Notes under the pieces: model-generated
Told to the model about the DNA's origin: nothing
What the model saw: only the letters and a program-made list of their open reading frames with translations
The model's database searches: none
Made by a program: the position numbers and the translations under genes
NCBI GenBank assembly: GCA_964601265.1
Contig: CAZRMT010000002.1
Location: forward strand, 2,560 to 66,559
Direction of reading: 5' to 3'
Source: an uncultured Christensenella sp.
Lineage (GTDB): Bacteria; Bacillota; Clostridia; Christensenellales; Borkfalkiaceae
DNA: 64,000 bases
Shown: positions 1 through 64,000 of the stretch, piece by piece
Layout: the number at the start of each line of letters is the position of its first letter
How positions within the stretch are numbered: the first letter of the stretch is position 1

Positions 1-805
1 CATTATCTATAACAAGTTGGTCCGTTGCGGATTTTTTAGCCGACGACGCCGTTTCTATAGCCGAAGTCAAAACGTTTTTACTGTTTGCGGTCAATAAATC
101 TTTATCTATCGCTTCCGCCTCGTTGAGTAAAACGGTTAACTCCCCTACGCTTACGGGTAAATAAGTTCCCTTAACGGAAAAATTCTTAAAATAGTTCGGC
201 GCATAATAACATCTAAACCCGACGTAACCCGAAACGTTACCTACGTTGTAAGAAAACTCTTCCGTTTCGGAATAATTTAAGTAAGCGTACAAAACTCCGC
301 TTTTTACAACTACTTTTAAGTGGTTTACTTGGTTTAAAATTATTCCGCTTTTTTCGTATTTAACGCCTTGCCAAACTTGATTTTCCCATCTGTGAAGCTT
401 GATAAAGTTAGTTCCCGTACCGTTTTCGATACTAATTCCCCAACCGGTAAGCGCACCTATTGCACTGCCCACGCCCGACGCCTGAATTAAAATTCCGCTG
501 TCGAATTTACCGTTTTTGTTTACGGTCCCTATATCGACCTCAACTTCCACGTCGGAAAAGGAAGTTACCTTATATATCGCTTTTTGCTCCGCCAAACTCC
601 ACATATAAAGTTTTCCGTCGACAATATAAGGCAATTGATCGAACTCGGTATATAAATCGAATTTGTTTATATCTTCGTCTTCAAAGACTATGCTCGTTTC
701 TCCTCCGGGCACGGAGACTTCCGTTGCAAAAACCGACCCGACCGAAAAAACCGTTGCCATTATCATAGTTAAAGATATCGCAATACACAATAATTTCTTT
801 TTCAT
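1..805 (-). CDS. Secreted LamG/DUF1080-like (concanavalin-type lectin fold) protein with a FIVAR-like helical C-terminal part. The 3' end is cut by the window edge, and the ORF is absent from the supplied ORF track.
   Basis: Manual minus-strand translation from ATG 805..803 stays open down to base 2. A GGAGGG RBS lies at the complement of 809..814. Sequence: MKKKLLCIAISLTMIMATVFSVGSVFATEV..DGKLYMWSLAEQKAIYKVTSFSDVEVEVDIGTVNKNGKFDSGILIQAS..GYVGFRCYYAPNYFKNFSVKG..LTANSKNVLTSAIETASSAKK. It is a collinear paralog of the 6451..7563 product. Its ATG is 10 nt downstream of the stop of 816..4034. Confidence 0.8.
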   Translation of the reverse strand, partial: MKKKLLCIAISLTMIMATVFSVGSVFATEVSVPGGETSIVFEDEDINKFDLYTEFDQLPYIVDGKLYMWSLAEQKAIYKVTSFSDVEVEVDIGTVNKNGKFDSGILIQASGVGSAIGALTGWGISIENGTGTNFIKLHRWENQVWQGVKYEKSGIILNQVNHLKVVVKSGVLYAYLNYSETEEFSYNVGNVSGYVGFRCYYAPNYFKNFSVKGTYLPVSVGELTVLLNEAEAIDKDLLTANSKNVLTSAIETASSAKKSATDQLVIDN

Positions 806-815
806 AATCCCTCCT

Positions 816-3800
816 TTACGCCTTAATTCCGAAACCGTAGTTATCGATTATCATATATACGCTGTCGGCAGGTTTCGTCGTACCCGAATATCCTATTGCG
901 AAAGCTTGTAAATCGTTAATCGCTATTTCTTTATAAAGCGTGCCTTTACCGGAATTTAAAGCAAAATCTTGTCTTTCACCGGAAGCGTTCCAATATTGAA
1001 ACATAAATCCTTCGGCTGTTGTTTCATAGTCAAACCTCACAAACAAAGTTCCGTCGGTTCCGATTTCAAATTCCCACCACCAGTGATTTACGGTGTAATT
1101 AGAGAAAGTCATTATTCTACAATCGTTACCCGCTCCGTTCGCCCAATTGTTTGCATGCCCTTGAACGGCGTTGCCGGGGGTATATTTTAACGCTTTTCCA
1201 CCGTTGTAGTCTACCATAGACCTCATAGCGGTATCTTGACAAAACTCAACGTTACCGTCGTTTTCTTGATTGATATAAGTTTCGTCGTAGTTGGTATAAA
1301 ACAACGTATTACTACTAACTTTAAAGTTGGAACTTTCACCGTTGGAAAAAGTCAAAGTAATTATTTCGGTTCCGTACAATTGAGATACGAACGACTCGTC
1401 GAATACGATTTTACTGTCCGTATACTCTTTTATGTGCGATAGGCTCATATATCCGTTAGAAACACTGTAGTTATCTAATTCGGCACCGGTATAAAACGTG
1501 TTATCCCAGAAATTCGTTCCCTGTCTTTTAATCGCAGTAACCGTAACACCGCTAAATTCTCCGTTTACGGTTAATTCAGTTTGTCCGAAAGTCGTTTCTA
1601 TCGTGGCTTTATCTATTTTTATAGAACTTTCACACATTCCGAAACCGTAATTGTCTATTATCATATAAACACTATCGGCAGGCTTAGTGGTTCCTGCATA
1701 ACCTATCGCAAAAGCTTGCGTGTCGCTAGGTATTTCTTTGTAGAAAGAACCTTTACCCGAAGAAAGAGCCACACTGTTTCTTCCACCCGAAGCATCCCAA
1801 TATTGGAATACGAAATCTCCACTAGTCGTTTCATAGTCGAACGTTACGAATATAATTGAACTCGTATTGAAATCGAATTCCCACCACCAGTGATTTACTG
1901 CGTTGTTCGAGAAAGTCATTATTTTACAATCGTTATTATCGCCGTTCGCCCACATGTTCGCATAAGACTGAACTGCTTTACCGGGGGTATATTTTAAAGC
2001 TTTTCCGCCGTTGTAATCGACTATCGACCTCATAGCGGTATCTTGACAAGACCTTATATTTCCCTCGGTTTCCTCGTTGATATAGGTTTCGTCGTAATTA
2101 GTATAGAACATAGTATTACTCGTAACGGTAAATGTTCCCGTTTGTCCGTTGGAGAAGGTTATAATAAAAGTCTCCGTTCCGTAAATTTGGTCTACGAAAG
2201 CTTTATTAAACACTATCTTCGAACAAGTAAATTCTTTTACGTAGTCAAGGCTCATATAACCGTTGGTTACGGCAAAATTGTCTGAACCGTTGTCGTTATC
2301 GTAAGTATTATCCCAGAAATTCGTTCCTTGTCTTTTAATGGAAATTATCTCAACGTCGTTAAAATCTCCCATTATAGTTAAATCGCTGTTTCCGTAAACG
2401 ACTTCGGCGTTTTTCGTAACGACGTTAACCGTTCCGCTTGTTTCAACTTCGCTAATCAAGAAGTTGTCTACGTACACGTAACCTGCGCTTCCGCCTTTAA
2501 AGAACGCCCTTAAAAACAATCCTTTACCTATCGTTTCGCCGTTTACAATAGCTTCGAAATGGTGTTTTATGTTGTCGTTAGTCGCACCGATGAGTAAATC
2601 TTGTCCCCAGCTTCCGCTTTCGTTTCTATACAACAACTCGCCCGTAGTGGTGTTTTCCGTCGCATAGTCAAAAGACACTCTATAAGTTTTTCCCGAATCG
2701 AACCCTGCGTTGTACCAAGTATACGTACAAGACGGACTTTTAAGCGTAAGGTATCCGTTACAGTCAAGCGCCACATCTACGGTATTAGGTTTAATTCTCA
2801 AACATTTACCGCTACCACCCAAACTCGTAGGTGCGTCCGTTATGGACACCGCACTATAATATTGATATAACGAATTTGCTCCCACGTTTGAATTAGTCGT
2901 GTCGTGAATGGTCGTTACGTCATAATCGGTATAGAATATTACGTTAGTCGCCACACTGAAACTATACACGTCGTTGTTAGAAAGCACTACTTCGTATTCG
3001 GTCGTTTTATAATAGCGTTTTAACCATTCGGAAGAAATAAACAATTTACTTCCGCTTACGCTATAATAATCGGAAGAAATAATTCTATTGCCTTGACGTA
3101 ATTGTTTAACGGTAGTGCCGTTAAAATTAAAGTTAAGATTTATCCCTTCGTCTTTTCCGTATTTGAAAGTTGAAACAGCGGAAGAATTAAACGCAGTAAC
3201 AACGGAATTGTCCGTAATAACTTTACAGCTTGCGGGAATTGCGTCGCCTGCGTCCGTAACGGTTTTTAAAGTATGTTCGCCGTCGGAAAGCCTAATCATA
3301 GTATACTCGTTTATTTCAAGACAAGCGTTATCGGCGTTATACGACCAAACGTTGCCGTCAAGCGTTACTCCGTCAATGTAAACGTAATAAATTTTCGCCC
3401 CGTCAAGATCAAAAGGAAGTTCTAGCTTTCCACCGCCAAGCCTATCGTAATAATATGAAGAATCAGAAAAGGCAGGCGTTCCGGGGTAATCGGACTTCCA
3501 AATAGCCGTAAAAGTTACGTTGCTTGCGGGCATAGAAAAACTGTCGCCTACGGCGTAAATACTTCCGTTATAGCCCCATCCGATAAAAGTATAATATTGT
3601 TTATTAAACCCGTTTTCAGGCAAATTAAACGTTTCGTTCTCTTTTTTATCGGCAACGGTCACGTTTCCCGTTCCGCCGTCTGCGTCGAACTTAACCTCAT
3701 AGAACGTTTCGACAGGCGTATCTGTGGACGAACCCGAAGAACTCGAACTATCTTTTTCGTCATCGATAGAAGAACTCGAATTATCCTTTTCGCCTTCGCT

Positions 3801-4034
3801 ATTAGTAGAGCTATCAAAAGAAGAATCACTCTCCGTAGGACCTTCTACCGAGCTTTCAGACGAAGAACTCGTCGAGCTTTCCTCCTTACTTGAAGGACTA
3901 TCGCTTGTTGCCGAGTCCGACATCGTTACCGAACTTTGCGGTTTAGAACTCGTAGTATTACTAGAAGCCGAGCAACCGTAAGAAAAAACGAAAATCGAAC
4001 AAAGCAAGCTGACAATTAAAGTTTTTGCTTTCAT
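816..4034 (-). CDS. Giant surface lipoprotein (1072 aa): Ser/Asp/Glu-rich linker, one Listeria-Bacteroides (Flg_new) repeat, Ig-like beta domains and three jelly-roll CBM-like modules.
   Basis: ORF track entry; ATG preceded by GAGGAG. The signal peptide ends in ..FSYGC (lipobox-like). The Flg_new signature is YEVKFDADGG..YTFIGWGY..VTFTAIWK. The three modules end in VYVDNFLISEV, YMIIDNYGFGM and YMIIDNYGFGI. The last two cassettes are a tandem duplication. Confidence 0.85.
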   Translation of the reverse strand: MKAKTLIVSLLCSIFVFSYGCSASSNTTSSKPQSSVTMSDSATSDSPSSKEESSTSSSSESSVEGPTESDSSFDSSTNSEGEKDNSSSSIDDEKDSSSSSGSSTDTPVETFYEVKFDADGGTGNVTVADKKENETFNLPENGFNKQYYTFIGWGYNGSIYAVGDSFSMPASNVTFTAIWKSDYPGTPAFSDSSYYYDRLGGGKLELPFDLDGAKIYYVYIDGVTLDGNVWSYNADNACLEINEYTMIRLSDGEHTLKTVTDAGDAIPASCKVITDNSVVTAFNSSAVSTFKYGKDEGINLNFNFNGTTVKQLRQGNRIISSDYYSVSGSKLFISSEWLKRYYKTTEYEVVLSNNDVYSFSVATNVIFYTDYDVTTIHDTTNSNVGANSLYQYYSAVSITDAPTSLGGSGKCLRIKPNTVDVALDCNGYLTLKSPSCTYTWYNAGFDSGKTYRVSFDYATENTTTGELLYRNESGSWGQDLLIGATNDNIKHHFEAIVNGETIGKGLFLRAFFKGGSAGYVYVDNFLISEVETSGTVNVVTKNAEVVYGNSDLTIMGDFNDVEIISIKRQGTNFWDNTYDNDNGSDNFAVTNGYMSLDYVKEFTCSKIVFNKAFVDQIYGTETFIITFSNGQTGTFTVTSNTMFYTNYDETYINEETEGNIRSCQDTAMRSIVDYNGGKALKYTPGKAVQSYANMWANGDNNDCKIMTFSNNAVNHWWWEFDFNTSSIIFVTFDYETTSGDFVFQYWDASGGRNSVALSSGKGSFYKEIPSDTQAFAIGYAGTTKPADSVYMIIDNYGFGMCESSIKIDKATIETTFGQTELTVNGEFSGVTVTAIKRQGTNFWDNTFYTGAELDNYSVSNGYMSLSHIKEYTDSKIVFDESFVSQLYGTEIITLTFSNGESSNFKVSSNTLFYTNYDETYINQENDGNVEFCQDTAMRSMVDYNGGKALKYTPGNAVQGHANNWANGAGNDCRIMTFSNYTVNHWWWEFEIGTDGTLFVRFDYETTAEGFMFQYWNASGERQDFALNSGKGTLYKEIAINDLQAFAIGYSGTTKPADSVYMIIDNYGFGIKA
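819..2440 (-). repeat. Intragenic tandem duplication: two consecutive ~0.8-kb copies (about 819-1610 and about 1638-2440), each encoding an Ig-like + CBM-like cassette.
   Basis: The protein copies are KATIETTFGQTELTV..GTNFWDNTF..FYTNYDETYINQE..NHWWWEFE..YMIIDNYGFGIKA and GTVNVVTKNAEVV..GTNFWDNTY..FYTNYDETYINEE..NHWWWEFD..YMIIDNYGFGM. The DNA is alignable by eye, e.g. around 826-900 versus 1636-1710. Identity was not computed and boundaries are approximate. Confidence 0.8.
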
Positions 4035-4083
4035 TTTTAATCTCCTCGTTTATTTTTGTAGTAATTAAAAACTCCTTGGTAAT

Positions 4084-4113
4084 ATTTTATCATAATACAA
4101 CGACAAATTTCAA
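4084..4113 (-). promoter_or_regulatory. Putative SigA-type promoter for 816..4034 (TTGAAA-18-TAAAAT with an upstream TG).
   Basis: On the minus strand the -35 TTGAAA is the complement of 4108..4113 and the -10 TAAAAT is the complement of 4084..4089. It lies about 50 nt upstream of the ATG at 4034. Confidence 0.5.
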
Positions 4114-4182
4114 TACATATATACTGAAAATTCCTCATTCTCTCCCCCAGCAACACTGAAAATCGTTTTTCCTTTTTAATTA

Positions 4183-4213
4183 TAAAAAAACCGCCTGAAA
4201 AATTCAAGCGGTT
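4183..4213 (-). terminator. Rho-independent terminator after the GH36 gene.
   Basis: The hairpin aaccgc..gcggtt spans 4189..4213 and has an inner tga/tca stem. On the minus strand it is followed by a run of 7 T (plus-strand A-run ending at 4190). Confidence 0.6.
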
Positions 4214-4297
4214 AAATTCGTTTTAATTCCTTACGAAAAATTATATTGTAGTTTTTTATCCTGTTGCACGTAAAGAAAAACGAAATTTTTCATTAAA

Positions 4298-6454
4298 TCA
4301 TGCCTTATACGGCTCGATATACAGCATTATCGAAGTACGAGCTTCTGGGGCAGTAAGTTTTAATCCTTTCATTAAAGCCGACCCCTTTACCTTGGCAACT
4401 GAAAGTTTTCCGTCTACGTCCCTAACGGTATAATAACCGTTTTCCTTTAAACCCTTAGGATAAACCGTTATGGTCTTTTCATCACACTTGGTTTGCCTAA
4501 ACGCTTGTATAAGTCCGCTGTCGGCATCCGTATCGAAAAATTCGAAAACCGTCCATTTCGTATCGTCGCTAGTGGAATGGTCGGGCGTTAAAGCGTAAAA
4601 ATCTTTTAAAAGATATTTTTTCATTTCGTTAAACTCGCTAAGTCCTTGACGATATAAATCGAAATCAATGGTATCTCTTTCAAGATAATAGTTAGCTTGG
4701 GGATTATAAACGCACATATACGACGCACGAAGGGTGTAAATGTCGACGAAGTTGTCGGTAAGCGTTGCCGAATCTTTTGCAACCGTACCGTTAAACGGTA
4801 TCCACGAGCAAAGACGATTAGTCATAGACAATCTAGTTACCGTAAGAAAACGGTCGCTATCACTTCTGTTTAACGGAACGCCGTAACGCATAGTCAACAA
4901 GTCGTTTCTACCTCCGCCGGAAGCGCAACTGTCTACAAACGTACACTTTCCGTGTTCCGCACACCAATCTATAATACCCTGCCATAATGCGTAATGTCCT
5001 TGCATATAAAGGTTTTCCGTAATACCGATACGGTTTTTCCCCTCGTATCCGTCGCCGATAGTCCAGAATACTCCGGGGTCGATATTAAAGTCTTCACGGT
5101 AAAGGTCAATATCGTACTTTTCAAGGAAGTTAAGTATTCTTTCCAAAGTCCAGTCCAAACACTCTTTAATTCCTAAATTGTTTATATAAGAATTATTATT
5201 ACCGTGATCGGATAAAACCCATTCTCTTTTATAATTATAATTTGCAACCATTCCGTCGAGGTGCGATACCCTTTCCGGTTCGAACCATACGATAAATTTA
5301 CTGCCGTGCGCATGGGCGTCGTCTACACGTTCTTTAAAAGTGTTATCAGGCCATTTTACGGTATCTAGCTCCCACGTTCCTACCGTTCCCCACCAGTCAG
5401 CGGGAACAGTTTGCCCGTACGGGTCAAAATACCAGCCTGCGTCAAACCATTGATAATCTATATTTAATCCGTTTTCATACACGGCGTCAGTACTGTTTTT
5501 CCAAGTAGTATGGTCTTCCGTAGTACTTCCGTCCGTATTGTACTTATTAGGATTTTCCATATCGAAAGCAAAATACAAAGTAGAAAACGGCTGAACACAT
5601 TCGTCCGTGGAAGAATTATCTCTCGGATAATTACAATCGATAACCCATTTACGCCACATATTCATAGCCTTGTCTTCATCTTTTTCGTAATACCTTACAA
5701 CGCCTATCAAAGGAGTTTGAACTTCTTCTCCGGGTTTTAAATATGAGCAAAAACCAACTACGCCGGTTCCCGTAAAACGAGTACTTTCACTGCTTTCGTC
5801 ATATTTAAAATCTGCTTGCCACGTTCCTCCCCAACCGATAGCTAAAATAGCTCCGCCGTCATCGTTTTCAAGATTGAAATAAGGAAAATAGGTATGAGAA
5901 GCTCTTCCTCTGGTATTAGTAAAGTTAACGTCCTCTTGCGATAAGTCTTTATCATAAGGCTCATATTGATAATCGTAATCCCCGTATATTCCTTTTAAAT
6001 GCGCATTTTTACCTTTTATCGTCATATCGACCGCATTTATTTTACGCAACACTCCGCTGTTAGTTTCGCCCTCGTTTGCAAAATAAACCGTGTAATCGTA
6101 AGCGGAATAATCTTTATAATATCCCGATTCTATCGTAACTTTAATATTTTCACGACGAAGAATAATTTTTGTTATTATTCCGTTTCGCTCGCTATACGTT
6201 TCACATGACTCTTCTTTAAAATAAGCGGGGTGAAAACCCGAATAATAAACGTCGTCGTAAACGAAATTTATGGGGAAATTTGTTAAATCGTTAATAAAGC
6301 GGTAATATTCGCTCTCTGTTTTTTTCATATTCGCTCCTTGCGTTTGACTTTCGGTCTGACTTGAAGTAACTGCCATTGTTTTAGTTTGCGGTTTTATTAT
6401 AAAACCCGTCATAACGAACACCAACGACATTATAGCCGATAATATTCTTTTCAT
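4298..6454 (-). CDS. Secreted glycoside hydrolase family 36 (alpha-galactosidase-like).
   Basis: 718 aa with an N-terminal signal peptide (MKRILSAIMSLVFVMTGFIIKP). GH36-type motifs: FIVWFEPERV, the nucleophile-region analog LYREDFNID, and CASGGGRNDL (the C-x-GGGR-x-D acid/base region). Its ATG overlaps the stop of 6451..7563 as ATGA (6451..6454). Confidence 0.75.
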   Translation of the reverse strand: MKRILSAIMSLVFVMTGFIIKPQTKTMAVTSSQTESQTQGANMKKTESEYYRFINDLTNFPINFVYDDVYYSGFHPAYFKEESCETYSERNGIITKIILRRENIKVTIESGYYKDYSAYDYTVYFANEGETNSGVLRKINAVDMTIKGKNAHLKGIYGDYDYQYEPYDKDLSQEDVNFTNTRGRASHTYFPYFNLENDDGGAILAIGWGGTWQADFKYDESSESTRFTGTGVVGFCSYLKPGEEVQTPLIGVVRYYEKDEDKAMNMWRKWVIDCNYPRDNSSTDECVQPFSTLYFAFDMENPNKYNTDGSTTEDHTTWKNSTDAVYENGLNIDYQWFDAGWYFDPYGQTVPADWWGTVGTWELDTVKWPDNTFKERVDDAHAHGSKFIVWFEPERVSHLDGMVANYNYKREWVLSDHGNNNSYINNLGIKECLDWTLERILNFLEKYDIDLYREDFNIDPGVFWTIGDGYEGKNRIGITENLYMQGHYALWQGIIDWCAEHGKCTFVDSCASGGGRNDLLTMRYGVPLNRSDSDRFLTVTRLSMTNRLCSWIPFNGTVAKDSATLTDNFVDIYTLRASYMCVYNPQANYYLERDTIDFDLYRQGLSEFNEMKKYLLKDFYALTPDHSTSDDTKWTVFEFFDTDADSGLIQAFRQTKCDEKTITVYPKGLKENGYYTVRDVDGKLSVAKVKGSALMKGLKLTAPEARTSIMLYIEPYKA

Positions 6455-7563
6455 TGCTTCACCTCCGTCAAATAGGGTATTAAAGCAGAAATTCTATACT
6501 CTAGCCTGTTTGTCCAATAAGAAATTACTTGTTCGTCGCCATCTTCGGTTAATTGCGAGCAAATCGCAATAACTTTCTGTAAAGAACTCCAACTGTTTTT
6601 AGTATACACTTTCCCGTCTTCGTTAGTAATAGCCTCAGCTTGAGATAACACTCTAACCAACTCTGAAAAAGCTCGTTTATAAATAACGTTGTCGATAGCG
6701 TCGTTTAGCGTTTTTGCCACTTTGTCTATTTCATATTGCGTTACAGTCGTTTGCAAAACGGCAACGGCGTTATCGAGCGCGGTTTTTAACCTATTTCCGC
6801 TTTCTTCCGTTAGCTCGTCCGTATTATACCCTCTCGCCTTTTCTATTGCAGGAAAAAGTTCGGAATAATCATACGAATTACCCTCTCCTATAACGGTAAA
6901 GTTATCAAAATAATTAGGTGAATAAAAATTTCTCATTCCTATTTTACCTTCGTCGGTTCCGATATAATACGTTATCGTGGGCGTTTCTTGATAATCCACA
7001 AACGCATATAGCATACCGTTTTTCACAACTACCCTTAAATGAACTTTATCCATAGGAAGTTTTAATCCGCCTATTTCAACCTTTGCTCCAAGATAAGCGT
7101 TATCGAAACGGTGAAGTTTTAAATAATACGTCGTATCACCCGCTCCCCTTTCCAAATTGACGCACCATGCCTTTATTGCGTCCATATCGGAATCCGCTTC
7201 CGAAGCTTGCACGTAAATACCGCTATCGAATTTTCCGGACTTATTAATCGTCATAATATCCACGTTTACTTCAACGTCGGAATAACTACGCTTTTTTAAA
7301 ATAGCTTTTTGTTCGGCAAGAACCCAAAAATACAATTTGCCGTCCATCGTATATGGAAGTTTATCAAACTCCGTATACAAATCGAAATCGGTAAGTTGCC
7401 CGTTTTCGAAATCGTATACGAGCCTTCCGCCTGCCACCTCGTAATTTTCCACCGCCATAACCGAACGGCTTTTAACGGGCGCAAGCGTCAACGCCGTCGC
7501 TACCGCCGTTACGACGGCAACGATAAGCGTTAATATTTTTATATAATTGCTTTTTCTTTCCAC
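6451..7563 (-). CDS. Secreted or membrane-anchored LamG/DUF1080-like lectin-fold protein with C-terminal FIVAR-like helical repeats.
   Basis: 370 aa. GTG start with a GAGGTG RBS directly after the stop of the upstream giant gene. The N-terminus is hydrophobic (ILTLIVAVVTAVATALTLA). The jelly-roll core is DGKLYFWVLAEQKAI..NKSGKFDSGIYVQAS..GKIGMRNFYSPNYFDNFTVIG. The C-terminal helices are of the type LTEESGNRLKTALDNAVAVLQTTVTQYEIDKVAKTLNDAIDNV. Confidence 0.75.
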   Translation of the reverse strand: MERKSNYIKILTLIVAVVTAVATALTLAPVKSRSVMAVENYEVAGGRLVYDFENGQLTDFDLYTEFDKLPYTMDGKLYFWVLAEQKAILKKRSYSDVEVNVDIMTINKSGKFDSGIYVQASEADSDMDAIKAWCVNLERGAGDTTYYLKLHRFDNAYLGAKVEIGGLKLPMDKVHLRVVVKNGMLYAFVDYQETPTITYYIGTDEGKIGMRNFYSPNYFDNFTVIGEGNSYDYSELFPAIEKARGYNTDELTEESGNRLKTALDNAVAVLQTTVTQYEIDKVAKTLNDAIDNVIYKRAFSELVRVLSQAEAITNEDGKVYTKNSWSSLQKVIAICSQLTEDGDEQVISYWTNRLEYRISALIPYLTEVKQ

Positions 7564-7579
7564 AAAAACACCTCAAAAT

Positions 7580-10500
7580 TTAATTCTTTACGATTTTAAA
7601 ATTATCTATGGTCATACTCGTACCTTCATACAACGAAGCGTCCGATACGGGACAGTAAATACGGAATAAAACCAAATCTTCGGCATTAAAGGTAATACTG
7701 TAATGAGTTTCGTTTGCGTCTATTTTTGCTGTTTTAAAACCGCCTTCCGAAACGCTATAATAGAAAATCGAATAATAGCTTTCTGTCTGTTCGCCCAAAT
7801 CTATTTTATAATCGAAAGAAATAGTAATTTGTCCGACCGTATCGTAAGCGATATTGTACCAATAATTATTTCTACCCGTATGCGAGAAGTTAATAGCGCC
7901 GTTATTGCCGTTAGAAACAGCGTCGCCTCTAACCGTGTCGGAAGGAGTATAAACCAATTTTTTATTTCCTTCTTCTTCGATTATTTCAAGCATATTTTTA
8001 TCTTGCGTCCATTCGATCACGGGAGCACTGTCATCTACCGAAGTGTTGTCGAAGAACGATATATTGTCATAATCGATAAATAATAATACGTTGCTCTTTA
8101 ATACCAAGCTGAAAGTAACGTTGTTTGAAAGCGTAATATCGAAACGGGTTACACCATAAACAAGCGCAAGTATTTCTTGTTTTAACGTTATACCGTCGAC
8201 ACCTATTTCAATCCACGAAGTATCTACTGCAGACGGGGTTAAATACGCCGTATCCAAAGAGCCTGCAGAATTCATTCTGGGTGCTTGACGAAGAATTGAA
8301 GCAATAGTAACACCGCTTTCGAATTCGCCGTCCACCTTAAGTTCGGTCATCCCGTCGGTCACGTCGTAGTGAGAATTGTATATTTTATTCTTTCCTTGTC
8401 CGACGTTTTCTTTAACTCCGAAACCGAAATTATCAATAAGCATATACGTGCCTTCAGCGTCCGATTTTTGCGTCATAGCGCAGTGAACGTAAAATCTTTC
8501 AACCGTATTTGCGTCCAATTCAGTATAAAACGTTCCGCTTGTTCCGTCTATTGCAACAGTGTGATAAGCGTATTGATTATCTCTGTATATAAACTCGTAA
8601 TTAGGAGTTTTTCCGTCGGTCGTTACAATTTCGTAATCGAAGAACACTATCACGGTTTCTACCGATGCAAAATTAAAATTCCACCAATCGGAAGTAAAGT
8701 TACTGTTTGCAAACGTAAGACATCCGTTATTTACTCCACCCGTAAAACCTCCTTGCGAATGTCCTAAAGTAGCGTTTGTAGGCGTGTATTTATACTTTTT
8801 GTTTCCGTTGACGTCAACGATTTCAATCATACTCGTATCTTGACAACTTGCAACGTTTCCGCTACCAGTTTCAAGAGCCGTTTCTTCCTGAACGTAAGTT
8901 TCGTCCCAGTTACTATAATACATAACGTTACTTGTAAGCGTAAAGGTAATTTCCTTATTGTTGCTCAACACTATCGTATACGACATAGATCCGTAAACTT
9001 GGTCTATAAGTTGTTTAGATAAAGTTATTCCGTCCTTTGAAAGCGTTACGTAAGAAACGGGAAGCGTTCCGTCGGATTGAACCGCCGTATTAGTTCCGGT
9101 ATTATCCCAGAACAAAGCCCCTTTTCTTTTTACCGATAAAACGGTAAGACTTTCGTCAAATTCACCTTTTAAGAAAACCGTTTCTTGACCGTAAATAACC
9201 TTTTTACTTACTTCCGTTAAAACCGCCTTTCTGTTATCGACAACTACAAACGTCGTCTTATAAATTCCTCTTTCCCCTATAACGGTTAACTCGTGAGTTC
9301 CCGCTGTGAGTAAGTTGCACTTATTCTTATCTACGGTATAATTTATTTCACCGTTTAAAGCAAACTCGAATTCTTCATTATCTATTTTTACTTTTGTAAT
9401 ATTTTGTTTAGTCGCAAACGAAATTCCGTTCGCTCCTAAAACGTACTCTTTAACGTCGGTAAGGAAATACTCTGCGTCGTCGGTTTCCCATACACGTAAA
9501 TCGTCTACCATAATGAACTTATTGTCGCTTTCCTTAAAATCGGGCAACCTTATTTGCATAAGTCTGGGCAAATCGCAAGAGGCGGTAGTATTTGTAAACC
9601 AACCCGTATCGAAAACGTGTTCCTCTCCGTCTGCGGTTAAATACCAACGTATTTCATTCCATCCCCCGACGTCAACAACTTCGTAACCGCTTCCGAAGAA
9701 CGTATTAGCCACGTTGCTGTCGTGTCTGTCCATTATATAGAAGTAAGTTTCTTTTGCTCCGATATTCGAAGAAATTTTATAAGTGAAAGTAACCCTATAT
9801 TGATTGTTTTCGTTGGTAGAAACGTAAAGCCAATCCCAAACGTGAGGCATAAACTTCATCGAGAATAACGTCTTTGCTTCTGCGTTTTCCGTTGAACGAA
9901 CGAATAACGCTTTATTTCCCGTGCTTCTTTCTTCTATTTTTATAATAGAATTTCCGTTCATTCCCGAATACATCGGGCTACCTTGTACGTAAGTGTTGTC
10001 GTGATAACCTAAAATCGACGTATCGTCGTAGTTAGAAGACATCACGATAGAACTCTTTAAAATAATTCTTTCGGTCTTTCCCGTATTAAACGTTATCTCG
10101 AATTGAGTTTCCCCAAAGAACAAGTCCGCAACCGAAGAAGGAATTTCTACGTATCCTTTATCGTTAAGTCCCGTAACGAGGTTTAATAAAGAAGCGTAAT
10201 TCTTTTCAGTGTCGCATTGTGCAAAATCCCAATCGTTGTACCCGCCGTTGTAAACCTTTTTAATCTGTTTTACGGAAACAAGAGTGACGCCTTGGTCAAA
10301 ACTTCCGTAAATTTTAACGGCTTCGGCTTTATTTGCGTCGTATTTAGCCGTCGTATCTTTAATCGTGCAAGCACGGTTGTCTACGGCAGAAAACTTTACT
10401 TGTACGGAACAAATATCGGTCTTTACCGCAAAAGTATGTTCTCCAACCGTGATATTTCTTAAAGCGTCTGCTTTTATAGTCAACTTGTTTCCGTTTACGC

Positions 10501-11989
10501 TTACGAATTCGTTTACCAAAACGTTGTCAAGATAGAAATCACAATCAAAGTCGGATAAATCGCAATTAAGAACGTAATCTCCGTTTAAAGGATAATCTTC
10601 ACTTACCGAAATCGTCGGCTTGGAATCGAGTTCAACAACGGTAAAGTTATCAAAATAAATACAACCTCCCGCATCTTTAAAAAATGCTCTGACCCACGTT
10701 CCGTTTGCTATTTCTTCATAGGTTGCAACGGCTTCGAAATGGTGTAAAATACCGTCGTTTTCAGCACCTAATAATAAATCGAATTTCCAACTCGTATCCC
10801 TAGAACCGAAAAAGAAAGTTCCAGTGGAAGTTCCTTCCGTCATATAATCGAAAGAAAATGCGTAACATTTGTCTTTTGCATATCCTACGTTATACCAAGT
10901 CGATTCAAATTCAGACTTGCGCAAAGTGTATATACTATGGCAATCGTACAAAACGTCTTTCGTATTCGGCGTAAAACGAAGTACTTTTCCGTCCATTCCA
11001 GCTATTCCGTCTACAATCTTAACGTTGTCAGAATATTGATACAAAGAATTAAGTCCCGTGTTAGAATTAGACGTATCGTGAATGGTTACCATATCGTAAT
11101 CGGAATAGAATATAATATTGTTTTTTACGGTAAAGGAATATTTGTCGTTGTTTGAAAGAAGTAAAGTATACGTTGCCTCTTTAAAACTCTTTTTTAAAAT
11201 AGAACTTTTAATTGTAATTCCTTCGCTAGTCTGTTCGTAATGAGATTTATCAATTAAAAAATCCCCTTGCTTTAAAGACGTTATGGTCGTACCGTTAAAG
11301 TTAACGTTGAAACTTACGCCGTTTTCATACCCGTAACGGAATTGCTTTGTCGTAACCGTATCGAAAGAAGTTTTTACGGAATTATCCGTTTTTACAATAC
11401 AAGTTGCCGTATCCGCATCGGGTGCGTCCGTAATTACTTTTACTTCAAATTCTCCGTCCCCTAAAGCAAGAATTATTTCCGCTTTTATAACAAGACAAAG
11501 ACTGTCTTCGTCATAATGATAGTCGTCGGAATATAAAGTTTCGCCGTTTAACTCAACGTAGTACACGTTTCCGCCTTTAAGCGAAAGCGGAAGTTCTAAA
11601 TCTTCCCCGCCGAAACGGTCGTAGTTATATAAACTTTGCGAGAATTCAGGTTGTCCTATTACAGGCGCTTTAGGCGTCCATTTCGCCGTAAACGTTACGT
11701 TTTCGGACGGCATCGTAAAGCTATCGCCCGCATTATAGACGATTGACGAATATACCCACCCGCTAAAATCATAGTCATCACGGATAAAAGTATTTTCAGG
11801 TAACGAAAACACTTCGCCTTCTTTTTTATCCCCGACAACGGGAGCCGTTCCCTCTCCTTCTTCGGTTATAAAAGTTACAGAATACTTTTTGGCAGTATCG
11901 TTATTATTTCCGCTGTTTTTTACGCAGGCGCAAAGCGATAAAGCAAACACACACAGCAATACTACCGTTAAAAAAGATCTTCTTTTCAT
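7580..11989 (-). CDS. Giant surface lipoprotein (~1469 aa): Flg_new repeat, Ig-like domains and four jelly-roll CBM-like modules.
   Basis: The ORF is open to 12019, but ATG 11989 is preceded by AGGAGA at good spacing and gives MKRRSFLTVVLLCVFALSLCAC (lipobox). The Flg_new signature is YSVTFITEEGEG..YDFSGWVY..VTFTAKWT. The modules end in CIYFDNFTVVEL, FIMVDDLRVWE, YMLIDNFGFGV and MTIDNFKIVKN. The N-terminal ~530 aa are collinear with 816..4034. Confidence 0.85.
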   Translation of the reverse strand: MKRRSFLTVVLLCVFALSLCACVKNSGNNNDTAKKYSVTFITEEGEGTAPVVGDKKEGEVFSLPENTFIRDDYDFSGWVYSSIVYNAGDSFTMPSENVTFTAKWTPKAPVIGQPEFSQSLYNYDRFGGEDLELPLSLKGGNVYYVELNGETLYSDDYHYDEDSLCLVIKAEIILALGDGEFEVKVITDAPDADTATCIVKTDNSVKTSFDTVTTKQFRYGYENGVSFNVNFNGTTITSLKQGDFLIDKSHYEQTSEGITIKSSILKKSFKEATYTLLLSNNDKYSFTVKNNIIFYSDYDMVTIHDTSNSNTGLNSLYQYSDNVKIVDGIAGMDGKVLRFTPNTKDVLYDCHSIYTLRKSEFESTWYNVGYAKDKCYAFSFDYMTEGTSTGTFFFGSRDTSWKFDLLLGAENDGILHHFEAVATYEEIANGTWVRAFFKDAGGCIYFDNFTVVELDSKPTISVSEDYPLNGDYVLNCDLSDFDCDFYLDNVLVNEFVSVNGNKLTIKADALRNITVGEHTFAVKTDICSVQVKFSAVDNRACTIKDTTAKYDANKAEAVKIYGSFDQGVTLVSVKQIKKVYNGGYNDWDFAQCDTEKNYASLLNLVTGLNDKGYVEIPSSVADLFFGETQFEITFNTGKTERIILKSSIVMSSNYDDTSILGYHDNTYVQGSPMYSGMNGNSIIKIEERSTGNKALFVRSTENAEAKTLFSMKFMPHVWDWLYVSTNENNQYRVTFTYKISSNIGAKETYFYIMDRHDSNVANTFFGSGYEVVDVGGWNEIRWYLTADGEEHVFDTGWFTNTTASCDLPRLMQIRLPDFKESDNKFIMVDDLRVWETDDAEYFLTDVKEYVLGANGISFATKQNITKVKIDNEEFEFALNGEINYTVDKNKCNLLTAGTHELTVIGERGIYKTTFVVVDNRKAVLTEVSKKVIYGQETVFLKGEFDESLTVLSVKRKGALFWDNTGTNTAVQSDGTLPVSYVTLSKDGITLSKQLIDQVYGSMSYTIVLSNNKEITFTLTSNVMYYSNWDETYVQEETALETGSGNVASCQDTSMIEIVDVNGNKKYKYTPTNATLGHSQGGFTGGVNNGCLTFANSNFTSDWWNFNFASVETVIVFFDYEIVTTDGKTPNYEFIYRDNQYAYHTVAIDGTSGTFYTELDANTVERFYVHCAMTQKSDAEGTYMLIDNFGFGVKENVGQGKNKIYNSHYDVTDGMTELKVDGEFESGVTIASILRQAPRMNSAGSLDTAYLTPSAVDTSWIEIGVDGITLKQEILALVYGVTRFDITLSNNVTFSLVLKSNVLLFIDYDNISFFDNTSVDDSAPVIEWTQDKNMLEIIEEEGNKKLVYTPSDTVRGDAVSNGNNGAINFSHTGRNNYWYNIAYDTVGQITISFDYKIDLGEQTESYYSIFYYSVSEGGFKTAKIDANETHYSITFNAEDLVLFRIYCPVSDASLYEGTSMTIDNFKIVKN

Positions 11990-12041
11990 GATTTTCTCCT
12001 TAAAACTATTATTCGACAAAAGTTTCCCACTGTCTAATCCT

Positions 12042-12070
12042 ATTTTAAACTAATTATCACTACACTTCAA
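12042..12070 (-). promoter_or_regulatory. Putative promoter of the giant lipoprotein operon (TTGAAG-17-TAAAAT).
   Basis: The -35 is the complement of 12065..12070 and the -10 is the complement of 12042..12047. The -35 lies inside the palindrome at 12061..12075. Confidence 0.5.
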
Positions 12071-12075
12071 GTGTA
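12061..12075. promoter_or_regulatory. Perfect 15-bp palindrome TACACTTCAAGTGTA; candidate operator.
   Basis: Read directly from the sequence: TACACTT-C-AAGTGTA. It overlaps the -35 of the minus-strand promoter and ends 5 bp upstream of the -35 of the plus-strand regulator promoter. Confidence 0.4.
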
Positions 12076-12080
12076 AAGTA

Positions 12081-12109
12081 TTGCAATTTATTATGTGATA
12101 TGTTACAAT
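12081..12109 (+). promoter_or_regulatory. Putative promoter of the ArsR-like regulator (TTGCAA-17-TACAAT, TGT immediately upstream of the -10).
   Basis: TTGCAA at 12081..12086 and TACAAT at 12104..12109. The AGGAG RBS and ATG 12164 follow downstream. Confidence 0.55.
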
Positions 12110-12163
12110 TGTACTGTAATTATCGTTGTCGTACGATAAAATAAAATACGTTAGGAGTAAAAA

Positions 12164-13144
12164 ATGCTGAACAACCAATATAAACAGATTATTCAAACGG
12201 AAATTCCGTGGCTATACGAGGTTGCAAATGCGCAAGACCGAGTAGAAATAAGCAATATTTGTAGAGCACTTTCGTCCCCGATAAGGCTTGAAATTTTAAG
12301 TTTACTTAATAAACGCAATTATATAATGAACGAAATCGCAAACGAACTCGACCTTCAACCGTCTTCCACCGCTTTTCATTTGAAAATTTTAGAAGACGCT
12401 GGGCTCATCACCGTAAACACGTCGACAAAATATAAGGGCACGTTAAAGCACTATTCTTATAGCGTACGAGATTTAATGATTCGTTTACGCCCCGCAGCAG
12501 AACTACACAACGTTTCGTTAACGCCCGTTACTTACACGATAAAAATAGGAGAATTTTCCGATGCAAATTTTAATTTATATTCGGGGCTTGCTTCCGAAAA
12601 TAAATTATTAGTAGAAAATCACCCTAATTTAATGTTTGGCAAAGAACGTTTTCAGGCAGAATATATTTATAATATCCGTGAAGGCTTTGTGAAATATACA
12701 ATTCCCAACGAATACGCAAAAAATAATCCTTTATCCGAAATACAATTTTCTATGGAAATATCGTCCGAAACTATCGGATATAACGAAGACTTCCCCAGCG
12801 ATATAACCTTTTCGATTAACGGCGTTGAATTATGTACTTGGACGTGCCCAGGGTCTTACGGCGATAAATACGGAATATATACGCCCGCTTGGTGGTATCC
12901 AGAAAGTGCAAAATACGGACTTTTGACCACGATAAAAATAAAAGACAAAGGCGTATTCGTTAACGAGGAACTTTTTAACCGAAATATAGGTTTAAGCAAT
13001 TTGGATTTACCTAAGGGGATTTATACCGAACTGAAAATCGAAGTAAAACAAAATGCAAAACATTGCGGAGGTTTTTGTTTATTCGGCGAAAAATTCGGAA
13101 ATTACAATCAAGCCATTAACTTTACTGCTTTTTATAGAAAATAA
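12164..13144 (+). CDS. ArsR-family winged-helix regulator fused to an unassigned ~220-aa C-terminal domain (copy 1).
   Basis: 326 aa with an AGGAG RBS. The HTH is ICRALSSPIRLEILSLLNKRNYIMNEIANELDLQPSSTAFHLKILEDAGLITV. No TM segment. The C-terminal blocks DITFSINGVELCTWT, TPAWW, YGLL and AKHCGGFCLFGEKFGNYNQ are shared with 56890..57918. Confidence 0.8.
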   Translation: MLNNQYKQIIQTEIPWLYEVANAQDRVEISNICRALSSPIRLEILSLLNKRNYIMNEIANELDLQPSSTAFHLKILEDAGLITVNTSTKYKGTLKHYSYSVRDLMIRLRPAAELHNVSLTPVTYTIKIGEFSDANFNLYSGLASENKLLVENHPNLMFGKERFQAEYIYNIREGFVKYTIPNEYAKNNPLSEIQFSMEISSETIGYNEDFPSDITFSINGVELCTWTCPGSYGDKYGIYTPAWWYPESAKYGLLTTIKIKDKGVFVNEELFNRNIGLSNLDLPKGIYTELKIEVKQNAKHCGGFCLFGEKFGNYNQAINFTAFYRK

Positions 13145-13157
13145 TTCTTTTATTAAA

Positions 13158-13199
13158 GTCGAAAGGGAAAGTCGCTAAAAAGCGACTTTCCCTTTCGAC
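13158..13199. terminator. Bidirectional terminator hairpin between convergent genes.
   Basis: A perfect 19-bp stem, gtcgaaagggaaagtcgct / agcgactttccctttcgac, closes an aaaa loop. Both flanks are T/A-rich. Confidence 0.75.
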
Positions 13200-13230
13200 C
13201 TTCTTTTAATATTTATACGTTTTAAGTTTC

Positions 13231-13662
13231 CTAAATAAGGGCTATTGCTACACCCACTGCGGCACCTACGATAGCTGCCCCGATGATAATTGCCATACCT
13301 ATCCAAAACCCGCTTTTACGGTGTGCAACGGCTTCTTCGGTTTCATTATTTTCAAACACGAAAGCATTGCCTCTAGCCATATTAAATTTATTCTGTCCGA
13401 CAAGACGTATATCTTCAAATCCGTCGGGCAACTGATAAAACTCGCTGCAATATCCTTTACTTAGCGTATCGGCAATCACAAAAATTTTCGCCTCGTGCTC
13501 GTCTATTTCAAAAGTAACCGTTTCGCCGTTTTTTATTTCGCCAAGTTTTTTACACGGAACGTCCGCAATCGTTAATTCGTTCGATTCGTCTTCTATATAC
13601 ACCTTCATTTTAACTAGCGACGCAACAAAAGTTTTCTTTCTCGTAATCGTTAAATATCTCAT
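13231..13662 (-). CDS. Hypothetical tail-anchored protein: beta-rich N-terminal domain and a Gly/Ala-rich C-terminal TM helix.
   Basis: 143 aa with a GGAGAG RBS. The C-terminus is FWIGMAIIIGAAIVGAAVGVAIALI. No family recognised. Confidence 0.6.
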   Translation of the reverse strand: MRYLTITRKKTFVASLVKMKVYIEDESNELTIADVPCKKLGEIKNGETVTFEIDEHEAKIFVIADTLSKGYCSEFYQLPDGFEDIRLVGQNKFNMARGNAFVFENNETEEAVAHRKSGFWIGMAIIIGAAIVGAAVGVAIALI

Positions 13663-13686
13663 ACCTACTCTCCTTATTTTTGTAAA

Positions 13687-13715
13687 ATTATAACATCTAA
13701 TTCATACAATGTCAA
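13687..13715 (-). promoter_or_regulatory. Consensus SigA promoter (TTGACA-17-TATAAT) for 13231..13662.
   Basis: The -35 is the complement of 13710..13715 and the -10 is the complement of 13687..13692. Confidence 0.7.
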
Positions 13716-13924
13716 TATTCAAAAAGAATTTTATACAAAACACAATGAAACCTACAACAAATTTTTAACAAGTAACAACAAAGACAAAACAAGAGCGAGC
13801 AGAACGAATGACCGCTTTGAAAAAAAAATCACTACAAGAATCAGTTTATATATGGGAGTTTTATATTTAATGCAATCGTTTTTTAAAAAAATATTCCACA
13901 ATAAAAAATAATTTTTTTAAAAGC

Positions 13925-13953
13925 TTGACAATAAAAATACTTTTTTATATAAT
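13925..13953 (+). promoter_or_regulatory. Consensus SigA promoter (TTGACA-17-TATAAT) for 13990..14319.
   Basis: TTGACA at 13925..13930 and TATAAT at 13948..13953. Confidence 0.7.
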
Positions 13954-13989
13954 TTTTTTTGTAATAAATTTATGTGAGGTATTTTAATT

Positions 13990-14319
13990 ATGGCAACTAA
14001 AAAAAGTAGCACAAGCTCTAGTTCAAGTTCCAAAAAAACTTCTACAAGAAAAAGTTCATCGTTAAGCTTAAACAAGATTTCATTTTATATGATTTGCGCC
14101 GTCGCAATCTTATATCTTGTTAGCATGATTTTATCGCTATGCGGTCTTAACTTAAAAATAATAGTAGCACTACAAGGTTTAGCAACTGCTATTATGATTT
14201 GCGTTGTAGGAATTCTCGCTTGGAGATACGTACGCAACAGACCTACCGTTTGGAAAGTTTTATATTTCGTATGTCTTTTAGTAGTAATTATCGGAATTAT
14301 AATCCCGTTAATAAAATAA
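13990..14319 (+). CDS. Hypothetical small membrane protein with a Ser/Lys-rich N-terminus and three predicted TM helices.
   Basis: 109 aa: MATKKSSTSSSSSSKKTSTRKSSS followed by hydrophobic segments. It is flanked by a consensus promoter and a terminator. Confidence 0.6.
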   Translation: MATKKSSTSSSSSSKKTSTRKSSSLSLNKISFYMICAVAILYLVSMILSLCGLNLKIIVALQGLATAIMICVVGILAWRYVRNRPTVWKVLYFVCLLVVIIGIIIPLIK

Positions 14320-14325
14320 CAATTT

Positions 14326-14359
14326 ACGGCGTAGCAATTTAGCTACGCCGTATTTTTTT
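14326..14359 (+). terminator. Rho-independent terminator.
   Basis: ACGGCGTAGC-AATTTA-GCTACGCCGT followed by ATTTTTTT. Confidence 0.8.
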
Positions 14360-14380
14360 ACTTAAAACACAATTTTACAC

Positions 14381-14412
14381 AAAAAAAAACGAGTTAAGAT
14401 TTTCTTAACTCG
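14381..14412 (-). terminator. Rho-independent terminator of rplS.
   Basis: The stem cgagttaag/cttaactcg spans 14390..14412. On the minus strand it is followed by a 9-T run. Confidence 0.75.
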
Positions 14413-14422
14413 CATTTTTAAA

Positions 14423-14764
14423 TTAAAGAATTTCCTTAACTTTTGCACTCTTACCGGTTCTTTCACGTAAGTAGTAAAGTTTAGCTCTTCTTACGGCACC
14501 TCTCTTAACTACGTCAACCTTGGTAATTTTGGGCGAATGAATGGGGAACGTTCTTTCAACGCCGATACCGAACGAAATTCTTCTAACCGTAAACGATTCT
14601 CTGATTCCGCCGTTCTTTTTAGCGATAACGATTCCTTCAAACACCTGAATTCTTTCTCTCGTACCTTCTATAACCTTAACCGATACTCTAACCGTATCAC
14701 CGACGTTAAACGAAGGAACTTCCGCTTTCAAATTTTCTTTTTCGATTTGCTCAATAATATTCAT
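14423..14764 (-). CDS. rplS: 50S ribosomal protein L19.
   Basis: [71 protein letters not shown] 14764 has a GGAGGT RBS, so the 7-codon extension in the ORF track is unlikely. Confidence 0.95.
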
Positions 14765-14829
14765 TTGACTTACCTCCATATACAAGACGTTCGTTGATTA
14801 CTTCAAGAGGACCGTCCGAGTCGCTTATT

Positions 14830-14858
14830 ATTTTAACACAGCGTAAAATATAAATCAA
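14830..14858 (-). promoter_or_regulatory. Putative rplS promoter (TTGATT-17-TAAAAT with TGn).
   Basis: The -35 is the complement of 14853..14858 and the -10 is the complement of 14830..14835. Confidence 0.5.
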
Positions 14859-14899
14859 CTTTTTTTAACCGTTTTTTCAACTTTTTCCTAAAATTTTAC

Positions 14900-14929
14900 C
14901 AAAAACGCCGAAATTTTTCTTTCGGCGTT
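14900..14929 (-). terminator. Rho-independent terminator of metA.
   Basis: The hairpin aacgccgaaa/tttcggcgtt spans 14904..14929 and is followed by a T-run on the minus strand. Confidence 0.7.
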
Positions 14930-14953
14930 AGATTTTTATAAAAAAAATATTTT

Positions 14954-15856
14954 TCACCACTTGAAAGGCGTAACTTGGTAAACGTAGTAGTTTAGCCAAT
15001 TGCTGTAAAGAAGGTTTGCTCCGCTTGCCCACTTATTTTCAACAACCGTTTTATTTTTATCGACAAAGTAGTTCTTGGGCGGTTTAGGAGAAATCCCCTT
15101 GGCTAAATCCCTTTCGTATTCTTTTTTAAGCGTATCGGCGTCGTACTCGAAATGCCCCGTTACGAAAATGTATTTATTGTCGTCGGACTTTATTATGGAC
15201 GCCCCCGCTTTATCCGAATAAGATAATACCGTTAACCCTTTTACCTTGTTTATTTCCGAATTTTTTATCCCCGTATAACGTGAATGAGGAATATAAAACC
15301 TATCGTCAAACCCCTTTAAAAGCGGTTCGTACGGTTGAAGTTTTTTGTGTTTATAAATACCCGAAAGCTTTTCTTTTAAAAGGTATTTTTTCACTCCGTA
15401 AAAATAATACAGTCCCGCTTGCGCTCCCCAGCAAATGAACATAGTGGACGTTACGTTGGTTTTGGTGAACTCGAAAATTTCTTTAAGCTCGTTCCAATAG
15501 TCGACTTGCTCGAATTCAAGCTGTTCTACGGGCGCGCCCGTAATTATCATACCGTCGAACCGTTTATTCCTTACCTTGTCAAAAGTCGTATAAAACTTTT
15601 GTAAATGTTCGTGCGAAGTATTCTTGCTTTTGTGCGATTTCGGTTGAAGAAAGGTTACGTTTACTTGCAAAGGCGTGTTAGAAAGCATACGCAAAAGTTG
15701 CGTTTCGGTTTCTTGCTTGGTCGGCATTAAATTCAAAATCGCAACTTCGATAGGACGAATATCTTGCTGACTCGCCCTTTCTTCGTTCATAACGAATATG
15801 TTTTCCGCTTGCAAAGTTTTATATGCGGGAATGTCTTTCTTAATTAAAATCGGCAT
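14954..15856 (-). CDS. metA: Homoserine O-acyltransferase (MetA family).
   Basis: 300 aa: MPILIKKDIPAYKTLQAENIFVM..RPIEVAILNLMPTKQETETQLLRML. It shares one base with the metY stop (TAATG). Confidence 0.9.
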   Translation of the reverse strand: MPILIKKDIPAYKTLQAENIFVMNEERASQQDIRPIEVAILNLMPTKQETETQLLRMLSNTPLQVNVTFLQPKSHKSKNTSHEHLQKFYTTFDKVRNKRFDGMIITGAPVEQLEFEQVDYWNELKEIFEFTKTNVTSTMFICWGAQAGLYYFYGVKKYLLKEKLSGIYKHKKLQPYEPLLKGFDDRFYIPHSRYTGIKNSEINKVKGLTVLSYSDKAGASIIKSDDNKYIFVTGHFEYDADTLKKEYERDLAKGISPKPPKNYFVDKNKTVVENKWASGANLLYSNWLNYYVYQVTPFKW

Positions 15857-17121
15857 TAAATTTTCTCCAAAGCTTGCTCTATATCGGCTATTATGTCGTC
15901 GGCGTCCTCTATTCCCACGGAAAGTCTTAACAAATTAGGTGCAATTCCGCAATCTTCCAACGCCTTATCCGAAAGCTGTCTGTGCGTGGTGGAAGCAGGG
16001 TGTAAAATACAACTTCTTGCGTCGGCAACGTGAGTTTCGATTCCTATCATCTTCAACGCTTCCATAAACTTAACGGCGTTGCCCTTGTCCCCTTTTAGCC
16101 CGAAACTCATCATTCCGCCTTGTCCGTCGGGAAGATATTTTTCGGCTAAATCGTGATATTTATCGTCTTTTAAAGAGGGGTGTTTTACCCATTCCACTTT
16201 ATCTTGTTCCGATAAAAATTTTGCAACCTTTTTAACGTTTTCGGAATGTTTAGCCATTCTCAAAGTTAACGTATCGCAACCGAGAGTTGTTAAAAACGCA
16301 TTTTGCGGACTCATCATAGCGCCTAAATCTCTCATAATCTGCGCTCTGCACTTGGTAGCGAATGCCGTTTTACCTAAATCGGCATACACAAGTCCGTGAT
16401 AACTTTCGTCGGGCTCGTTAAAGTCTTTATATCTTGCGTTTCCCTTGTAGCAGAAGTTTCCTCCGTCTACAACCGCTCCGCCCAAAGCAACGGCGTGTCC
16501 GTCAACGTACTTGGAAGTCGAATAACAAACGATATTCGCCCCGAACTCGAACGGACGACAAAGCGCACCCGTAACTAAAGTATTGTCAACGGCAAACAAA
16601 ACACCATGTTTTTTGGCTATTCTCGCAATTTTATCGAAATCGAGAACGACTATCGACGGATTGGCAAGCGTTTCGGTAAAAATAAGCTTGGTATTTTCGT
16701 CAACGAGCTTGTCTATATCCTCTTCCGTGTCGTCGGGGTTGAAAAATCTGGTTTCGATACCGAGCTTTCTAAGCGTTACGTCGAAAAGATTATACGTTCC
16801 TCCGTACACGGCAGAAGAAGACACGACGTTGTCGCCCGCGTGGCAAACCGTCAAGACGGTATACAAAGTCGCGCTCATTCCCGAAGAAGTACATATAGTT
16901 GCGCTACCGCCTTCCAATGCGGTAAGCTTACCCTCTAAAACGGCAACGGTTGGGTTAGCTAGCCTCGTATAAAAATATCCGTCCGCTTTTAGGTCGAATA
17001 AATCCGCCATATCTCCCGCTTTTTCGTAAAGAAAAGTGGTACTTTGATAAATGGGGGTAACTCTCGCTTCCCCTTGCTTGGGTCTATATCCCGCCTGCAC
17101 GCAAATTGTGTCTTTTTTCAT
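15856..17121 (-). CDS. metY: O-acetylhomoserine sulfhydrylase (PLP-dependent, Cys/Met metabolism family).
   Basis: 421 aa: TPIYQSTTF, the PLP-lysine region YSTSKYVDGH, and LRLSVGIED near the C-terminus. Confidence 0.9.
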   Translation of the reverse strand: MKKDTICVQAGYRPKQGEARVTPIYQSTTFLYEKAGDMADLFDLKADGYFYTRLANPTVAVLEGKLTALEGGSATICTSSGMSATLYTVLTVCHAGDNVVSSSAVYGGTYNLFDVTLRKLGIETRFFNPDDTEEDIDKLVDENTKLIFTETLANPSIVVLDFDKIARIAKKHGVLFAVDNTLVTGALCRPFEFGANIVCYSTSKYVDGHAVALGGAVVDGGNFCYKGNARYKDFNEPDESYHGLVYADLGKTAFATKCRAQIMRDLGAMMSPQNAFLTTLGCDTLTLRMAKHSENVKKVAKFLSEQDKVEWVKHPSLKDDKYHDLAEKYLPDGQGGMMSFGLKGDKGNAVKFMEALKMIGIETHVADARSCILHPASTTHRQLSDKALEDCGIAPNLLRLSVGIEDADDIIADIEQALEKI

Positions 17122-17173
17122 AATTTATCATCTCCTTTTAACTGTGAGTAATATTCAAAACTTTTTTAACTTG

Positions 17174-17202
17174 ATTATATCACCAAATTTAAAGGTTTGC
17201 AA
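17174..17202 (-). promoter_or_regulatory. Putative metY-metA promoter (TTGCAA-17-TATAAT, TGA upstream of the -10).
   Basis: The -35 is the complement of 17197..17202 and the -10 is the complement of 17174..17179. This leaves a leader of only about 45 nt. Confidence 0.6.
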
Positions 17203-17229
17203 TTATTTTACTAAGATTATCCGTGATTT

Positions 17230-17751
17230 TCATAACCGAACCGTTTTAAAACTTTTTAAAATAGGAATAGACAAAAGCGACACGGTAAATAATGTAGAAA
17301 GCGTTTGCATACCCATAAACGGTAGCGAGGAATAAAAATAAGCGTAAGTTGCTTTGTCGCTCATTTCCATATATAAAGGCGTGATAACGTCGTCTAAAAG
17401 GGTAAACAAAACGGTCATAACGCAAGCCACGACTATAAATATAACGGCTTGCCACCATTTTTTTATTTCTCTTTTGAAAAATACCCCTATTAAGCCGAAA
17501 ACAACAGCTAAAAAATTATAGTAAATTAAATAAAGAATAATCACCGTGGGAAAAAATCCAAAAATAAAACAACGCAATAGCGAAAATAACGTCATAGTTA
17601 TAAGTCCGCTTATTATTCCGAAATAGAAACAAAAACAAACGGATAAAACGGTTACCACTTCCACTCCCGCAACCGAACTTAAAGCAAGCTGTCCGCCGAT
17701 AAGCAACGCACAGTATACGCCGATAAAAACGACTCTTTTACAAGTTTTCAT
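17230..17751 (-). CDS. Polytopic membrane protein, ECF-transporter S-component-like (CbrT-like cobalamin candidate).
   Basis: 173 aa with about 5-6 hydrophobic helices. It starts 1 nt after the stop of the DUF4430 gene and lies downstream of a cobalamin riboswitch. The family call rests on context and topology only. Confidence 0.5.
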   Translation of the reverse strand: MKTCKRVVFIGVYCALLIGGQLALSSVAGVEVVTVLSVCFCFYFGIISGLITMTLFSLLRCFIFGFFPTVIILYLIYYNFLAVVFGLIGVFFKREIKKWWQAVIFIVVACVMTVLFTLLDDVITPLYMEMSDKATYAYFYSSLPFMGMQTLSTLFTVSLLSIPILKSFKTVRL

Positions 17752-17752
17752 A

Positions 17753-18163
17753 TCAGCAAGGCGTATACACGAATAAAATTACGTCATTATCCGCTATGGT
17801 TTGAGTGGAAACGCCGAAAGAAGCGTAATCGCCGTTTACGTAAAACGCCCAATATGCGTTATTTGTGTTATACTCGGCAAAAACGCCGTTAATTTCGGTG
17901 ATAAACAACCCGTAACCCGTATCGTCGCCCTTAAAATCAAAGTCGGCGTAAAGATCTTTACACTTGTTTAACGCGTCTAAAACGTAATATTTCTCCGTCG
18001 TTAAAGTAAATCTTTCGTTTGCTCTTTCCAGCGGACCGTAATTCACTTCTATGGTAACGGTTTTCTCGCCCTCGTGTTTTTCGTTAGGATTTTTGCAAGA
18101 AAACCCGACAAGCAAACAGCAAGCCATTACAAAACACAGCATAAAAGAAACGATTTTTTTCAT
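17753..18163 (-). CDS. DUF4430-type (transcobalamin beta-domain-like) secreted lipoprotein.
   Basis: 136 aa with a signal peptide ending LLVGFSC. The C-terminal pattern is GYGLFITEINGV..AYWAFYVNGDYASFGVSTQTIADNDVILFVY. GGAGG RBS. Confidence 0.65.
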   Translation of the reverse strand: MKKIVSFMLCFVMACCLLVGFSCKNPNEKHEGEKTVTIEVNYGPLERANERFTLTTEKYYVLDALNKCKDLYADFDFKGDDTGYGLFITEINGVFAEYNTNNAYWAFYVNGDYASFGVSTQTIADNDVILFVYTPC

Positions 18164-18179
18164 AAGTATCCTCCAAAAT

Positions 18180-18385
18180 TAATAACTCTCCTTTTTAGGA
18201 GAGCTTTTAATCAATAATAATCTGCGTGAGTCGCCCTCCGCAACACACGTTCGAGAAGTATCCTGACTAACGGTTTAACCTTTCGGCGACCTTCCCACGA
18301 ATTAACGCAGTGGCATTTTGCCGATTGTACCCGATACAGTAGCGGGAGCTGTTAAGGATTCTCACCTTATTCCTTCGATATTTCC
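18180..18385 (-). promoter_or_regulatory. Cobalamin (B12) riboswitch with a terminator-type expression platform.
   Basis: The minus strand reads ..AAGGAATAAGGTGAGAATCCTTAACAGCTCCCGCTACTGTATCGGG..TGCCACTGCGTTAATTCGTGGGAAGGTCGCC..GTTAGTCAGGATACTTCTCG. The last block is the B12 box (complement of about 18254..18270). The hairpin CTCTCCT-AAAA-AGGAGAG (18186..18203) and a T-rich tract follow. Confidence 0.85.
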
Positions 18386-18388
18386 TTC

Positions 18389-18417
18389 ATTATAACCTTG
18401 CGTTTAATTTTTGTCAA
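18389..18417 (-). promoter_or_regulatory. Consensus SigA promoter (TTGACA-17-TATAAT) driving the riboswitch operon.
   Basis: The -35 is the complement of 18412..18417 and the -10 is the complement of 18389..18394. Confidence 0.75.
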
Positions 18418-18439
18418 ACGCATAAAAGCGTTTAAAAAA

Positions 18440-18940
18440 CTATCCGTACAATTTTTTATATTTCTTTTTTACTTTTTCTACTTTTTTATAATAATTAACG
18501 CTTTCTTTATACCAAAACTCTTTTTCACCGCTTTCAAGCCATTTTACCAGCGTTCCCTCTCCGCCGTTATAAGCGTATAAGACGTATTTTTCGCTTTTAA
18601 ATTTTTCAAAAAGATAGCTTAAATACTTTACGCCTATTTCGATATTGTCGTTTTCGTCAAACAAGTCGAATTTTTCTTTGCCGAGCATTTCGGAAACGTA
18701 TTTTGCGGTAGAAGGCATAATTTGCATAAGCCCGACGGCTCCCGCATAAGACACCTTATTTTTAACAAACGAACTTTCAGCGTAAATAACGGCTAAAACA
18801 AGGCTTTTTTCAACTTTAAATTTTTTACAATAAAATTCCACTTGTCTTTTATACCTACACGGATATTTTACGTAAAGACAAGAAAAAAGGACGGCTAAAA
18901 CCACCGTCCCCGCAATTATGAACCTATAAATTTTTCGCAT
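18440..18940 (-). CDS. Lytic transglycosylase (SLT domain), membrane-anchored.
   Basis: Motifs AVIYAESSF and AGAVGLMQIMPSTAKYV. ATG 18940 (MRKIYRFIIAG..) is preferred over the TTG at 18961. Either start overlaps the coaE 3' end. Confidence 0.85.
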   Translation of the reverse strand: MRKIYRFIIAGTVVLAVLFSCLYVKYPCRYKRQVEFYCKKFKVEKSLVLAVIYAESSFVKNKVSYAGAVGLMQIMPSTAKYVSEMLGKEKFDLFDENDNIEIGVKYLSYLFEKFKSEKYVLYAYNGGEGTLVKWLESGEKEFWYKESVNYYKKVEKVKKKYKKLYG

Positions 18941-19502
18941 ATAAAAGCACCTGCCGTTCAAGTTCGGTCAAACTTTGGTCGTTATATATAACAGTATGCT
19001 TAATTTCAGAATTTATAACGTATTTTTTTTGTCCGTCGATTTTCTTTAACGCAAACGAATAGTCCACTCCGTCCCTTTCCATAACGGAACGTATTTGACT
19101 TTCCTTTTCCCTTTCTATAATCCATACCTCGTCAAAATAATCTTGCGTGTTTTTTATTTCCGCAAGCAACGGAACTTCGCAAAAACACAATTTTTCGTTT
19201 TCGCTACGCTTTATCAGTTCTTCCATTACTCTGCCGTGAGTAATTTCGTTAAGTTCTTTTCTCTTTTCCTCGTTAGAAAAAATAATTTGAGTGATTTTTT
19301 TCCTGTCAAGCATAGTTTTGCCGTTGCTTTTTATCGCATTTATTCCGAGTTTTTCTGAAATTTCTATCACAAAATTCGGATTTTTATCCAATAAGTCCGC
19401 ATATATCTCGTCGGCAGAAAAAACGCTGTAACCGTTTTTCTTTAAAATACCTAAAACAACGCTTTTCCCCGAACCTATTTTCCCCGTAATTGCCACTCTC
19501 AT
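18924..19502 (-). CDS. coaE: Dephospho-CoA kinase.
   Basis: MRVAITGKIGSGKSVV (P-loop). ATG 19502 forms an ATGA overlap with the polA stop. Confidence 0.9.
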   Translation of the reverse strand: MRVAITGKIGSGKSVVLGILKKNGYSVFSADEIYADLLDKNPNFVIEISEKLGINAIKSNGKTMLDRKKITQIIFSNEEKRKELNEITHGRVMEELIKRSENEKLCFCEVPLLAEIKNTQDYFDEVWIIEREKESQIRSVMERDGVDYSFALKKIDGQKKYVINSEIKHTVIYNDQSLTELERQVLLYAKNL

Positions 19503-22045
19503 TTTACTTCGTACCAATTTTTACCGCTACTTACTTCCGTTTCCAGCTTTACGCTGTTAAGCGATATACTTTCCATTTCCTCTTTGAGTATTTTTTCAAC
19601 GGTTTCTCTTTCCGTTTCGGGGCAGTCGACCACTAGTTCGTCGTGAATTTGCAAAATCAGTTTTGCTTGTAGGTTTTCCGCTTTAAGCCTATTAAAGACC
19701 TTTATCATCGCAAGCTTTATAATATCGGCGCTACTTCCTTGCAACGGCATATTCATAGACGCCCTTTCTCCGAACGCCCTTAAATTTCTATCCGACGCAT
19801 TTATTTCTTTTATATAACGCTTTCTGCCCATAAACGTTTGTACGTATCCGTTTGCATGAGCAAATTCTACGTTCGAATCCATATATTTCTTTACTTCGGG
19901 ATAAGAAGCAAAGTATCTATCCATATAATTTTGAGCCGAACGGGGCGGAATTTTTAGCGTTTCGCTTAACCCGAACGAGCTTATACCGTATATTATCCCG
20001 AAATTGACCGCTTTTGCGCTACGCCTTTCGTCCTTACTAATTTCTTCCACTTTTTTACCGAAAACTTGACTAGCCGTCTGCGTATGAATATCCTTTCCGC
20101 TTTTAAACGCTTCTATCAACGCCGAACAAGAGGAAAAGTCCGCAAGAAGTCTAAGTTCTATTTGAGAATAATCGCTACTTACGATACACCCGTCGTCAAA
20201 TCGTGAAACGAACGCTTTTCTTAGCACTTTCCCCTCGTCGCTTCTTACGGGAATATTTTGCAAATTCGGTTCCGAACTCGATAAACGCCCCGTCGAAGTC
20301 AAGGTTTGGTTAAAGGTCGTGTGTATCAACTCTCCGCCCTTTTTAACAAGTTCAAGCAATGCGTCTACGTAAGTACTTTTAAGCTTTGCCGTTTTTCTAT
20401 ACTTTAAAATTAAATCCACCACGGGGTGTTCGCCCGAAAGCTTTTCCAAAACTTCGGCTTTTGTGGAATAAGAGCCGTTCTTTAATTTTTTACCGCCCTT
20501 TAAACCGAGTTTTACAAACAACATTTCGGATAGTTGTTTCGGGGAATTTATATTTATTGCGTCGCCCGTGTAAGAATATATTTCTTCAAGCGTTTCCTTT
20601 AACTGTTCGTCGAAATCGACTGAAAGCACCTTAAGATATTCTTCGTCTACCTTAAAACCCGTTTTTTCCATTTCATACAAAACGTCGCAAAGCGGTAGTT
20701 CCATTTCGTAATACAGTTTTTCCATTTTTTGCGAAATTAATTTTTCTTTTAATACGGCAAAAACTTTACTTAGTGCGTAAGCGGGATTATCTATGGAGTA
20801 ACCGTACTCTTCGCATAAGCTTTTAGCGGTAATCTCTCCGCCCGTAAAATCGACAAGGTATTTCAAAATAGAAAGGTCGTCTGCGTCGCACTTTAATTCT
20901 ACGCCGTATTTATCCAACGTTTTGCGTGTTTTTTTCTTATCTATAAGCACGCATTTTTTATCGCTTTCGAAATAAGTTGTTAAAATTTCGCCAAAATCTT
21001 CTTCGTCTATTCCGTCGTCTAAAAAGTTTTCTTTTAGTGTTATTTCGTATTCCTTTTCGCCGTCGTAAAAATTGATTTTCTCTTCACAAACGAAAGCAAT
21101 TTCTTTTGCTTTTAACAACGCCTCTTTTGCTTCGTTTACGCTTTTTATTATCTCCTTTTCGATTTTTTCGGATTTTGGTTCGTCTTTTTTTTCTTCTTCA
21201 TTGCCAAGCTCAAGCTTTTTAAGAATATTTATAAAACCAAGCTTTAAAAATTGTTTTTTTGTTTCTTCTCCGACGGCGGACACCTCTAAATCGCATAGCC
21301 TCGCTTCCAATGGCATATCAACGCAAATCGTGGCAAGTCTTTTTGATAAAAAGGCGCTTTCCTTTCCATTGTCGACGTAATCTCTTAATTTACCCGTAAG
21401 CTCGTCTATATGTTCGTAAAGGTTTTCTATATTGCCGTAAGTTTCTATAAGCGAATAAGCCCTTTTGGCTCCTATACCCTCTACGCCTTTAATATTATCC
21501 GAACTGTCGCCCATTAACGCTTTTAAGTCTACTACTTGGTTGGGATATATTCCGTATTTTTCTTTAAAATTATTATCGTTATAAATTTCGACGTCGGTTA
21601 TTCCTCTTTTAGTAAAGTACACGCTTGTAGTTTTATCAACCAACTGAAAAGCGTCTCTGTCCCCCGTAAAAATCGCCGTGGGCAAATCGAACTGTTTAGC
21701 AAAACTTCCTATTATATCGTCCGCTTCGTATCCGGCTTTTTCATATCTTGCTATTCCCATTTTATCCAGCGTCTCTTTGAGAAGAGGAATTTGCACGGCA
21801 AGTTCTTCGGGCATAGGACGTCTGCCCGCCTTATATTCGGAATACTCCTTATGTCTGAAAGTCGGCTCTCTTCTATCGAATGCAACCAACATATATTTAG
21901 GAGATAAATCCTTTTCTATTTTAAAAAGCATATTCAAAAACGCATAAACGGCGTTAGTCGGCGTGCCGTCGGGCGAATTTAGTAAGGGCGTTGCGTAAAA
22001 CGCTCTGTTTATTAAAGAATTTCCGTCAATTAAAACAAGTTCCAT
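19499..22045 (-). CDS. polA: DNA polymerase I (5'-nuclease + polymerase; the 3'-5' exonuclease motif looks degenerate).
   Basis: 848 aa: N-terminal MELVLIDGNSLINRAFYA, polymerase motifs DYSQIELRLLA and LQIHDELVV. AFVCEE occupies the place of the exo I acidic motif. Confidence 0.95.
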   Translation of the reverse strand: MELVLIDGNSLINRAFYATPLLNSPDGTPTNAVYAFLNMLFKIEKDLSPKYMLVAFDRREPTFRHKEYSEYKAGRRPMPEELAVQIPLLKETLDKMGIARYEKAGYEADDIIGSFAKQFDLPTAIFTGDRDAFQLVDKTTSVYFTKRGITDVEIYNDNNFKEKYGIYPNQVVDLKALMGDSSDNIKGVEGIGAKRAYSLIETYGNIENLYEHIDELTGKLRDYVDNGKESAFLSKRLATICVDMPLEARLCDLEVSAVGEETKKQFLKLGFINILKKLELGNEEEKKDEPKSEKIEKEIIKSVNEAKEALLKAKEIAFVCEEKINFYDGEKEYEITLKENFLDDGIDEEDFGEILTTYFESDKKCVLIDKKKTRKTLDKYGVELKCDADDLSILKYLVDFTGGEITAKSLCEEYGYSIDNPAYALSKVFAVLKEKLISQKMEKLYYEMELPLCDVLYEMEKTGFKVDEEYLKVLSVDFDEQLKETLEEIYSYTGDAININSPKQLSEMLFVKLGLKGGKKLKNGSYSTKAEVLEKLSGEHPVVDLILKYRKTAKLKSTYVDALLELVKKGGELIHTTFNQTLTSTGRLSSSEPNLQNIPVRSDEGKVLRKAFVSRFDDGCIVSSDYSQIELRLLADFSSCSALIEAFKSGKDIHTQTASQVFGKKVEEISKDERRSAKAVNFGIIYGISSFGLSETLKIPPRSAQNYMDRYFASYPEVKKYMDSNVEFAHANGYVQTFMGRKRYIKEINASDRNLRAFGERASMNMPLQGSSADIIKLAMIKVFNRLKAENLQAKLILQIHDELVVDCPETERETVEKILKEEMESISLNSVKLETEVSSGKNWYEVK

Positions 22046-22055
22046 ATTTCACCTT

Positions 22056-23591
22056 TTAGGTTAAATCCACGCCGAAAATACTCGCAATGGCTGAAATAAC
22101 CCTTTCGTTTTCGGTCGTCTTTTCGTTTAAAAGAATTTCTTTTATTTTTTGTAAGTCGCTTTCTTGTAAATTATCAAGCGTTACGTTTTTATCCTCGACT
22201 TCCTTTAAAGCGTCGGACAACACTTGAGAACCTATTACGGAATCAACCATTTCTTCAGCTTGTAAAACGGTAAGTTCGTTTTTATGTTTAATACAGTTAA
22301 ACGTTGCTATAAAAGTTTTATCGGCTTTTACACATTCGCTTAAAAACGTTTCTTCGTCTTTTATCTTATATAAGTTATCGAAAATACTTATAGCTATTTC
22401 TGAAAACGCCTCGACGTTTTCTTCGGTATTGTCCTCAACGCAGTTTTTAATCATTTTTTGCGTATAGGCTTCCCACCCGTCGGTTTCTATATATTTTACT
22501 ATATTTTCAACAGCCATTCCATCGCCCGTTGCGGTTTTTGCGTTTAGCAAATCGAAATACCTTTGCATATAATCCAAAGCGGAAAATACGTTTACTGCGC
22601 AAATAAGTTTTTCAGACGCATTATCTTCGTCGCAAGTTTTCATTTCTTCAAAAAGCGGACTTACGGCGTTTAAATATTTTGCGTCGTAACCGTCAAAATA
22701 AGAGGGTGCTTCTTCTCCTATGCGTCTTGTAACGTAACACATAATTATCTTCGCCGTGTAAACGTTGTTTTTACCGTCGTAACTACTTATGGTTTCCACC
22801 GAGCTTTTAAGTAAGTCGTAATCTATTTGCTCGCTTTCCAACATACTCGTCAAGTCTTTTATTTGCGGTAAAATTTCAAGCGTTCCGAAAACTTCCGAGC
22901 GTAAATCGCTTTTAAAAGTTTTTTTACCCGCAAGCGATTTATAGTTAATTTTCGTCAAACTCTTAAACACTCCGTCGCTCAAATCGTCGCAAAAAGAAAA
23001 AACGAAATTACTTCTTAACTCTATCGCCGCATCGCAAACTTCGATAATTTCTTTATTGTCTTCCGTGTCCTCTACGTAACCTTTTGCGTCGGCAAGACAG
23101 CCTATATAACCGTTAATCGGACAAAATACGGCAAAAAACGACACCAGCGCACCTAAAACGCCCACTAAAGCTCCGACAGTTCTCGACAAGGCTTTACTCG
23201 TAGCCTCGCCGTCTATTTTTTTTGAAAAAATTGATTTTATGATTAAATACACGAAATAAAACAGTTTTGAAACCACTAGAAAGATGATAGAAAACACAAT
23301 CGGATAAAGCATGGCTTTTGCTAATATTTCTGCGTTTTTTGATAATTCTTCCCCGTCAACGCCCAATTTCGAAGTATCTATTAATGAACTGAACTTGTCT
23401 ATTAAGTTCGTCTTTTTAAGCACGTTTAACAATAAAATCGCCACGGGGATTGCTAAAATTATCGTAGCAGTTCTAACTATCGACTTAAATATCCCTCTTT
23501 TCATTCCCACGAATACCGCTATTACAATCATTAACACAAAAACAAGCGTAAACCCGAGCGTAACCCATTTTACGATATCACTATAATCCAC
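22056..23591 (-). CDS. CvpA-like N-terminal membrane domain fused to a ~370-aa acidic helical domain; function unknown.
   Basis: The ORF is open to TTG 23633, which has no RBS. GTG 23591 is preceded by AAGGAG and gives VDYSDIVKWVTLGFTLVFVLMIVIAVFVGMKRGIFKS, a typical CvpA start. There are four hydrophobic helices and then a long soluble region. Confidence 0.6.
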   Translation of the reverse strand: MDYSDIVKWVTLGFTLVFVLMIVIAVFVGMKRGIFKSIVRTATIILAIPVAILLLNVLKKTNLIDKFSSLIDTSKLGVDGEELSKNAEILAKAMLYPIVFSIIFLVVSKLFYFVYLIIKSIFSKKIDGEATSKALSRTVGALVGVLGALVSFFAVFCPINGYIGCLADAKGYVEDTEDNKEIIEVCDAAIELRSNFVFSFCDDLSDGVFKSLTKINYKSLAGKKTFKSDLRSEVFGTLEILPQIKDLTSMLESEQIDYDLLKSSVETISSYDGKNNVYTAKIIMCYVTRRIGEEAPSYFDGYDAKYLNAVSPLFEEMKTCDEDNASEKLICAVNVFSALDYMQRYFDLLNAKTATGDGMAVENIVKYIETDGWEAYTQKMIKNCVEDNTEENVEAFSEIAISIFDNLYKIKDEETFLSECVKADKTFIATFNCIKHKNELTVLQAEEMVDSVIGSQVLSDALKEVEDKNVTLDNLQESDLQKIKEILLNEKTTENERVISAIASIFGVDLT

Positions 23592-23638
23592 CCTTTTATT
23601 ATTCTCCTTTGGCTTTTTTGCGTTCGTTGACAAAGGTA

Positions 23639-24169
23639 TTAAAATTCCGTCGTCTTTAATTGCGAAAGATTAAAAAACTTTACGTCCTTATTTTCGTATT
23701 CGCAAAAACGAATTTTATATTCCCCGTCCGCCACCTCTTCTCCGCATTTTGCAAGCGCCCAATTTTCCTTTTCGTCTAAATTATCGAAAAAGACTTCCGC
23801 TTCGCCGTCGGCGTCCACCTTGGTTATATAAGCCGTTTTGCAATAAGGTAACATCGTTCTATAAAAAGTCGCCCCGCCTATTACGAATATTTCTTCGTCG
23901 GGATATTTAGAAAGTTCTTTAAAAAGTTCTTCCAGCGTATGAACGCATATTACGTCGTCTCTTTCTATTTCCTCGGGGCATAAAGTTATATTTACTCTGT
24001 TTTTTAAAGGTTTTCCGTTAGGGAAAGAAAGCAAGGTATTATACCCCATACAAACCACTTTACCCGTAGTCTTTTCACGAAAATATTTCATATCTTCTTT
24101 CAACGAGAAAAGTAATCCGTTTTTTTTGCCTATTCCCCATTTTTTATCGACGGCAACTATTAACTGCAT
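23639..24169 (-). CDS. folA: Dihydrofolate reductase.
   Basis: MQLIVAVDKKWGIGKKNGLLFSLKEDMKYFREKTTGKVVCMGYNT..VIGGATFY. Confidence 0.9.
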   Translation of the reverse strand: MQLIVAVDKKWGIGKKNGLLFSLKEDMKYFREKTTGKVVCMGYNTLLSFPNGKPLKNRVNITLCPEEIERDDVICVHTLEELFKELSKYPDEEIFVIGGATFYRTMLPYCKTAYITKVDADGEAEVFFDNLDEKENWALAKCGEEVADGEYKIRFCEYENKDVKFFNLSQLKTTEF

Positions 24170-24999
24170 TAAATAGCCACCTCCAATTTATCGGTTAAAA
24201 CGGTGCTTTCGTAATTTTCCAACTTAAAGTCGTCAACGGTAAAATCGTAAAAGTTTTTTACGTCCTTATTGATTTTAAAAACAGGCGCTTCGAAAGTCGG
24301 GTTTTCAATTACCTTTTTAACTATCGGAATATGCCTATCGTAAATATGAGCGTCAGCTATTACGTGAACCAATTTCCCTACTTCCAAGCCTGAAACCTGA
24401 GCAAACATATGCATTAAAACGGCGTACTGCACCACGTTCCAGTTGTTTGCCGTAAGCATATCTCCCGAACGCTGATTGAGTATTCCGTTAAGCTTATTTC
24501 CGCTAACGTTAAAAGTCATAGAATAAGCGCAAGGATATAAATTCATTTCGTGTAAATCTTCGAAATTATAAATATTAGTCATAATTCTACGAGAGGACGG
24601 ATTATTCTTTAAATCGAACAAAACTCTGTCTACTTGGTCGAATTCCCCCTCTTTATATTTGTGCTTTACGCCGAGCTGATAGCCGTATGCCTTACCTATG
24701 GTGCCGTCCTGTCCTGCCCAATTATCCCAAATATGTGAATGAAGGTCGCTTACCTTGTTGGATTTTTTCTGCCAAATCCATAAAATTTCGTCCACGGCGG
24801 ACTTAAAAAAGGTTTTCCTTACGGTTATTATGGGGAACTCCTTACTTAAATCGTAACGGTTGACTATACCGAATTTTTTAACGGTATGCGCAGGCGTTCC
24901 GTCCGCCCAATGCGGTCTAACTTTTAAATCGGTGTCCCATACACCGTTTTCCATAATATCTTTACAGTTTGCAATAAAAACTTTGTCTGCGTAGCTCAT
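24169..24999 (-). CDS. thyA: Thymidylate synthase (B. subtilis ThyA-type).
   Basis: GTPAHT, LWIWQKKSN, NPSSRRIMT, catalytic-Cys region LYPCAYSMTFNV, and FYDFTVDDFKLENY. It has a one-base overlap with folA. Confidence 0.9.
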   Translation of the reverse strand: MSYADKVFIANCKDIMENGVWDTDLKVRPHWADGTPAHTVKKFGIVNRYDLSKEFPIITVRKTFFKSAVDEILWIWQKKSNKVSDLHSHIWDNWAGQDGTIGKAYGYQLGVKHKYKEGEFDQVDRVLFDLKNNPSSRRIMTNIYNFEDLHEMNLYPCAYSMTFNVSGNKLNGILNQRSGDMLTANNWNVVQYAVLMHMFAQVSGLEVGKLVHVIADAHIYDRHIPIVKKVIENPTFEAPVFKINKDVKNFYDFTVDDFKLENYESTVLTDKLEVAI

Positions 25000-25772
25000 T
25001 TAAAATTCTCCTTCGTTTTATTTTTAAATTTTTTCGCCATAATTTTTTGACGTAATTTCAGCGGTGTTATCTTTGACAAAAAGTATAGCGTTTTATTGTA
25101 AAAACCTATAACCGATTTGTCTTTATTTTTTTCCAGCGCTTTCACGCTTTTTTTCGCAACTTTTTCGGGCGATTGAGAGGAAAGCTTACCCGTAAGCCCT
25201 TGTTTTTTTATGTCTTCTATAACGTCCTTTCTAGTGGGAACGCTACCCGGCAAAACAACCGTGATTTTAATTTTTTTCTCTCTTTTAAGCGCAACGAAGA
25301 AATCCCACAACGCTCTTTTAGAGGAAGTGTAAACGGCAAAATAAGGCGTAGGCACTATCGCCGTTAGAGAAGAAACCGCCAAAATTTCTTTTACGGGAAA
25401 ACGCTGAATACAGTAAAGGGTAAGAGATAAAGGGGCTTCGTAATTTATTCTCGCTTGCCTTTTTAAAGCGTCTTGCGTGTAAAAAACAAACGCATATTGA
25501 TTATCGTTGCCCGCCGTGTGAATTATTCTAGTAATTATAATTCCCTCTCGTTCGATAAAGTCAAACAAATTTTTTCTTTGATTTTCTTCGCTCAAATCGC
25601 AAGCAAACGTCTTTAGTGTACAATTGTCCGAAAATTTTTCTTTTACGTTCGACAATCTTTCTTCGTTCTGCCCCGTAAGAAGTAAATTTTCTCCTCTTAA
25701 GGCGTATATTTTAACGAATTCCCCGCCGATTACTCCGCTTGCTCCCGTTATAAGAGTAAATTCCTCCGCCAT
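24996..25772 (-). CDS. Short-chain dehydrogenase/reductase (SDR) of unknown substrate.
   Basis: TGASGVIGGEF (the cofactor-binding Gly motif) and YTSSK (YxxxK). GGAGAA RBS. Its stop overlaps the thyA ATG as ATGA. Confidence 0.8.
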   Translation of the reverse strand: MAEEFTLITGASGVIGGEFVKIYALRGENLLLTGQNEERLSNVKEKFSDNCTLKTFACDLSEENQRKNLFDFIEREGIIITRIIHTAGNDNQYAFVFYTQDALKRQARINYEAPLSLTLYCIQRFPVKEILAVSSLTAIVPTPYFAVYTSSKRALWDFFVALKREKKIKITVVLPGSVPTRKDVIEDIKKQGLTGKLSSQSPEKVAKKSVKALEKNKDKSVIGFYNKTLYFLSKITPLKLRQKIMAKKFKNKTKENFK

Positions 25773-25874
25773 TCGTTCTCCTTTATTTAATTAACTATTA
25801 TATATCTTATAATACAAGAAGTTGACGCTTTGCTTGCAAGGAGCGGGAACTTCGCCGTATTTCACACTATAAAG

Positions 25875-25940
25875 CATAAAAACAAAAGTTTTTATGGCAA
25901 AACCACACAGGTTTTGCAAAGATTTTGCCGAATGGCAAAA
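25875..25940. other. Cluster of three adjacent hairpins/inverted repeats in a 418-nt intergenic region.
   Basis: The three are cataaaaac-aaaa-gtttttatg (25875..25896), gcaaaacc-acaca-ggttttgc (25897..25917) and ttttgcc-gaat-ggcaaaa (25923..25940). The GGCAAAA/TTTTGCC arms can also pair across hairpins. Confidence 0.4.
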
Positions 25941-26098
25941 GATTACTTCTTATAGTTTATATTATTGGATGGGAAAAGTCAATTTTTTTAAAAAAAAATA
26001 ATATTTTAGCACTTTTTTTGCCCGATTTTTTATTATCTGTCAAAAACGCTTTTTTAAAGTCTTTTTTTAACGATTTTTTAATTTTTTTATATAAAACG

Positions 26099-26128
26099 TT
26101 TGACAATATAAGTCCACGTATATATAAT
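26099..26128 (+). promoter_or_regulatory. Putative promoter of the XRE-pot operon (TTGACA-18-TATAAT).
   Basis: TTGACA at 26099..26104 and TATAAT at 26123..26128, preceded by about 90 nt of T-tract-rich DNA. Confidence 0.65.
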
Positions 26129-26190
26129 AATTTCGTTGGTTTACTTTTACTAAACAAAAAGTTTAAAGAAAATAATCGACACGGAGATTT

Positions 26191-26724
26191 ATGGTATTAG
26201 GGGATAAAATAAAGCAACTACGGTTGCAATGCGATTTTACGCAAGAAGAACTTGCCGATAGATGCGAACTCACGAAAGGCTATATTTCACAGCTCGAAAA
26301 CGATTTGACAAGCCCTTCGATTGCGACGCTCATTGATATTTTATCGGCGCTAGGCACTACTTTAAGCGAGTTTTTTACCGAGGAAGAAGAAATAAAAATA
26401 GTTTTTAAAGAAAAAGACTATATCGACAAAATAGGCGACGGATTAACGCAAAACTTTTTAGCGGTTAACGCACAAAAAAACCTAATGGAGCCGTTAAGAA
26501 TAACGTTAAAACCCGACTGCGCAACGGAAGAAGACGTTCCGCACGAGGGAGAAGAATTCGGGTACGTTTTAGAGGGTGAAATAGTAATACACCTCGGCAA
26601 CAAAAAATACGTTTGCAAAAAAGGCGAAAGTTTTTACTTTAAAGCCGATAAAAAACACTATATAATCAACACAAAACAAAAAATCGCAAAATTTATCTGG
26701 GTGTCGTCACCGCCGACGTTCTGA
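26191..26724 (+). CDS. XRE-family HTH regulator with a C-terminal cupin domain.
   Basis: LGDKIKQLRLQCDFTQEELADRCELTKGYISQLENDLTSPSIATL, then a cupin-like part HEGEEFGYVLEGEIVIHLG..GESFYF. Confidence 0.85.
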   Translation: MVLGDKIKQLRLQCDFTQEELADRCELTKGYISQLENDLTSPSIATLIDILSALGTTLSEFFTEEEEIKIVFKEKDYIDKIGDGLTQNFLAVNAQKNLMEPLRITLKPDCATEEDVPHEGEEFGYVLEGEIVIHLGNKKYVCKKGESFYFKADKKHYIINTKQKIAKFIWVSSPPTF

Positions 26725-26740
26725 TAACAAAGGAGAAACA

Positions 26741-28267
26741 ATGGGAGAAAACAAAAAAACGTATAACGGTTCGGAAGAAAAAATCATCAACCTTTCGAAT
26801 ATTACCAAGATTTACGACGGAACAACCGTCGTAGACAATCTCAACCTTTATATAAGAAAAGGCGAGTTCGTAACGCTTTTGGGTCCTTCAGGTTGTGGAA
26901 AAACTACTACGCTTAGAATGATAGCGGGGTTTGAAATGCCCGATAAAGGCACGATTGAACTTAACGGCAAGGATATTACTACCCTTCCCCCGAACAAACG
27001 CCCTATCAACACGGTATTTCAAAGATACGCTTTATTTCCGCATTTAAACGTTCACGATAATATCGCCTACGGTCTTAAACTTAAACGCTTTAAATCTACT
27101 TATATCGACAAACACGGCAAAACCGTTGAAAAAATCGACAAAATGACCAAAAAGGAAATTGACGAAAAAGTTTCAAAAGCGTTAAAAATGGTCGATTTAG
27201 AAGATTTTGAAACGAGAACGATAGACACTCTTTCAGGCGGACAACAACAGCGTATCGCAATAGCAAGAGCTATCGTAAACGAACCGCAAATTCTCCTTTT
27301 AGACGAACCGTTAGGCGCTCTTGACCTTAAAATGAGAAAGGATATGCAAATAGAGCTTAAAGAAATGCATAGGAAACTAGGCATAACTTTTCTTTACGTT
27401 ACACACGATCAAGAAGAAGCGCTTTCCATGAGCGACACGATAGTCGTTATGAAGGACGGCGTAATACAACAAATAGGCACGCCCGAAGATATATACAACG
27501 AACCCAAAAACTCGTTTGTGGCAGACTTTATAGGTGAAAGCAATATTTATAGCGCAACGGTTGTCGGCGACAAAAAAGTTAGATTTATCAATAAAATATT
27601 CGATATGCTTGACGACTTCCCCAAAAACGAATTAGTCGACGTAGTCGTTCGTCCCGAGGACGTAACCATTGTGGAAGAAGGTCAAGGACAAGCCGACGGC
27701 GTTATCGTATCTTCTATATTTAAAGGCGTTCACTATCAAATGACTATGATGATAGGCAAAAGCGAAATTATGATTCAAGATACCGTTGAAAGGGAAATAG
27801 GCAAGCGATACGGCATTAAAATCGCACCCGACGGTATTCACGTTATGAGTAAAGAATTCTCCGTAAATCAATATATAGGCTACGTTACAAAGAAAAACAC
27901 CGTCTGTTTTGCAGAAGGCGAATTCGAATGTGACGTAACACAACTTTACCCTGCCTCTCACTTAGACGAAGAAGGCTATTTAATAACAGCCGAGGGAGAA
28001 AAAATAGACTTGACCGACGTTGACGTTATTGTAAAAGTCGGATTAAAAGATATTGAACTTACCGACGTCGAAGAAGACGGAACCGTCTCGGGAACGGTAG
28101 TAAGCTCTATATATAAAGGCGACCACTACCAACTTATTATAAGAACGGATAACGAAGAAGAAGATTACGTTTGCGATACAGAATATCAATACAACGAAAA
28201 CGACAGACTTTTCATCAATATCCCCAAAGACAAAATTAAACTTACCTTAAAGGCGGTAGAAAAATGA
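26741..28267 (+). CDS. potA: Spermidine/putrescine-type ABC ATPase with a helical-domain insertion and two tandem TOBE-like C-terminal domains.
   Basis: Walker A GPSGCGKTT, signature LSGGQQQRIAIARA and Walker B ILLLDEPLGALD. The TOBE-like segments are VIVSSIFKGVHYQMTMM and GTVVSSIYKGDHYQLII. 508 aa. Confidence 0.85.
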   Translation: MGENKKTYNGSEEKIINLSNITKIYDGTTVVDNLNLYIRKGEFVTLLGPSGCGKTTTLRMIAGFEMPDKGTIELNGKDITTLPPNKRPINTVFQRYALFPHLNVHDNIAYGLKLKRFKSTYIDKHGKTVEKIDKMTKKEIDEKVSKALKMVDLEDFETRTIDTLSGGQQQRIAIARAIVNEPQILLLDEPLGALDLKMRKDMQIELKEMHRKLGITFLYVTHDQEEALSMSDTIVVMKDGVIQQIGTPEDIYNEPKNSFVADFIGESNIYSATVVGDKKVRFINKIFDMLDDFPKNELVDVVVRPEDVTIVEEGQGQADGVIVSSIFKGVHYQMTMMIGKSEIMIQDTVEREIGKRYGIKIAPDGIHVMSKEFSVNQYIGYVTKKNTVCFAEGEFECDVTQLYPASHLDEEGYLITAEGEKIDLTDVDVIVKVGLKDIELTDVEEDGTVSGTVVSSIYKGDHYQLIIRTDNEEEDYVCDTEYQYNENDRLFINIPKDKIKLTLKAVEK

Positions 28268-29073
28268 AAGTTAGGTTTTCAAGAAAACATTTCGGAATTC
28301 CGTACGCCGTGTTTTTATTATTTTTCGTAATTTTTCCGTTACTGTTAATAGTTAAATACGCCTTTACCGATTCCAACGGGAAGTTAACCGTTGAAAATTT
28401 CGTCAACTTTTTTAAATATAACGCAAACTTAACGGCATTGTTTATAAGTTTGGGTCTAGCTATATGCACGACTATCGTATGTATTTTGCTTGCATACCCC
28501 GTTGCATATATTTTATCCAAAAGCCAAAGCAACAAAACGGCTATTTTTCTTTTACTTTTTATTTTGCCGATGTGGATAAACTTTGTTTTAAGAACTGCGG
28601 CAATGAAAGAACTCTTATATAAAATAGGCTTATTCAAATCGAATAAAACAAGCTTTTTAAACACCGTTATAGGAATGGTTTACGATTATCTTCCGTTTGC
28701 CATATTACCTATTTACACGACTTTATCCAAGATGGATAAAAGTTTAACGGAAGCTTCTCTCGATTTAGGCGCAAGCCACGTAAAAACCTTTTTAAAGGTC
28801 ACCCTGCCTTTAAGTAAACCCGGTATTATAAGCGCCGTAACGATGATATTGCTCCCGACTACTACGAGTTACGTTATTTCAGATACTCTCGGAAACGGAA
28901 ACGTTACCATTATCGGAAAGCTTATAGAAAATCAATTCAGCACGATGTTCGACTGGAATATGGGTTCCGCGATAGCTCTAATATTGTTAGTGGTAATTTT
29001 CGTATCTATGCTCTTTACTAATAAATTTGCCGAAAACGACGACACTATGCAAGCAAGAGGTGGATTATGGTAA
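28264..29073 (+). CDS. potB: ABC permease (PotB-like).
   Basis: 269 aa, six hydrophobic segments, EAA-type loop SLTEASLDLGAS..TFLKVTLPLSKPG. ATGA overlap with potA. Confidence 0.85.
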   Translation: MKVRFSRKHFGIPYAVFLLFFVIFPLLLIVKYAFTDSNGKLTVENFVNFFKYNANLTALFISLGLAICTTIVCILLAYPVAYILSKSQSNKTAIFLLLFILPMWINFVLRTAAMKELLYKIGLFKSNKTSFLNTVIGMVYDYLPFAILPIYTTLSKMDKSLTEASLDLGASHVKTFLKVTLPLSKPGIISAVTMILLPTTTSYVISDTLGNGNVTIIGKLIENQFSTMFDWNMGSAIALILLVVIFVSMLFTNKFAENDDTMQARGGLW

Positions 29074-29861
29074 AAAAGATTTTTAAATACGTATATCTAT
29101 TTTTAATTCTTATATTTTTATACGCACCGATTTTGTTACTTGCGGTATACTCTTTTAACGCCTCCTCCACTATCGGACTTTGGTCGGATAAATGGACTTT
29201 CGATTTATATAGACAGTTATTCCGCAACAAAGAGCTATTAACCATTATAGGAAACACTTTATTGCTTGCCGTTCTTTCCGCAATAATATCCACGATTTTA
29301 GGAACTATGGGAGCAATAGGAATGTATTATTCCAAAAAAAGAACGTATAGGGCGCTTTCTTCGGCAACGAATATCCCCGTAATAAACGCCGATATAGTAA
29401 CGGCTATTTCTATTGCGCTCGTATGTTCGCTGTTTGCATTCGGAAGAACCTACGCATCGCTTTTAATCGGACACGTGGTACTTTGTTTCCCGTTTGTCGT
29501 TTTAAACGTTATCCCTAAACTCAAACAAATGAACCCCAACGTTTACGAAGCGGCGTTAGATTTAGGCGCAAGCCAAACGAAAGCTTTATTTACCGTGGTT
29601 ATACCGCAAATAATGTCAGGTATTTTCTCGGGATTTTTAATGGCTATAACGCTTTCGCTTGACGACTATATAGTTACCACTTTTACAAAACCCTCTACTT
29701 TCGACACTATTTCAACTTACGTATACAACGCTTACGCAAAGGCAGGCAGAAACACTTCCGTTCCTGCGCTTAGAGCAATGTCTACCATTATTTTTGCGGT
29801 TATGATTATCGTTATAATATTTTTAAACGTCAGAGCCAATAAAAAAAGGAGCGTAAAATGA
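29067..29861 (+). CDS. potC: ABC permease (PotC-like).
   Basis: 264 aa, EAA-type loop YEAALDLGASQTKALFTVVIPQIMSG. It overlaps potB by 7 nt. Confidence 0.85.
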   Translation: MVKKIFKYVYLFLILIFLYAPILLLAVYSFNASSTIGLWSDKWTFDLYRQLFRNKELLTIIGNTLLLAVLSAIISTILGTMGAIGMYYSKKRTYRALSSATNIPVINADIVTAISIALVCSLFAFGRTYASLLIGHVVLCFPFVVLNVIPKLKQMNPNVYEAALDLGASQTKALFTVVIPQIMSGIFSGFLMAITLSLDDYIVTTFTKPSTFDTISTYVYNAYAKAGRNTSVPALRAMSTIIFAVMIIVIIFLNVRANKKRSVK

Positions 29862-31495
29862 AAAAACTTTGTTTATTATTAGCGTTTATTTTATGTTTTG
29901 CGATAATATCTCCGCTTACGGCTTGCAAAAAGGAAGAAAAACTCGTACTAAACGTTTATAACTGCGAAGAATACATCGCCGAGGGCGAAGACTTCGATAT
30001 GATAGACGAGTTTGAAAAGTATTACTACCAAAAACACAAAAAACACGTTACCGTAAACTACTCCACTTACGGCACCAACGAGAATATGTACAACGAGTTA
30101 AAACTCACCAAAAACAAGAAAAAAGGAACGTATAGCTACGACCTTGTTTGCCCTTCCGACTATATGCTTATGAAAATGATAACGGAAAATATGTTGGAAG
30201 AATACGATTTGGACGAAAACGGCAACTACGCAAATATTCCTAACTACAACGACAACGTTTCGCCTTACATTAAAAAACTTTTTCATGATAACGGTTGGAA
30301 TAAATACGGCGTTTGTTATATGTGGGGAACAATGGGCTACGTTTACAATCCCGAAAAAATAAATTCAAACGACATGAAAACTTGGACGGGAATTTTAAAA
30401 GAAGAATACAAATATAAAAGCACCATAAAAGACAGTGCAAGAGACACCTACATTTTAGCCCAAGGAATTGCTTTTAAAGACAAACTTAACGCTTTAAACA
30501 AAAACGACGAAAACTACAATGCTTCGTTAACAAGTATATTTAACGACACTAGCGAGTTTGCCATGTCGGAAAGCGAAAAAGTTTTAAGAGAGGTTAAAAA
30601 AATAGTTTACGGTTTTGAAGTAGACAGCGGAAAAGGCGATATGGCTTCGGGCAAAATTTGGATTAACTTTGCTTGGTCGGGCGACGCCGTTTACGCTATA
30701 GACGAAGCCGAAAAATACGGCACCGAACTTTGTTACTCCGTTCCCGAAGAAGGAAGCAACGTTTGGTTCGACGGTTGGGTTATGCCGAAAGGGGCAAACA
30801 AAGAGCTGGCACAAGAATTTTTAAATTTTATAAACCAACCCGAAAACACCGTTGAAAATATGAATTACATCGGCTACACCCCCTCGATTGCGGGCGACGT
30901 TATGTTTGAAAACGCAATAGATTGGTACGGGTTGTGGATATTAAACGAAAACGATGACGGAGAAATTTCGATAAACGGTAAAAACTACGACGAAGTTTAT
31001 TTCGGCGATTTAGACGAAGAAACGAAATTATCGTTAAAAAGCTCCGACGGAACATACAACTTAAATATTCCCGAATACAACGACGACAATGAAGTAATAG
31101 GTTTTTCACAAGAAACAGTAACCGTTTACTCTTACGACATAGATTATTTCTTCGGTAACATTTCAGACGAATACAAAACCGACGGTAAAGCCATTATTTA
31201 TACGGATACCATTGACAGACAGCTGTATACACAGTATCCCGACGGCGAAACGGTAAACAGATGTATTATAATGAAAGAATTTTCAAAAGCCGAAAACAAC
31301 GACTTAAACAATATGTGGTCAAGCGTTAAAATAGGCTATATGTCTCCGCTTGCAATGATTTTAATAATCTTAGCCGTAGCGGTAATAATAACTTTATTTA
31401 TCGTGCTTAACAAATTGATTAAATCGGGAAAATTCGGTTACGGAAAAACCCGAAAGAACTTAAAACTTATTTCCAAAGAAGAAATAAAAAAATAA
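29858..31495 (+). CDS. potD: Polyamine-type substrate-binding lipoprotein with extra insertions and a C-terminal TM helix.
   Basis: 545 aa with lipobox SPLTAC. It shows PotD-like periplasmic-binding-protein features. The C-terminus is SPLAMILIILAVAVIITLFIVL followed by a Lys-rich tail. ATGA overlap with potC. Confidence 0.75.
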   Translation: MKKLCLLLAFILCFAIISPLTACKKEEKLVLNVYNCEEYIAEGEDFDMIDEFEKYYYQKHKKHVTVNYSTYGTNENMYNELKLTKNKKKGTYSYDLVCPSDYMLMKMITENMLEEYDLDENGNYANIPNYNDNVSPYIKKLFHDNGWNKYGVCYMWGTMGYVYNPEKINSNDMKTWTGILKEEYKYKSTIKDSARDTYILAQGIAFKDKLNALNKNDENYNASLTSIFNDTSEFAMSESEKVLREVKKIVYGFEVDSGKGDMASGKIWINFAWSGDAVYAIDEAEKYGTELCYSVPEEGSNVWFDGWVMPKGANKELAQEFLNFINQPENTVENMNYIGYTPSIAGDVMFENAIDWYGLWILNENDDGEISINGKNYDEVYFGDLDEETKLSLKSSDGTYNLNIPEYNDDNEVIGFSQETVTVYSYDIDYFFGNISDEYKTDGKAIIYTDTIDRQLYTQYPDGETVNRCIIMKEFSKAENNDLNNMWSSVKIGYMSPLAMILIILAVAVIITLFIVLNKLIKSGKFGYGKTRKNLKLISKEEIKK

Positions 31496-31510
31496 CGACT
31501 TGAATAGTTT

Positions 31511-31545
31511 AACGGCGTAGCAAAATTGCTACGCCGTTATTTTTC
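31511..31545 (+). terminator. Rho-independent terminator of the pot operon.
   Basis: AACGGCGTAGC-AAAATT-GCTACGCCGTT followed by ATTTTTC. The stem is nearly identical to the one at 14326. Confidence 0.8.
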
Positions 31546-31548
31546 ACT

Positions 31549-31582
31549 AAAAACACCCCTTAACGTAAATTTTAAGAGGTGT
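31549..31582 (-). terminator. Rho-independent terminator of the asparaginase gene.
   Basis: The hairpin acacc(c)cttaa / ttaag(a)ggtgt spans 31553..31582. A T-run follows on the minus strand. Confidence 0.6.
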
Positions 31583-31608
31583 AAAATAAAGCTTTTTATA
31601 TGAAAATT

Positions 31609-32610
31609 TTATTTAACGGGGACAATGTCTCCCGAAAGAGATTTTTTTATTGCCTGCTCCGCCGATATTCCGTTTAACGTTAAAAGCCACAACTTAACGT
31701 AAACGGAAATAGGCGAAACGTTTTTTACGGGAATTATGCCAAGTTTAGGAAAAAGAGTTGCACTCTCGTATTCAGCCCCCTCATAAACGCCCGTTGCAAA
31801 AACGGTAACGCCCTTTTTTCTTGCATTCTCAAAAAATTCTATTGCGTCTTTCGATTTGGTATTTAGCGTTCCCGAATGATAAGTTCCGAGCAAAATATAT
31901 TTACAATCTTTATCTATTAAAGGATAAGTTGCCCCTACAACGGGATTTACAAAAATTACGTTACGGCAATTTTCTTCCAATAAATCGAATTTAAGCGGAA
32001 GTATCTCGTCGCTTTTTTCCGTGTAATAAGAGTTTTTAAAAAAATTGAAGTTATTGTCAAAACTTCCGTATTCACAATCGAACGCACTATACACTTCGTC
32101 CGAAAACACCTTTGAAGGCAGTAATCGAGTAGCTCTGTGAACTTTCACCACGCCTTTTTCACCGTTGCGATAAAACACAAAAGCTCCTTTACCGCACTTT
32201 CCCGAAATAAATCTTAGCGCACCGTGCAAGTTATCAAGTCCGTTCGAGCGTTCGTCCTCTATCGGGTAATTACTTGAAACAAGGCACACGGGCACGGAAG
32301 AAAGCCCCACCGAATAACCTATTGCCGACGAGGAGTACGCAAGCGTATCCGTTCCGTGAGTAACTATTATCCCGTCGTAACCCGAACTTAAGCCATTGTT
32401 TACGCAACTCAACAGCATGCGAAGATGCTCGCCCGTACAATTTTCACTCAAATCCGTATACGACTCTTCAACGTCGTAATCAAAATCCACTCCGTATTTT
32501 TTATTGTATGCGTCTATAAGCAGTCTCGGTTTTGCTTTATCTGTGGAAATTGTATCGCCTACCGTCGTACTACCTATAGTTCCACCCGTAAAAATAAACA
32601 ATATTCTCAT
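31609..32610 (-). CDS. L-asparaginase (type I family).
   Basis: MRILFIFTGGTIGS (the TGGTI motif) and IVTHGTDTL. Confidence 0.8.
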   Translation of the reverse strand: MRILFIFTGGTIGSTTVGDTISTDKAKPRLLIDAYNKKYGVDFDYDVEESYTDLSENCTGEHLRMLLSCVNNGLSSGYDGIIVTHGTDTLAYSSSAIGYSVGLSSVPVCLVSSNYPIEDERSNGLDNLHGALRFISGKCGKGAFVFYRNGEKGVVKVHRATRLLPSKVFSDEVYSAFDCEYGSFDNNFNFFKNSYYTEKSDEILPLKFDLLEENCRNVIFVNPVVGATYPLIDKDCKYILLGTYHSGTLNTKSKDAIEFFENARKKGVTVFATGVYEGAEYESATLFPKLGIIPVKNVSPISVYVKLWLLTLNGISAEQAIKKSLSGDIVPVK

Positions 32611-32614
32611 AGTT

Positions 32615-33856
32615 TTATTTTAATTCTATGCCGTCTGCATTTTTTCCAACCATAGAAACTGCAAATTTACTGAAATCCATTTCGGTTTTTATATAACGGT
32701 TAATCTGTTCGAGGCTTATATTTTCCATTGCTTTAATCTTACCGACATTATCGTAAACCTTACCCGTCATAAGCAAATATTTAGCGTAAAGCATCATAAG
32801 CGTCGCCGTGCTTTCCTGAGCCATAATCGTAGAAGCGCTGTTTTGATTTTTTGCCCCTAAAAATTCTCTTTCCGTTATGCCGTCACGCTGAAAAGCTTCA
32901 AGGACTTTCATTATCTCGTTATACGCTTTATTGACCTCGTTTGGATTTAATCCCGCATAAATAACGTGCGAACCGACGTTTAAATATGCCGAAGGATAAG
33001 AATAAACGGTGTAACAAAGTCCTAACTCTTCTCTTATTCGTTGAAATAGTCTACTACTCATTCCTCCGCCTAAAACGCTAGACGCTATACTGATAAGCTC
33101 CGTGTTTTCGTCAAAACGTTCACCTTTAAAAGCCAACGCAAGGTGTACTTGTTCTATATCCTTTTTTACGGCGTTTTTAGAAAAAACAACGTTGCAAGAC
33201 GGCTTGTCCAAATTGATTTTTCCCGACGGCAATTTGCCTTCTACGTAACGCTCGACAAGTTCTTCTGCCTTTTTCTCGTCAACGTTCCCCGCAAAAACTA
33301 TTACCGTATTTTTTGCCGTGTAGTATTTCTCTCTAAATTTAATAATATCTTCTCTCGTAAAAGAAGACACTGTTTTTTTACTCCCGAGTATAGTTCTTCC
33401 GTAACCCTCGTTTCCAAAAAACGCTTGCGATAAAGTATCCATACAAAGCTCGTCCGGCGTATCTTCGGACATATTTATTTCTTCTATTACAACGCCTTTT
33501 TCTTTTTCGATTTCTTCGGAAGGGTAAACCGCATTAACGTATAAATCAGACAAAATTTCAAAAGAATCGTCTATCTTATCGGTAGTCGATTTTATATAAT
33601 AAAGCGTAACTTCTTTCGCCGTATACGCATTTAATCTCGAACCCAAAAATTCCGAATCGGCGCTAACGGAAAAGGAATCTCTTTTTTTGGTTCCTTTAAA
33701 AGTCGTATGCTCTATAAAATGAGAAATGCCGTTTTCGCACTCGTTTTCATACGCACTTCCTACCCCCGCCATTATTCCGCAACTTACGCTAAATAATTGT
33801 TCGTTTTTAACGACAATCATTCTCAATCCGCTTTTAAACTCTTTGTAATGTATCAT
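32615..33856 (-). CDS. M16-family zinc peptidase (MlpA/YmxG-like).
   Basis: HFIEHTTFKG (inverted HxxEH zinc motif); 413 aa. Confidence 0.85.
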   Translation of the reverse strand: MIHYKEFKSGLRMIVVKNEQLFSVSCGIMAGVGSAYENECENGISHFIEHTTFKGTKKRDSFSVSADSEFLGSRLNAYTAKEVTLYYIKSTTDKIDDSFEILSDLYVNAVYPSEEIEKEKGVVIEEINMSEDTPDELCMDTLSQAFFGNEGYGRTILGSKKTVSSFTREDIIKFREKYYTAKNTVIVFAGNVDEKKAEELVERYVEGKLPSGKINLDKPSCNVVFSKNAVKKDIEQVHLALAFKGERFDENTELISIASSVLGGGMSSRLFQRIREELGLCYTVYSYPSAYLNVGSHVIYAGLNPNEVNKAYNEIMKVLEAFQRDGITEREFLGAKNQNSASTIMAQESTATLMMLYAKYLLMTGKVYDNVGKIKAMENISLEQINRYIKTEMDFSKFAVSMVGKNADGIELK

Positions 33857-33859
33857 GTT

Positions 33860-34567
33860 TTATCCTTCGATTAACAAGTCGCTTACGCTTTTCACCGTTA
33901 ATCCCGTATTTTTATAATAATCTAAAATTTTCCCTATTACGCTTGCCGTAACGGAAGAACAATTTAAAAGAACAAAATCTCCGCTCTTAACCGTGGTAGC
34001 ACGCTTAAAAATAGATAATCCCTCATCGTCCGCTAGCGCGTCAACCGTCCACAAAACCGTCTTATATCCGTACTTTTCCGCAATTTTAAGCGTTACGGAA
34101 GAGAAAGAAGCGTTAGGTGGCATAAACAACTTCATCTCATAGGAAGTAATGGCTTTTACTAGCTCATGGTTCGTAACTATCTCTTCTTTCGTAGATTTTT
34201 CGTTAAGCGTTTTAAAATCACGGTTATAAAAACCGTAATTCCCGAGTTCTAATTTTTTTTCAAGTAAATAACGTAAAACGTCTTCGTTGTCGTCAACCCA
34301 ACTACCGCTAACGAAAAAAGTTGCTCCGAAACCGTTTTCGTGTAAAGCGTCGGCAATCTTTTTTATGCCGTCGTTATCGGCTCCGTTATAAACCACAAAC
34401 AACAACGCTATCTCGTTTTTATCGGCATTACCGCTATACACGGCGCAGTAAGTAGAATTAACGCTTATAGGTAAATCTTCTGCAGAATGAAAAGCGGTAA
34501 ATACTACCAACACCACTAAAAACGCAATTATTAAATCCGAAAAACGTCTTTTAAATCTTTCCGACAT
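33860..34567 (-). CDS. Polysaccharide deacetylase (CE4/NodB-like, YlxY-like), membrane-anchored.
   Basis: N-terminal TM segment, GATFFVSGSW and NYGFYNRDF blocks. It sits next to an M16 peptidase, as ylxY-mlpA do in Bacillus. The first catalytic motif looks divergent. Confidence 0.6.
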   Translation of the reverse strand: MSERFKRRFSDLIIAFLVVLVVFTAFHSAEDLPISVNSTYCAVYSGNADKNEIALLFVVYNGADNDGIKKIADALHENGFGATFFVSGSWVDDNEDVLRYLLEKKLELGNYGFYNRDFKTLNEKSTKEEIVTNHELVKAITSYEMKLFMPPNASFSSVTLKIAEKYGYKTVLWTVDALADDEGLSIFKRATTVKSGDFVLLNCSSVTASVIGKILDYYKNTGLTVKSVSDLLIEG

Positions 34568-34657
34568 ATCTTATCCCGTTATTATTTATATATTCTTTAA
34601 CGGAAAAAAATATACCCTATAAAGTTACCTATACAAAGTATCGGCTCTATTCTTTTT

Positions 34658-35575
34658 TTATTGCAAATTTTTGCTTATTTCCATTATTTTACGAAGCCTA
34701 TGATTTAAACAACTTTTGCTGATTTTCAACTTTTCGGCAAGTTCTTCCAGCGTACAATCGGGATTATTCGTTCTTGCAACCGCCACGGCGACGAGTTCTT
34801 CCTTTAAAGCGCCTAACCCTATCGTTTTTTCTATCAGCTCAATCGCCTTGCGTTGACTTATGGAAGCGTTTACTTGCTTTGATATATTAGACATTTCGCA
34901 ATTCATCTGACGGTTAATATTGTTATTTACCTCTCTTTCGCGAAAAACGTCTTTTATCTCAACCATGCTTTTTGTTGCGTCCAACAAATACAGTACGTCT
35001 ATTATTTCTTTTGCCGAATTAAAATATACAACCGTGGTAGAATTTCTTTCCACCGTTTTACTTATTAAATCGAACGAAGCAAGCAAATTGCAAAAATCGT
35101 TTGCAAATACGTAGTTTGAAAAAACAAACTCTAAATGATATCCGTTTTTGGTGCTTTCGGAAGGAATACTCACGTCCCCTACGGCTAAAAACAACGATTT
35201 AATAAATTCACGTTTACAGCAGTCGTTTTCAATAACGTATTTATCTATGGCAAGGTTCACCGACAACCCCTCTTTACAGTCTAATATTCCTACGTCTTGT
35301 AAAACGTTTATGGTTTTTTCAGATAAAAACTTTGCCTTAATCTTTTTTTTGGTAAAAGATATTAACGGTTTTATACCGTATAAAGAATACAAATAACCGA
35401 CGTATAGCCCTAGTATTTCACGATTATCGGCGTTTAAAGAAAATCCGACCTTACCGTTTTCCACTATTAAAGTTCCTGCGCCTTTTATAAATGCGCAAAG
35501 CTCTGCCATTTTACAACACGGCTGTCCGTTGACGGTTTTTATTATTTCTTTTTTTACCTCGTCGGAAAAACTCAT
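34658..35575 (-). CDS. whiA: DNA-binding protein WhiA.
   Basis: MSFSDEVKKEI..CCKMAELCAFIKGAGTL, and a C-terminal HTH ..CTLEELAEKLKISKSCLNHRLRKI. Confidence 0.9.
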   Translation of the reverse strand: MSFSDEVKKEIIKTVNGQPCCKMAELCAFIKGAGTLIVENGKVGFSLNADNREILGLYVGYLYSLYGIKPLISFTKKKIKAKFLSEKTINVLQDVGILDCKEGLSVNLAIDKYVIENDCCKREFIKSLFLAVGDVSIPSESTKNGYHLEFVFSNYVFANDFCNLLASFDLISKTVERNSTTVVYFNSAKEIIDVLYLLDATKSMVEIKDVFREREVNNNINRQMNCEMSNISKQVNASISQRKAIELIEKTIGLGALKEELVAVAVARTNNPDCTLEELAEKLKISKSCLNHRLRKIMEISKNLQ

Positions 35576-36345
35576 AACTTGTCCTTAAAACTTTTAAAAC
35601 GAAATTCCAATTCGTTATCGTTAATATTTTTAATCCTATCCATAGGGAAATCGATTCTTTTAAACAGCTCGTCCGCAAGTAACGTATCCCCCACTCGTGA
35701 AGGCGTGTGTGCATCGGAATCGATAACGAAATTTACGTTTGTGTTTATTACCTTTTGCCATTCATCGTCCGATAAGTGTACCTTTTTCGTGTTTATTTCA
35801 AAATACGTACCGTAATCGGCGCAAGCTTTTGCAACTTCTACTGCGTCCGCAAAAACTAAATAATTGACGTGCGTTAAAATATCTATCGGATTATTTTTTA
35901 TCGCATTTATATACACGGCGGTATTTCTTTTTATCAAAGAAGCCGAAGCCTGTTTTTTAAAGGCGTTTGTAAAAAAATTATTACCGAACAATTTAAACCA
36001 CTCTTTTATTCCGTCGTACAAAATAAACCTATGAACGCCGGCAAGAATCATATCTAATTTTTCGTAATCTTTTTCTTTGACGTCTATTTTACCGCTAATA
36101 CCCAACAAATTGCTCTCTATTCCGAGTTTCACCTTTATACCCGTTTCTTTTTCGGCATTTTCACAGTCGGCTTTCATTTTATCAAGTTTACTTCTTTTCA
36201 TTCCGAATGCCGGATGTGAAAAACCGTGGTCGGAAATCGTTATCCCCTTTAACCCCTTTTCTTTGGCGGAGACAGCGTTGTCTAAAATACTGCCCTTTCC
36301 GTGAGAATACGTTGTATGCGTATGAAAATCGTAATTAAGTTGCAT
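35572..36345 (-). CDS. PHP-domain phosphoesterase (histidinol-phosphatase family).
   Basis: DFHTHTTYSHGKGS, ISDHG and DSDAH metal-ligand motifs. ATGA overlap with whiA. Confidence 0.75.
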   Translation of the reverse strand: MQLNYDFHTHTTYSHGKGSILDNAVSAKEKGLKGITISDHGFSHPAFGMKRSKLDKMKADCENAEKETGIKVKLGIESNLLGISGKIDVKEKDYEKLDMILAGVHRFILYDGIKEWFKLFGNNFFTNAFKKQASASLIKRNTAVYINAIKNNPIDILTHVNYLVFADAVEVAKACADYGTYFEINTKKVHLSDDEWQKVINTNVNFVIDSDAHTPSRVGDTLLADELFKRIDFPMDRIKNINDNELEFRFKSFKDKL

Positions 36346-37213
36346 TGAACTCTCCTATAAATTTTATCTCTTCGTTAAGCATTACGCCTAGCTTTTCATG
36401 TACTTTTTGTTTTACGTACGTTATAAGATTATACACGTCCGAAGCCGTTGCGTTATCGTCTGTTAAAATGTAGTTTGCGTGTTTCTCACTTACTCTTGCT
36501 CCGCCTATACTAAAACCTTTTAGTCCGACTTCGTCTATTAGTTTTCCCGCAAAATAGTCTTCGTTTTTAAAAACGGAACCGCAAGACCTACCTTTTGGCG
36601 ATTTTATTTGTCGTATGCGTTTATAATGCTCTATTTTCCCTATAATGGTTTCGTAATCCCAAGACTTTAAAATAAAACCGACTTCGAAAACAGCTTCTTC
36701 TATAAACCTGCTCGAACGGTAAGAAAAATTACAATTTTCGTTATTATAAACTCCGTTTTCCGCTTTTACGAAAGATACGTAGTCGGATACGTTTTTGTTA
36801 AAACAACCCGCGTTCATACAAACTGCACCGCCGACGCTTGCGGGAATACCGACGGCAAACTCTAATCCGCTTAAAGAATTCTCACTTGCCGTTTTTATTA
36901 AATCCGAAATTTTAACCCCGCATTCGGCAATTATCAAATTGCCTTTCACTGTAATTTTATCTAATCTCGTAGTATTTATCACGACGCCTTTAAACCCGTC
37001 GTCGCTAACAAGTACGTCTGTTCCGTTACCTAAAATAAATAGCGGAAAATCATTTTTTAACGTTAGACACCTTTTAAATTCTTCCGTCGTGTTCGGAAAA
37101 AACATTACTTCGCAATTTCCTCCGACTCCGTAAGAAGTATATTTACCTAAATTTTCTTTAGTCTTATATTCCACACCAAAATCAAAAGAAACGTTTTTTT
37201 GCACGTAACCCAT
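36335..37213 (-). CDS. murB: UDP-N-acetylenolpyruvoylglucosamine reductase.
   Basis: TSYGVGGNCEVMFFP, GNGTDVLVSDDGFKGVVI and GSVFKN. Confidence 0.9.
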   Translation of the reverse strand: MGYVQKNVSFDFGVEYKTKENLGKYTSYGVGGNCEVMFFPNTTEEFKRCLTLKNDFPLFILGNGTDVLVSDDGFKGVVINTTRLDKITVKGNLIIAECGVKISDLIKTASENSLSGLEFAVGIPASVGGAVCMNAGCFNKNVSDYVSFVKAENGVYNNENCNFSYRSSRFIEEAVFEVGFILKSWDYETIIGKIEHYKRIRQIKSPKGRSCGSVFKNEDYFAGKLIDEVGLKGFSIGGARVSEKHANYILTDDNATASDVYNLITYVKQKVHEKLGVMLNEEIKFIGEFNAT

Positions 37214-37279
37214 AGTTACCTCTCCTATTATATCAAATTTTTTATCTTTTTACAATCTTTAGTTTTTCTTTTATTTGTA

Positions 37280-38146
37280 TTATTTAAAAAAAGAAGTAAA
37301 ATTTTCAATAGTAATTTCTTCCAACTTTTCCATGGGCGTTCCTTTATATAAATTTTTCTTCGTCACGGATAACATTCCTATATTCGTAAGTCTTTCTTGC
37401 GTTTCACTAGACAACATATACGATAAAAAACTTTCGCAATACTCAAACTTTTCTTTTTGGGTACAAGTAATAAACATATTTTGAAATAAATCCGAAAAAC
37501 CGTTTAACACTTCATACTCAAAATCTATTCCCTTATTAGAAAGTCTGTAAATATCACGTTGAGTTCCCAACAGCGAACAGTTGCCCTTTAAAAACTGACT
37601 ATACGCTTCTTTCGGCGAATAAACGTCTATCTTTTCAAATTCTTCCGTTCGTTCGCCTAAAGCTTTTAACGGCTCGTTATATTCCCCTTGACCTACCGCA
37701 AGTCTTTTTTTATTTCCGATTAGCACGTATCCGCCGTAACACCAACTTATTCCGTAACTTGTTTTTCCTGCCGAAAGCGTTTTATACTCCGAAGAAAAAG
37801 AAATAGACTGCATATAAGGAATAAAAAAGTCAAGTCCGCTTCCGCAAGAAACAATATCGGGAACCCTATTTTTTATAGCCTCCTCCGCTTCGTATGGAGT
37901 GTAACTTATAACCGAAATAATAACGCCCTTGTGTTTTTTTTCGAATTTTAAAGATGTTTTAAGCAAAAAGTCTTTTCTTGAACCCTTTCCCCCCTCAAAC
38001 GTATCTATGCTCCATAGCTCTAGCACGGCTTTATATTCTTCGCTTTTAACCACGGAATTTTCCGCTTTTATTTTTTTTACGCTTACCGAAAAGGCAAAAA
38101 ACACGCAAAATATACAAGCAAATGCAAAAGCTAGCGTTTTCTTCAT
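37280..38146 (-). CDS. Hypothetical secreted protein, possibly with a periplasmic-binding-protein-like fold.
   Basis: MKKTLAFAFACIFCVFFAFS signal. ATG 38146 is preferred because the longer ORF (to 38176) would run through the hup terminator hairpin. No clear RBS. Confidence 0.55.
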   Translation of the reverse strand: MKKTLAFAFACIFCVFFAFSVSVKKIKAENSVVKSEEYKAVLELWSIDTFEGGKGSRKDFLLKTSLKFEKKHKGVIISVISYTPYEAEEAIKNRVPDIVSCGSGLDFFIPYMQSISFSSEYKTLSAGKTSYGISWCYGGYVLIGNKKRLAVGQGEYNEPLKALGERTEEFEKIDVYSPKEAYSQFLKGNCSLLGTQRDIYRLSNKGIDFEYEVLNGFSDLFQNMFITCTQKEKFEYCESFLSYMLSSETQERLTNIGMLSVTKKNLYKGTPMEKLEEITIENFTSFFK

Positions 38147-38157
38147 AACTATATAAT

Positions 38158-38191
38158 ATGAAAAACAGCTAACCATAATGATTAGCTGTTT
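38158..38191 (-). terminator. Terminator of hup.
   Basis: The hairpin aaacagctaa / ttagctgttt spans 38163..38191. The minus-strand downstream flank is T-rich. Confidence 0.55.
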
Positions 38192-38212
38192 CTACTTTTT
38201 GCAATTTTTTAA

Positions 38213-38488
38213 TTATTTGTTTAAAGCGTCTTTAATTGCCGAGCTGAATTTTAAAACGGGTTTCTTGCAAGCAGCAATAGTGATTTTTTCACCCGTAGCA
38301 GGGTTTACGCCTTGTTTTTCAGCAACGTCTTTTACTTCATAAGAACCAAAGCCGACGAGTTGAATTTTATCTCCTTCAACTAAAGCGTCTTTAACGACGT
38401 CTGCATAAGCGTTTACGAAAGCCTCCGTATCTTTAACGGTTAATCCTGCTTTTTCGGCAATAGCCTTAACAAATTGAGATTTATTCAT
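38213..38488 (-). CDS. hup: Nucleoid protein HU.
   Basis: MNKSQFVKAIAEKAGLTVKDTEAFVNAYADVV..LVGFGSYEVKDVAEKQGVNPATGEKITI. Confidence 0.95.
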   Translation of the reverse strand: MNKSQFVKAIAEKAGLTVKDTEAFVNAYADVVKDALVEGDKIQLVGFGSYEVKDVAEKQGVNPATGEKITIAACKKPVLKFSSAIKDALNK

Positions 38489-38634
38489 AGGTGTCCTCCA
38501 ATTTTTTTATGGGAACATTATATCATATTTTTTTTTATTTTTAAAGACCTTTTTTAAAAAAAATCCCAAAAATAAACCCTTTTTTTGTTTTTTTTCGGTA
38601 TTTTTTGGTGAATAAACCATATTTAGACTATTCT

Positions 38635-40449
38635 TTACAACGATTTTAGCGAAAAATACTTAATAATGGCGTCCGCCGTTTTCTCTCCTATTCCGTCTAC
38701 GCTCATAAGCAACGACTTTTCCGCTTGCGCAACAAGTTTTACCGAACCTATAGTTTTTATTAAATCGGTAGCACGCTTTTTGCCTACGCCCTCTATTTCG
38801 GCAAGTTCGTTTTCCAAAGTTCTTTTATTCCTCAACGAACGGTGATAGGTAATTGCAAATCTATGCGCTTCGTCTCTTATCCGTTGTAATACCCTCAAAG
38901 CGTAATCTCTATGGTTTAAAACAACGGGGTCGTTTGAATGAACGGTATAAATAAGTTCCTCTTTTTTTGCGAGCGATATTAAATCTATATCGCAACCGAA
39001 TTCGTCAAAAATCTCTTTTACCGAAGAAAGTTGACCTTTTCCGCCGTCGATAACGATTAAATCGGGAACGGGAAAATTCTCGTCTTTATCGACAATCTTT
39101 TTTAGTCTTCGTCTTAAAACCTCTTGCAAACAAGAAAAATCGTCGTTGCCCGCCACCGTTTTTATTTTAAACTTTCGGTATTGATTTTTATTGGCTCGTC
39201 CGTTTGAAAAAACCACCATAGAACCGACTTTTTCAGTTCCGCTCGTATGCGAAATATCGTAACATTCCATACGCAAAGGAACTTTTTTTAAGTTGAGTAT
39301 ATCTTTTAAGCGTTCGCAAGCAAGCGTCGTCATATCCCGCTCTCTCACGATTTTACCGATATATCTTTCAAGATAATCTTTTGCATTGGTTAAAGCCATA
39401 TCGGTAAGCAATTTTTTATCGCCTTTTCGGGCATAATTAATTTTTACCTTTTTCCCGCCTAAAAGATAAAAATACTCGCTTAATTCCTCGCTTTCAGGAA
39501 CGGGAAAATTTATTATTATTTCGTCGGGAAACTCTTTCCCTTTAACGTAATACTGCTTTAAAAATGCCGTAATATATTCGTCCGCTCCCGTGTAGCTTCC
39601 CTCCAAAGAAAAGCATCTTCCTCCAAGCGTTTTCCCCGCACGTATCATAAGTATTGCAATAGCGGAAAAAATACCGTTGTCGACATAAGAAATAACGTCG
39701 GCGTTTATAAAACGATTTAAAGACACGATTTTTTTGCCGTCGATTTTTTTTAGCATTTTTAATTTTTCACGATAGCAAAGCGCAAGCTCGAATTGTTCGT
39801 TTTCGGCAAAGCGTTGCATTTTTTCGGTTAAAATTTCTTCGCAGTCGTCCGTTTCTCCGTTTAAAAAATCAATCGCCTTTTTAACTTGTTCTAAATATTC
39901 TTTTTCGTCACAGTAACCTGCACACGGCGCCAAACAAGCTTTTATATGATAATTTAAACATTCTTTACGTTTTTTCTCATCCAACGAATATTTACAAGAA
40001 CGCAAACAATACACGCCGTTTACAACGTCAAGCATATCTTTAACGCTTACCCCGTTCATAAAAGGTCCGAAATATTTAGCTCCGTCTTTTTTTACTTTTC
40101 TGGTAATCTCGAAATACGGAAATTTATTTTTTAAATTTATTTTTAAATAAGGATACGTTTTATCGTCTTTAAGAAGTATATTATATCTCGGTTTATGTTT
40201 TTTTATAAGATTGTTTTCTAAAGTAAAAGCTTCGTTTTCGGTATTTGTAAGGATATAATAAAAATCGGCGACGTTAGACACCATCGCCGTAACTTTTTCG
40301 GGCTTGACGCTAGAATGAAAATATTGTCTAACCCTGTTTTTTAAATTTTTGGCTTTCCCGACATAAATAACGGCGTTATCGGCATTAAGCATAACGTAAA
40401 CGCCTGGGTGGTCGGGTAATAATTTTAATTTTTTTTCAAGCTCGGTCAT
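38635..40449 (-). CDS. uvrC: Excinuclease ABC subunit C.
   Basis: GIY-YIG region PGVYVMLNADNAVIYVGKAKNLKNRVRQY and a C-terminal HhH region; 604 aa. Confidence 0.95.
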   Translation of the reverse strand: MTELEKKLKLLPDHPGVYVMLNADNAVIYVGKAKNLKNRVRQYFHSSVKPEKVTAMVSNVADFYYILTNTENEAFTLENNLIKKHKPRYNILLKDDKTYPYLKINLKNKFPYFEITRKVKKDGAKYFGPFMNGVSVKDMLDVVNGVYCLRSCKYSLDEKKRKECLNYHIKACLAPCAGYCDEKEYLEQVKKAIDFLNGETDDCEEILTEKMQRFAENEQFELALCYREKLKMLKKIDGKKIVSLNRFINADVISYVDNGIFSAIAILMIRAGKTLGGRCFSLEGSYTGADEYITAFLKQYYVKGKEFPDEIIINFPVPESEELSEYFYLLGGKKVKINYARKGDKKLLTDMALTNAKDYLERYIGKIVRERDMTTLACERLKDILNLKKVPLRMECYDISHTSGTEKVGSMVVFSNGRANKNQYRKFKIKTVAGNDDFSCLQEVLRRRLKKIVDKDENFPVPDLIVIDGGKGQLSSVKEIFDEFGCDIDLISLAKKEELIYTVHSNDPVVLNHRDYALRVLQRIRDEAHRFAITYHRSLRNKRTLENELAEIEGVGKKRATDLIKTIGSVKLVAQAEKSLLMSVDGIGEKTADAIIKYFSLKSL

Positions 40450-41764
40450 TTAAAAAATTTATTAAATCCTCTTTTATATTTTTTACTTTTTCGTTTATAA
40501 CTGCGTCAAGCAAAAAGTTTAACGTTTCTCCCGTTTGTTTCCCGCTTATCCCGATTGCGTTAAGGTCGTCGCCGTTAACGGCAAGCATTTTTAAAAAATA
40601 ACATTGATTTTCGCTTTTAATAAGGCTATATATCCGTTTTATCTCGTTTAAATGCTTTAATCTTATCCTTATTGCTTTTTTGCTATGGGCTTTCGTATCG
40701 GCTTCTTGCAAACTTAAAAGCATACCGAATTTTTTATCTCCCAGCTCTCTTAAAGCGGTTTTAACGGCAATGGTATTTTCGGGTAAAACCTCGTCGTGCC
40801 GTTCTATAAGCTTTAAAACCGTAAAATAGGTTTCTTTATCGACTTTCAATCTTTTTAAAACAGGTTTAGCAATCTCTACGCTTACTTTAGGATGCCCGTA
40901 AAAATGCCCTCGACCTTTTTCGTCTAACGTAAAACAATTCGGTTTTCCTATATCGTGTAACAAAAGAGCAAGCCTTATAGTCTTATCTCGCCTTGCCATT
41001 TCCACGCTTTTTGCAATATGCTCGTAAACGGTTAAAGAATGGAACACGCTACGCTGTTCAAAATCGAAACAAGGAACGATCTCCGGAATTATAACGGCAA
41101 TAACCTCTCTGAATTTGGTTAAAACTTCGTAAACGTTATTTCCCGTTAAAATTTTATACAATTCTTCCGTTATGCGTTCAGCCGATATGTTTTTCAACAG
41201 TTCTTTATCGTTAAAAACAGCTTGCTCCGTTTTAAAATCGACTTTAAACGAAAGTTGAGAAGAAAATCGCATAGCTCTAAGTATTCTTAAAGCGTCCTCT
41301 TTAAACCTTTTGCTTGGATCGTTTACACACCTTATAGTTTTATTTTTTAAATCCCTAATTCCGCCGAAATAGTCTATAATGCCTTCTTTTTCGGAATACG
41401 CCAACGCATTAACGGTAAAATCACGCCTCGCTAAATCTTCTTTTAAGTCGCTGACAAACTCCACGGAAGACGGTCGCCTATGGTCTAAATATTCGTTGTC
41501 TTTACGAAACGTCGTCACTTCGTAAATTTTTCCGAAACAAATCACGCCGACGGTTCCGTGTTTTAATCCCGAAAGAACCTTTTTCTCTTTTGAAAAGACC
41601 GAACAAATTTGTTCGGGAAGAGCGGAAGTGGCAATATCCAAGTCGTGACACTTCTTTTTTAATAAAAAATCTCTTACTGCTCCGCCCACGAGATAAGCTT
41701 TAAATCCGTTTGCTATTAACTTGTCCGAAATGTATTTAAAGCCTTTATCCGTTACCATTGTCAC
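40436..41764 (-). CDS. cca: CCA-adding tRNA nucleotidyltransferase with an HD domain.
   Basis: YLVGGAVRDFLL..DLDIAT and LLLHDIGKP. It overlaps uvrC by 14 nt. Confidence 0.85.
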   Translation of the reverse strand: MTMVTDKGFKYISDKLIANGFKAYLVGGAVRDFLLKKKCHDLDIATSALPEQICSVFSKEKKVLSGLKHGTVGVICFGKIYEVTTFRKDNEYLDHRRPSSVEFVSDLKEDLARRDFTVNALAYSEKEGIIDYFGGIRDLKNKTIRCVNDPSKRFKEDALRILRAMRFSSQLSFKVDFKTEQAVFNDKELLKNISAERITEELYKILTGNNVYEVLTKFREVIAVIIPEIVPCFDFEQRSVFHSLTVYEHIAKSVEMARRDKTIRLALLLHDIGKPNCFTLDEKGRGHFYGHPKVSVEIAKPVLKRLKVDKETYFTVLKLIERHDEVLPENTIAVKTALRELGDKKFGMLLSLQEADTKAHSKKAIRIRLKHLNEIKRIYSLIKSENQCYFLKMLAVNGDDLNAIGISGKQTGETLNFLLDAVINEKVKNIKEDLINFLNDRA

Positions 41765-41781
41765 TTAAAAAACGCTCCCGT

Positions 41782-43110
41782 TTATTTTCCGACGCAAAAT
41801 TTAGAAAATATTTCGTCTATTATACTCTCGCTTGCAGTTTCGCCCGTTATTTCTCCGAGTAAAGACCATGTCTCCCTCACGTCGTATTCTATGAGTTCGA
41901 GCGGTACTTCTTCTATATTAAGACATACTTTTTTTATTGAATTATATGCTTTTGTCAATGCCTCGTAATGCCTTTGCTCTATCAAAACGTCGGCGGTTGC
42001 GTCATGCGAATTTCCCATTCCCAAAGCATAAATTCTTTCTTTTAATTCTTTCGTATCTCCCGATAAAGCGGAATATTCTAAATCGTATTTTTCGCTAGAT
42101 ATAACGATTTCTTTATCGGATTTATTACAAACCCTTATACAAGGCACGTCTATTTTAGATAAAATTTTTTCGTCTTCTTCACTTAAAGGCTCGCTTCCGT
42201 CCATAATAAATAACGCAAGGTCACATTCTCCCAAAACCTTTCGAGAACGCTCTATGCCTATTTTTTCGACTTCGTCTTGACTTTCTCTTATTCCGGCGGT
42301 ATCGTAAAGAACAAACTTAACGCCGTTTATATCCAACTCTCCCTCGACCACGTCCCTAGTAGTTCCCGCAACCGAAGTCACTATCGCTTTATCGCAATCG
42401 AGTAAACTGTTTAATATAGACGATTTACCCGTATTGGGTTTGCCGGCCAACGCCACTTTTACACCGTTTTTAATTCTGCTTCCGCTATTATAGGAAGAAA
42501 GCGTTTGTTCAAGCCTTTCCTTTATGTTTTCGCAAGTGGTTTTTAGTTTATAGGTGGCGGTTTCCTCTAACCCCTCTTCTGGATAATCGATATTAGCGTC
42601 CATTTCGGCAAGGCAATCCTTTAACTCGAGTTGCATTTCGGAAACTCTTTTACATAATCTTTCTCTGTACAAGGAATACCCCGCCTTAACTTGCGAAACG
42701 TACTCCGAATTTATCATGTCGATAAGCCCTTCGCAAGAAGAAAGCGAAAGTTTCCCGTTTAAAAACGCACGCTTGGTAAATTCGCCGTTCGTGGCGCCTC
42801 TTGCCCCTAGCGAAAAGGTTTTACTTAATATCCCTCTGGTAATGGCTATACCGCCGTGACAGTGGAATTCCACCGTGTCCTCGCCCGTAAAAGAACGGGG
42901 GGCATGAAACACGACCATCATTCCGAAATCTTTAAAATCTCCGCCATCTATTTCGCCTACGTACATTACGTTGGGAATATATTCTTCTACTTTTTTAAGC
43001 GGAAAAAACATCTTTTCCGCAAGAGAAATCGAACCTTTTCCGCTTATTCTTATTATTGCGACTCCGCCTACGCCGTTCGCCGTAGAAATCGCTGAAATTA
43101 TATCGTTCAT
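41782..43110 (-). CDS. mnmE: tRNA modification GTPase MnmE.
   Basis: GKPNTGKSSILN, DTAGIR and the C-terminal FCVGK motif. Confidence 0.95.
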   Translation of the reverse strand: MNDIISAISTANGVGGVAIIRISGKGSISLAEKMFFPLKKVEEYIPNVMYVGEIDGGDFKDFGMMVVFHAPRSFTGEDTVEFHCHGGIAITRGILSKTFSLGARGATNGEFTKRAFLNGKLSLSSCEGLIDMINSEYVSQVKAGYSLYRERLCKRVSEMQLELKDCLAEMDANIDYPEEGLEETATYKLKTTCENIKERLEQTLSSYNSGSRIKNGVKVALAGKPNTGKSSILNSLLDCDKAIVTSVAGTTRDVVEGELDINGVKFVLYDTAGIRESQDEVEKIGIERSRKVLGECDLALFIMDGSEPLSEEDEKILSKIDVPCIRVCNKSDKEIVISSEKYDLEYSALSGDTKELKERIYALGMGNSHDATADVLIEQRHYEALTKAYNSIKKVCLNIEEVPLELIEYDVRETWSLLGEITGETASESIIDEIFSKFCVGK

Positions 43111-43928
43111 CAGTTAAACATATCGTCGTCGGACGACTCGTTTCCACTATAGGAAGAATTATCGTTCTGATTTACAGTATTAAACTCACTAAAAGGCTCA
43201 TCCTTCGGATTAACTTTTCCAAAATCATTAAACGGAGAATTTTCATTGTTTTGTCTAGGCGAATTATTAGCTCTCGGAGGAACGTTGGTATAATACACGT
43301 ATCTTCTTGCATAATCGGCTTTCGGCGCATTTCTATAAACGAATACGAAAATCGGGAATAATCCGCTAAAGAAAATACAAAGCACGGTCATAAGCCAATA
43401 TTTTCCCGTTCTTTGACGGAAAAAATCGTACATTAAAAAATAAAGCAAAAAGCTAGACGCAAAAGTTAATATTTCAACCAAATACATATAATTATTTTCA
43501 GATTTTAAAATATAATTATCTACGTTCCAAGCGTCCTTTTTAAGAAAAAGAAGTTTTATGGTCGTGTTGTAATACTGTATCGTATTTAAAACAACGGAAC
43601 ACAAAAAACTACCTGCTGTAAGAGAAACCAATAATATTGTGAACGTTTTCTTTTTCATCCAACATATTTTTTCCGCATTGGAAGAGTTTAACAACACAAT
43701 AAACTGTGCAAACGGAATCCACGCAAGCCAAGTTTTACTCATTCCTTCTCGTTTTGCAATTTTTCTTACACCAAACGAAATAAAGAAGTATAAACATAGC
43801 ATTAAACTTGCGTAAAGAATAACCGTCATCCAAGCAAAAGCTTTATATTTAAATAAGCTCCACTCTAAATCCGACGCGTCTACAAATGCTTTAATATAGA
43901 GTATAACAGTATTTACTGTACTAAGCAT
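43110..43928 (-). CDS. Hypothetical polytopic membrane protein with an Asn/Ser-rich disordered C-terminal tail.
   Basis: 272 aa. The segment GMSKTWLAWIPFAQFIVL resembles DUF5684-type small membrane proteins. Its stop overlaps the mnmE ATG (TGATG). Confidence 0.55.
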   Translation of the reverse strand: MLSTVNTVILYIKAFVDASDLEWSLFKYKAFAWMTVILYASLMLCLYFFISFGVRKIAKREGMSKTWLAWIPFAQFIVLLNSSNAEKICWMKKKTFTILLVSLTAGSFLCSVVLNTIQYYNTTIKLLFLKKDAWNVDNYILKSENNYMYLVEILTFASSFLLYFLMYDFFRQRTGKYWLMTVLCIFFSGLFPIFVFVYRNAPKADYARRYVYYTNVPPRANNSPRQNNENSPFNDFGKVNPKDEPFSEFNTVNQNDNSSYSGNESSDDDMFN

Positions 43929-43942
43929 ATTCCCTCCTAAAT

Positions 43943-45055
43943 TTAAATAAATACTAATACCACTCCGACCACAATGGATACGGATAAAATGATAATCGAA
44001 AAAATATTATTTCCTTTTTTGTTTGCGGAAATAAAATTTTTACCGTGTAAAAATAATTTTCCCGCTTCTAGCTCTTGATTTACCTCTTGCGTTTTATATG
44101 CGTAAACCTCTTTTATCGTCCTTTCTTTATCGTATATATAAACTTTTTTGCTAAGCGGTATATCTCTGTTGACTTTTACATCTCTCTTTTCCTTTGAAAT
44201 ATAAAGTTTTACAAAATAGTACACCGCAACGGCAATAAAACAAATTCCCACAAAAACCGTTACAGCATCATAAAACAAAAAGGCTTTATAATGATTTTCT
44301 TCTAAAAGTCCCTCAAAAATAGCAAGTACGTAAACGAATAAATTATACATACCGTGCATTGCGCAACTCACGAAAAAGTTTTTAGTAGAAATCAACGCAA
44401 AAGCGATTGCTACCCCGCCTAAAAACTGTAGCAATAATTGAGAAGTATTGCCGTGAAAAATCGCAAACATCGCTCCCGAACAAATTATAGCGAAAAGCGA
44501 ATCGAAGTTTTCGAGCGAACGCATAACAATGCTTCTCATTAAAGCCTCCTCGCATATGGCGGGAAGAATTACGGATAACACGAATGCATCTAACAACGTC
44601 CACCCGTTTACGGGATAATCCTCAACGTTAATTCCGGACGAAGGAAACAATTCCGAAAAATCGGAAGAAATTTGCATATGTGCGCTTGAAAACACAAAAT
44701 ACACTCCGCAGATAAGCAGTATGCCCATAAGGACGGGCACCATACTGAACTTGCAAGCGTACCCTCCGCCGTTAAAAAGACTGACTTTACGAATTTTTGA
44801 GTACACGAACGCAAAAGCAAAAATTATAAGTTGAGAGTAAACTATCGACACGCACGAAAGAAGCCAATAATCCTCTTTAAACGCCTTATACACTGTCGGA
44901 ATACTCTTTACAACCCAAACAAATAACAGCGACGCCAAGTAAAAAAGCAAAGTAAAACTCAAAAAAACTATACCTGCGTCGTATTTTGCATAGCCGTTAG
45001 GATTATATTTCCCTCTATTATTAAGATGTGGTGCAAAATCGTTTTTTACTTTCAT
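43943..45055 (-). CDS. CPBP-family intramembrane glutamic protease (CAAX-protease-like).
   Basis: Motifs PAICEEALMRS, FAIFHGN and CAMHGMYN within a multi-TM protein; 370 aa. Confidence 0.75.
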   Translation of the reverse strand: MKVKNDFAPHLNNRGKYNPNGYAKYDAGIVFLSFTLLFYLASLLFVWVVKSIPTVYKAFKEDYWLLSCVSIVYSQLIIFAFAFVYSKIRKVSLFNGGGYACKFSMVPVLMGILLICGVYFVFSSAHMQISSDFSELFPSSGINVEDYPVNGWTLLDAFVLSVILPAICEEALMRSIVMRSLENFDSLFAIICSGAMFAIFHGNTSQLLLQFLGGVAIAFALISTKNFFVSCAMHGMYNLFVYVLAIFEGLLEENHYKAFLFYDAVTVFVGICFIAVAVYYFVKLYISKEKRDVKVNRDIPLSKKVYIYDKERTIKEVYAYKTQEVNQELEAGKLFLHGKNFISANKKGNNIFSIIILSVSIVVGVVLVFI

Positions 45056-45070
45056 ACTTTAAACCGTAAA

Positions 45071-46501
45071 TCAATACGCCCTTGCAAAATAAACGATGTG
45101 TTTAGCCTTTTTCTTACAAACGGGGCAAACGCAATTTTCGGCGCTGTCGCCCGCTATTACTCTTGCGGTCGCGGAAGTTTTTTCCTTTACGGCGTCCTCG
45201 CACGCTCTTTCTCCGCACCAAGGCGCTTTTACAAAGTTACCCGTATCGACGGCTTCCAATATTCCGTCTAAATCACTAGCCGTTTTAATACGTTTATCTC
45301 TGTATTCTCTGGACAATTCCAACATTTCCTTTTGCATAGAATCGAGCATAGTTTTAAGCTCTGACAAATTATCCATAGATAACGTTCCCTTTTGGAAATT
45401 ATCCCTTCTACTGAAACATATTTGATTGTTTTCTATATCTCTGGGACCTATCTCGACTCTAAGCGGAACACCTTTCATTTCCCATTCGTTAAACTTCCAA
45501 CCGGGGCTTGCGTCTCTCGAATCGAGTTCCGCCCTAATTCCCATGTCGACTAATTTTTCGGTTAGCTCTTTAGCTTTATCCAAAACGCCGTCCTTATGCA
45601 TGGCAACGGGAACCACGATTATTTGTATAGGCGCAACGACGGGAGGCAATTTTAATCCTCTTTGGTCGCCGTGAGCCATAATCAAAGCACCTATCATTCT
45701 AGTAGAGGTTCCCCAAGAAGTCGAATAGCCGTATTTCAATGAACTGTCTTTATCCAAAAATTTCATATCGAAAGACTTTGCGAAATTTTGCCCGAGATAG
45801 TGACTTGTACCGGCTTGCAAACTCTTTCCGTCAAGCATCATCGCTTCCATACCGTAAGTAGCCACAGCGCCCGCAAATTTTTCTTTTTCGGTCTTTTTGC
45901 CCGTGATTACGGGAATAGCAAGCACTTCTTCGGCAAACTCTTTATATACCTGCAACATTTGTTGCGTATAATCTTCCGCCTCTTCCGCCGTTGAGTGAAC
46001 GGTGTGTCCTTCCTGCCATAAAAACTCGCTCGTCCTTAAAAACGGTCTGGTCGTTTTTTCCCAACGAACCACGTTACACCATTGGTTTATCAATATAGGT
46101 AAATCTCTATAAGACTGCATCCATTTAGAATACATACTGCCTATTATGGTTTCGCTTGTAGGACGAATTACTAATTTTTCAGATAACTCTTCTCCGCCCG
46201 CATAAGTTACGACCGCCACTTCGGGAGCAAACCCCTCTACGTGTTCGGCTTCTTTTTTTAAAAAACTTTCAGGTATAAGCATAGGGAAATAAGCGTTTTT
46301 AACGCCCTTTTTTGCAAACCTTTTATCCATCTCCTTTTGTATAATTTCCCATATAGCATATCCGTACGGACGAATTACCATGGTGCCTTTTACGGGACCG
46401 TAATCGCATAACTGCGTTTTTATAACGACGTCGGTATACCACTTTGGGAAATCTTTTTCGATGTCGGCTATTTCTTTTACAAATTGATTATCGTTTGCCA
46501 T
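45071..46501 (-). CDS. proS: Prolyl-tRNA synthetase, archaeal/eukaryote-like type.
   Basis: ATG 46501 has a GAGG RBS and gives MANDNQFVKEIADIEKDFPKWY. It has a class II core and a C-terminal Cys cluster ending ..VYFARAY. Confidence 0.9.
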   Translation of the reverse strand: MANDNQFVKEIADIEKDFPKWYTDVVIKTQLCDYGPVKGTMVIRPYGYAIWEIIQKEMDKRFAKKGVKNAYFPMLIPESFLKKEAEHVEGFAPEVAVVTYAGGEELSEKLVIRPTSETIIGSMYSKWMQSYRDLPILINQWCNVVRWEKTTRPFLRTSEFLWQEGHTVHSTAEEAEDYTQQMLQVYKEFAEEVLAIPVITGKKTEKEKFAGAVATYGMEAMMLDGKSLQAGTSHYLGQNFAKSFDMKFLDKDSSLKYGYSTSWGTSTRMIGALIMAHGDQRGLKLPPVVAPIQIIVVPVAMHKDGVLDKAKELTEKLVDMGIRAELDSRDASPGWKFNEWEMKGVPLRVEIGPRDIENNQICFSRRDNFQKGTLSMDNLSELKTMLDSMQKEMLELSREYRDKRIKTASDLDGILEAVDTGNFVKAPWCGERACEDAVKEKTSATARVIAGDSAENCVCPVCKKKAKHIVYFARAY

Positions 46502-46615
46502 TGTCAACCTCTTAAAGTAAAAAGTATTATTTTGTACTATTTTACCATTTATCCACGCTAAAAGCAAGGAATATTTATAATATTATAATTACTAAATGTA
46601 ACTTAAACGTACCCA

Positions 46616-46648
46616 AAACGAAAAATCGGAGCCTTAAACTCCGATTTT
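46616..46648 (-). terminator. Terminator of clpX.
   Basis: The hairpin aaatcggag / ctccgattt spans 46622..46648 with a T-rich minus-strand tail. Confidence 0.65.
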
Positions 46649-46665
46649 AAATTCGTTTTGTCTTT

Positions 46666-47907
46666 TTAAGCAATTTGCTTGTGTACTATTTTCGGTTTTT
46701 TCAATCCGTCAACCACGTCTTTATCTATAACGACTTCTTCTACGGTATCGTCGGAAGGAACGTCGAACATGCAATCCAGCATTAAATTCTCAAAAATGGT
46801 TCTAAGTCCTCTGGCTCCCGTTTTTAAGTCAATGGCTTTGCGTGCAATAGCCTTGATGGCCTCGTCCTTAACGGTAAGATTAACGCCGTCGACTTCTAAC
46901 AGTTTAGAGTATTGTTTTATCAGCGCGTTTTTGGGTTCGGTCATTATGGAAACCAATGCGTCCTCCGTTAACGCATTAAGCCCGACGGTAATCGGAATTC
47001 TTCCGACAAGCTCGGGTATAAGTCCGAAGCTTGTTAAATCTTGAGGTTGCAAATCTGCAAGTAAATCCGCTTCTTCTTCGTTTTTAAGGTCTATACTAGT
47101 ACCAAAACCGATTCCGTAGGAACTTTTTCTTTTAGCAATAATTTTATCTATCCCCACAAAAGCTCCTCCGCAAATAAACAAAATGTTAGTCGTGTCTATT
47201 TTTATCACTTCTTGTTGCGGATGTTTTCTTCCTCCTTGCGGGGGCACGGAAGCAACCGTGGATTCTATTATTTTTAATAACGCTTGCTGAACGCCTTCGC
47301 CCGAAACGTCTCTTGTAATAGAAGTATTTTCGCTTTTTCTTGCAAGTTTATCTATTTCGTCGATATAAATTATTCCTTTTTCGGCTTTTGCAATATCGTA
47401 ATCGGCGTTTTGTATAAGCTTTAATAAAATATTTTCCACGTCCTCCCCGACGTATCCCGCTTCCGTTAAAGTAGTTGCGTCGGCAACGGCAAACGGAACG
47501 TTTAAAATTTTAGCGAGCGTCCTCGCAAGTAACGTTTTTCCGCTACCGGTAGGCCCTAAAAGCAAAATATTGCTTTTTTCTATTTCGGTGTTGTTTTCGT
47601 TTTCCGAACTCAACAAATTAACCCTTTTATAATGATTATAAACCGCTACCGACAGTACTTTTTTTGCCTTTTCTTGTCCGATAACGTATTTATCCAATTC
47701 TTCCTTTATTTCAAAAGGCTTTAAGAGGTTTATTCCTCCGACAAAATCTTTTTGTTCCAATTCGTCCAACGTATCTTTACACGCCATAATACATTCGTCG
47801 CAAATATAAAGTCCGTCCGGCCCCGAAACGAGTTGTTTTACCGAATCGACGTCCTTATGACAAAAAGAACATCTTATGGTACGTTCGTTATTTTTTGAGC
47901 TGTTCAT
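46666..47907 (-). CDS. clpX: ATP-dependent Clp protease ATPase subunit ClpX.
   Basis: Zinc finger CSFCHK..CDEC, Walker A GPTGSGKT and IIYIDEIDK. Confidence 0.95.
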
Positions 47908-47934
47908 TTTTTAGAATACTCCTTTAATTTTTAG

Positions 47935-48522
47935 TTATCTCTTATCGTAAATTCCGTCTATAATTCCGTACTCCAACGCCTCTTGCGTAGTCATATAATT
48001 ATCCCTGTCGGTATCTCTTTCTATCTCGGAATAATCTCTTCCCGTATTTTCCGCAAGAATTGAATTCAATTTCTTTTTCGTTTTAAGGATTTGCTCGGCT
48101 TGAATAGAAATATCCGTAGCCTGCCCCTGCGCTCCGCCGAGCGGTTGGTGAATCATAATTTCTGCATTTTTTAACGCAAAACGCTTACCTTTCGTGCCTC
48201 CCGCAAGCAAAAACGCACCCATGCTAGCCGCCATTCCGACGCAAATTGTACAAACGTCGCATTTTATATATCTCATCGTATCGTAAATAGCAAAACCCGC
48301 CGTTACTAACCCGCCCGGGCTATTTATATAAATATATATGTCTTTCGTGCTGTCTTTTGATTCAAGATATAAAAGTTGCGCAACTACGGAATTAGCAAGT
48401 TGCATATCTATTTCGTCGGCAATAAATATTACTCTGTCTTCAAGCAAACGAGAATATATGTCGTATACTCTTTCGCCTCTGTCGGACTGGTCTATTACTG
48501 TGGGAATATAATTTTTTATCAT
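47935..48522 (-). CDS. clpP: ATP-dependent Clp protease proteolytic subunit.
   Basis: ATG 48522 has an AGGAG RBS and gives [27 protein letters not shown]. The active-site region is GMAASMG. Confidence 0.95.
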
Positions 48523-48585
48523 TTTAGCTCCTTTAAAACAAAAAGTTTGCAAGAAAAACTCCCCGCAAACTTTTCCTAAGTATCT

Positions 48586-49872
48586 TTATGCTATGTTGTT
48601 GTTAGCCTTTAAAAAGTCAAAAAGCTTTTCTACGATGATAGAGTGCTCGATGTACTCAAACTGTCTCGGGTCCATTGACTTTTTGTAGTCTTCGACTTCT
48701 TTATTTACCGACTTCGCTTGCTCAGCAACCTTTGCGTCGATTTCTTCTTGCGTTGCGGTAAAGCCTTCTTTTGCGATTATCTCTTCAACGACTAATTGTT
48801 GTTTAACTCTCTTTAAAGCAGGTTCTTCATAGCCCTTGCGGAATTCTTCCATAGTCTGTCCGAGATATTTGAGATAATCTTCGAGCTTTATTCCTTGATA
48901 CATCATTCTGTATTCGGTTTCTTGAATGAACGCGTCTATTTGTCTATCAATCATAGCACGAGGAATTTCAACTTCGGTGGCGTCGGATATAGCGACGATT
49001 AACTTGTCTTCCGTTTCGTTTTTAGCTTTTGCGTCGTTAGCTTTTTGGAATTTTTCAATCGTCTTAACTTTCCAAGCCTCCAAATTTTCTTCGCCCGTCG
49101 CGTCCTTTATGAACTCGTCGTTTACTTCAGGAAGTTCTTTAACTTTTATTTCATGAAGTTTTACCGTGAATACGGCTTCTTTTCCCTTAACTTCTTCGGA
49201 AGGATAATCGTCGGGGAATTTAACGGTTATATCTTTTTCGTCGCCGATATTCATTCCTTCTACTTGTTCTTCGAATCCGGGAATAAACGTCTTACTGCCG
49301 AGTACCAAAGTTTGCTTTTCCGCTTTTCCGCCCTTGAACTCTACGCCGTCGATTTTTCCGCAATAATCTATTACGGTAATATCTCCGTTTTGAGTAGCTC
49401 TATCGGTTACGGAAATTTCTCTGGAATTTCTTTCCTTTAATCTCTCGAGTTCCTTTTCGACGTCTTCTTCCGTAACATTATACACAACTCTTTCTATATT
49501 TATACCCGTGTACGCTCCGAGTTTAACTTCGGGTTTTACAGGAATAACCAATTTAAACGTTACTCCGTTATCGTCGAGTTTATCGATATCGACTTCGGGA
49601 CGGTCAATATCTTTTATATCCTTTTCCTTAGCTAAAAACTCTTCGTAATATTTGGGAAGAGCGATATTAACGGCTTCTTCATAGAAAATTCCTTTACCGT
49701 AAGCCTGTTCTATTACGTGCTTGGGAGCGTGCCCTTTACGGAATCCCGGAATATTAAATTTGCCTTTTGTTTTGTTGTAAGCTTGGCTGATTGCTTCCGC
49801 CCATTCTTTAGCGTCTATTGTAATTTTTGCTTCTATAGTACTTTTTTTACCGTTTTTGAAAGTGTATTTCAT
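48586..49872 (-). CDS. tig: Trigger factor.
   Basis: 428 aa with GFRKGHAP (ribosome-binding signature) and a central FKBP-type domain. Confidence 0.95.
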   Translation of the reverse strand: MKYTFKNGKKSTIEAKITIDAKEWAEAISQAYNKTKGKFNIPGFRKGHAPKHVIEQAYGKGIFYEEAVNIALPKYYEEFLAKEKDIKDIDRPEVDIDKLDDNGVTFKLVIPVKPEVKLGAYTGINIERVVYNVTEEDVEKELERLKERNSREISVTDRATQNGDITVIDYCGKIDGVEFKGGKAEKQTLVLGSKTFIPGFEEQVEGMNIGDEKDITVKFPDDYPSEEVKGKEAVFTVKLHEIKVKELPEVNDEFIKDATGEENLEAWKVKTIEKFQKANDAKAKNETEDKLIVAISDATEVEIPRAMIDRQIDAFIQETEYRMMYQGIKLEDYLKYLGQTMEEFRKGYEEPALKRVKQQLVVEEIIAKEGFTATQEEIDAKVAEQAKSVNKEVEDYKKSMDPRQFEYIEHSIIVEKLFDFLKANNNIA

Positions 49873-50014
49873 TTTTTACTCCTATTTCTATCTCAATGCT
49901 TAACCATTTTAACACATAAAAAACAAAATGAAAAGCATTTTTAAGTCTTTTTTGTTTTTTATTTTACTTTTTTATCGATTATATATATAATTATAGCAAA
50001 GGAGAATTAAATCT

Positions 50015-51700
50015 ATGGCATTAGACGCTTATAATATTGCAAAAACCGCTCCGCTTTTAAACACGGAACTAAAAAACGGAAAAATAAATAAAGTTACGCA
50101 ACCGAACAAAGAAGAAATTTCTCTTTTAATCTATTCAAAAGGAATGACGAGAAAGCTTGTAATAAGCTCTCACGCAAAGTACGCAAGAATTGCTTTTTCA
50201 GACGTCGAAAAAGAAAATCCCGCCGTCGCCCCCAACTTTTGTATGTTACTTAGAAAGCATTTGATAGGCGGAGAAATTTTAGAGATAAAACAAATAGGTT
50301 GGGAAAGAATAATTGCGTTTACAATAGTAAACAAAAACGAACTTTTCGAAAAAACCGAAAAAACGCTTTACGTTGAAATAATGGGTAAATATTCCAACGT
50401 AATTCTCACGGAAAACGACTTAATTTTAGGAGCTTTGAAAAACACCACTTTAGAAGTTAACGCCGTAAGACCGCTTTTTACGGGAATGAAATATACTCTA
50501 CCTAAAAAACAAGATAAATGCGAGCCGTTCGATAAAGAAAATGCTTTAAAAACACTAAAAATTTTTAACGGTGAAAATTTGGGAGAATATATCTTTAAAA
50601 ATTTTAGCGGAATATCTTTAATTACCGCTCAAGAAATTGCCTTTAGATTTTCTCCGTTTTTAAACACGCTTGAAATGTTTTATGAAAAGTTTATTGACTT
50701 TTTATTAAAAGAACCGATAAAACCGTGTATTATATCATCTTTAAACTTTACGGATTTTTCTGCGTGCGATTTATCTCAATTTTCGGGAAAAGAGAAAAAA
50801 AGTTACGACGATTTATTACTATGCCAAAAAGAATTTTTTGACAACGAGGAAACGAAAAAAGACTTTTCCTTAAAACAAAACTCGCTTTTGGCAAAAATAA
50901 ATTCTCACTTAAAAAAACATGAAAAAAAGCGTATTGCGATTTTTGAAACAATACAAAACAGTGAAAATTTCGAAGAAAACAGAATAAAAGGAGAACTGAT
51001 TTTAGCAAATATTTATAAAATTAAAAAGGGCGAAAAAAATGTTACCCTTTTAAACTATTACACAAACGAAGAAGTTAAAATAACGCTTGACGAAAAACTT
51101 TCCCCGCAAGAAAACGCCAACAAATATTACAAAAAATATAACAAACAAAAATCGGCTATAAAATATGCAGAGAAAAATTTAGCCGAAACGGAAAAGGAAA
51201 TAAATTATCTTAATTCCGTTAAAAGCGAAATACTTTCTTGCGATACGCTTGCCGATTTAAAGTTTATCGAAAGTGAAATGCTTACGCAAGGGATTATTCC
51301 TTCCAAAACGAAAACGAAGACAAAAACTCAACCGTTCCGCTACTATTCTTTTAAAGGTTATACGGTAATCGTCGGGAAAAACAACGTTGCAAACGATACT
51401 TTAAGAGAAAATTCTAACGGTAACGATTTATGGTTTCACACGAAACGTTATCACTCTGCGTTCGTGGTGGCAAAATACGAGGGAAAACCGTTTACCGACG
51501 ACTTAAAAGCTTTTTGCGCTTCTTTATGCGTTTATTATAGCGAAAATAAAGCGAGCGGAAAAACCGAAGTGGATTACACGTATATAAAAAGAGTAAAAAA
51601 ACCGCCGTCATCTCGACCGGGAACGGTGATATATACGGGAGAGGAAAGCATTTTTGCAACGGCAAACAGTCAAAAAGAATACGAAATTTTCCCAAAATAA
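50015..51700 (+). CDS. rqcH: Ribosome quality control factor RqcH / fibronectin-binding protein A family (NFACT).
   Basis: 561 aa with N-terminal MALDAYNIAKTAPLLNTELKNGKINKVTQP and a C-terminal DUF814-like region DLWFHTKRYHSAFVV. Confidence 0.85.
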   Translation: MALDAYNIAKTAPLLNTELKNGKINKVTQPNKEEISLLIYSKGMTRKLVISSHAKYARIAFSDVEKENPAVAPNFCMLLRKHLIGGEILEIKQIGWERIIAFTIVNKNELFEKTEKTLYVEIMGKYSNVILTENDLILGALKNTTLEVNAVRPLFTGMKYTLPKKQDKCEPFDKENALKTLKIFNGENLGEYIFKNFSGISLITAQEIAFRFSPFLNTLEMFYEKFIDFLLKEPIKPCIISSLNFTDFSACDLSQFSGKEKKSYDDLLLCQKEFFDNEETKKDFSLKQNSLLAKINSHLKKHEKKRIAIFETIQNSENFEENRIKGELILANIYKIKKGEKNVTLLNYYTNEEVKITLDEKLSPQENANKYYKKYNKQKSAIKYAEKNLAETEKEINYLNSVKSEILSCDTLADLKFIESEMLTQGIIPSKTKTKTKTQPFRYYSFKGYTVIVGKNNVANDTLRENSNGNDLWFHTKRYHSAFVVAKYEGKPFTDDLKAFCASLCVYYSENKASGKTEVDYTYIKRVKKPPSSRPGTVIYTGEESIFATANSQKEYEIFPK

Positions 51701-51707
51701 ACCTAAT

Positions 51708-51733
51708 AGGCGGAAGCAAAAATGCTTCCGCCT
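51708..51733. terminator. Hairpin between convergent genes (probable bidirectional terminator with a weak U-tract).
   Basis: AGGCGGAAGC-AAAAAT-GCTTCCGCCT. Confidence 0.55.
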
Positions 51734-51746
51734 AAACTTATAAAAT

Positions 51747-52598
51747 TTAACATTTACCGCTTACGCTAAAATTAGTAAACGATACGTTTTGAGTTGCTGT
51801 TCGAACACCGTACCCCGAACCTTTAAGAAAACTATACTCGGAAAAAGCAATATACAATTTTTCGTTTACGTAACAATATAAATCCGTACCGTTTAACGTT
51901 ACTTTTAACGTATATTCGTTTTCGGCATTATAATTTTCGATAGGCACGACTTTTTCAGCCGTCCACGAACCGTTGTCAACTTTGCCGAGATACGCGTTAC
52001 CCTCTATATTTATAAAAAAGAAATAATACGAAACGCCGTTTTCCCAAAAAGAGGCGTTGCCGTTATTTTCCAAACAAACTATAATACCGCTGTCTGACGC
52101 ATCGGGAGAGTTCACCGTCACTTCAATCGTCCCTCTATCGAAATCCTCGTCGACGTTTGCCAATATCGTTTCTCCGCCACAAGAATTATATCCGTTTTCA
52201 AGCGTAACAATCTCCCCCTTTATAAGTGAAAGATTATCGTCGTAAACCTTTTCCCATAACGCCGTTATTTCCAAATTTTCCGTAATAGGTTTTGAAAAGT
52301 CAAACTCTTCTCCCTTTGCAAACCAACCTAAAAACACGTTATCGTCAAAAACGGGATTTTCGGGCTTTTGTATAACGCCGTCTTTTTTTACCAGATATTC
52401 CTTTATTTCGGAACCGTTGTTTTCATTTATCTTAACTATAAGATTTTCCTCTTGTTCTCCACCGCTTAAATCGCTATCCGTAAAAGAACTGTCGGAGCTT
52501 AAACTTTCGGAGGGCGTAGTGTATATCGAACAACAACAAAGCCCTAAACAAATCGCTAAAATAAACACGATTAAACTTTTCTTTATACGTTTTTTCAT
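51747..52598 (-). CDS. Lipoprotein: Ser/Asp linker, one Flg_new repeat and one LamG/DUF1080-like lectin domain.
   Basis: 283 aa with a Cys-containing signal LGLCCCS. The Flg_new signature is IVKINENNGS..VFLGWFAKGEEFDF..LEITALWEK. The C-terminus is GSGYGVRTATQNVSFTNFSVSG. Confidence 0.8.
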   Translation of the reverse strand: MKKRIKKSLIVFILAICLGLCCCSIYTTPSESLSSDSSFTDSDLSGGEQEENLIVKINENNGSEIKEYLVKKDGVIQKPENPVFDDNVFLGWFAKGEEFDFSKPITENLEITALWEKVYDDNLSLIKGEIVTLENGYNSCGGETILANVDEDFDRGTIEVTVNSPDASDSGIIVCLENNGNASFWENGVSYYFFFINIEGNAYLGKVDNGSWTAEKVVPIENYNAENEYTLKVTLNGTDLYCYVNEKLYIAFSEYSFLKGSGYGVRTATQNVSFTNFSVSGKC

Positions 52599-52619
52599 TT
52601 TTCTCCTTACTCCTCCGAC

Positions 52620-54323
52620 TTACCCTTTTATTTCTTCAAAAGACATACTGAATTGTCCGCTTAAATTGTAACAAGCGTCGTATTCGGGGCTGTAATAACA
52701 AAAATACATAGTTTTAGTTCTTTCGTTAACTTTTATTACGAGCAACGTATTCATTGCGCTTGTCATCATTGCGCCCTGTGCGTCAACTAAAAAAGAAGTT
52801 ACCGTATTCCCGTTTATTCCTTTATCTTGTCTCATAACAATATAGTCGCTACAAAGATGTCCGCTAAACACCATAAACACATTGGAATGTTTCTTTAAGC
52901 ATTTTTCCCACATATCGACTGCATTATTGCTTTTATCGTAATTTATAGTTATGGTAGGCGAATGTTTATCGTCACCGTCCACAAGACTTCCGTCAGGCTC
53001 TACGTAACTATGCGTAGTAACTATTACTCTCGAATTCGGATGCTCGCTTATAATTCTATCCGCCCAGTTTACAACGTTGGTTCTCGGTCCGTACTCTAAA
53101 CACATAATCAGATATTCAACGTTACCGATTTTTATTAACGAATAGTAATTATCCATACATCCATTTTTAAACGCCCCGCCGAAATATTCTGTTTTACTGT
53201 ATTTATCATAGGAAAAATATTTGTTAAACATAGTCGTGCTTCTGTCTTTCGTCGCCCAGTTATCGTAATCGTGATTACCGAGTATCACCGAATAAGGAAC
53301 CTTTCCGTCCAACATAGAAATGTACTTGCTAGCGTCTTGCCATTCTTTTTCGGTTGCCTCGGGATTTACGGAATACTTACTTTCAACCATATCGCCCAAA
53401 TACATTACGAATTGCGTATTTAATTCCTCGGCGCTATCTACTATCCATTGACTTTGCTGTTTAAAATTATCTTTTTTCCAGTAGTTCATCGCTTGCATAT
53501 CGGGAACAACCATTAACGTATAATCGTAATCTTCGACTTGTTGCACTTCAACGTATCTATCGTAAGTATTTACCTTACAATTATTTTTCGTGTCGGCAGT
53601 ATCTTCAATAAGCGTATTATCGAAACTCCATTCTTTACCGAAATACCAATTTGACGCAAGCCCCGCTCTTTGAGAAGAAGTTATTTCTTTACTTTTCATA
53701 TCTTCTTTTATCGTGGACAGACTTTGCTTCGTCGAGTAAACGGTTATTTGCTCGATTTTTCCGTAAAAAGGCGTTTTTTCATTATACCAGTTATTCCAAT
53801 CCGTCCCCACGCCGAATTTCATACCGCAAACGCTTTCTCCAAGCTCTACGTCAACTTCTTCGGCAAGCGTGCCGTTTACGTAATAATAAAGTTTTTTATT
53901 CTCTTTATCTCTAACGATAGCAACGTGAGTCCACTCGTCGTTTCTTAAATCAACGCTTTCAAAAGTGTGAACGTACCTTCCGTTATTCCAATATAAAAGA
54001 AAATTACCTTTTGTTCCCACTCCGAAATTTACGCTCCCCGCATAGCCTTTGTCAGCGTTATAGTAATTGCCGAATATTACTCCGCCCACGATATTATCCG
54101 CAAGAGAGGACGGTAACTGTATCCACGCTTCAAACGTATTAATAGTTTGCTCGTACGCCCTTTCGGTTTCATACATTATCCTATCGGTTACGATAGAATA
54201 AACCTTTTTCCCGTTTTTTAACGAATATGCGCTTACCCTATCGGAAGGCAGTCTGACAAAAGACGTGAGCGTTAACGATAATATTAACGAAAAAATTAAA
54301 AATACGTGTTTTTTAGTCATCAT
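52620..54323 (-). CDS. Secreted Laminin_G_3 (LamG) domain fused to a calcineurin-like metallophosphoesterase.
   Basis: 567 aa with a signal peptide. LamG region: FEAWIQLPSS..NFLLYWNNGRY..DEWTHVAIVRDKENKKLYYYVNGTL. Phosphoesterase motifs: VVPDMQ, YLGDMVE, LGNHDYD, TTHSY and FSGHL. Confidence 0.8.
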   Translation of the reverse strand: MMTKKHVFLIFSLILSLTLTSFVRLPSDRVSAYSLKNGKKVYSIVTDRIMYETERAYEQTINTFEAWIQLPSSLADNIVGGVIFGNYYNADKGYAGSVNFGVGTKGNFLLYWNNGRYVHTFESVDLRNDEWTHVAIVRDKENKKLYYYVNGTLAEEVDVELGESVCGMKFGVGTDWNNWYNEKTPFYGKIEQITVYSTKQSLSTIKEDMKSKEITSSQRAGLASNWYFGKEWSFDNTLIEDTADTKNNCKVNTYDRYVEVQQVEDYDYTLMVVPDMQAMNYWKKDNFKQQSQWIVDSAEELNTQFVMYLGDMVESKYSVNPEATEKEWQDASKYISMLDGKVPYSVILGNHDYDNWATKDRSTTMFNKYFSYDKYSKTEYFGGAFKNGCMDNYYSLIKIGNVEYLIMCLEYGPRTNVVNWADRIISEHPNSRVIVTTHSYVEPDGSLVDGDDKHSPTITINYDKSNNAVDMWEKCLKKHSNVFMVFSGHLCSDYIVMRQDKGINGNTVTSFLVDAQGAMMTSAMNTLLVIKVNERTKTMYFCYYSPEYDACYNLSGQFSMSFEEIKG

Positions 54324-54339
54324 TATGTTCTCCTTTATT

Positions 54340-55570
54340 TTATTCGTCGTAGGAAATAAAACTCATATTAGAAAATACCGTACCTATCGAATATGCGTTA
54401 AATCCGACGCCTATACACTTTTCATTGTCGGCAAAAAGCGAAAGTCCTTCCGTAGCCGTATAAGTGTATACACACTCCCCGTCTAAATATATTTTAATAT
54501 ATTCGGGCATAATTTCTATACCTAAATTAAACGTAAGAGAATCTGTTTCTCCTGAAGAAAACGCTTTATTTTTCGCATAATACTCGCCGAGTTTTCCCTC
54601 GGTAGCTTCCTTATAGCTTATAACCGCAAGCGTACCTTTCGTTCCGTCGGGCTTTCCGCTATAAACGCCGTTGTTTATCGTAGTTAGCGTAAAATTAGAA
54701 TTCGCTTTTGCATTGTGATGCAAGTAATAACAACATATACTGCTATTTGCGTAATCCACCAAGCTTTCGGACGAAGGAACGTAGGCATTGATATACAAGC
54801 CGAGCCTCGTATTGTTTTTATCCGTTATCGTAATATCGGCCAACCATTTTCCGTAACGCCCGCTTATTCCGTCCACGGTTGTAGCGGCTTTAAGTCCCGT
54901 AGAAGTATAAGTTCCTCCGTCCGCACTTATCGTAAAGCCATTTTTACTCGTTTCCTTTTGCTCTTCGATAGCCGTCATTTTAATAAATTTATATTCCGCA
55001 AATAACGTTCCTACGGTAGCGGAAGTAAAACCGACGCCCACGCATTTATCGTTATCGTCAAACAAGCCCAGACCGTCTTTTTCTTCATATTCGATTATCG
55101 TTTCTCCGTCAAGATAAACTTTTATATAAGTATTGAGAACCTCTATTGCCAAATTAAAAGTCAGCGTATTGCTTTCTCCGTCTAAAAACGCTTTGTTTTT
55201 TGCATAATACTCACCTAGTTTTCCCTCGCTAGCCTCGGTATAGCTTTTAACTTTTAAACTACCCGTTGTCCCGTCCGGTTTACCGCCGTAAACGCCGTTG
55301 TTAATCGTCGTTAGCGTAAAGTTGGCGTTTGCTTTTACGTTATGGTGAATATAATAACCGCAAATTTCATTATTTGAAAACAATACCGTTTCTTCGGAAC
55401 GGGGAACAAACGCATTTATAAGCAATCCGACCCTACTGTTAGTAACGTCGCTTATCGTAATATCCGTAGACCATTTCCCGTATTTTCCGCAAAGGTTATC
55501 AATAGTAACCGTGGCATTCTTATCCACGCTTTTATATTTTCCGTCCGAATATGCGTAATAACCGTTATAT
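54340..55570 (-). repeat. Intragenic tandem duplication (two ~0.6-kb copies) encoding LamG-like domains 2 and 3.
   Basis: The protein copies are GKYGKWSTDITISDVTNSRVGLLINAFVP..NFTLTTINNGVYGGKPDGT..GKLGEYYAKNKAF and GRYGKWLADITITDKNNTRLGLYINAYVP..NFTLTTINNGVYSGKPDGT..GKLGEYYAKNKAF. The DNA around 54560-54600 matches that around 55190-55230. Boundaries are approximate. Confidence 0.75.
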
Positions 55571-56718
55571 GAGGCGACTTTTTCAAATTTTGCATATAAA
55601 GTCAAGTCGGAACTTAAACCGTTTGCGTTTATTATTTGCGTATTATAATCTTTATCCGAAAACCACCCGACAAACTCATATCCGTTTTCGGCAAGTTCGG
55701 GAAGATATACTTTTTCGTCTGCGGTATAAAGTCTTTTTTCGACTTCTTTTTCGGTTAAACCGTTTACGTAAGTAGCGACGAAAGTTCTGTTTGAAAACTC
55801 GTTAGCGTTAAACGTTATATTTTTAGCGCAATTACCCGCAACGTTCGTCCTAACGCCCACTTGACTTCCTAAAACCGTACCCAATAATTGCCCGTCATAA
55901 GCAAAAACTTGTGCTCCGTCTATCGACAAAATTGTTTTTGTAGGCGTAAAATCTACCGAAAAAACCGTTGTCAATACTCCGCCGAAATTTTTCCAATTAG
56001 ACCATTTTAATTGCCACGATTGCGGTAAAACGGTTAAAGCAATCGTTTTTAATGCGTTATAATCGCCGTCTTTTACCTTTGCCAGCTGTACTCCGCCGTT
56101 AGTCGGATTTAAATGGAAATACCAGTACTCGCAATCGTTCGTATAAATATAGTCGCTTTCCCCGTATGCCAAATTCCATATTACGCCTATTCCGCTAGTA
56201 GATTCGTTTTTAATATCCAACGTAACCGAAAGCGTGCCGTAATATCCTCCGACTATATTTTTTGCAGGGCGTATCCCTGCCTTTTTTGAAGTATACGTTT
56301 GCGTAGCGTCGTTATAACTCCAACTAAACATTTGTGGCATATCGTATTTTGCATAAAAAGCCATAGAATGAGAGGGCATTACAAAGTTTTCGGAAACGAC
56401 GTTTTCTTGCCACTCGTCAAGCCAACAGACAAACGGTAGCAAATCCCCTTCGTAGACGTAATTTTGAGGTTTTTGCCAAGCGGAAACGTCAACCGTTTCG
56501 CCCGCTTTATATTTTACTACCGTATAATCGTCGTCCGTATAATATAACCTTATATCATACTCGTTTTCAGCATTTCCGCTTAAATCGCTAAACGAATTTG
56601 AACTTTCAACGTCACCGCTTGCCTTATTTGAACTCGAATTACTCTCCGAAACAACCGAACAAGCCGTTAAAGAAAGCATAAAGACAATAAATAAAAAAAC
56701 AATCAATATTTTTTTCAT
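54340..56718 (-). CDS. Lipoprotein with two Flg_new repeats and three LamG/DUF1080-like lectin domains.
   Basis: ATG 56718 has a GGAGGA RBS and gives MKKILIVFLFIVFMLSLTAC (lipobox). The clearer Flg_new signature is FVATYVNGL..YEFVGWFSD..LTLYAKFEK. The last two lectin domains are a tandem duplication. Confidence 0.85.
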   Translation of the reverse strand: MKKILIVFLFIVFMLSLTACSVVSESNSSSNKASGDVESSNSFSDLSGNAENEYDIRLYYTDDDYTVVKYKAGETVDVSAWQKPQNYVYEGDLLPFVCWLDEWQENVVSENFVMPSHSMAFYAKYDMPQMFSWSYNDATQTYTSKKAGIRPAKNIVGGYYGTLSVTLDIKNESTSGIGVIWNLAYGESDYIYTNDCEYWYFHLNPTNGGVQLAKVKDGDYNALKTIALTVLPQSWQLKWSNWKNFGGVLTTVFSVDFTPTKTILSIDGAQVFAYDGQLLGTVLGSQVGVRTNVAGNCAKNITFNANEFSNRTFVATYVNGLTEKEVEKRLYTADEKVYLPELAENGYEFVGWFSDKDYNTQIINANGLSSDLTLYAKFEKVASYNGYYAYSDGKYKSVDKNATVTIDNLCGKYGKWSTDITISDVTNSRVGLLINAFVPRSEETVLFSNNEICGYYIHHNVKANANFTLTTINNGVYGGKPDGTTGSLKVKSYTEASEGKLGEYYAKNKAFLDGESNTLTFNLAIEVLNTYIKVYLDGETIIEYEEKDGLGLFDDNDKCVGVGFTSATVGTLFAEYKFIKMTAIEEQKETSKNGFTISADGGTYTSTGLKAATTVDGISGRYGKWLADITITDKNNTRLGLYINAYVPSSESLVDYANSSICCYYLHHNAKANSNFTLTTINNGVYSGKPDGTKGTLAVISYKEATEGKLGEYYAKNKAFSSGETDSLTFNLGIEIMPEYIKIYLDGECVYTYTATEGLSLFADNEKCIGVGFNAYSIGTVFSNMSFISYDE

Positions 56719-56739
56719 AGCGTTTTCCTCCGCATTTTT

Positions 56740-56768
56740 ATTATACACCAATACTTATAAAATTCTAA
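56740..56768 (-). promoter_or_regulatory. Putative promoter of the island B operon (TTAGAA-17-TATAAT).
   Basis: The -35 is the complement of 56763..56768 and the -10 is the complement of 56740..56745. Confidence 0.45.
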
Positions 56769-56826
56769 AAAAATTATGAATACAACAAAAAACCAAAAGT
56801 ATATTCCAATATTTATTGTAATTCAC

Positions 56827-56855
56827 TTGCTCTTAGTTTAACGTTATGTTATAAT
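56827..56855 (+). promoter_or_regulatory. Putative promoter of the second ArsR-like regulator (TTGCTC-17-TATAAT with TGT upstream).
   Basis: TTGCTC at 56827..56832 and TATAAT at 56850..56855. The TATGTTAYAAT context is shared with the promoter at 12081..12109. Confidence 0.5.
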
Positions 56856-56889
56856 CAAAAAAATTTTAAACGCTTTTTAGGAGAAAAAA

Positions 56890-57918
56890 ATGGATACACC
56901 CGAAAAAATCAAAAATACCCGATTAAAATCGCTTAACCTATACGAGGACGAAGAAAGCATTGCAAACATTGCCTCGGCTTTATCCGTCCCCGCAAGAAGA
57001 AATATTCTAAAACTTATAAATATGTCGAATTATTCTATAAATGAAATTGCAGAAAAGTTAAACATGCCCGTTTCAACCGCATCTTTCCACGTAAAAGTTC
57101 TTGTAAATGCGGGATTGTTAAACTATTCTAACGCAACGAAAAAAATCGGAAACGAAAAAAGGTTAACTTTAAATAATTACCTCTTTACGATATACACGGG
57201 ACAACCCGACGAAAAAGCCTTTCAAAAAAACGAAAAAGTAACTATTGATATTCCGATAGGCAGTTATACAAATTATTCTATCGACGAAACGCCTTGCGGA
57301 ATTACCACCGCCGAAAATATTTTATTGGTTTCCGACTATCCTTGTATTTTTTCTTCTCCACAAAGATTTAAAGCAGGTCTTATTTGGCTTAAAAAAGGTT
57401 TTTTGGAATACTCCGTTCCGTTACTGAATTTTTCAGGCTCTAGCGTCGGCAAAAACAAAGCTATTTATTTTAACGACTTAAAATCGATTACATCATTGTG
57501 TTTCAGTTTTGAGATTTGTTCGGAATACGCCGGCTACAACCACAATTATAAAAGCGATATTACTTTTAGCGTAAACGGAATAGATTTATGCACCTATACA
57601 AGCCTCGGAGATTTCGGAGAAAGGAGAGGTAAACTCACCCCCGAGTGGTGGGCTGACACAAACACGCAATACGGACTACTGCAAAACGTAGATATTCGTT
57701 TTGACGGAACTTACCTAAACGAAAAAAGAGTGTCCGACGTTTGCGTTGAGGATTTAAACGTAACGAGCAACGACGTTTTAATTTTCCGCATTTCCGTAAA
57801 AGACGACGCAAAACACGTAGGCGGATTTAATTTATTCGGAAAAGAGTTCGGCGATTATCCGCAAGACGTAAACCTAACGATAACTTACCAACAACAAACA
57901 AAGAAAATAGAAATATAA
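56890..57918 (+). CDS. ArsR-family winged-helix regulator fused to an unassigned ~220-aa C-terminal domain (copy 2).
   Basis: 342 aa with an AGGAGA RBS. The HTH is IASALSVPARRNILKLINMSNYSINEIAEKLNMPVSTASFHVKVLVNAGLL. The C-terminal blocks are DITFSVNGIDLCTYT, TPEWW, YGLL and AKHVGGFNLFGKEFGDYPQ. Confidence 0.8.
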   Translation: MDTPEKIKNTRLKSLNLYEDEESIANIASALSVPARRNILKLINMSNYSINEIAEKLNMPVSTASFHVKVLVNAGLLNYSNATKKIGNEKRLTLNNYLFTIYTGQPDEKAFQKNEKVTIDIPIGSYTNYSIDETPCGITTAENILLVSDYPCIFSSPQRFKAGLIWLKKGFLEYSVPLLNFSGSSVGKNKAIYFNDLKSITSLCFSFEICSEYAGYNHNYKSDITFSVNGIDLCTYTSLGDFGERRGKLTPEWWADTNTQYGLLQNVDIRFDGTYLNEKRVSDVCVEDLNVTSNDVLIFRISVKDDAKHVGGFNLFGKEFGDYPQDVNLTITYQQQTKKIEI

Positions 57919-57925
57919 AAAATTC

Positions 57926-57951
57926 GGGCGGAAGCAATTTAGCTTCCGCCC
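57926..57951. terminator. Hairpin between convergent genes (probable bidirectional terminator).
   Basis: GGGCGGAAGC-AATTTA-GCTTCCGCCC. Confidence 0.55.
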
Positions 57952-57956
57952 TATCT

Positions 57957-58775
57957 TTAAAACACGTTTTTATGTATTTTTACCTCTTTTCCGTTTAAGT
58001 ACCCCAAAAACGAATCCTTTTCAAAATGAAAAACGATACGATAAGCGAATAATTGCTGATATTTATATTTATATCGCTTATTTATTTCTTCTTTTCCGTA
58101 CTTTCCGTCACCCAAAACGAAATTACCGATAAACGCCATATGACTTCTTATCTGATGAGTTCTTCCCGTAATCAACTTTACTTCGATTAAACTTTTTATT
58201 TCGTCGGTTTTTAAAACTTTATATCCCGTAACGATTTTCAATCGCCCTTTACCCTCGTCCGGGTAAACCTTTAAAAAGGAATTTTTAGAGTCCTTTTTTG
58301 CATAAGCCGTAACCACGTCCTCTTTTTTCGGCGGAACGCCCCACACAAGCGCAAGGTAATATTTTTCAACTGTTCTATTTTTTAACGCTTTAAAAAGTTC
58401 GTTAAACGCTCCGTCGTTTAGCGCAAAAATCATAAGCCCGCCCGTATTTCTATCTAGTCTATGAGTGAATATCGCAGAAGGATAAATCTTTTTCACTTGG
58501 TCAAAATAATCCCTCGATTCTATCCCTTGACGCTTATCGCATATTAAAACGTTTTCGTCTTTATACACCTCTATTATATCTTCGCTTTGCTCCGCAAGAT
58601 AAATTTCGACTTTATCGCCCGACTTTACTAAAACGTTTTTATTTGTCCTTATTCCGTTTATCTTTACGTCTTTTTTTCTTAATGCTTTTTTAAACGCCAC
58701 GTAAGACACGCCTTCATTTAAGGCAATTTGAGAAACTTTTTCTCCCTTTTTTACTATTATGCTTTTTAATACCAT
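57957..58775 (-). CDS. RluA-family pseudouridine synthase with an N-terminal S4-like domain.
   Basis: HRLDRNTGGLMIFA (catalytic Asp motif), GRTHQIRSH and an S4-like VKINGIRTNKNVLVKSGDKVEI. ATG 58775 has an AAGGTGG RBS. Confidence 0.85.
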   Translation of the reverse strand: MVLKSIIVKKGEKVSQIALNEGVSYVAFKKALRKKDVKINGIRTNKNVLVKSGDKVEIYLAEQSEDIIEVYKDENVLICDKRQGIESRDYFDQVKKIYPSAIFTHRLDRNTGGLMIFALNDGAFNELFKALKNRTVEKYYLALVWGVPPKKEDVVTAYAKKDSKNSFLKVYPDEGKGRLKIVTGYKVLKTDEIKSLIEVKLITGRTHQIRSHMAFIGNFVLGDGKYGKEEINKRYKYKYQQLFAYRIVFHFEKDSFLGYLNGKEVKIHKNVF

Positions 58776-60492
58776 AACCCACCTTGGCTATTATCATAAC
58801 AAAAATTACGAAAATAATCAAGAACAAATAATCACCGTTTAAAGTTTTATACGTTAAAAATCCGCCTATATACCCGAAAATGATATTTTTTAAGAAAATG
58901 TTAAGAGAAAATAAAAATCCTTCTTCTTTTCTAAACGAATTCATTGCCACAAAACAAGGCGGAAAAAAGCAAAAGAAAACGCAAAAAGCACAACGGGACG
59001 CAAAAGATAATCCCGCACCGCTGACAGACAGCGCCGAAACAGCCCCGATTACCCCTTCTTTTGCAAACAAACCGCAAAGCACGCTTACCGCGTATCTCCA
59101 ATCGCGAATTCCTAAAGGATAAAAAACAAAACTGATTTTTTTTGCAACAAAACCGAGTAAGCTTTCCGAAATATTATCGCAAACGGTAAAGTTAACGCTA
59201 ACCCCGACGAAAATACTTAACGCCACGGAAATTAACGCAATAATCACCGCGGTTTTTTTCACAAAATCACACGCAGAGTTGAACGATTTTTTTAAAACCG
59301 ATTTTATTTTTGGAAAACAAAGCCTGTCGAGTTCTTTTATAAAATATTCTTTTTCGTCGTTAGTCACCGTAAACCATATAATTAACGCCACAGCCACTGC
59401 CGTTTGCAATAAAAACAACAACGTAACGGCTAAAAAAGAATTTTTAAAAAAAGTTTTACATAAAAAAATAATAACCGTACTTTTTGCCGAACACGGAATT
59501 ACGCTCAATTCTTTTAAGGTTTTTATTTTTGCTTTTTCGTTTTCGCAACTATTGCAAAGTTCACAAGAAAGCGCGGTGCAAGTAACCCCCGAAATTAAAG
59601 GGAACAAGCTTTTACACCCTAGTCCCGACCTATTTAACACGGGAAACATAACCGAAGCCGTACGCTCGGCAAAACCGCTTTCTTCGTACACGTATAAAAA
59701 GCAATTAAGTATTACTATTTGAGGAATAAACGCAAGTACGTCCGACACCCCTTGTATTCCTCCGCATATCACCTTAATTAAAAAACCGCTTAATTTTTTT
59801 TGTTTAAAAAAGTTTCCGCAATATCCGCAAAAACGGTCGCTTTGCAACTTAAAAAAATCCGAACAAAATTTTCCTAAAGAATAATTCCCTACGCAACAAT
59901 ACAAACAGCATAAAGAAAAAACGATAAATATCGCAACGTTAATAAAAGGATTAAGCAAATATTTATCTGCCTTGCAAAAATTATTTTGAAAAAAATCAAC
60001 TCCTTTAATTTTTGTAACTTCTTTTAAGTTTTTTACGCTTTCCTTAAAACGCTTTATATTTTTACCGTCGTATGCGTTTACAACAAAAACGTTTACGCCG
60101 AAAATCTCTTCGCAAAGTTTTACGGTTTTTCTGTCGTTTGATACGGTTTTGCTTAAAACAACGCTAAACTTAAACCCTTTTTCAATAAGTTCCTTGCATA
60201 GTTTCACACTGCCTTCTATATGGCTAGCGTCGATTAATACTATTATCTTTTCTTCTTTTATCTCATTTAATCTTTTAACAGAATTTTTTTCTTCAATAGA
60301 ACTAGCTTTTAAAGAATAAATCCCCGGTAAATCGCTAACGTAAAACTCTTCTCCGTTATATTTATAACTAGACTTTTTTACCACTGCTGTAACGCCGTGC
60401 CAATTTCCCGTTTTTTCGTTTTTATCGCATAAAGCGTTATATAGGCTGGTTTTCCCCGAGTTCGGATTGCCTAGCAAAACATATTCAAACAT
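58714..60492 (-). CDS. feoB: Ferrous iron transporter FeoB.
   Basis: G1 motif LLGNPNSGKTSLYNAL, DLPGIYSL and a Cys-rich polytopic membrane domain; 592 aa. Confidence 0.9.
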   Translation of the reverse strand: MFEYVLLGNPNSGKTSLYNALCDKNEKTGNWHGVTAVVKKSSYKYNGEEFYVSDLPGIYSLKASSIEEKNSVKRLNEIKEEKIIVLIDASHIEGSVKLCKELIEKGFKFSVVLSKTVSNDRKTVKLCEEIFGVNVFVVNAYDGKNIKRFKESVKNLKEVTKIKGVDFFQNNFCKADKYLLNPFINVAIFIVFSLCCLYCCVGNYSLGKFCSDFFKLQSDRFCGYCGNFFKQKKLSGFLIKVICGGIQGVSDVLAFIPQIVILNCFLYVYEESGFAERTASVMFPVLNRSGLGCKSLFPLISGVTCTALSCELCNSCENEKAKIKTLKELSVIPCSAKSTVIIFLCKTFFKNSFLAVTLLFLLQTAVAVALIIWFTVTNDEKEYFIKELDRLCFPKIKSVLKKSFNSACDFVKKTAVIIALISVALSIFVGVSVNFTVCDNISESLLGFVAKKISFVFYPLGIRDWRYAVSVLCGLFAKEGVIGAVSALSVSGAGLSFASRCAFCVFFCFFPPCFVAMNSFRKEEGFLFSLNIFLKNIIFGYIGGFLTYKTLNGDYLFLIIFVIFVMIIAKVGYGIKKHNSKKGRKSFSNCLK

Positions 60493-60694
60493 ACTCTACC
60501 ACAACGTTTTCCGCAACTAAATTTTCCATAACGACGACCTTGCCGTTGGCTATAACGCATTTTATTTTTTTAAACTTAAACGGAATAAAACAAAGAACGT
60601 TTTCGGACAAGCCTAAACGTTCTAACTTTTCTTTAAATCTGTAAATCTTAACTATTTTAAATCTTTTATTTATTAAAGCCGTAGTTATATTCAT
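60485..60694 (-). CDS. feoA: FeoA-like small protein.
   Basis: 69 aa, located immediately upstream of feoB and overlapping it by 8 nt. The composition looks SH3-like. The call is mostly by context. Confidence 0.65.
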   Translation of the reverse strand: MNITTALINKRFKIVKIYRFKEKLERLGLSENVLCFIPFKFKKIKCVIANGKVVVMENLVAENVVVEYV

Positions 60695-60723
60695 AGTAAA
60701 TATTTATGAAAATAAACTCAACT

Positions 60724-61320
60724 TTATTCTTGCGTTTCATTGTAAAGCGTTACGATTTTATCCAACAAAGAGAGTAAATCTTCTTTCCCGTAACCGTTTT
60801 CGCTGGAAACACCTATAACGTTACCCGCTCCCATTTTAAGATAATCGGCAATAACTTTAAGTTGCGGTTTAATTTTTGACTTTCCGAGCTTATCGCATTT
60901 TGTCGCTATAACCGAAAAAGGAATAAGCGTTTTGTGAAAATAGTTAACCATATCGACGTCGTCTGCGGTAGGATTATGTCTTACGTCGACAAGCGATAAT
61001 GCGTGCGTAACTTTCGTAACCGAAAAAAACGCTTCCATGGTTTCTCCCCAACTAATTCTTTCTTCCTTGCTCACCTTTGCAAAACCGTAACCGGGTAAAT
61101 CGGCAAGAATAAAATAACCGAAATCGAAATAGTTTACAAGTCTTGTTCTACCGGGGGTATTACTCGTTCTTGCTAGTTTTTTCTTGTTGGCAAGCATATT
61201 TATAAGCGAACTTTTACCTACGTTTGATTTTCCGCATATGGCAATAACGGGTTTATCGGTTTTTATAAACTGTGCGCTCGTTTTTGCCGAAGTAATAAAT
61301 TCTGCATAGGTTATCTTCAT
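60724..61320 (-). CDS. engB: Ribosome biogenesis GTPase EngB/YsxC.
   Basis: IAICGKSNVGKSSLINML, DLPGYGFAKVSK and TKCDK. Confidence 0.9.
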   Translation of the reverse strand: MKITYAEFITSAKTSAQFIKTDKPVIAICGKSNVGKSSLINMLANKKKLARTSNTPGRTRLVNYFDFGYFILADLPGYGFAKVSKEERISWGETMEAFFSVTKVTHALSLVDVRHNPTADDVDMVNYFHKTLIPFSVIATKCDKLGKSKIKPQLKVIADYLKMGAGNVIGVSSENGYGKEDLLSLLDKIVTLYNETQE

Positions 61321-61335
61321 AATTCACCCTTATTT

Positions 61336-63645
61336 TTAATCCGCAAAAGCGTTTTCGTAAACTTGTCCGTACTCTTTTACAGGAATAAAGTTTAATTCGT
61401 TTCTTATGCTTTCGGGAATTTCTTCTATATCTTTTTCGTTTGCTTTTGGAATGATAATATTCTTAATGCCGATTTTGTAAGAAGCCAACGCTTTTTCTTT
61501 AAGTCCGCCTATAGCAAGCACTCTACCCCTTAAAGTTATTTCACCCGTCATAGAAACGTCGTTCCTTACCTTTTTACCCGATAAAGCCGACACGATAGCC
61601 GTTGCAAGCGTTATACCCGCGCTAGGTCCGTCTTTCGGCGTCGCCCCCTCGGGAACGTGAACGTGAACGTCTTTCGTTTTAAATACGCTTTCTTCTATTC
61701 CGAATTTAGCAAAATTACTCTTTATAAACGAATAAGCCGTTTTTGCGCTTTCTTGCATAACTTCACCGAGTTTACCCGTTAGAATGAGGTCGCCCTTACC
61801 CTCCATAACGTTAACCTCGACGGATAAAGTGGTTCCGCCCACTTGCGTCCAAGCAAGCCCCGTAGCAACTCCTATTTCGCAATCTTCTTCCTTTTCGTCT
61901 TGCGAAAATTTAACGTTACCTAAATATTTTTCAACCGCTTTTTCGTCAATCTTTTTCTTTTTAGCTTTTTTATTCAAGGAATACTCCGTCGCAACTTTTC
62001 TGCAAACGGTGGCGATGGTTCTCTCTAACGTTCTCACCCCCGCCTCTTTCGTGTATCCCTCGATAATTAAGCGTATACCCTCGTCGGTAAAGCTTATAAG
62101 CTTGTCGGTTAAACCGTTTCTTTTTATTTGTCTGGGAATTAAATAACGCTTTGCAATTTCTTCTTTTTCTTGATAAGTATAGCCAGACAAGGAAAGAACT
62201 TCCATTCTGTCCAATAAAGGTTGAGGAATGGTATCCAAACTGTTTGCCGTGGTTACAAACATAACCTTGGACAAGTCGTACGGAATTTCCAAATATCTAT
62301 CTCTAAAAGTAGAATTTTGTTCGGGGTCTAAAACCTCCAACAAAGCGCTTGCGGGGTCACCCCTTAAATCGCTTGAAATCTTGTCTATTTCGTCGAGTAA
62401 GAATACGGGATTATCGCACTTTGCCTCTTTAAGTCCGAAAATAATTCTACCGGGCATTGCGCCTATATAGGTTTTTCTATGCCCTCTTATTTCCGCCTCG
62501 TCTTTAACTCCGCCCAAACTCATTCTAACGAATTTTCTGTTTAAAGCTCTTGCAATAGAACCCGCCACCGAAGTTTTACCAACCCCCGGAGGTCCAACCA
62601 GACAAATAATGGGTCCGTTTAACTTGCCCGTAAGCTTGTAAACCGCTAAATACTCTAAAATTCTGTCTTTTACCTTTTCTAAACCGTAATGTTCCTTTTC
62701 TAAAACTTCTTTTGCGTACTTAACGTCGCAATCGTCGCCAACGCTATTAAACGGTAAATCTATAATCCAGTCTATATACCCTCTTAAAACGGTGTAGTCG
62801 GGAGAAGAAGGGTTCATTTTAGACATACGGAACAATTCTTTTAATACTTTTTCCTCTATTTCTTGAGGCATATTCTTTTGTTTGATTTGTTCTTTTAGCG
62901 ATTCTATTTCGTTTTCGTCGTCCCCGAGTTCACTATGGATAGCCTTTAATTGCTCTCTTAAATAGTATTCCTTTTGGCTCTTATCCATACTTTCCCTAAC
63001 TTTTTCGGCTATTCTTCTCTCAACGTCGACGAATTCGTTAAGTCCTTTTAAGTGTTTAAGCAAAAGCATTAATCTATCGTATAAATCGTCGCTTTCGAGT
63101 ATTTCTTGTTTTTGCTTGTCCGCCAAAGGAACGTTAGTCGTTATTACGTTAACGAAAACGTGAGTTCTGTCGGGGAAGTTTTTAAGAAATTCCGTTTTTG
63201 GACTTTTTTTCTTTTGCGTAGAAGTAAGCGTAGCGAATTCCTCGCTGACAAGTCTGCAAAGAACGTCCGTTTCCTGTGTTGGCTCTCCGCAAAACGGCAA
63301 TAACGTAACGGACGCAACAAACGCACCGTCCTCTTCTTTTACGTTTTTAATTTCAACCCTCTGCTCCGTTGCGACGATTATTCTTTTAGCGCCTTTATCC
63401 AAATTAACGGTTTCCGATATTTTACAAAGCACGCCCGTCCTATATAAACCTTCCGACGTCGGAAATTCTTCGCTTGCGTTTTTCTGCGTTACAACGACTA
63501 AATATCCGTCTTGTTGGTTTGCTTTTTCTATCGCTTTTACCGAATTAACCCTTCCCACGTCTATCGTCGTGCGGTTATCGGGAAAAACCACTATCCCTCT
63601 CAACGCTATAAGAGGGTATTCGTTTGCAAGTATTATCTCACCCAT
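61336..63645 (-). CDS. lon: ATP-dependent Lon protease (LonA).
   Basis: 769 aa: LON N-terminal domain, Walker A GPPGVGKTS and the protease serine motif PKDGPSAGITLATA. Confidence 0.95.
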   Translation of the reverse strand: MGEIILANEYPLIALRGIVVFPDNRTTIDVGRVNSVKAIEKANQQDGYLVVVTQKNASEEFPTSEGLYRTGVLCKISETVNLDKGAKRIIVATEQRVEIKNVKEEDGAFVASVTLLPFCGEPTQETDVLCRLVSEEFATLTSTQKKKSPKTEFLKNFPDRTHVFVNVITTNVPLADKQKQEILESDDLYDRLMLLLKHLKGLNEFVDVERRIAEKVRESMDKSQKEYYLREQLKAIHSELGDDENEIESLKEQIKQKNMPQEIEEKVLKELFRMSKMNPSSPDYTVLRGYIDWIIDLPFNSVGDDCDVKYAKEVLEKEHYGLEKVKDRILEYLAVYKLTGKLNGPIICLVGPPGVGKTSVAGSIARALNRKFVRMSLGGVKDEAEIRGHRKTYIGAMPGRIIFGLKEAKCDNPVFLLDEIDKISSDLRGDPASALLEVLDPEQNSTFRDRYLEIPYDLSKVMFVTTANSLDTIPQPLLDRMEVLSLSGYTYQEKEEIAKRYLIPRQIKRNGLTDKLISFTDEGIRLIIEGYTKEAGVRTLERTIATVCRKVATEYSLNKKAKKKKIDEKAVEKYLGNVKFSQDEKEEDCEIGVATGLAWTQVGGTTLSVEVNVMEGKGDLILTGKLGEVMQESAKTAYSFIKSNFAKFGIEESVFKTKDVHVHVPEGATPKDGPSAGITLATAIVSALSGKKVRNDVSMTGEITLRGRVLAIGGLKEKALASYKIGIKNIIIPKANEKDIEEIPESIRNELNFIPVKEYGQVYENAFAD

Positions 63646-63712
63646 TATATTTTCTCCTTATCGTGTGTTCGTATACGATACGGTCTATTACCGTAAAAAC
63701 GTTATTTCGATT

Positions 63713-63742
63713 ATTATAACACAAGTTAACAATCGAAATCAA
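63713..63742 (-). promoter_or_regulatory. Putative lon promoter (TTGATT-18-TGT-TATAAT).
   Basis: The -35 is the complement of 63737..63742 and the -10 is the complement of 63713..63718, with an extended TG. Confidence 0.55.
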
Positions 63743-63764
63743 TCTAAATAACCTTCGTTTTGTA

Positions 63765-64000
63765 TTAGGTTTTACTTTTTTTAAGTTCGCTTATTTCGTC
63801 TAGCCAAATATCGGAATATGCGTCGCTAGGCATTCTCCAATCCCCACGGGGAGATAAAGAAACGGTGCCCACCTTTACCCCGTCGGGCACGCAAGAACGC
63901 TTAAATTGCTGATTGAAAAACCTTTTTACAAAAATTTCCAACCATTTCAGTATCGTATCGGAACTAAATTCGTCTTTAAACGTTCTCACCGCTATATTAT
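63765..64000 (-). CDS. Hypothetical protein; only the C-terminal part is visible because the 5' end lies beyond the right edge.
   Basis: The frame stays open from the stop at 63765 to the window end. The GTG at 63989 used by the ORF track is probably internal. The tail reads ..[37 protein letters not shown]. No family recognised. Confidence 0.5.

Follow-up and report, generated by a model that had tools for sequence, protein, structure and literature searches.

Two regulator genes and the operons opposite them

The region analysed is a stretch of 64 kb, hereafter the window, and all coordinates below are positions in it. Two genes on its plus strand, copy 1 (12164..13144) and copy 2 (56890..57918), are present as open reading frames exactly where the preliminary description placed them. 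They are full-length paralogs with 35% identity over 319 aligned residues (E 8e-63); such a collinear pair had been claimed, and the four sequence blocks quoted for it are all found. Each copy is transcribed divergently from an operon of surface lipoproteins and a secreted hydrolase, as had also been described, and all products of the two operons carry a signal peptide or a lipobox. The copy 1 locus contains the following features.

4298..6454, minus strand: 718-aa secreted GH36-like (Melibiase) protein with a signal peptide (PF02065, E 1.4e-12)
6451..7563, minus strand: 370-aa protein that matches no Pfam family and begins with a membrane anchor or signal; counterparts of 366-367 aa in the related loci L081, L083 and L085
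7580..12019, minus strand: 1479-aa lipoprotein with a weak CBM_X2 match, first gene of the presumed target operon; counterparts of 1470-1488 aa in L081 and L083
12070..12042, minus strand: candidate promoter of the divergent operon
12060..12076: predicted operator 1, CTACACTTCAAGTGTAA, consensus TTACA-N7-TGTAA, a footprint conserved among orthologs
12081..12109: candidate promoter of copy 1 itself, TTGCAA-17-TACAAT with an upstream TG
12103..12119: predicted operator 2, TTACAATTGTACTGTAA, 43 bp from operator 1
12164..13144, plus strand: regulator copy 1, 326 aa (HTH_5, E 1.1e-11; 35% identity to an ArbA-type protein, E 1e-54)
12230-12484, within copy 1: ArsR-type winged helix, about residues 23-107
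about residues 108-120 of copy 1: linker, modelled with low confidence
12524-13141, within copy 1: C-terminal beta-jelly-roll domain of about 210 aa, about residues 121-326
13158..13199, plus strand: intrinsic-terminator-like hairpin with a 19 bp stem, 3' of the copy 1 gene and between convergent genes

In operon 1 the true start of the first gene is probably the ATG near 11989 (MKRRSFL...). The GH36-like product matches the alpha-galactosidase 2xn0 in the PDB (E 2.4e-10), and its gene is kept at five related loci (L081, L083, L001, L005, L028). The preliminary view of this operon as a divergent lipoprotein and secreted-hydrolase unit stands, with one member removed: 816..4034, encoding a 1072-aa lipoprotein, was excluded from the core because the orthologous loci lack it and a 263-bp gap precedes it. 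Predicted operator 1 covers part of the -35 of the divergent operon's candidate promoter, and predicted operator 2 covers part of the -10 of the regulator's own candidate promoter, where the promoters of both loci are guesses from the consensus only. The operator motif is confined to the intergenic region in L083, L085, L081, L082, L003 and L001; in the last of these, which is 52% identical, the half-sites are kept and the 7-bp spacers differ. Another palindrome, TTATCG-N8-CGATAA at 12120-12139, was rejected as an operator, for the orthologs do not conserve it.

The copy 2 locus is arranged as follows.

51747..52598, minus strand: 283-aa Flg_new lipoprotein, final conserved gene of operon 2
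52620..54323, minus strand: 567-aa secreted protein with LamG and a calcineurin-like phosphoesterase (Metallophos)
54340..56751, minus strand: 803-aa Flg_new lipoprotein, first gene of the presumed target operon
56803..56822: predicted operator, ATTCCAATATTTATTGTAAT, consensus ATTNCAAY-N4-RTTGNAAT
56827-56832 and 56850-56855: candidate promoter of the copy 2 gene, -35 TTGCTC and -10 TATAAT, hexamers read from the sequence
56890..57918, plus strand: regulator copy 2, 342 aa, architecture as in copy 1 (35% identity to an ArbA-type protein, E 1e-60)

All three operon 2 genes are kept in L087, L088 and L089, and the first of them probably starts at the ATG near 56718 (MKKILIV...). The operon contains no recognisable glycoside hydrolase, and for copy 2 only the LamG and Flg_new domains hint at a link to carbohydrates. 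The operator consensus has a single occurrence with zero mismatches in the window, namely 56803..56822, with 4 bp between it and the candidate -35 further downstream; moreover, L087, L088, L089, L066 and L090 each have one site with 0 or 1 mismatch at the equivalent intergenic position, and compensatory change across the two arms is seen among the orthologous sites. In L090, which encodes an SBP, two permeases, GH43 and GH2, the copy 2-type operator precedes this ABC/GH43/GH2 operon. A 17-nt direct repeat (56742/56800) was also considered and rejected: only its second copy lies inside the conserved palindrome, and the first (56742), which overlaps a probable -10 and is weakly conserved, is a doubtful half-site at most.

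Orthologs at 67-95% identity retain the same divergent operon as their other flank varies, and phylogenetic footprinting finds conserved palindromes in the shared intergenic DNA of both copies. This agrees with the earlier proposal that the regulators control the operons they face, and both copies are almost certainly local regulators of these operons, as far as sequence comparison can tell.

The winged helix and the C-terminal domain

In Pfam, the ArsR models HTH_5 and HTH_20 are the sole matches, covering residues 36-84 in copy 1 and 34-79 in copy 2 (PF01022, E 1.1e-11 and 5.5e-10 respectively), which bears out the ArsR/SmtB winged helix proposed for the N-terminus. NCBIfam gives ArsR-type matches only, all sub-threshold in both copies; for the metalloregulator ArsR/SmtB model NF033788 (HTH_metalloreg), the scores of 45.2 and 42.0 bits stay under the cutoff of 55. 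A PDB sequence search with the regulators likewise returned ArsR winged helices and nothing else. The N-terminal domain of copy 1 contains one Cys only, and the CXC motif, which had been reported as missing, is indeed absent from both sequences. The AlphaFold2 model of full-length copy 1 (pLDDT 93.1) is beta-rich with no membrane helix predicted, in line with the preliminary reading; it has no alpha-5 helix, and the wing leads straight into beta strands.

The C-terminal 220 or so residues have no significant Pfam match in either copy, and a profile of this domain alone matches nothing in PDB sequences or Pfam, so that the earlier remark that this part resembles no nameable domain holds across the Pfam, NCBIfam and PDB sequence searches. 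Because Foldseek on the full-length model was flooded by ArsR matches, the domain was modelled separately (pLDDT 96.8) and proved to be an all-beta jelly-roll. All Foldseek matches with E below 0.001 are beta-jelly-roll domains, mostly carbohydrate-binding (Aap lectin domain, CBM6, PL7), with CBM35, CBM36 and malectin next in line at E 0.003-0.005. The similarity is weak (best E 1.8e-4; TM 0.30-0.44 and about 10% identity to lectins and CBMs), and the fold assignment is thus generic.

Six residues are invariant in the family, Tyr178, Glu198, Glu202, Asp213, Asn219 and Trp244, and we infer that they are of the types that typically line sugar sites. The most conserved residues, many of them Gly, are identical in all clades, and such residues cannot by themselves explain differing sugar specificities. 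Copy 1 deviates at three positions conserved in at least 94% of the family (W169Y, D231S, N305C); given these substitutions, its ligand binding might be altered or lost.

Family context and proposed mechanism

The C-terminal domain occurs in at least 549 clusters at 50% identity, and 120 of the 123 full-length representatives listed also have the ArsR N-terminus. Firmicutes that live in the gut or degrade plant biomass commonly carry members of the family, which is also present in Treponema and in some Alphaproteobacteria. At 52 of 72 other loci the regulator gene has, no more than three genes away, a gene for a sugar ABC transporter, GH2, GH51 or galKTE; lipoprotein operons are found at only 8 of the 72, all within the two clades nearest the window copies. 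The neighbouring genes follow the phylogeny of the regulators, in which the GH51, galKTE, ABC and lipoprotein contexts fall into separate clades. The preliminary description had seen here a dedicated and undescribed class tied to surface operons. What survives of this is a C-terminal domain with no Pfam or PDB assignment; the linkage to lipoprotein operons is not family-wide, and one member, ArbA, was named in 2021.

ArbA (Athe_1102, also written ArbR) of Caldicellulosiruptor is the first predicted ArsR-family regulator of carbohydrate utilisation, proposed by comparative genomics for alpha-L-arabinosides; it is a predicted repressor, and three sites were placed in the intergenic DNA that it shares with its target, where their position relative to mapped transcription starts was judged to be that of repressor sites (Rodionov et al. 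2021, PMC8579813). In the searchable literature we found annotation-level mentions only, and no experimental work on ArbA or ArsR-type sugar regulators. None of the collected family proteins has the ArbA N-terminus (MKQ...). A gapped pattern from the published C. bescii arbA upstream alignment found two metagenome contigs. At the ArbA-type locus L091 a 304-aa member (L091:3012-3926), whose upstream DNA matches that alignment, is divergent from a GH51 gene and shares 35% identity with both copies over about 300 residues (E 1e-54 with copy 1, 1e-60 with copy 2). Judged by these alignments, the window copies are full-length homologs of the ArbA-type regulator, a known kind already predicted; copy 1 has the carbohydrate-active neighbour of this type, facing the GH36-like enzyme.

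Our preferred reading, which we hold to be rather probable, is that both genes encode cytoplasmic one-component regulators in which an ArsR-type winged helix is joined to a family-specific beta-jelly-roll domain, and that they bind palindromes and respond to sugars. The window copies are most likely local sugar-responsive regulators retargeted to surface operons in Christensenellaceae-like Clostridia. A regulator dimer would bind the palindromes; at copy 1, the two sites 43 bp apart would let it cover its own -10 and the operon's -35, a position from which it would repress both. The secreted enzymes would free a mono- or oligosaccharide that, once imported, would bind to the jelly-roll domain and make the regulator let go of the DNA; for copy 1 a plausible ligand is a product of the GH36-like enzyme that contains galactose. 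At copy 2, where one clear site lies immediately 5' of the -35, the regulator might either repress or activate, and no effector is predicted there because the operon 2 enzyme is a phosphoesterase. Since neither operon has a transporter or a cytoplasmic catabolic enzyme (the survey of ORFs and domains found no transporter gene in 816..12019 or 51747..56751), the route from the extracellular substrate to a cytoplasmic effector is not visible.

That the regulators, at least copy 2, activate rather than repress the facing operon appears unlikely. The copy 2 site ends short of its own candidate -35, and some 57-78 bp separate it from the candidate -10 on the divergent side, so that it occludes neither promoter; but these promoters are consensus guesses, the copy 1 sites overlap core promoter elements, the ArbA sites are of the repressor type, and ArsR-family proteins are mostly repressors. 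A different doubt concerns the beta domain, which could be a mere dimerisation or scaffold module replacing alpha-5, with no direct sensing of small molecules and with control through abundance or a partner protein. The model does lack the alpha-5 dimerisation helix of ArsR/SmtB proteins, its closest full-length matches in structure are two archaeal winged-helix proteins, 2p4w and 1uly, whose C-terminal domains serve dimerisation, and the Gly-rich conservation shared by all clades suggests a structural role. However, as a device for dimerisation a jelly-roll of 210 aa is large, the context-specific clades imply clade-specific signals, and local regulators beside sugar catabolic operons, such as those of the LacI, GntR, DeoR, ROK and AraC families, are typically effector-controlled; we regard this alternative as quite improbable.

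The ArsR-type N-terminal domain also raises the question of a classical ArsR/SmtB metal or redox sensor, whose sensing site would lie in the C-terminal domain, for example at conserved Cys residues. Indeed 73-91% of 81 family members have Cys at positions 97, 140 and 200, and five Lachnospiraceae members lie directly 3' of two genes for CobW-type GTPases, a metallochaperone-like family, in the same orientation and with 3-38 bp between the genes. Yet in copy 1 the three positions are Tyr, Ser and Ser, and in the ArbA-type protein position 200 is Ser; there is no helix 3 CXC, nor an alpha-5 helix in the model for the usual His/Asp site; the HTH_metalloreg score of copy 1 falls short of its cutoff; neither window copy has a metal transporter or resistance gene nearby; and the CobW-adjacent members are nested within the galKTE-associated clade, hence their adjacency looks secondary. 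Such a sensor therefore seems highly improbable.

Beyond the preferred reading of sugar-responsive one-component regulators, one may ask whether the C-terminal module is a new cytoplasmic carbohydrate-sensing jelly-roll, related to extracellular CBMs and lectins, that a transcription factor has taken over as its effector domain, in a family that expanded in Christensenellaceae-like gut Clostridia to one regulator per surface glycan-capture operon. We put this forward tentatively, with somewhat less than even confidence; if true, Gram-positive bacteria would have an equivalent of PUL regulation in which no transporter needs to be linked to the locus.

Family members are annotated just as "ArsR family" or "metalloregulator", which is a misleading label, and their recognition as sugar-locus regulators would improve predictions of regulons and carbohydrate utilisation in poorly studied gut Clostridia such as the Christensenellaceae. 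The list of sensor-domain types in bacterial sugar regulators is short; for the effector domain here there is neither a Pfam family nor an experimental structure, and a ligand-bound structure would add a new type. The predicted operators are ready-made probes, and the conserved pairs of regulator and operon may hint at the use of the unexplained giant Flg_new lipoproteins.

Comparison with known systems

With the metal sensors SmtB, CzrA, CadC and ArsR, the window copies share the winged helix fold and palindromic operators. In Foldseek the full-length model aligns with ArsR chains (CzrA, SmtB, CadC) over 75-80 residues at rmsd 1.2-2.5 A, with TM 0.63-0.75 normalised to the target and about 0.22 to the 326-aa query. 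However, the window copies have neither the alpha-3N nor the alpha-5 metal site, lack the alpha-5 helix and carry an extra 210-aa beta domain, and the genes around family members have to do with sugars, not metals. Pyrococcus Phr (2p4w) and PH1932 (1uly), the best full-length PDB matches, similarly combine an ArsR-like winged helix with a separate C-terminal domain, but the alignment covers the winged helix only (73-101 columns), and their C-terminal domains bear no relation to the one found here.

TrmB proteins of archaea and bacteria, in which a winged helix is followed by a C-terminal sugar-binding domain, control sugar transport and hydrolase operons and embody the same concept of an effector domain beside sugar genes. 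The TrmB HTH model PF01978 reaches copy 2 only, with E 0.17, far short of the cutoff; the window copies have no match to the TrmB C-terminus, and the fold of the effector domain differs. For that domain the best structural neighbours are the jelly-roll sandwiches of CBM6, CBM35, CBM36 and L-type lectins (Aap 7sie/8g1l, 5fui, 2w1w, 1ux7), where the likeness is limited by the low TM and identity values given above and no profile match joins them; moreover, those modules are parts of extracellular enzymes and adhesins, not cytoplasmic sensors.

The preliminary description had also compared these genes with the regulators of polysaccharide utilisation loci (PULs), which is apt for role and not for ancestry. 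Like SusR, hybrid two-component systems and ECF sigma/anti-sigma pairs in Bacteroidota, each copy would act as a dedicated local regulator beside an operon of putative surface glycan-binding lipoproteins and secreted hydrolases; there is, however, no homology, the Bacteroidota regulators sense in the periplasm or membrane, and the window loci have no SusC/SusD pair. A Gram-positive polysaccharide utilisation locus is defined by a regulator, a transporter and a degrading enzyme, and neither window locus has a linked carbohydrate transporter. ArbA differs in its target, a cytoplasmic GH51 arabinofuranosidase, where the window copies face secreted or lipid-anchored proteins only, and in its operator sequences, which are unlike theirs; what it shares with them is the two-domain architecture, the orientation divergent from the target, the multiple palindromic intergenic sites and the predicted role as repressor.

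Architecture and predicted structure of the two regulators

The two paralogous regulators were called as the following ORFs:

12164..13144, + strand: copy 1, 326 aa
56890..57918, + strand: copy 2, 342 aa

They align end to end with 35% identity (E 8e-63) and have in common the blocks DITFS(I/V)NG..LCT(W/Y)T, TP.WW, YGLL and AKH.GGF.LFG..FG.Y.Q, which confirms the ORFs, coordinates, paralogy and blocks of the preliminary description. The ArsR-type winged helix it saw in both is borne out by Pfam HTH_5 (E 1.1e-11 in copy 1, 5.5e-10 in copy 2) as well as HTH_20, with the helix-turn-helix spanning residues 36-84 and 34-79 respectively, and the NCBIfam metalloregulator ArsR/SmtB model stays below its cutoff (45.2 and 42.0 vs 55 bits). 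Across the last ~220 residues Pfam gives no credible match in either copy, a PDB sequence search with both copies returns ArsR-type winged helices as sole matches, and a profile of the C-terminal domain matches nothing among PDB sequences and Pfam; the domain is indeed one without a name.

In the AlphaFold2 full-length model (69-sequence alignment, pLDDT 93.1, pTM 0.71), four helices and a beta wing at ~23-107 are followed by a low-confidence linker at ~108-120 and then by an all-beta domain, in agreement with the beta-rich region described before; no helix follows the wing, so that the ArsR alpha-5 dimerisation/metal-site helix is absent. The C-terminal domain modelled alone (pLDDT 96.8, pTM 0.92) has no close relative in a Foldseek search of the PDB (TM <=0.44, ~10% identity), and the better matches are nearly all beta-jelly-rolls, mostly carbohydrate-binding: the Aap/SasG lectin domain, CBM6, CBM35, CBM36, a porphyran-binding CBM, malectin, the Emp47p lectin domain, PL7 lyases, the BoNT receptor-binding domain and Cry toxin domain III. 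As modelled, the effector domain is an unclassified jelly-roll resembling lectins and CBMs only distantly; the check proposed earlier leads to no characterised family, and the resemblance is limited to the generic fold. Tyr178, Glu198, Glu202, Ser212, Asp213, Asn219, Trp244 and several Gly are invariant or nearly so in the family. Copy 1 and its clade depart from residues conserved at 73-96% (Cys97Tyr, Cys140Ser, Trp169Tyr, Cys200Ser, Asp231Ser, Asn305Cys), so that Cys97, Cys140 and Cys200, present in most members, are missing from copy 1, and these substitutions may mark an altered ligand site.

Distribution and genomic context of the family

Proteins built in this way are not rare. Searching by word index with copy 1 gave 696 relatives, nearly all of 300-345 aa, whose fullest annotation is "ArsR/SmtB family transcription factor". 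When just the C-terminal 226 residues served as query in an exhaustive phmmer run over 1.84 billion cluster representatives, 549 clusters were retrieved at E <=0.001 (362 at <=1e-10). The best 150 of these 549 include 123 proteins of 285 aa or more, 120 of them with the ArsR N-terminal domain; the C-terminal domain is therefore essentially confined to one architecture. Scanning one genome per species yielded more than 546 loci, in Christensenellaceae (closest, 52%), Lachnospiraceae, Oscillospiraceae, Paenibacillus, Clostridium, Halanaerobium, Treponema and some Alphaproteobacteria. One member, P0361, has Candidatus Bathyarchaeia archaeon MAG as its source label; this may point to a transfer outside Bacteria or else to a binning error.

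For 80 loci, genes were called, three neighbours per side were clustered, and large clusters were named with Pfam. At least one carbohydrate-type neighbour (a CUT1-type sugar ABC transporter component, GH2, GH51 alpha-L-arabinofuranosidase, GH36-like enzyme, Leloir-pathway galK/galT/galE or GFO/IDH/MocA-type oxidoreductase) lies within three genes at 52 of the 72 non-window loci, whereas Flg_new-type lipoproteins occur at 8, which does not sustain the claim of a class dedicated to surface-lipoprotein operons. Paired CobW-family GTPase genes occur at 5 loci. Moreover, context tracks phylogeny in a neighbour-joining tree of 81 regulators, with one GH51 clade, one galKTE clade that includes the CobW-adjacent members, several ABC/GH2 clades and two separate lipoprotein clades, each containing one window copy; such a pattern would be expected for local, effector-specific regulators of carbohydrate loci. 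What defines the family is not its lipoprotein operons, which are a lineage-specific target: the suggested neighbourhood survey finds these operons kept in close orthologs but not across the family.

The CobW loci (L029, L043, L073, L074, L076, e.g. L074:7778-9949) are all from Lachnospiraceae; the regulator follows the GTPase pair on the same strand after 3-38 bp, one gene of the pair encodes cobW+CobW_C and the other cobW+DUF1980_C, and the neighbourhood resembles a metal-chaperone context. At L089:8001-10110 two family members stand tail to tail; a Flg_new/LamG-phosphoesterase operon is divergent from one, and a GH32 operon from the second, which is 315 aa long. Several copies also occur in the MAGs MGBC162832 (L001, L004, L005) and RGIG8780 (L003, L010), and such multiplicity points to a separate regulator for each locus in these Clostridia. 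The nearest Christensenellaceae MAG locus to copy 1 is L001, where a LamG + Metallophos gene (11585-13063, - strand), coding for the type of enzyme found in operon 2 of the window, is convergent to the copy-1-type regulator; both kinds of surface operon can therefore adjoin.

Facing operons and predicted operators

Gene calls, domains and signal peptides or lipoboxes, found at the N-terminus of all six proteins, confirm that each copy is divergent from an operon of secreted or lipid-anchored proteins:

7580..12019, - strand: operon 1, 1479-aa lipoprotein, weak CBM_X2
6451..7563, - strand: operon 1, 370-aa membrane-anchored protein without Pfam family
4298..6454, - strand: operon 1, 718-aa Melibiase/GH36-like protein (Pfam)
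54340..56751, - strand: operon 2, 803-aa Flg_new lipoprotein
52620..54323, - strand: operon 2, 567-aa LamG + Metallophos protein
51747..52598, - strand: operon 2, 283-aa Flg_new lipoprotein

The GH36-like protein is distantly related to solved alpha-galactosidases (2xn0, E 2.4e-10). Its gene is overlapped by 4 bp by that of the family-less protein, which at 366-370 aa also stands between the giant lipoprotein and GH36-like genes at L081:4294-5394 and L083:4272-5372. For both large lipoprotein genes the mechanically called TTG probably lies 10-11 codons upstream of the true start; better candidates are the ATGs near 11989 (MKRRSFL...) and 56718 (MKKILIV...), each with GGAG upstream and followed by a typical lipoprotein signal peptide. 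Beyond a 263-bp gap from the GH36-like gene, 816-4034 (- strand) encodes a 1072-aa lipoprotein with CBM_X2, Flg_new and a Ser-rich linker, has no counterpart at the matching place in L081 and L083, and may be a separate transcription unit. On the other side, a hairpin with a perfect 19-bp stem and a T-rich tract behind it (13158-13199), likely a bidirectional terminator, separates copy 1 from the convergent 13231-13662 (- strand; 143 aa, C-terminal hydrophobic segment, no Pfam family), which recurs at L086:1408-1839 and is absent beside the regulator in L081 and L083.

In other metagenomes, copy 1 orthologs (70-78% identity) retain the divergent operon of lipoprotein (1470-1488 aa), 366-aa and GH36-like genes, and their downstream flank varies; the contig of a 95% ortholog (L086) stops just upstream of the regulator and has the downstream flank of the window, so that operon linkage is outside its reach. 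Aligning the ortholog intergenic regions revealed two copies of TTACA-N7-TGTAA, 43 bp apart, and for copy 2 a 20-bp palindrome was found likewise:

12060-12076: predicted operator 1 of copy 1, one mismatch
12103-12119: predicted operator 2 of copy 1, exact
12081..12109, + strand: candidate copy 1 promoter, TTGCAA-17-TACAAT, TG upstream
12070..12042, - strand: candidate operon 1 promoter
56803-56822: predicted operator of copy 2, ATTNCAAY-N4-RTTGNAAT, sole exact match in 64 kb

The copy 1 sites are two of three matches with at most one mismatch in 64 kb, a post hoc count since the motif derives from the same region; independent support comes from six other loci with the motif in intergenic DNA in front of the regulator gene. 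L083, L085, L081, L082 and L003 have two sites at the identical 43-bp spacing (L083 with one additional one-mismatch match within a gene downstream), and L001 (52% identical) has three, whose spacers are unrelated. Of the two sites in the window, the right-hand one overlaps the -10 of the copy 1 promoter-like element and the left-hand one the -35 of the candidate minus-strand promoter, an arrangement compatible with a repressor silencing both genes.

For copy 2, the genomic backgrounds of the orthologs L087, L088 and L089 (67-83% identity) all differ, yet each has the Flg_new, LamG/Metallophos, Flg_new operon, while a 58% relative, L090, faces an SBP, two permeases, CBM9, GH43, GH2 operon instead. 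The palindrome is common to L087-L090, 82-134 bp upstream of the regulator start, with a compensatory change in both arms in L066, and in the window it stops 4 bp short of a candidate -35 (TTGCTC). The half-sites resemble each other (TTACA vs TTNCA, spacing differing by one base pair), in keeping with the similar recognition helices of the two copies.

Proposed role and relation to ArbA

Copies 1 and 2 are probably local one-component regulators of the type of ArbA (Athe_1102), the Caldicellulosiruptor ArsR-family arabinoside regulator predicted by Rodionov et al. 2021 (PMC8579813) and presented there as the first regulator of carbohydrate utilisation from the ArsR family: a dimer would bind the predicted palindromes, and the jelly-roll domain would bind a sugar that the secreted operon products generate and the cell imports. 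What the analysis establishes is the architecture, the family membership, and the conservation of operon linkage and of sites; binding to DNA, the effector and the direction of regulation are inferred. Against a sugar regulator stand the generic nature of the fold match, the lack of a transporter or cytoplasmic enzyme in either operon and of a glycosidase in operon 2, and the departure of copy 1 from consensus at W169Y, D231S and N305C and in the three common Cys. A C-terminal domain purely for dimerisation seems to us quite unlikely. That both proteins are metal or redox sensors is very improbable, as the only points in its favour are the name ArsR, Cys residues that are conserved in part, and CobW genes adjoining the members of a single nested subclade. 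It is also doubtful that copy 2 activates rather than represses its facing operon, though its predicted site lies just upstream of the candidate -35, a position that would allow either sign.

With the ArbA-type reading, the earlier functional guess pointed in the right direction, to regulators at carbohydrate-linked loci, but the family is tied to sugar loci generally. Nor is the system wholly undescribed: the family had been flagged in silico through ArbA, while the link of two of its clades to surface-lipoprotein operons, the predicted operators of both copies and the recognition of the effector domain as an unclassified jelly-roll are new. No experimental characterisation of any member turned up in the literature searched. 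A Geobacillus "ArsR family" regulator heading an arabinan ABC/GH43/GH2 cluster (PMC4428132) is, by annotation and gene context, in line with the usual setting of the family.

ArbA is divergently transcribed from abfA (GH51), with three sites predicted in the region between them; set against mapped transcription starts, their position is of the repressor type (PMC8579813). Using the arbA upstream sequence from the supplement of that study, we sought an ArbA-type locus in metagenome contigs; contig L091 matches the published upstream alignment, and on it a GH51 gene (505 aa) and a 304-aa ORF starting MKQ are divergently transcribed. Aligned over its full length, this ORF shares 35% identity with copy 1 (E 1e-54) and 35% with copy 2 (E 1e-60); it contains every C-terminal block and belongs to the GH51 clade. 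The ArbA-type protein accordingly has the same C-terminal domain and full-length homology with the window copies; however, the predicted target of ArbA is a GH51 gene, whereas the window copies face operons of secreted and lipid-anchored proteins.
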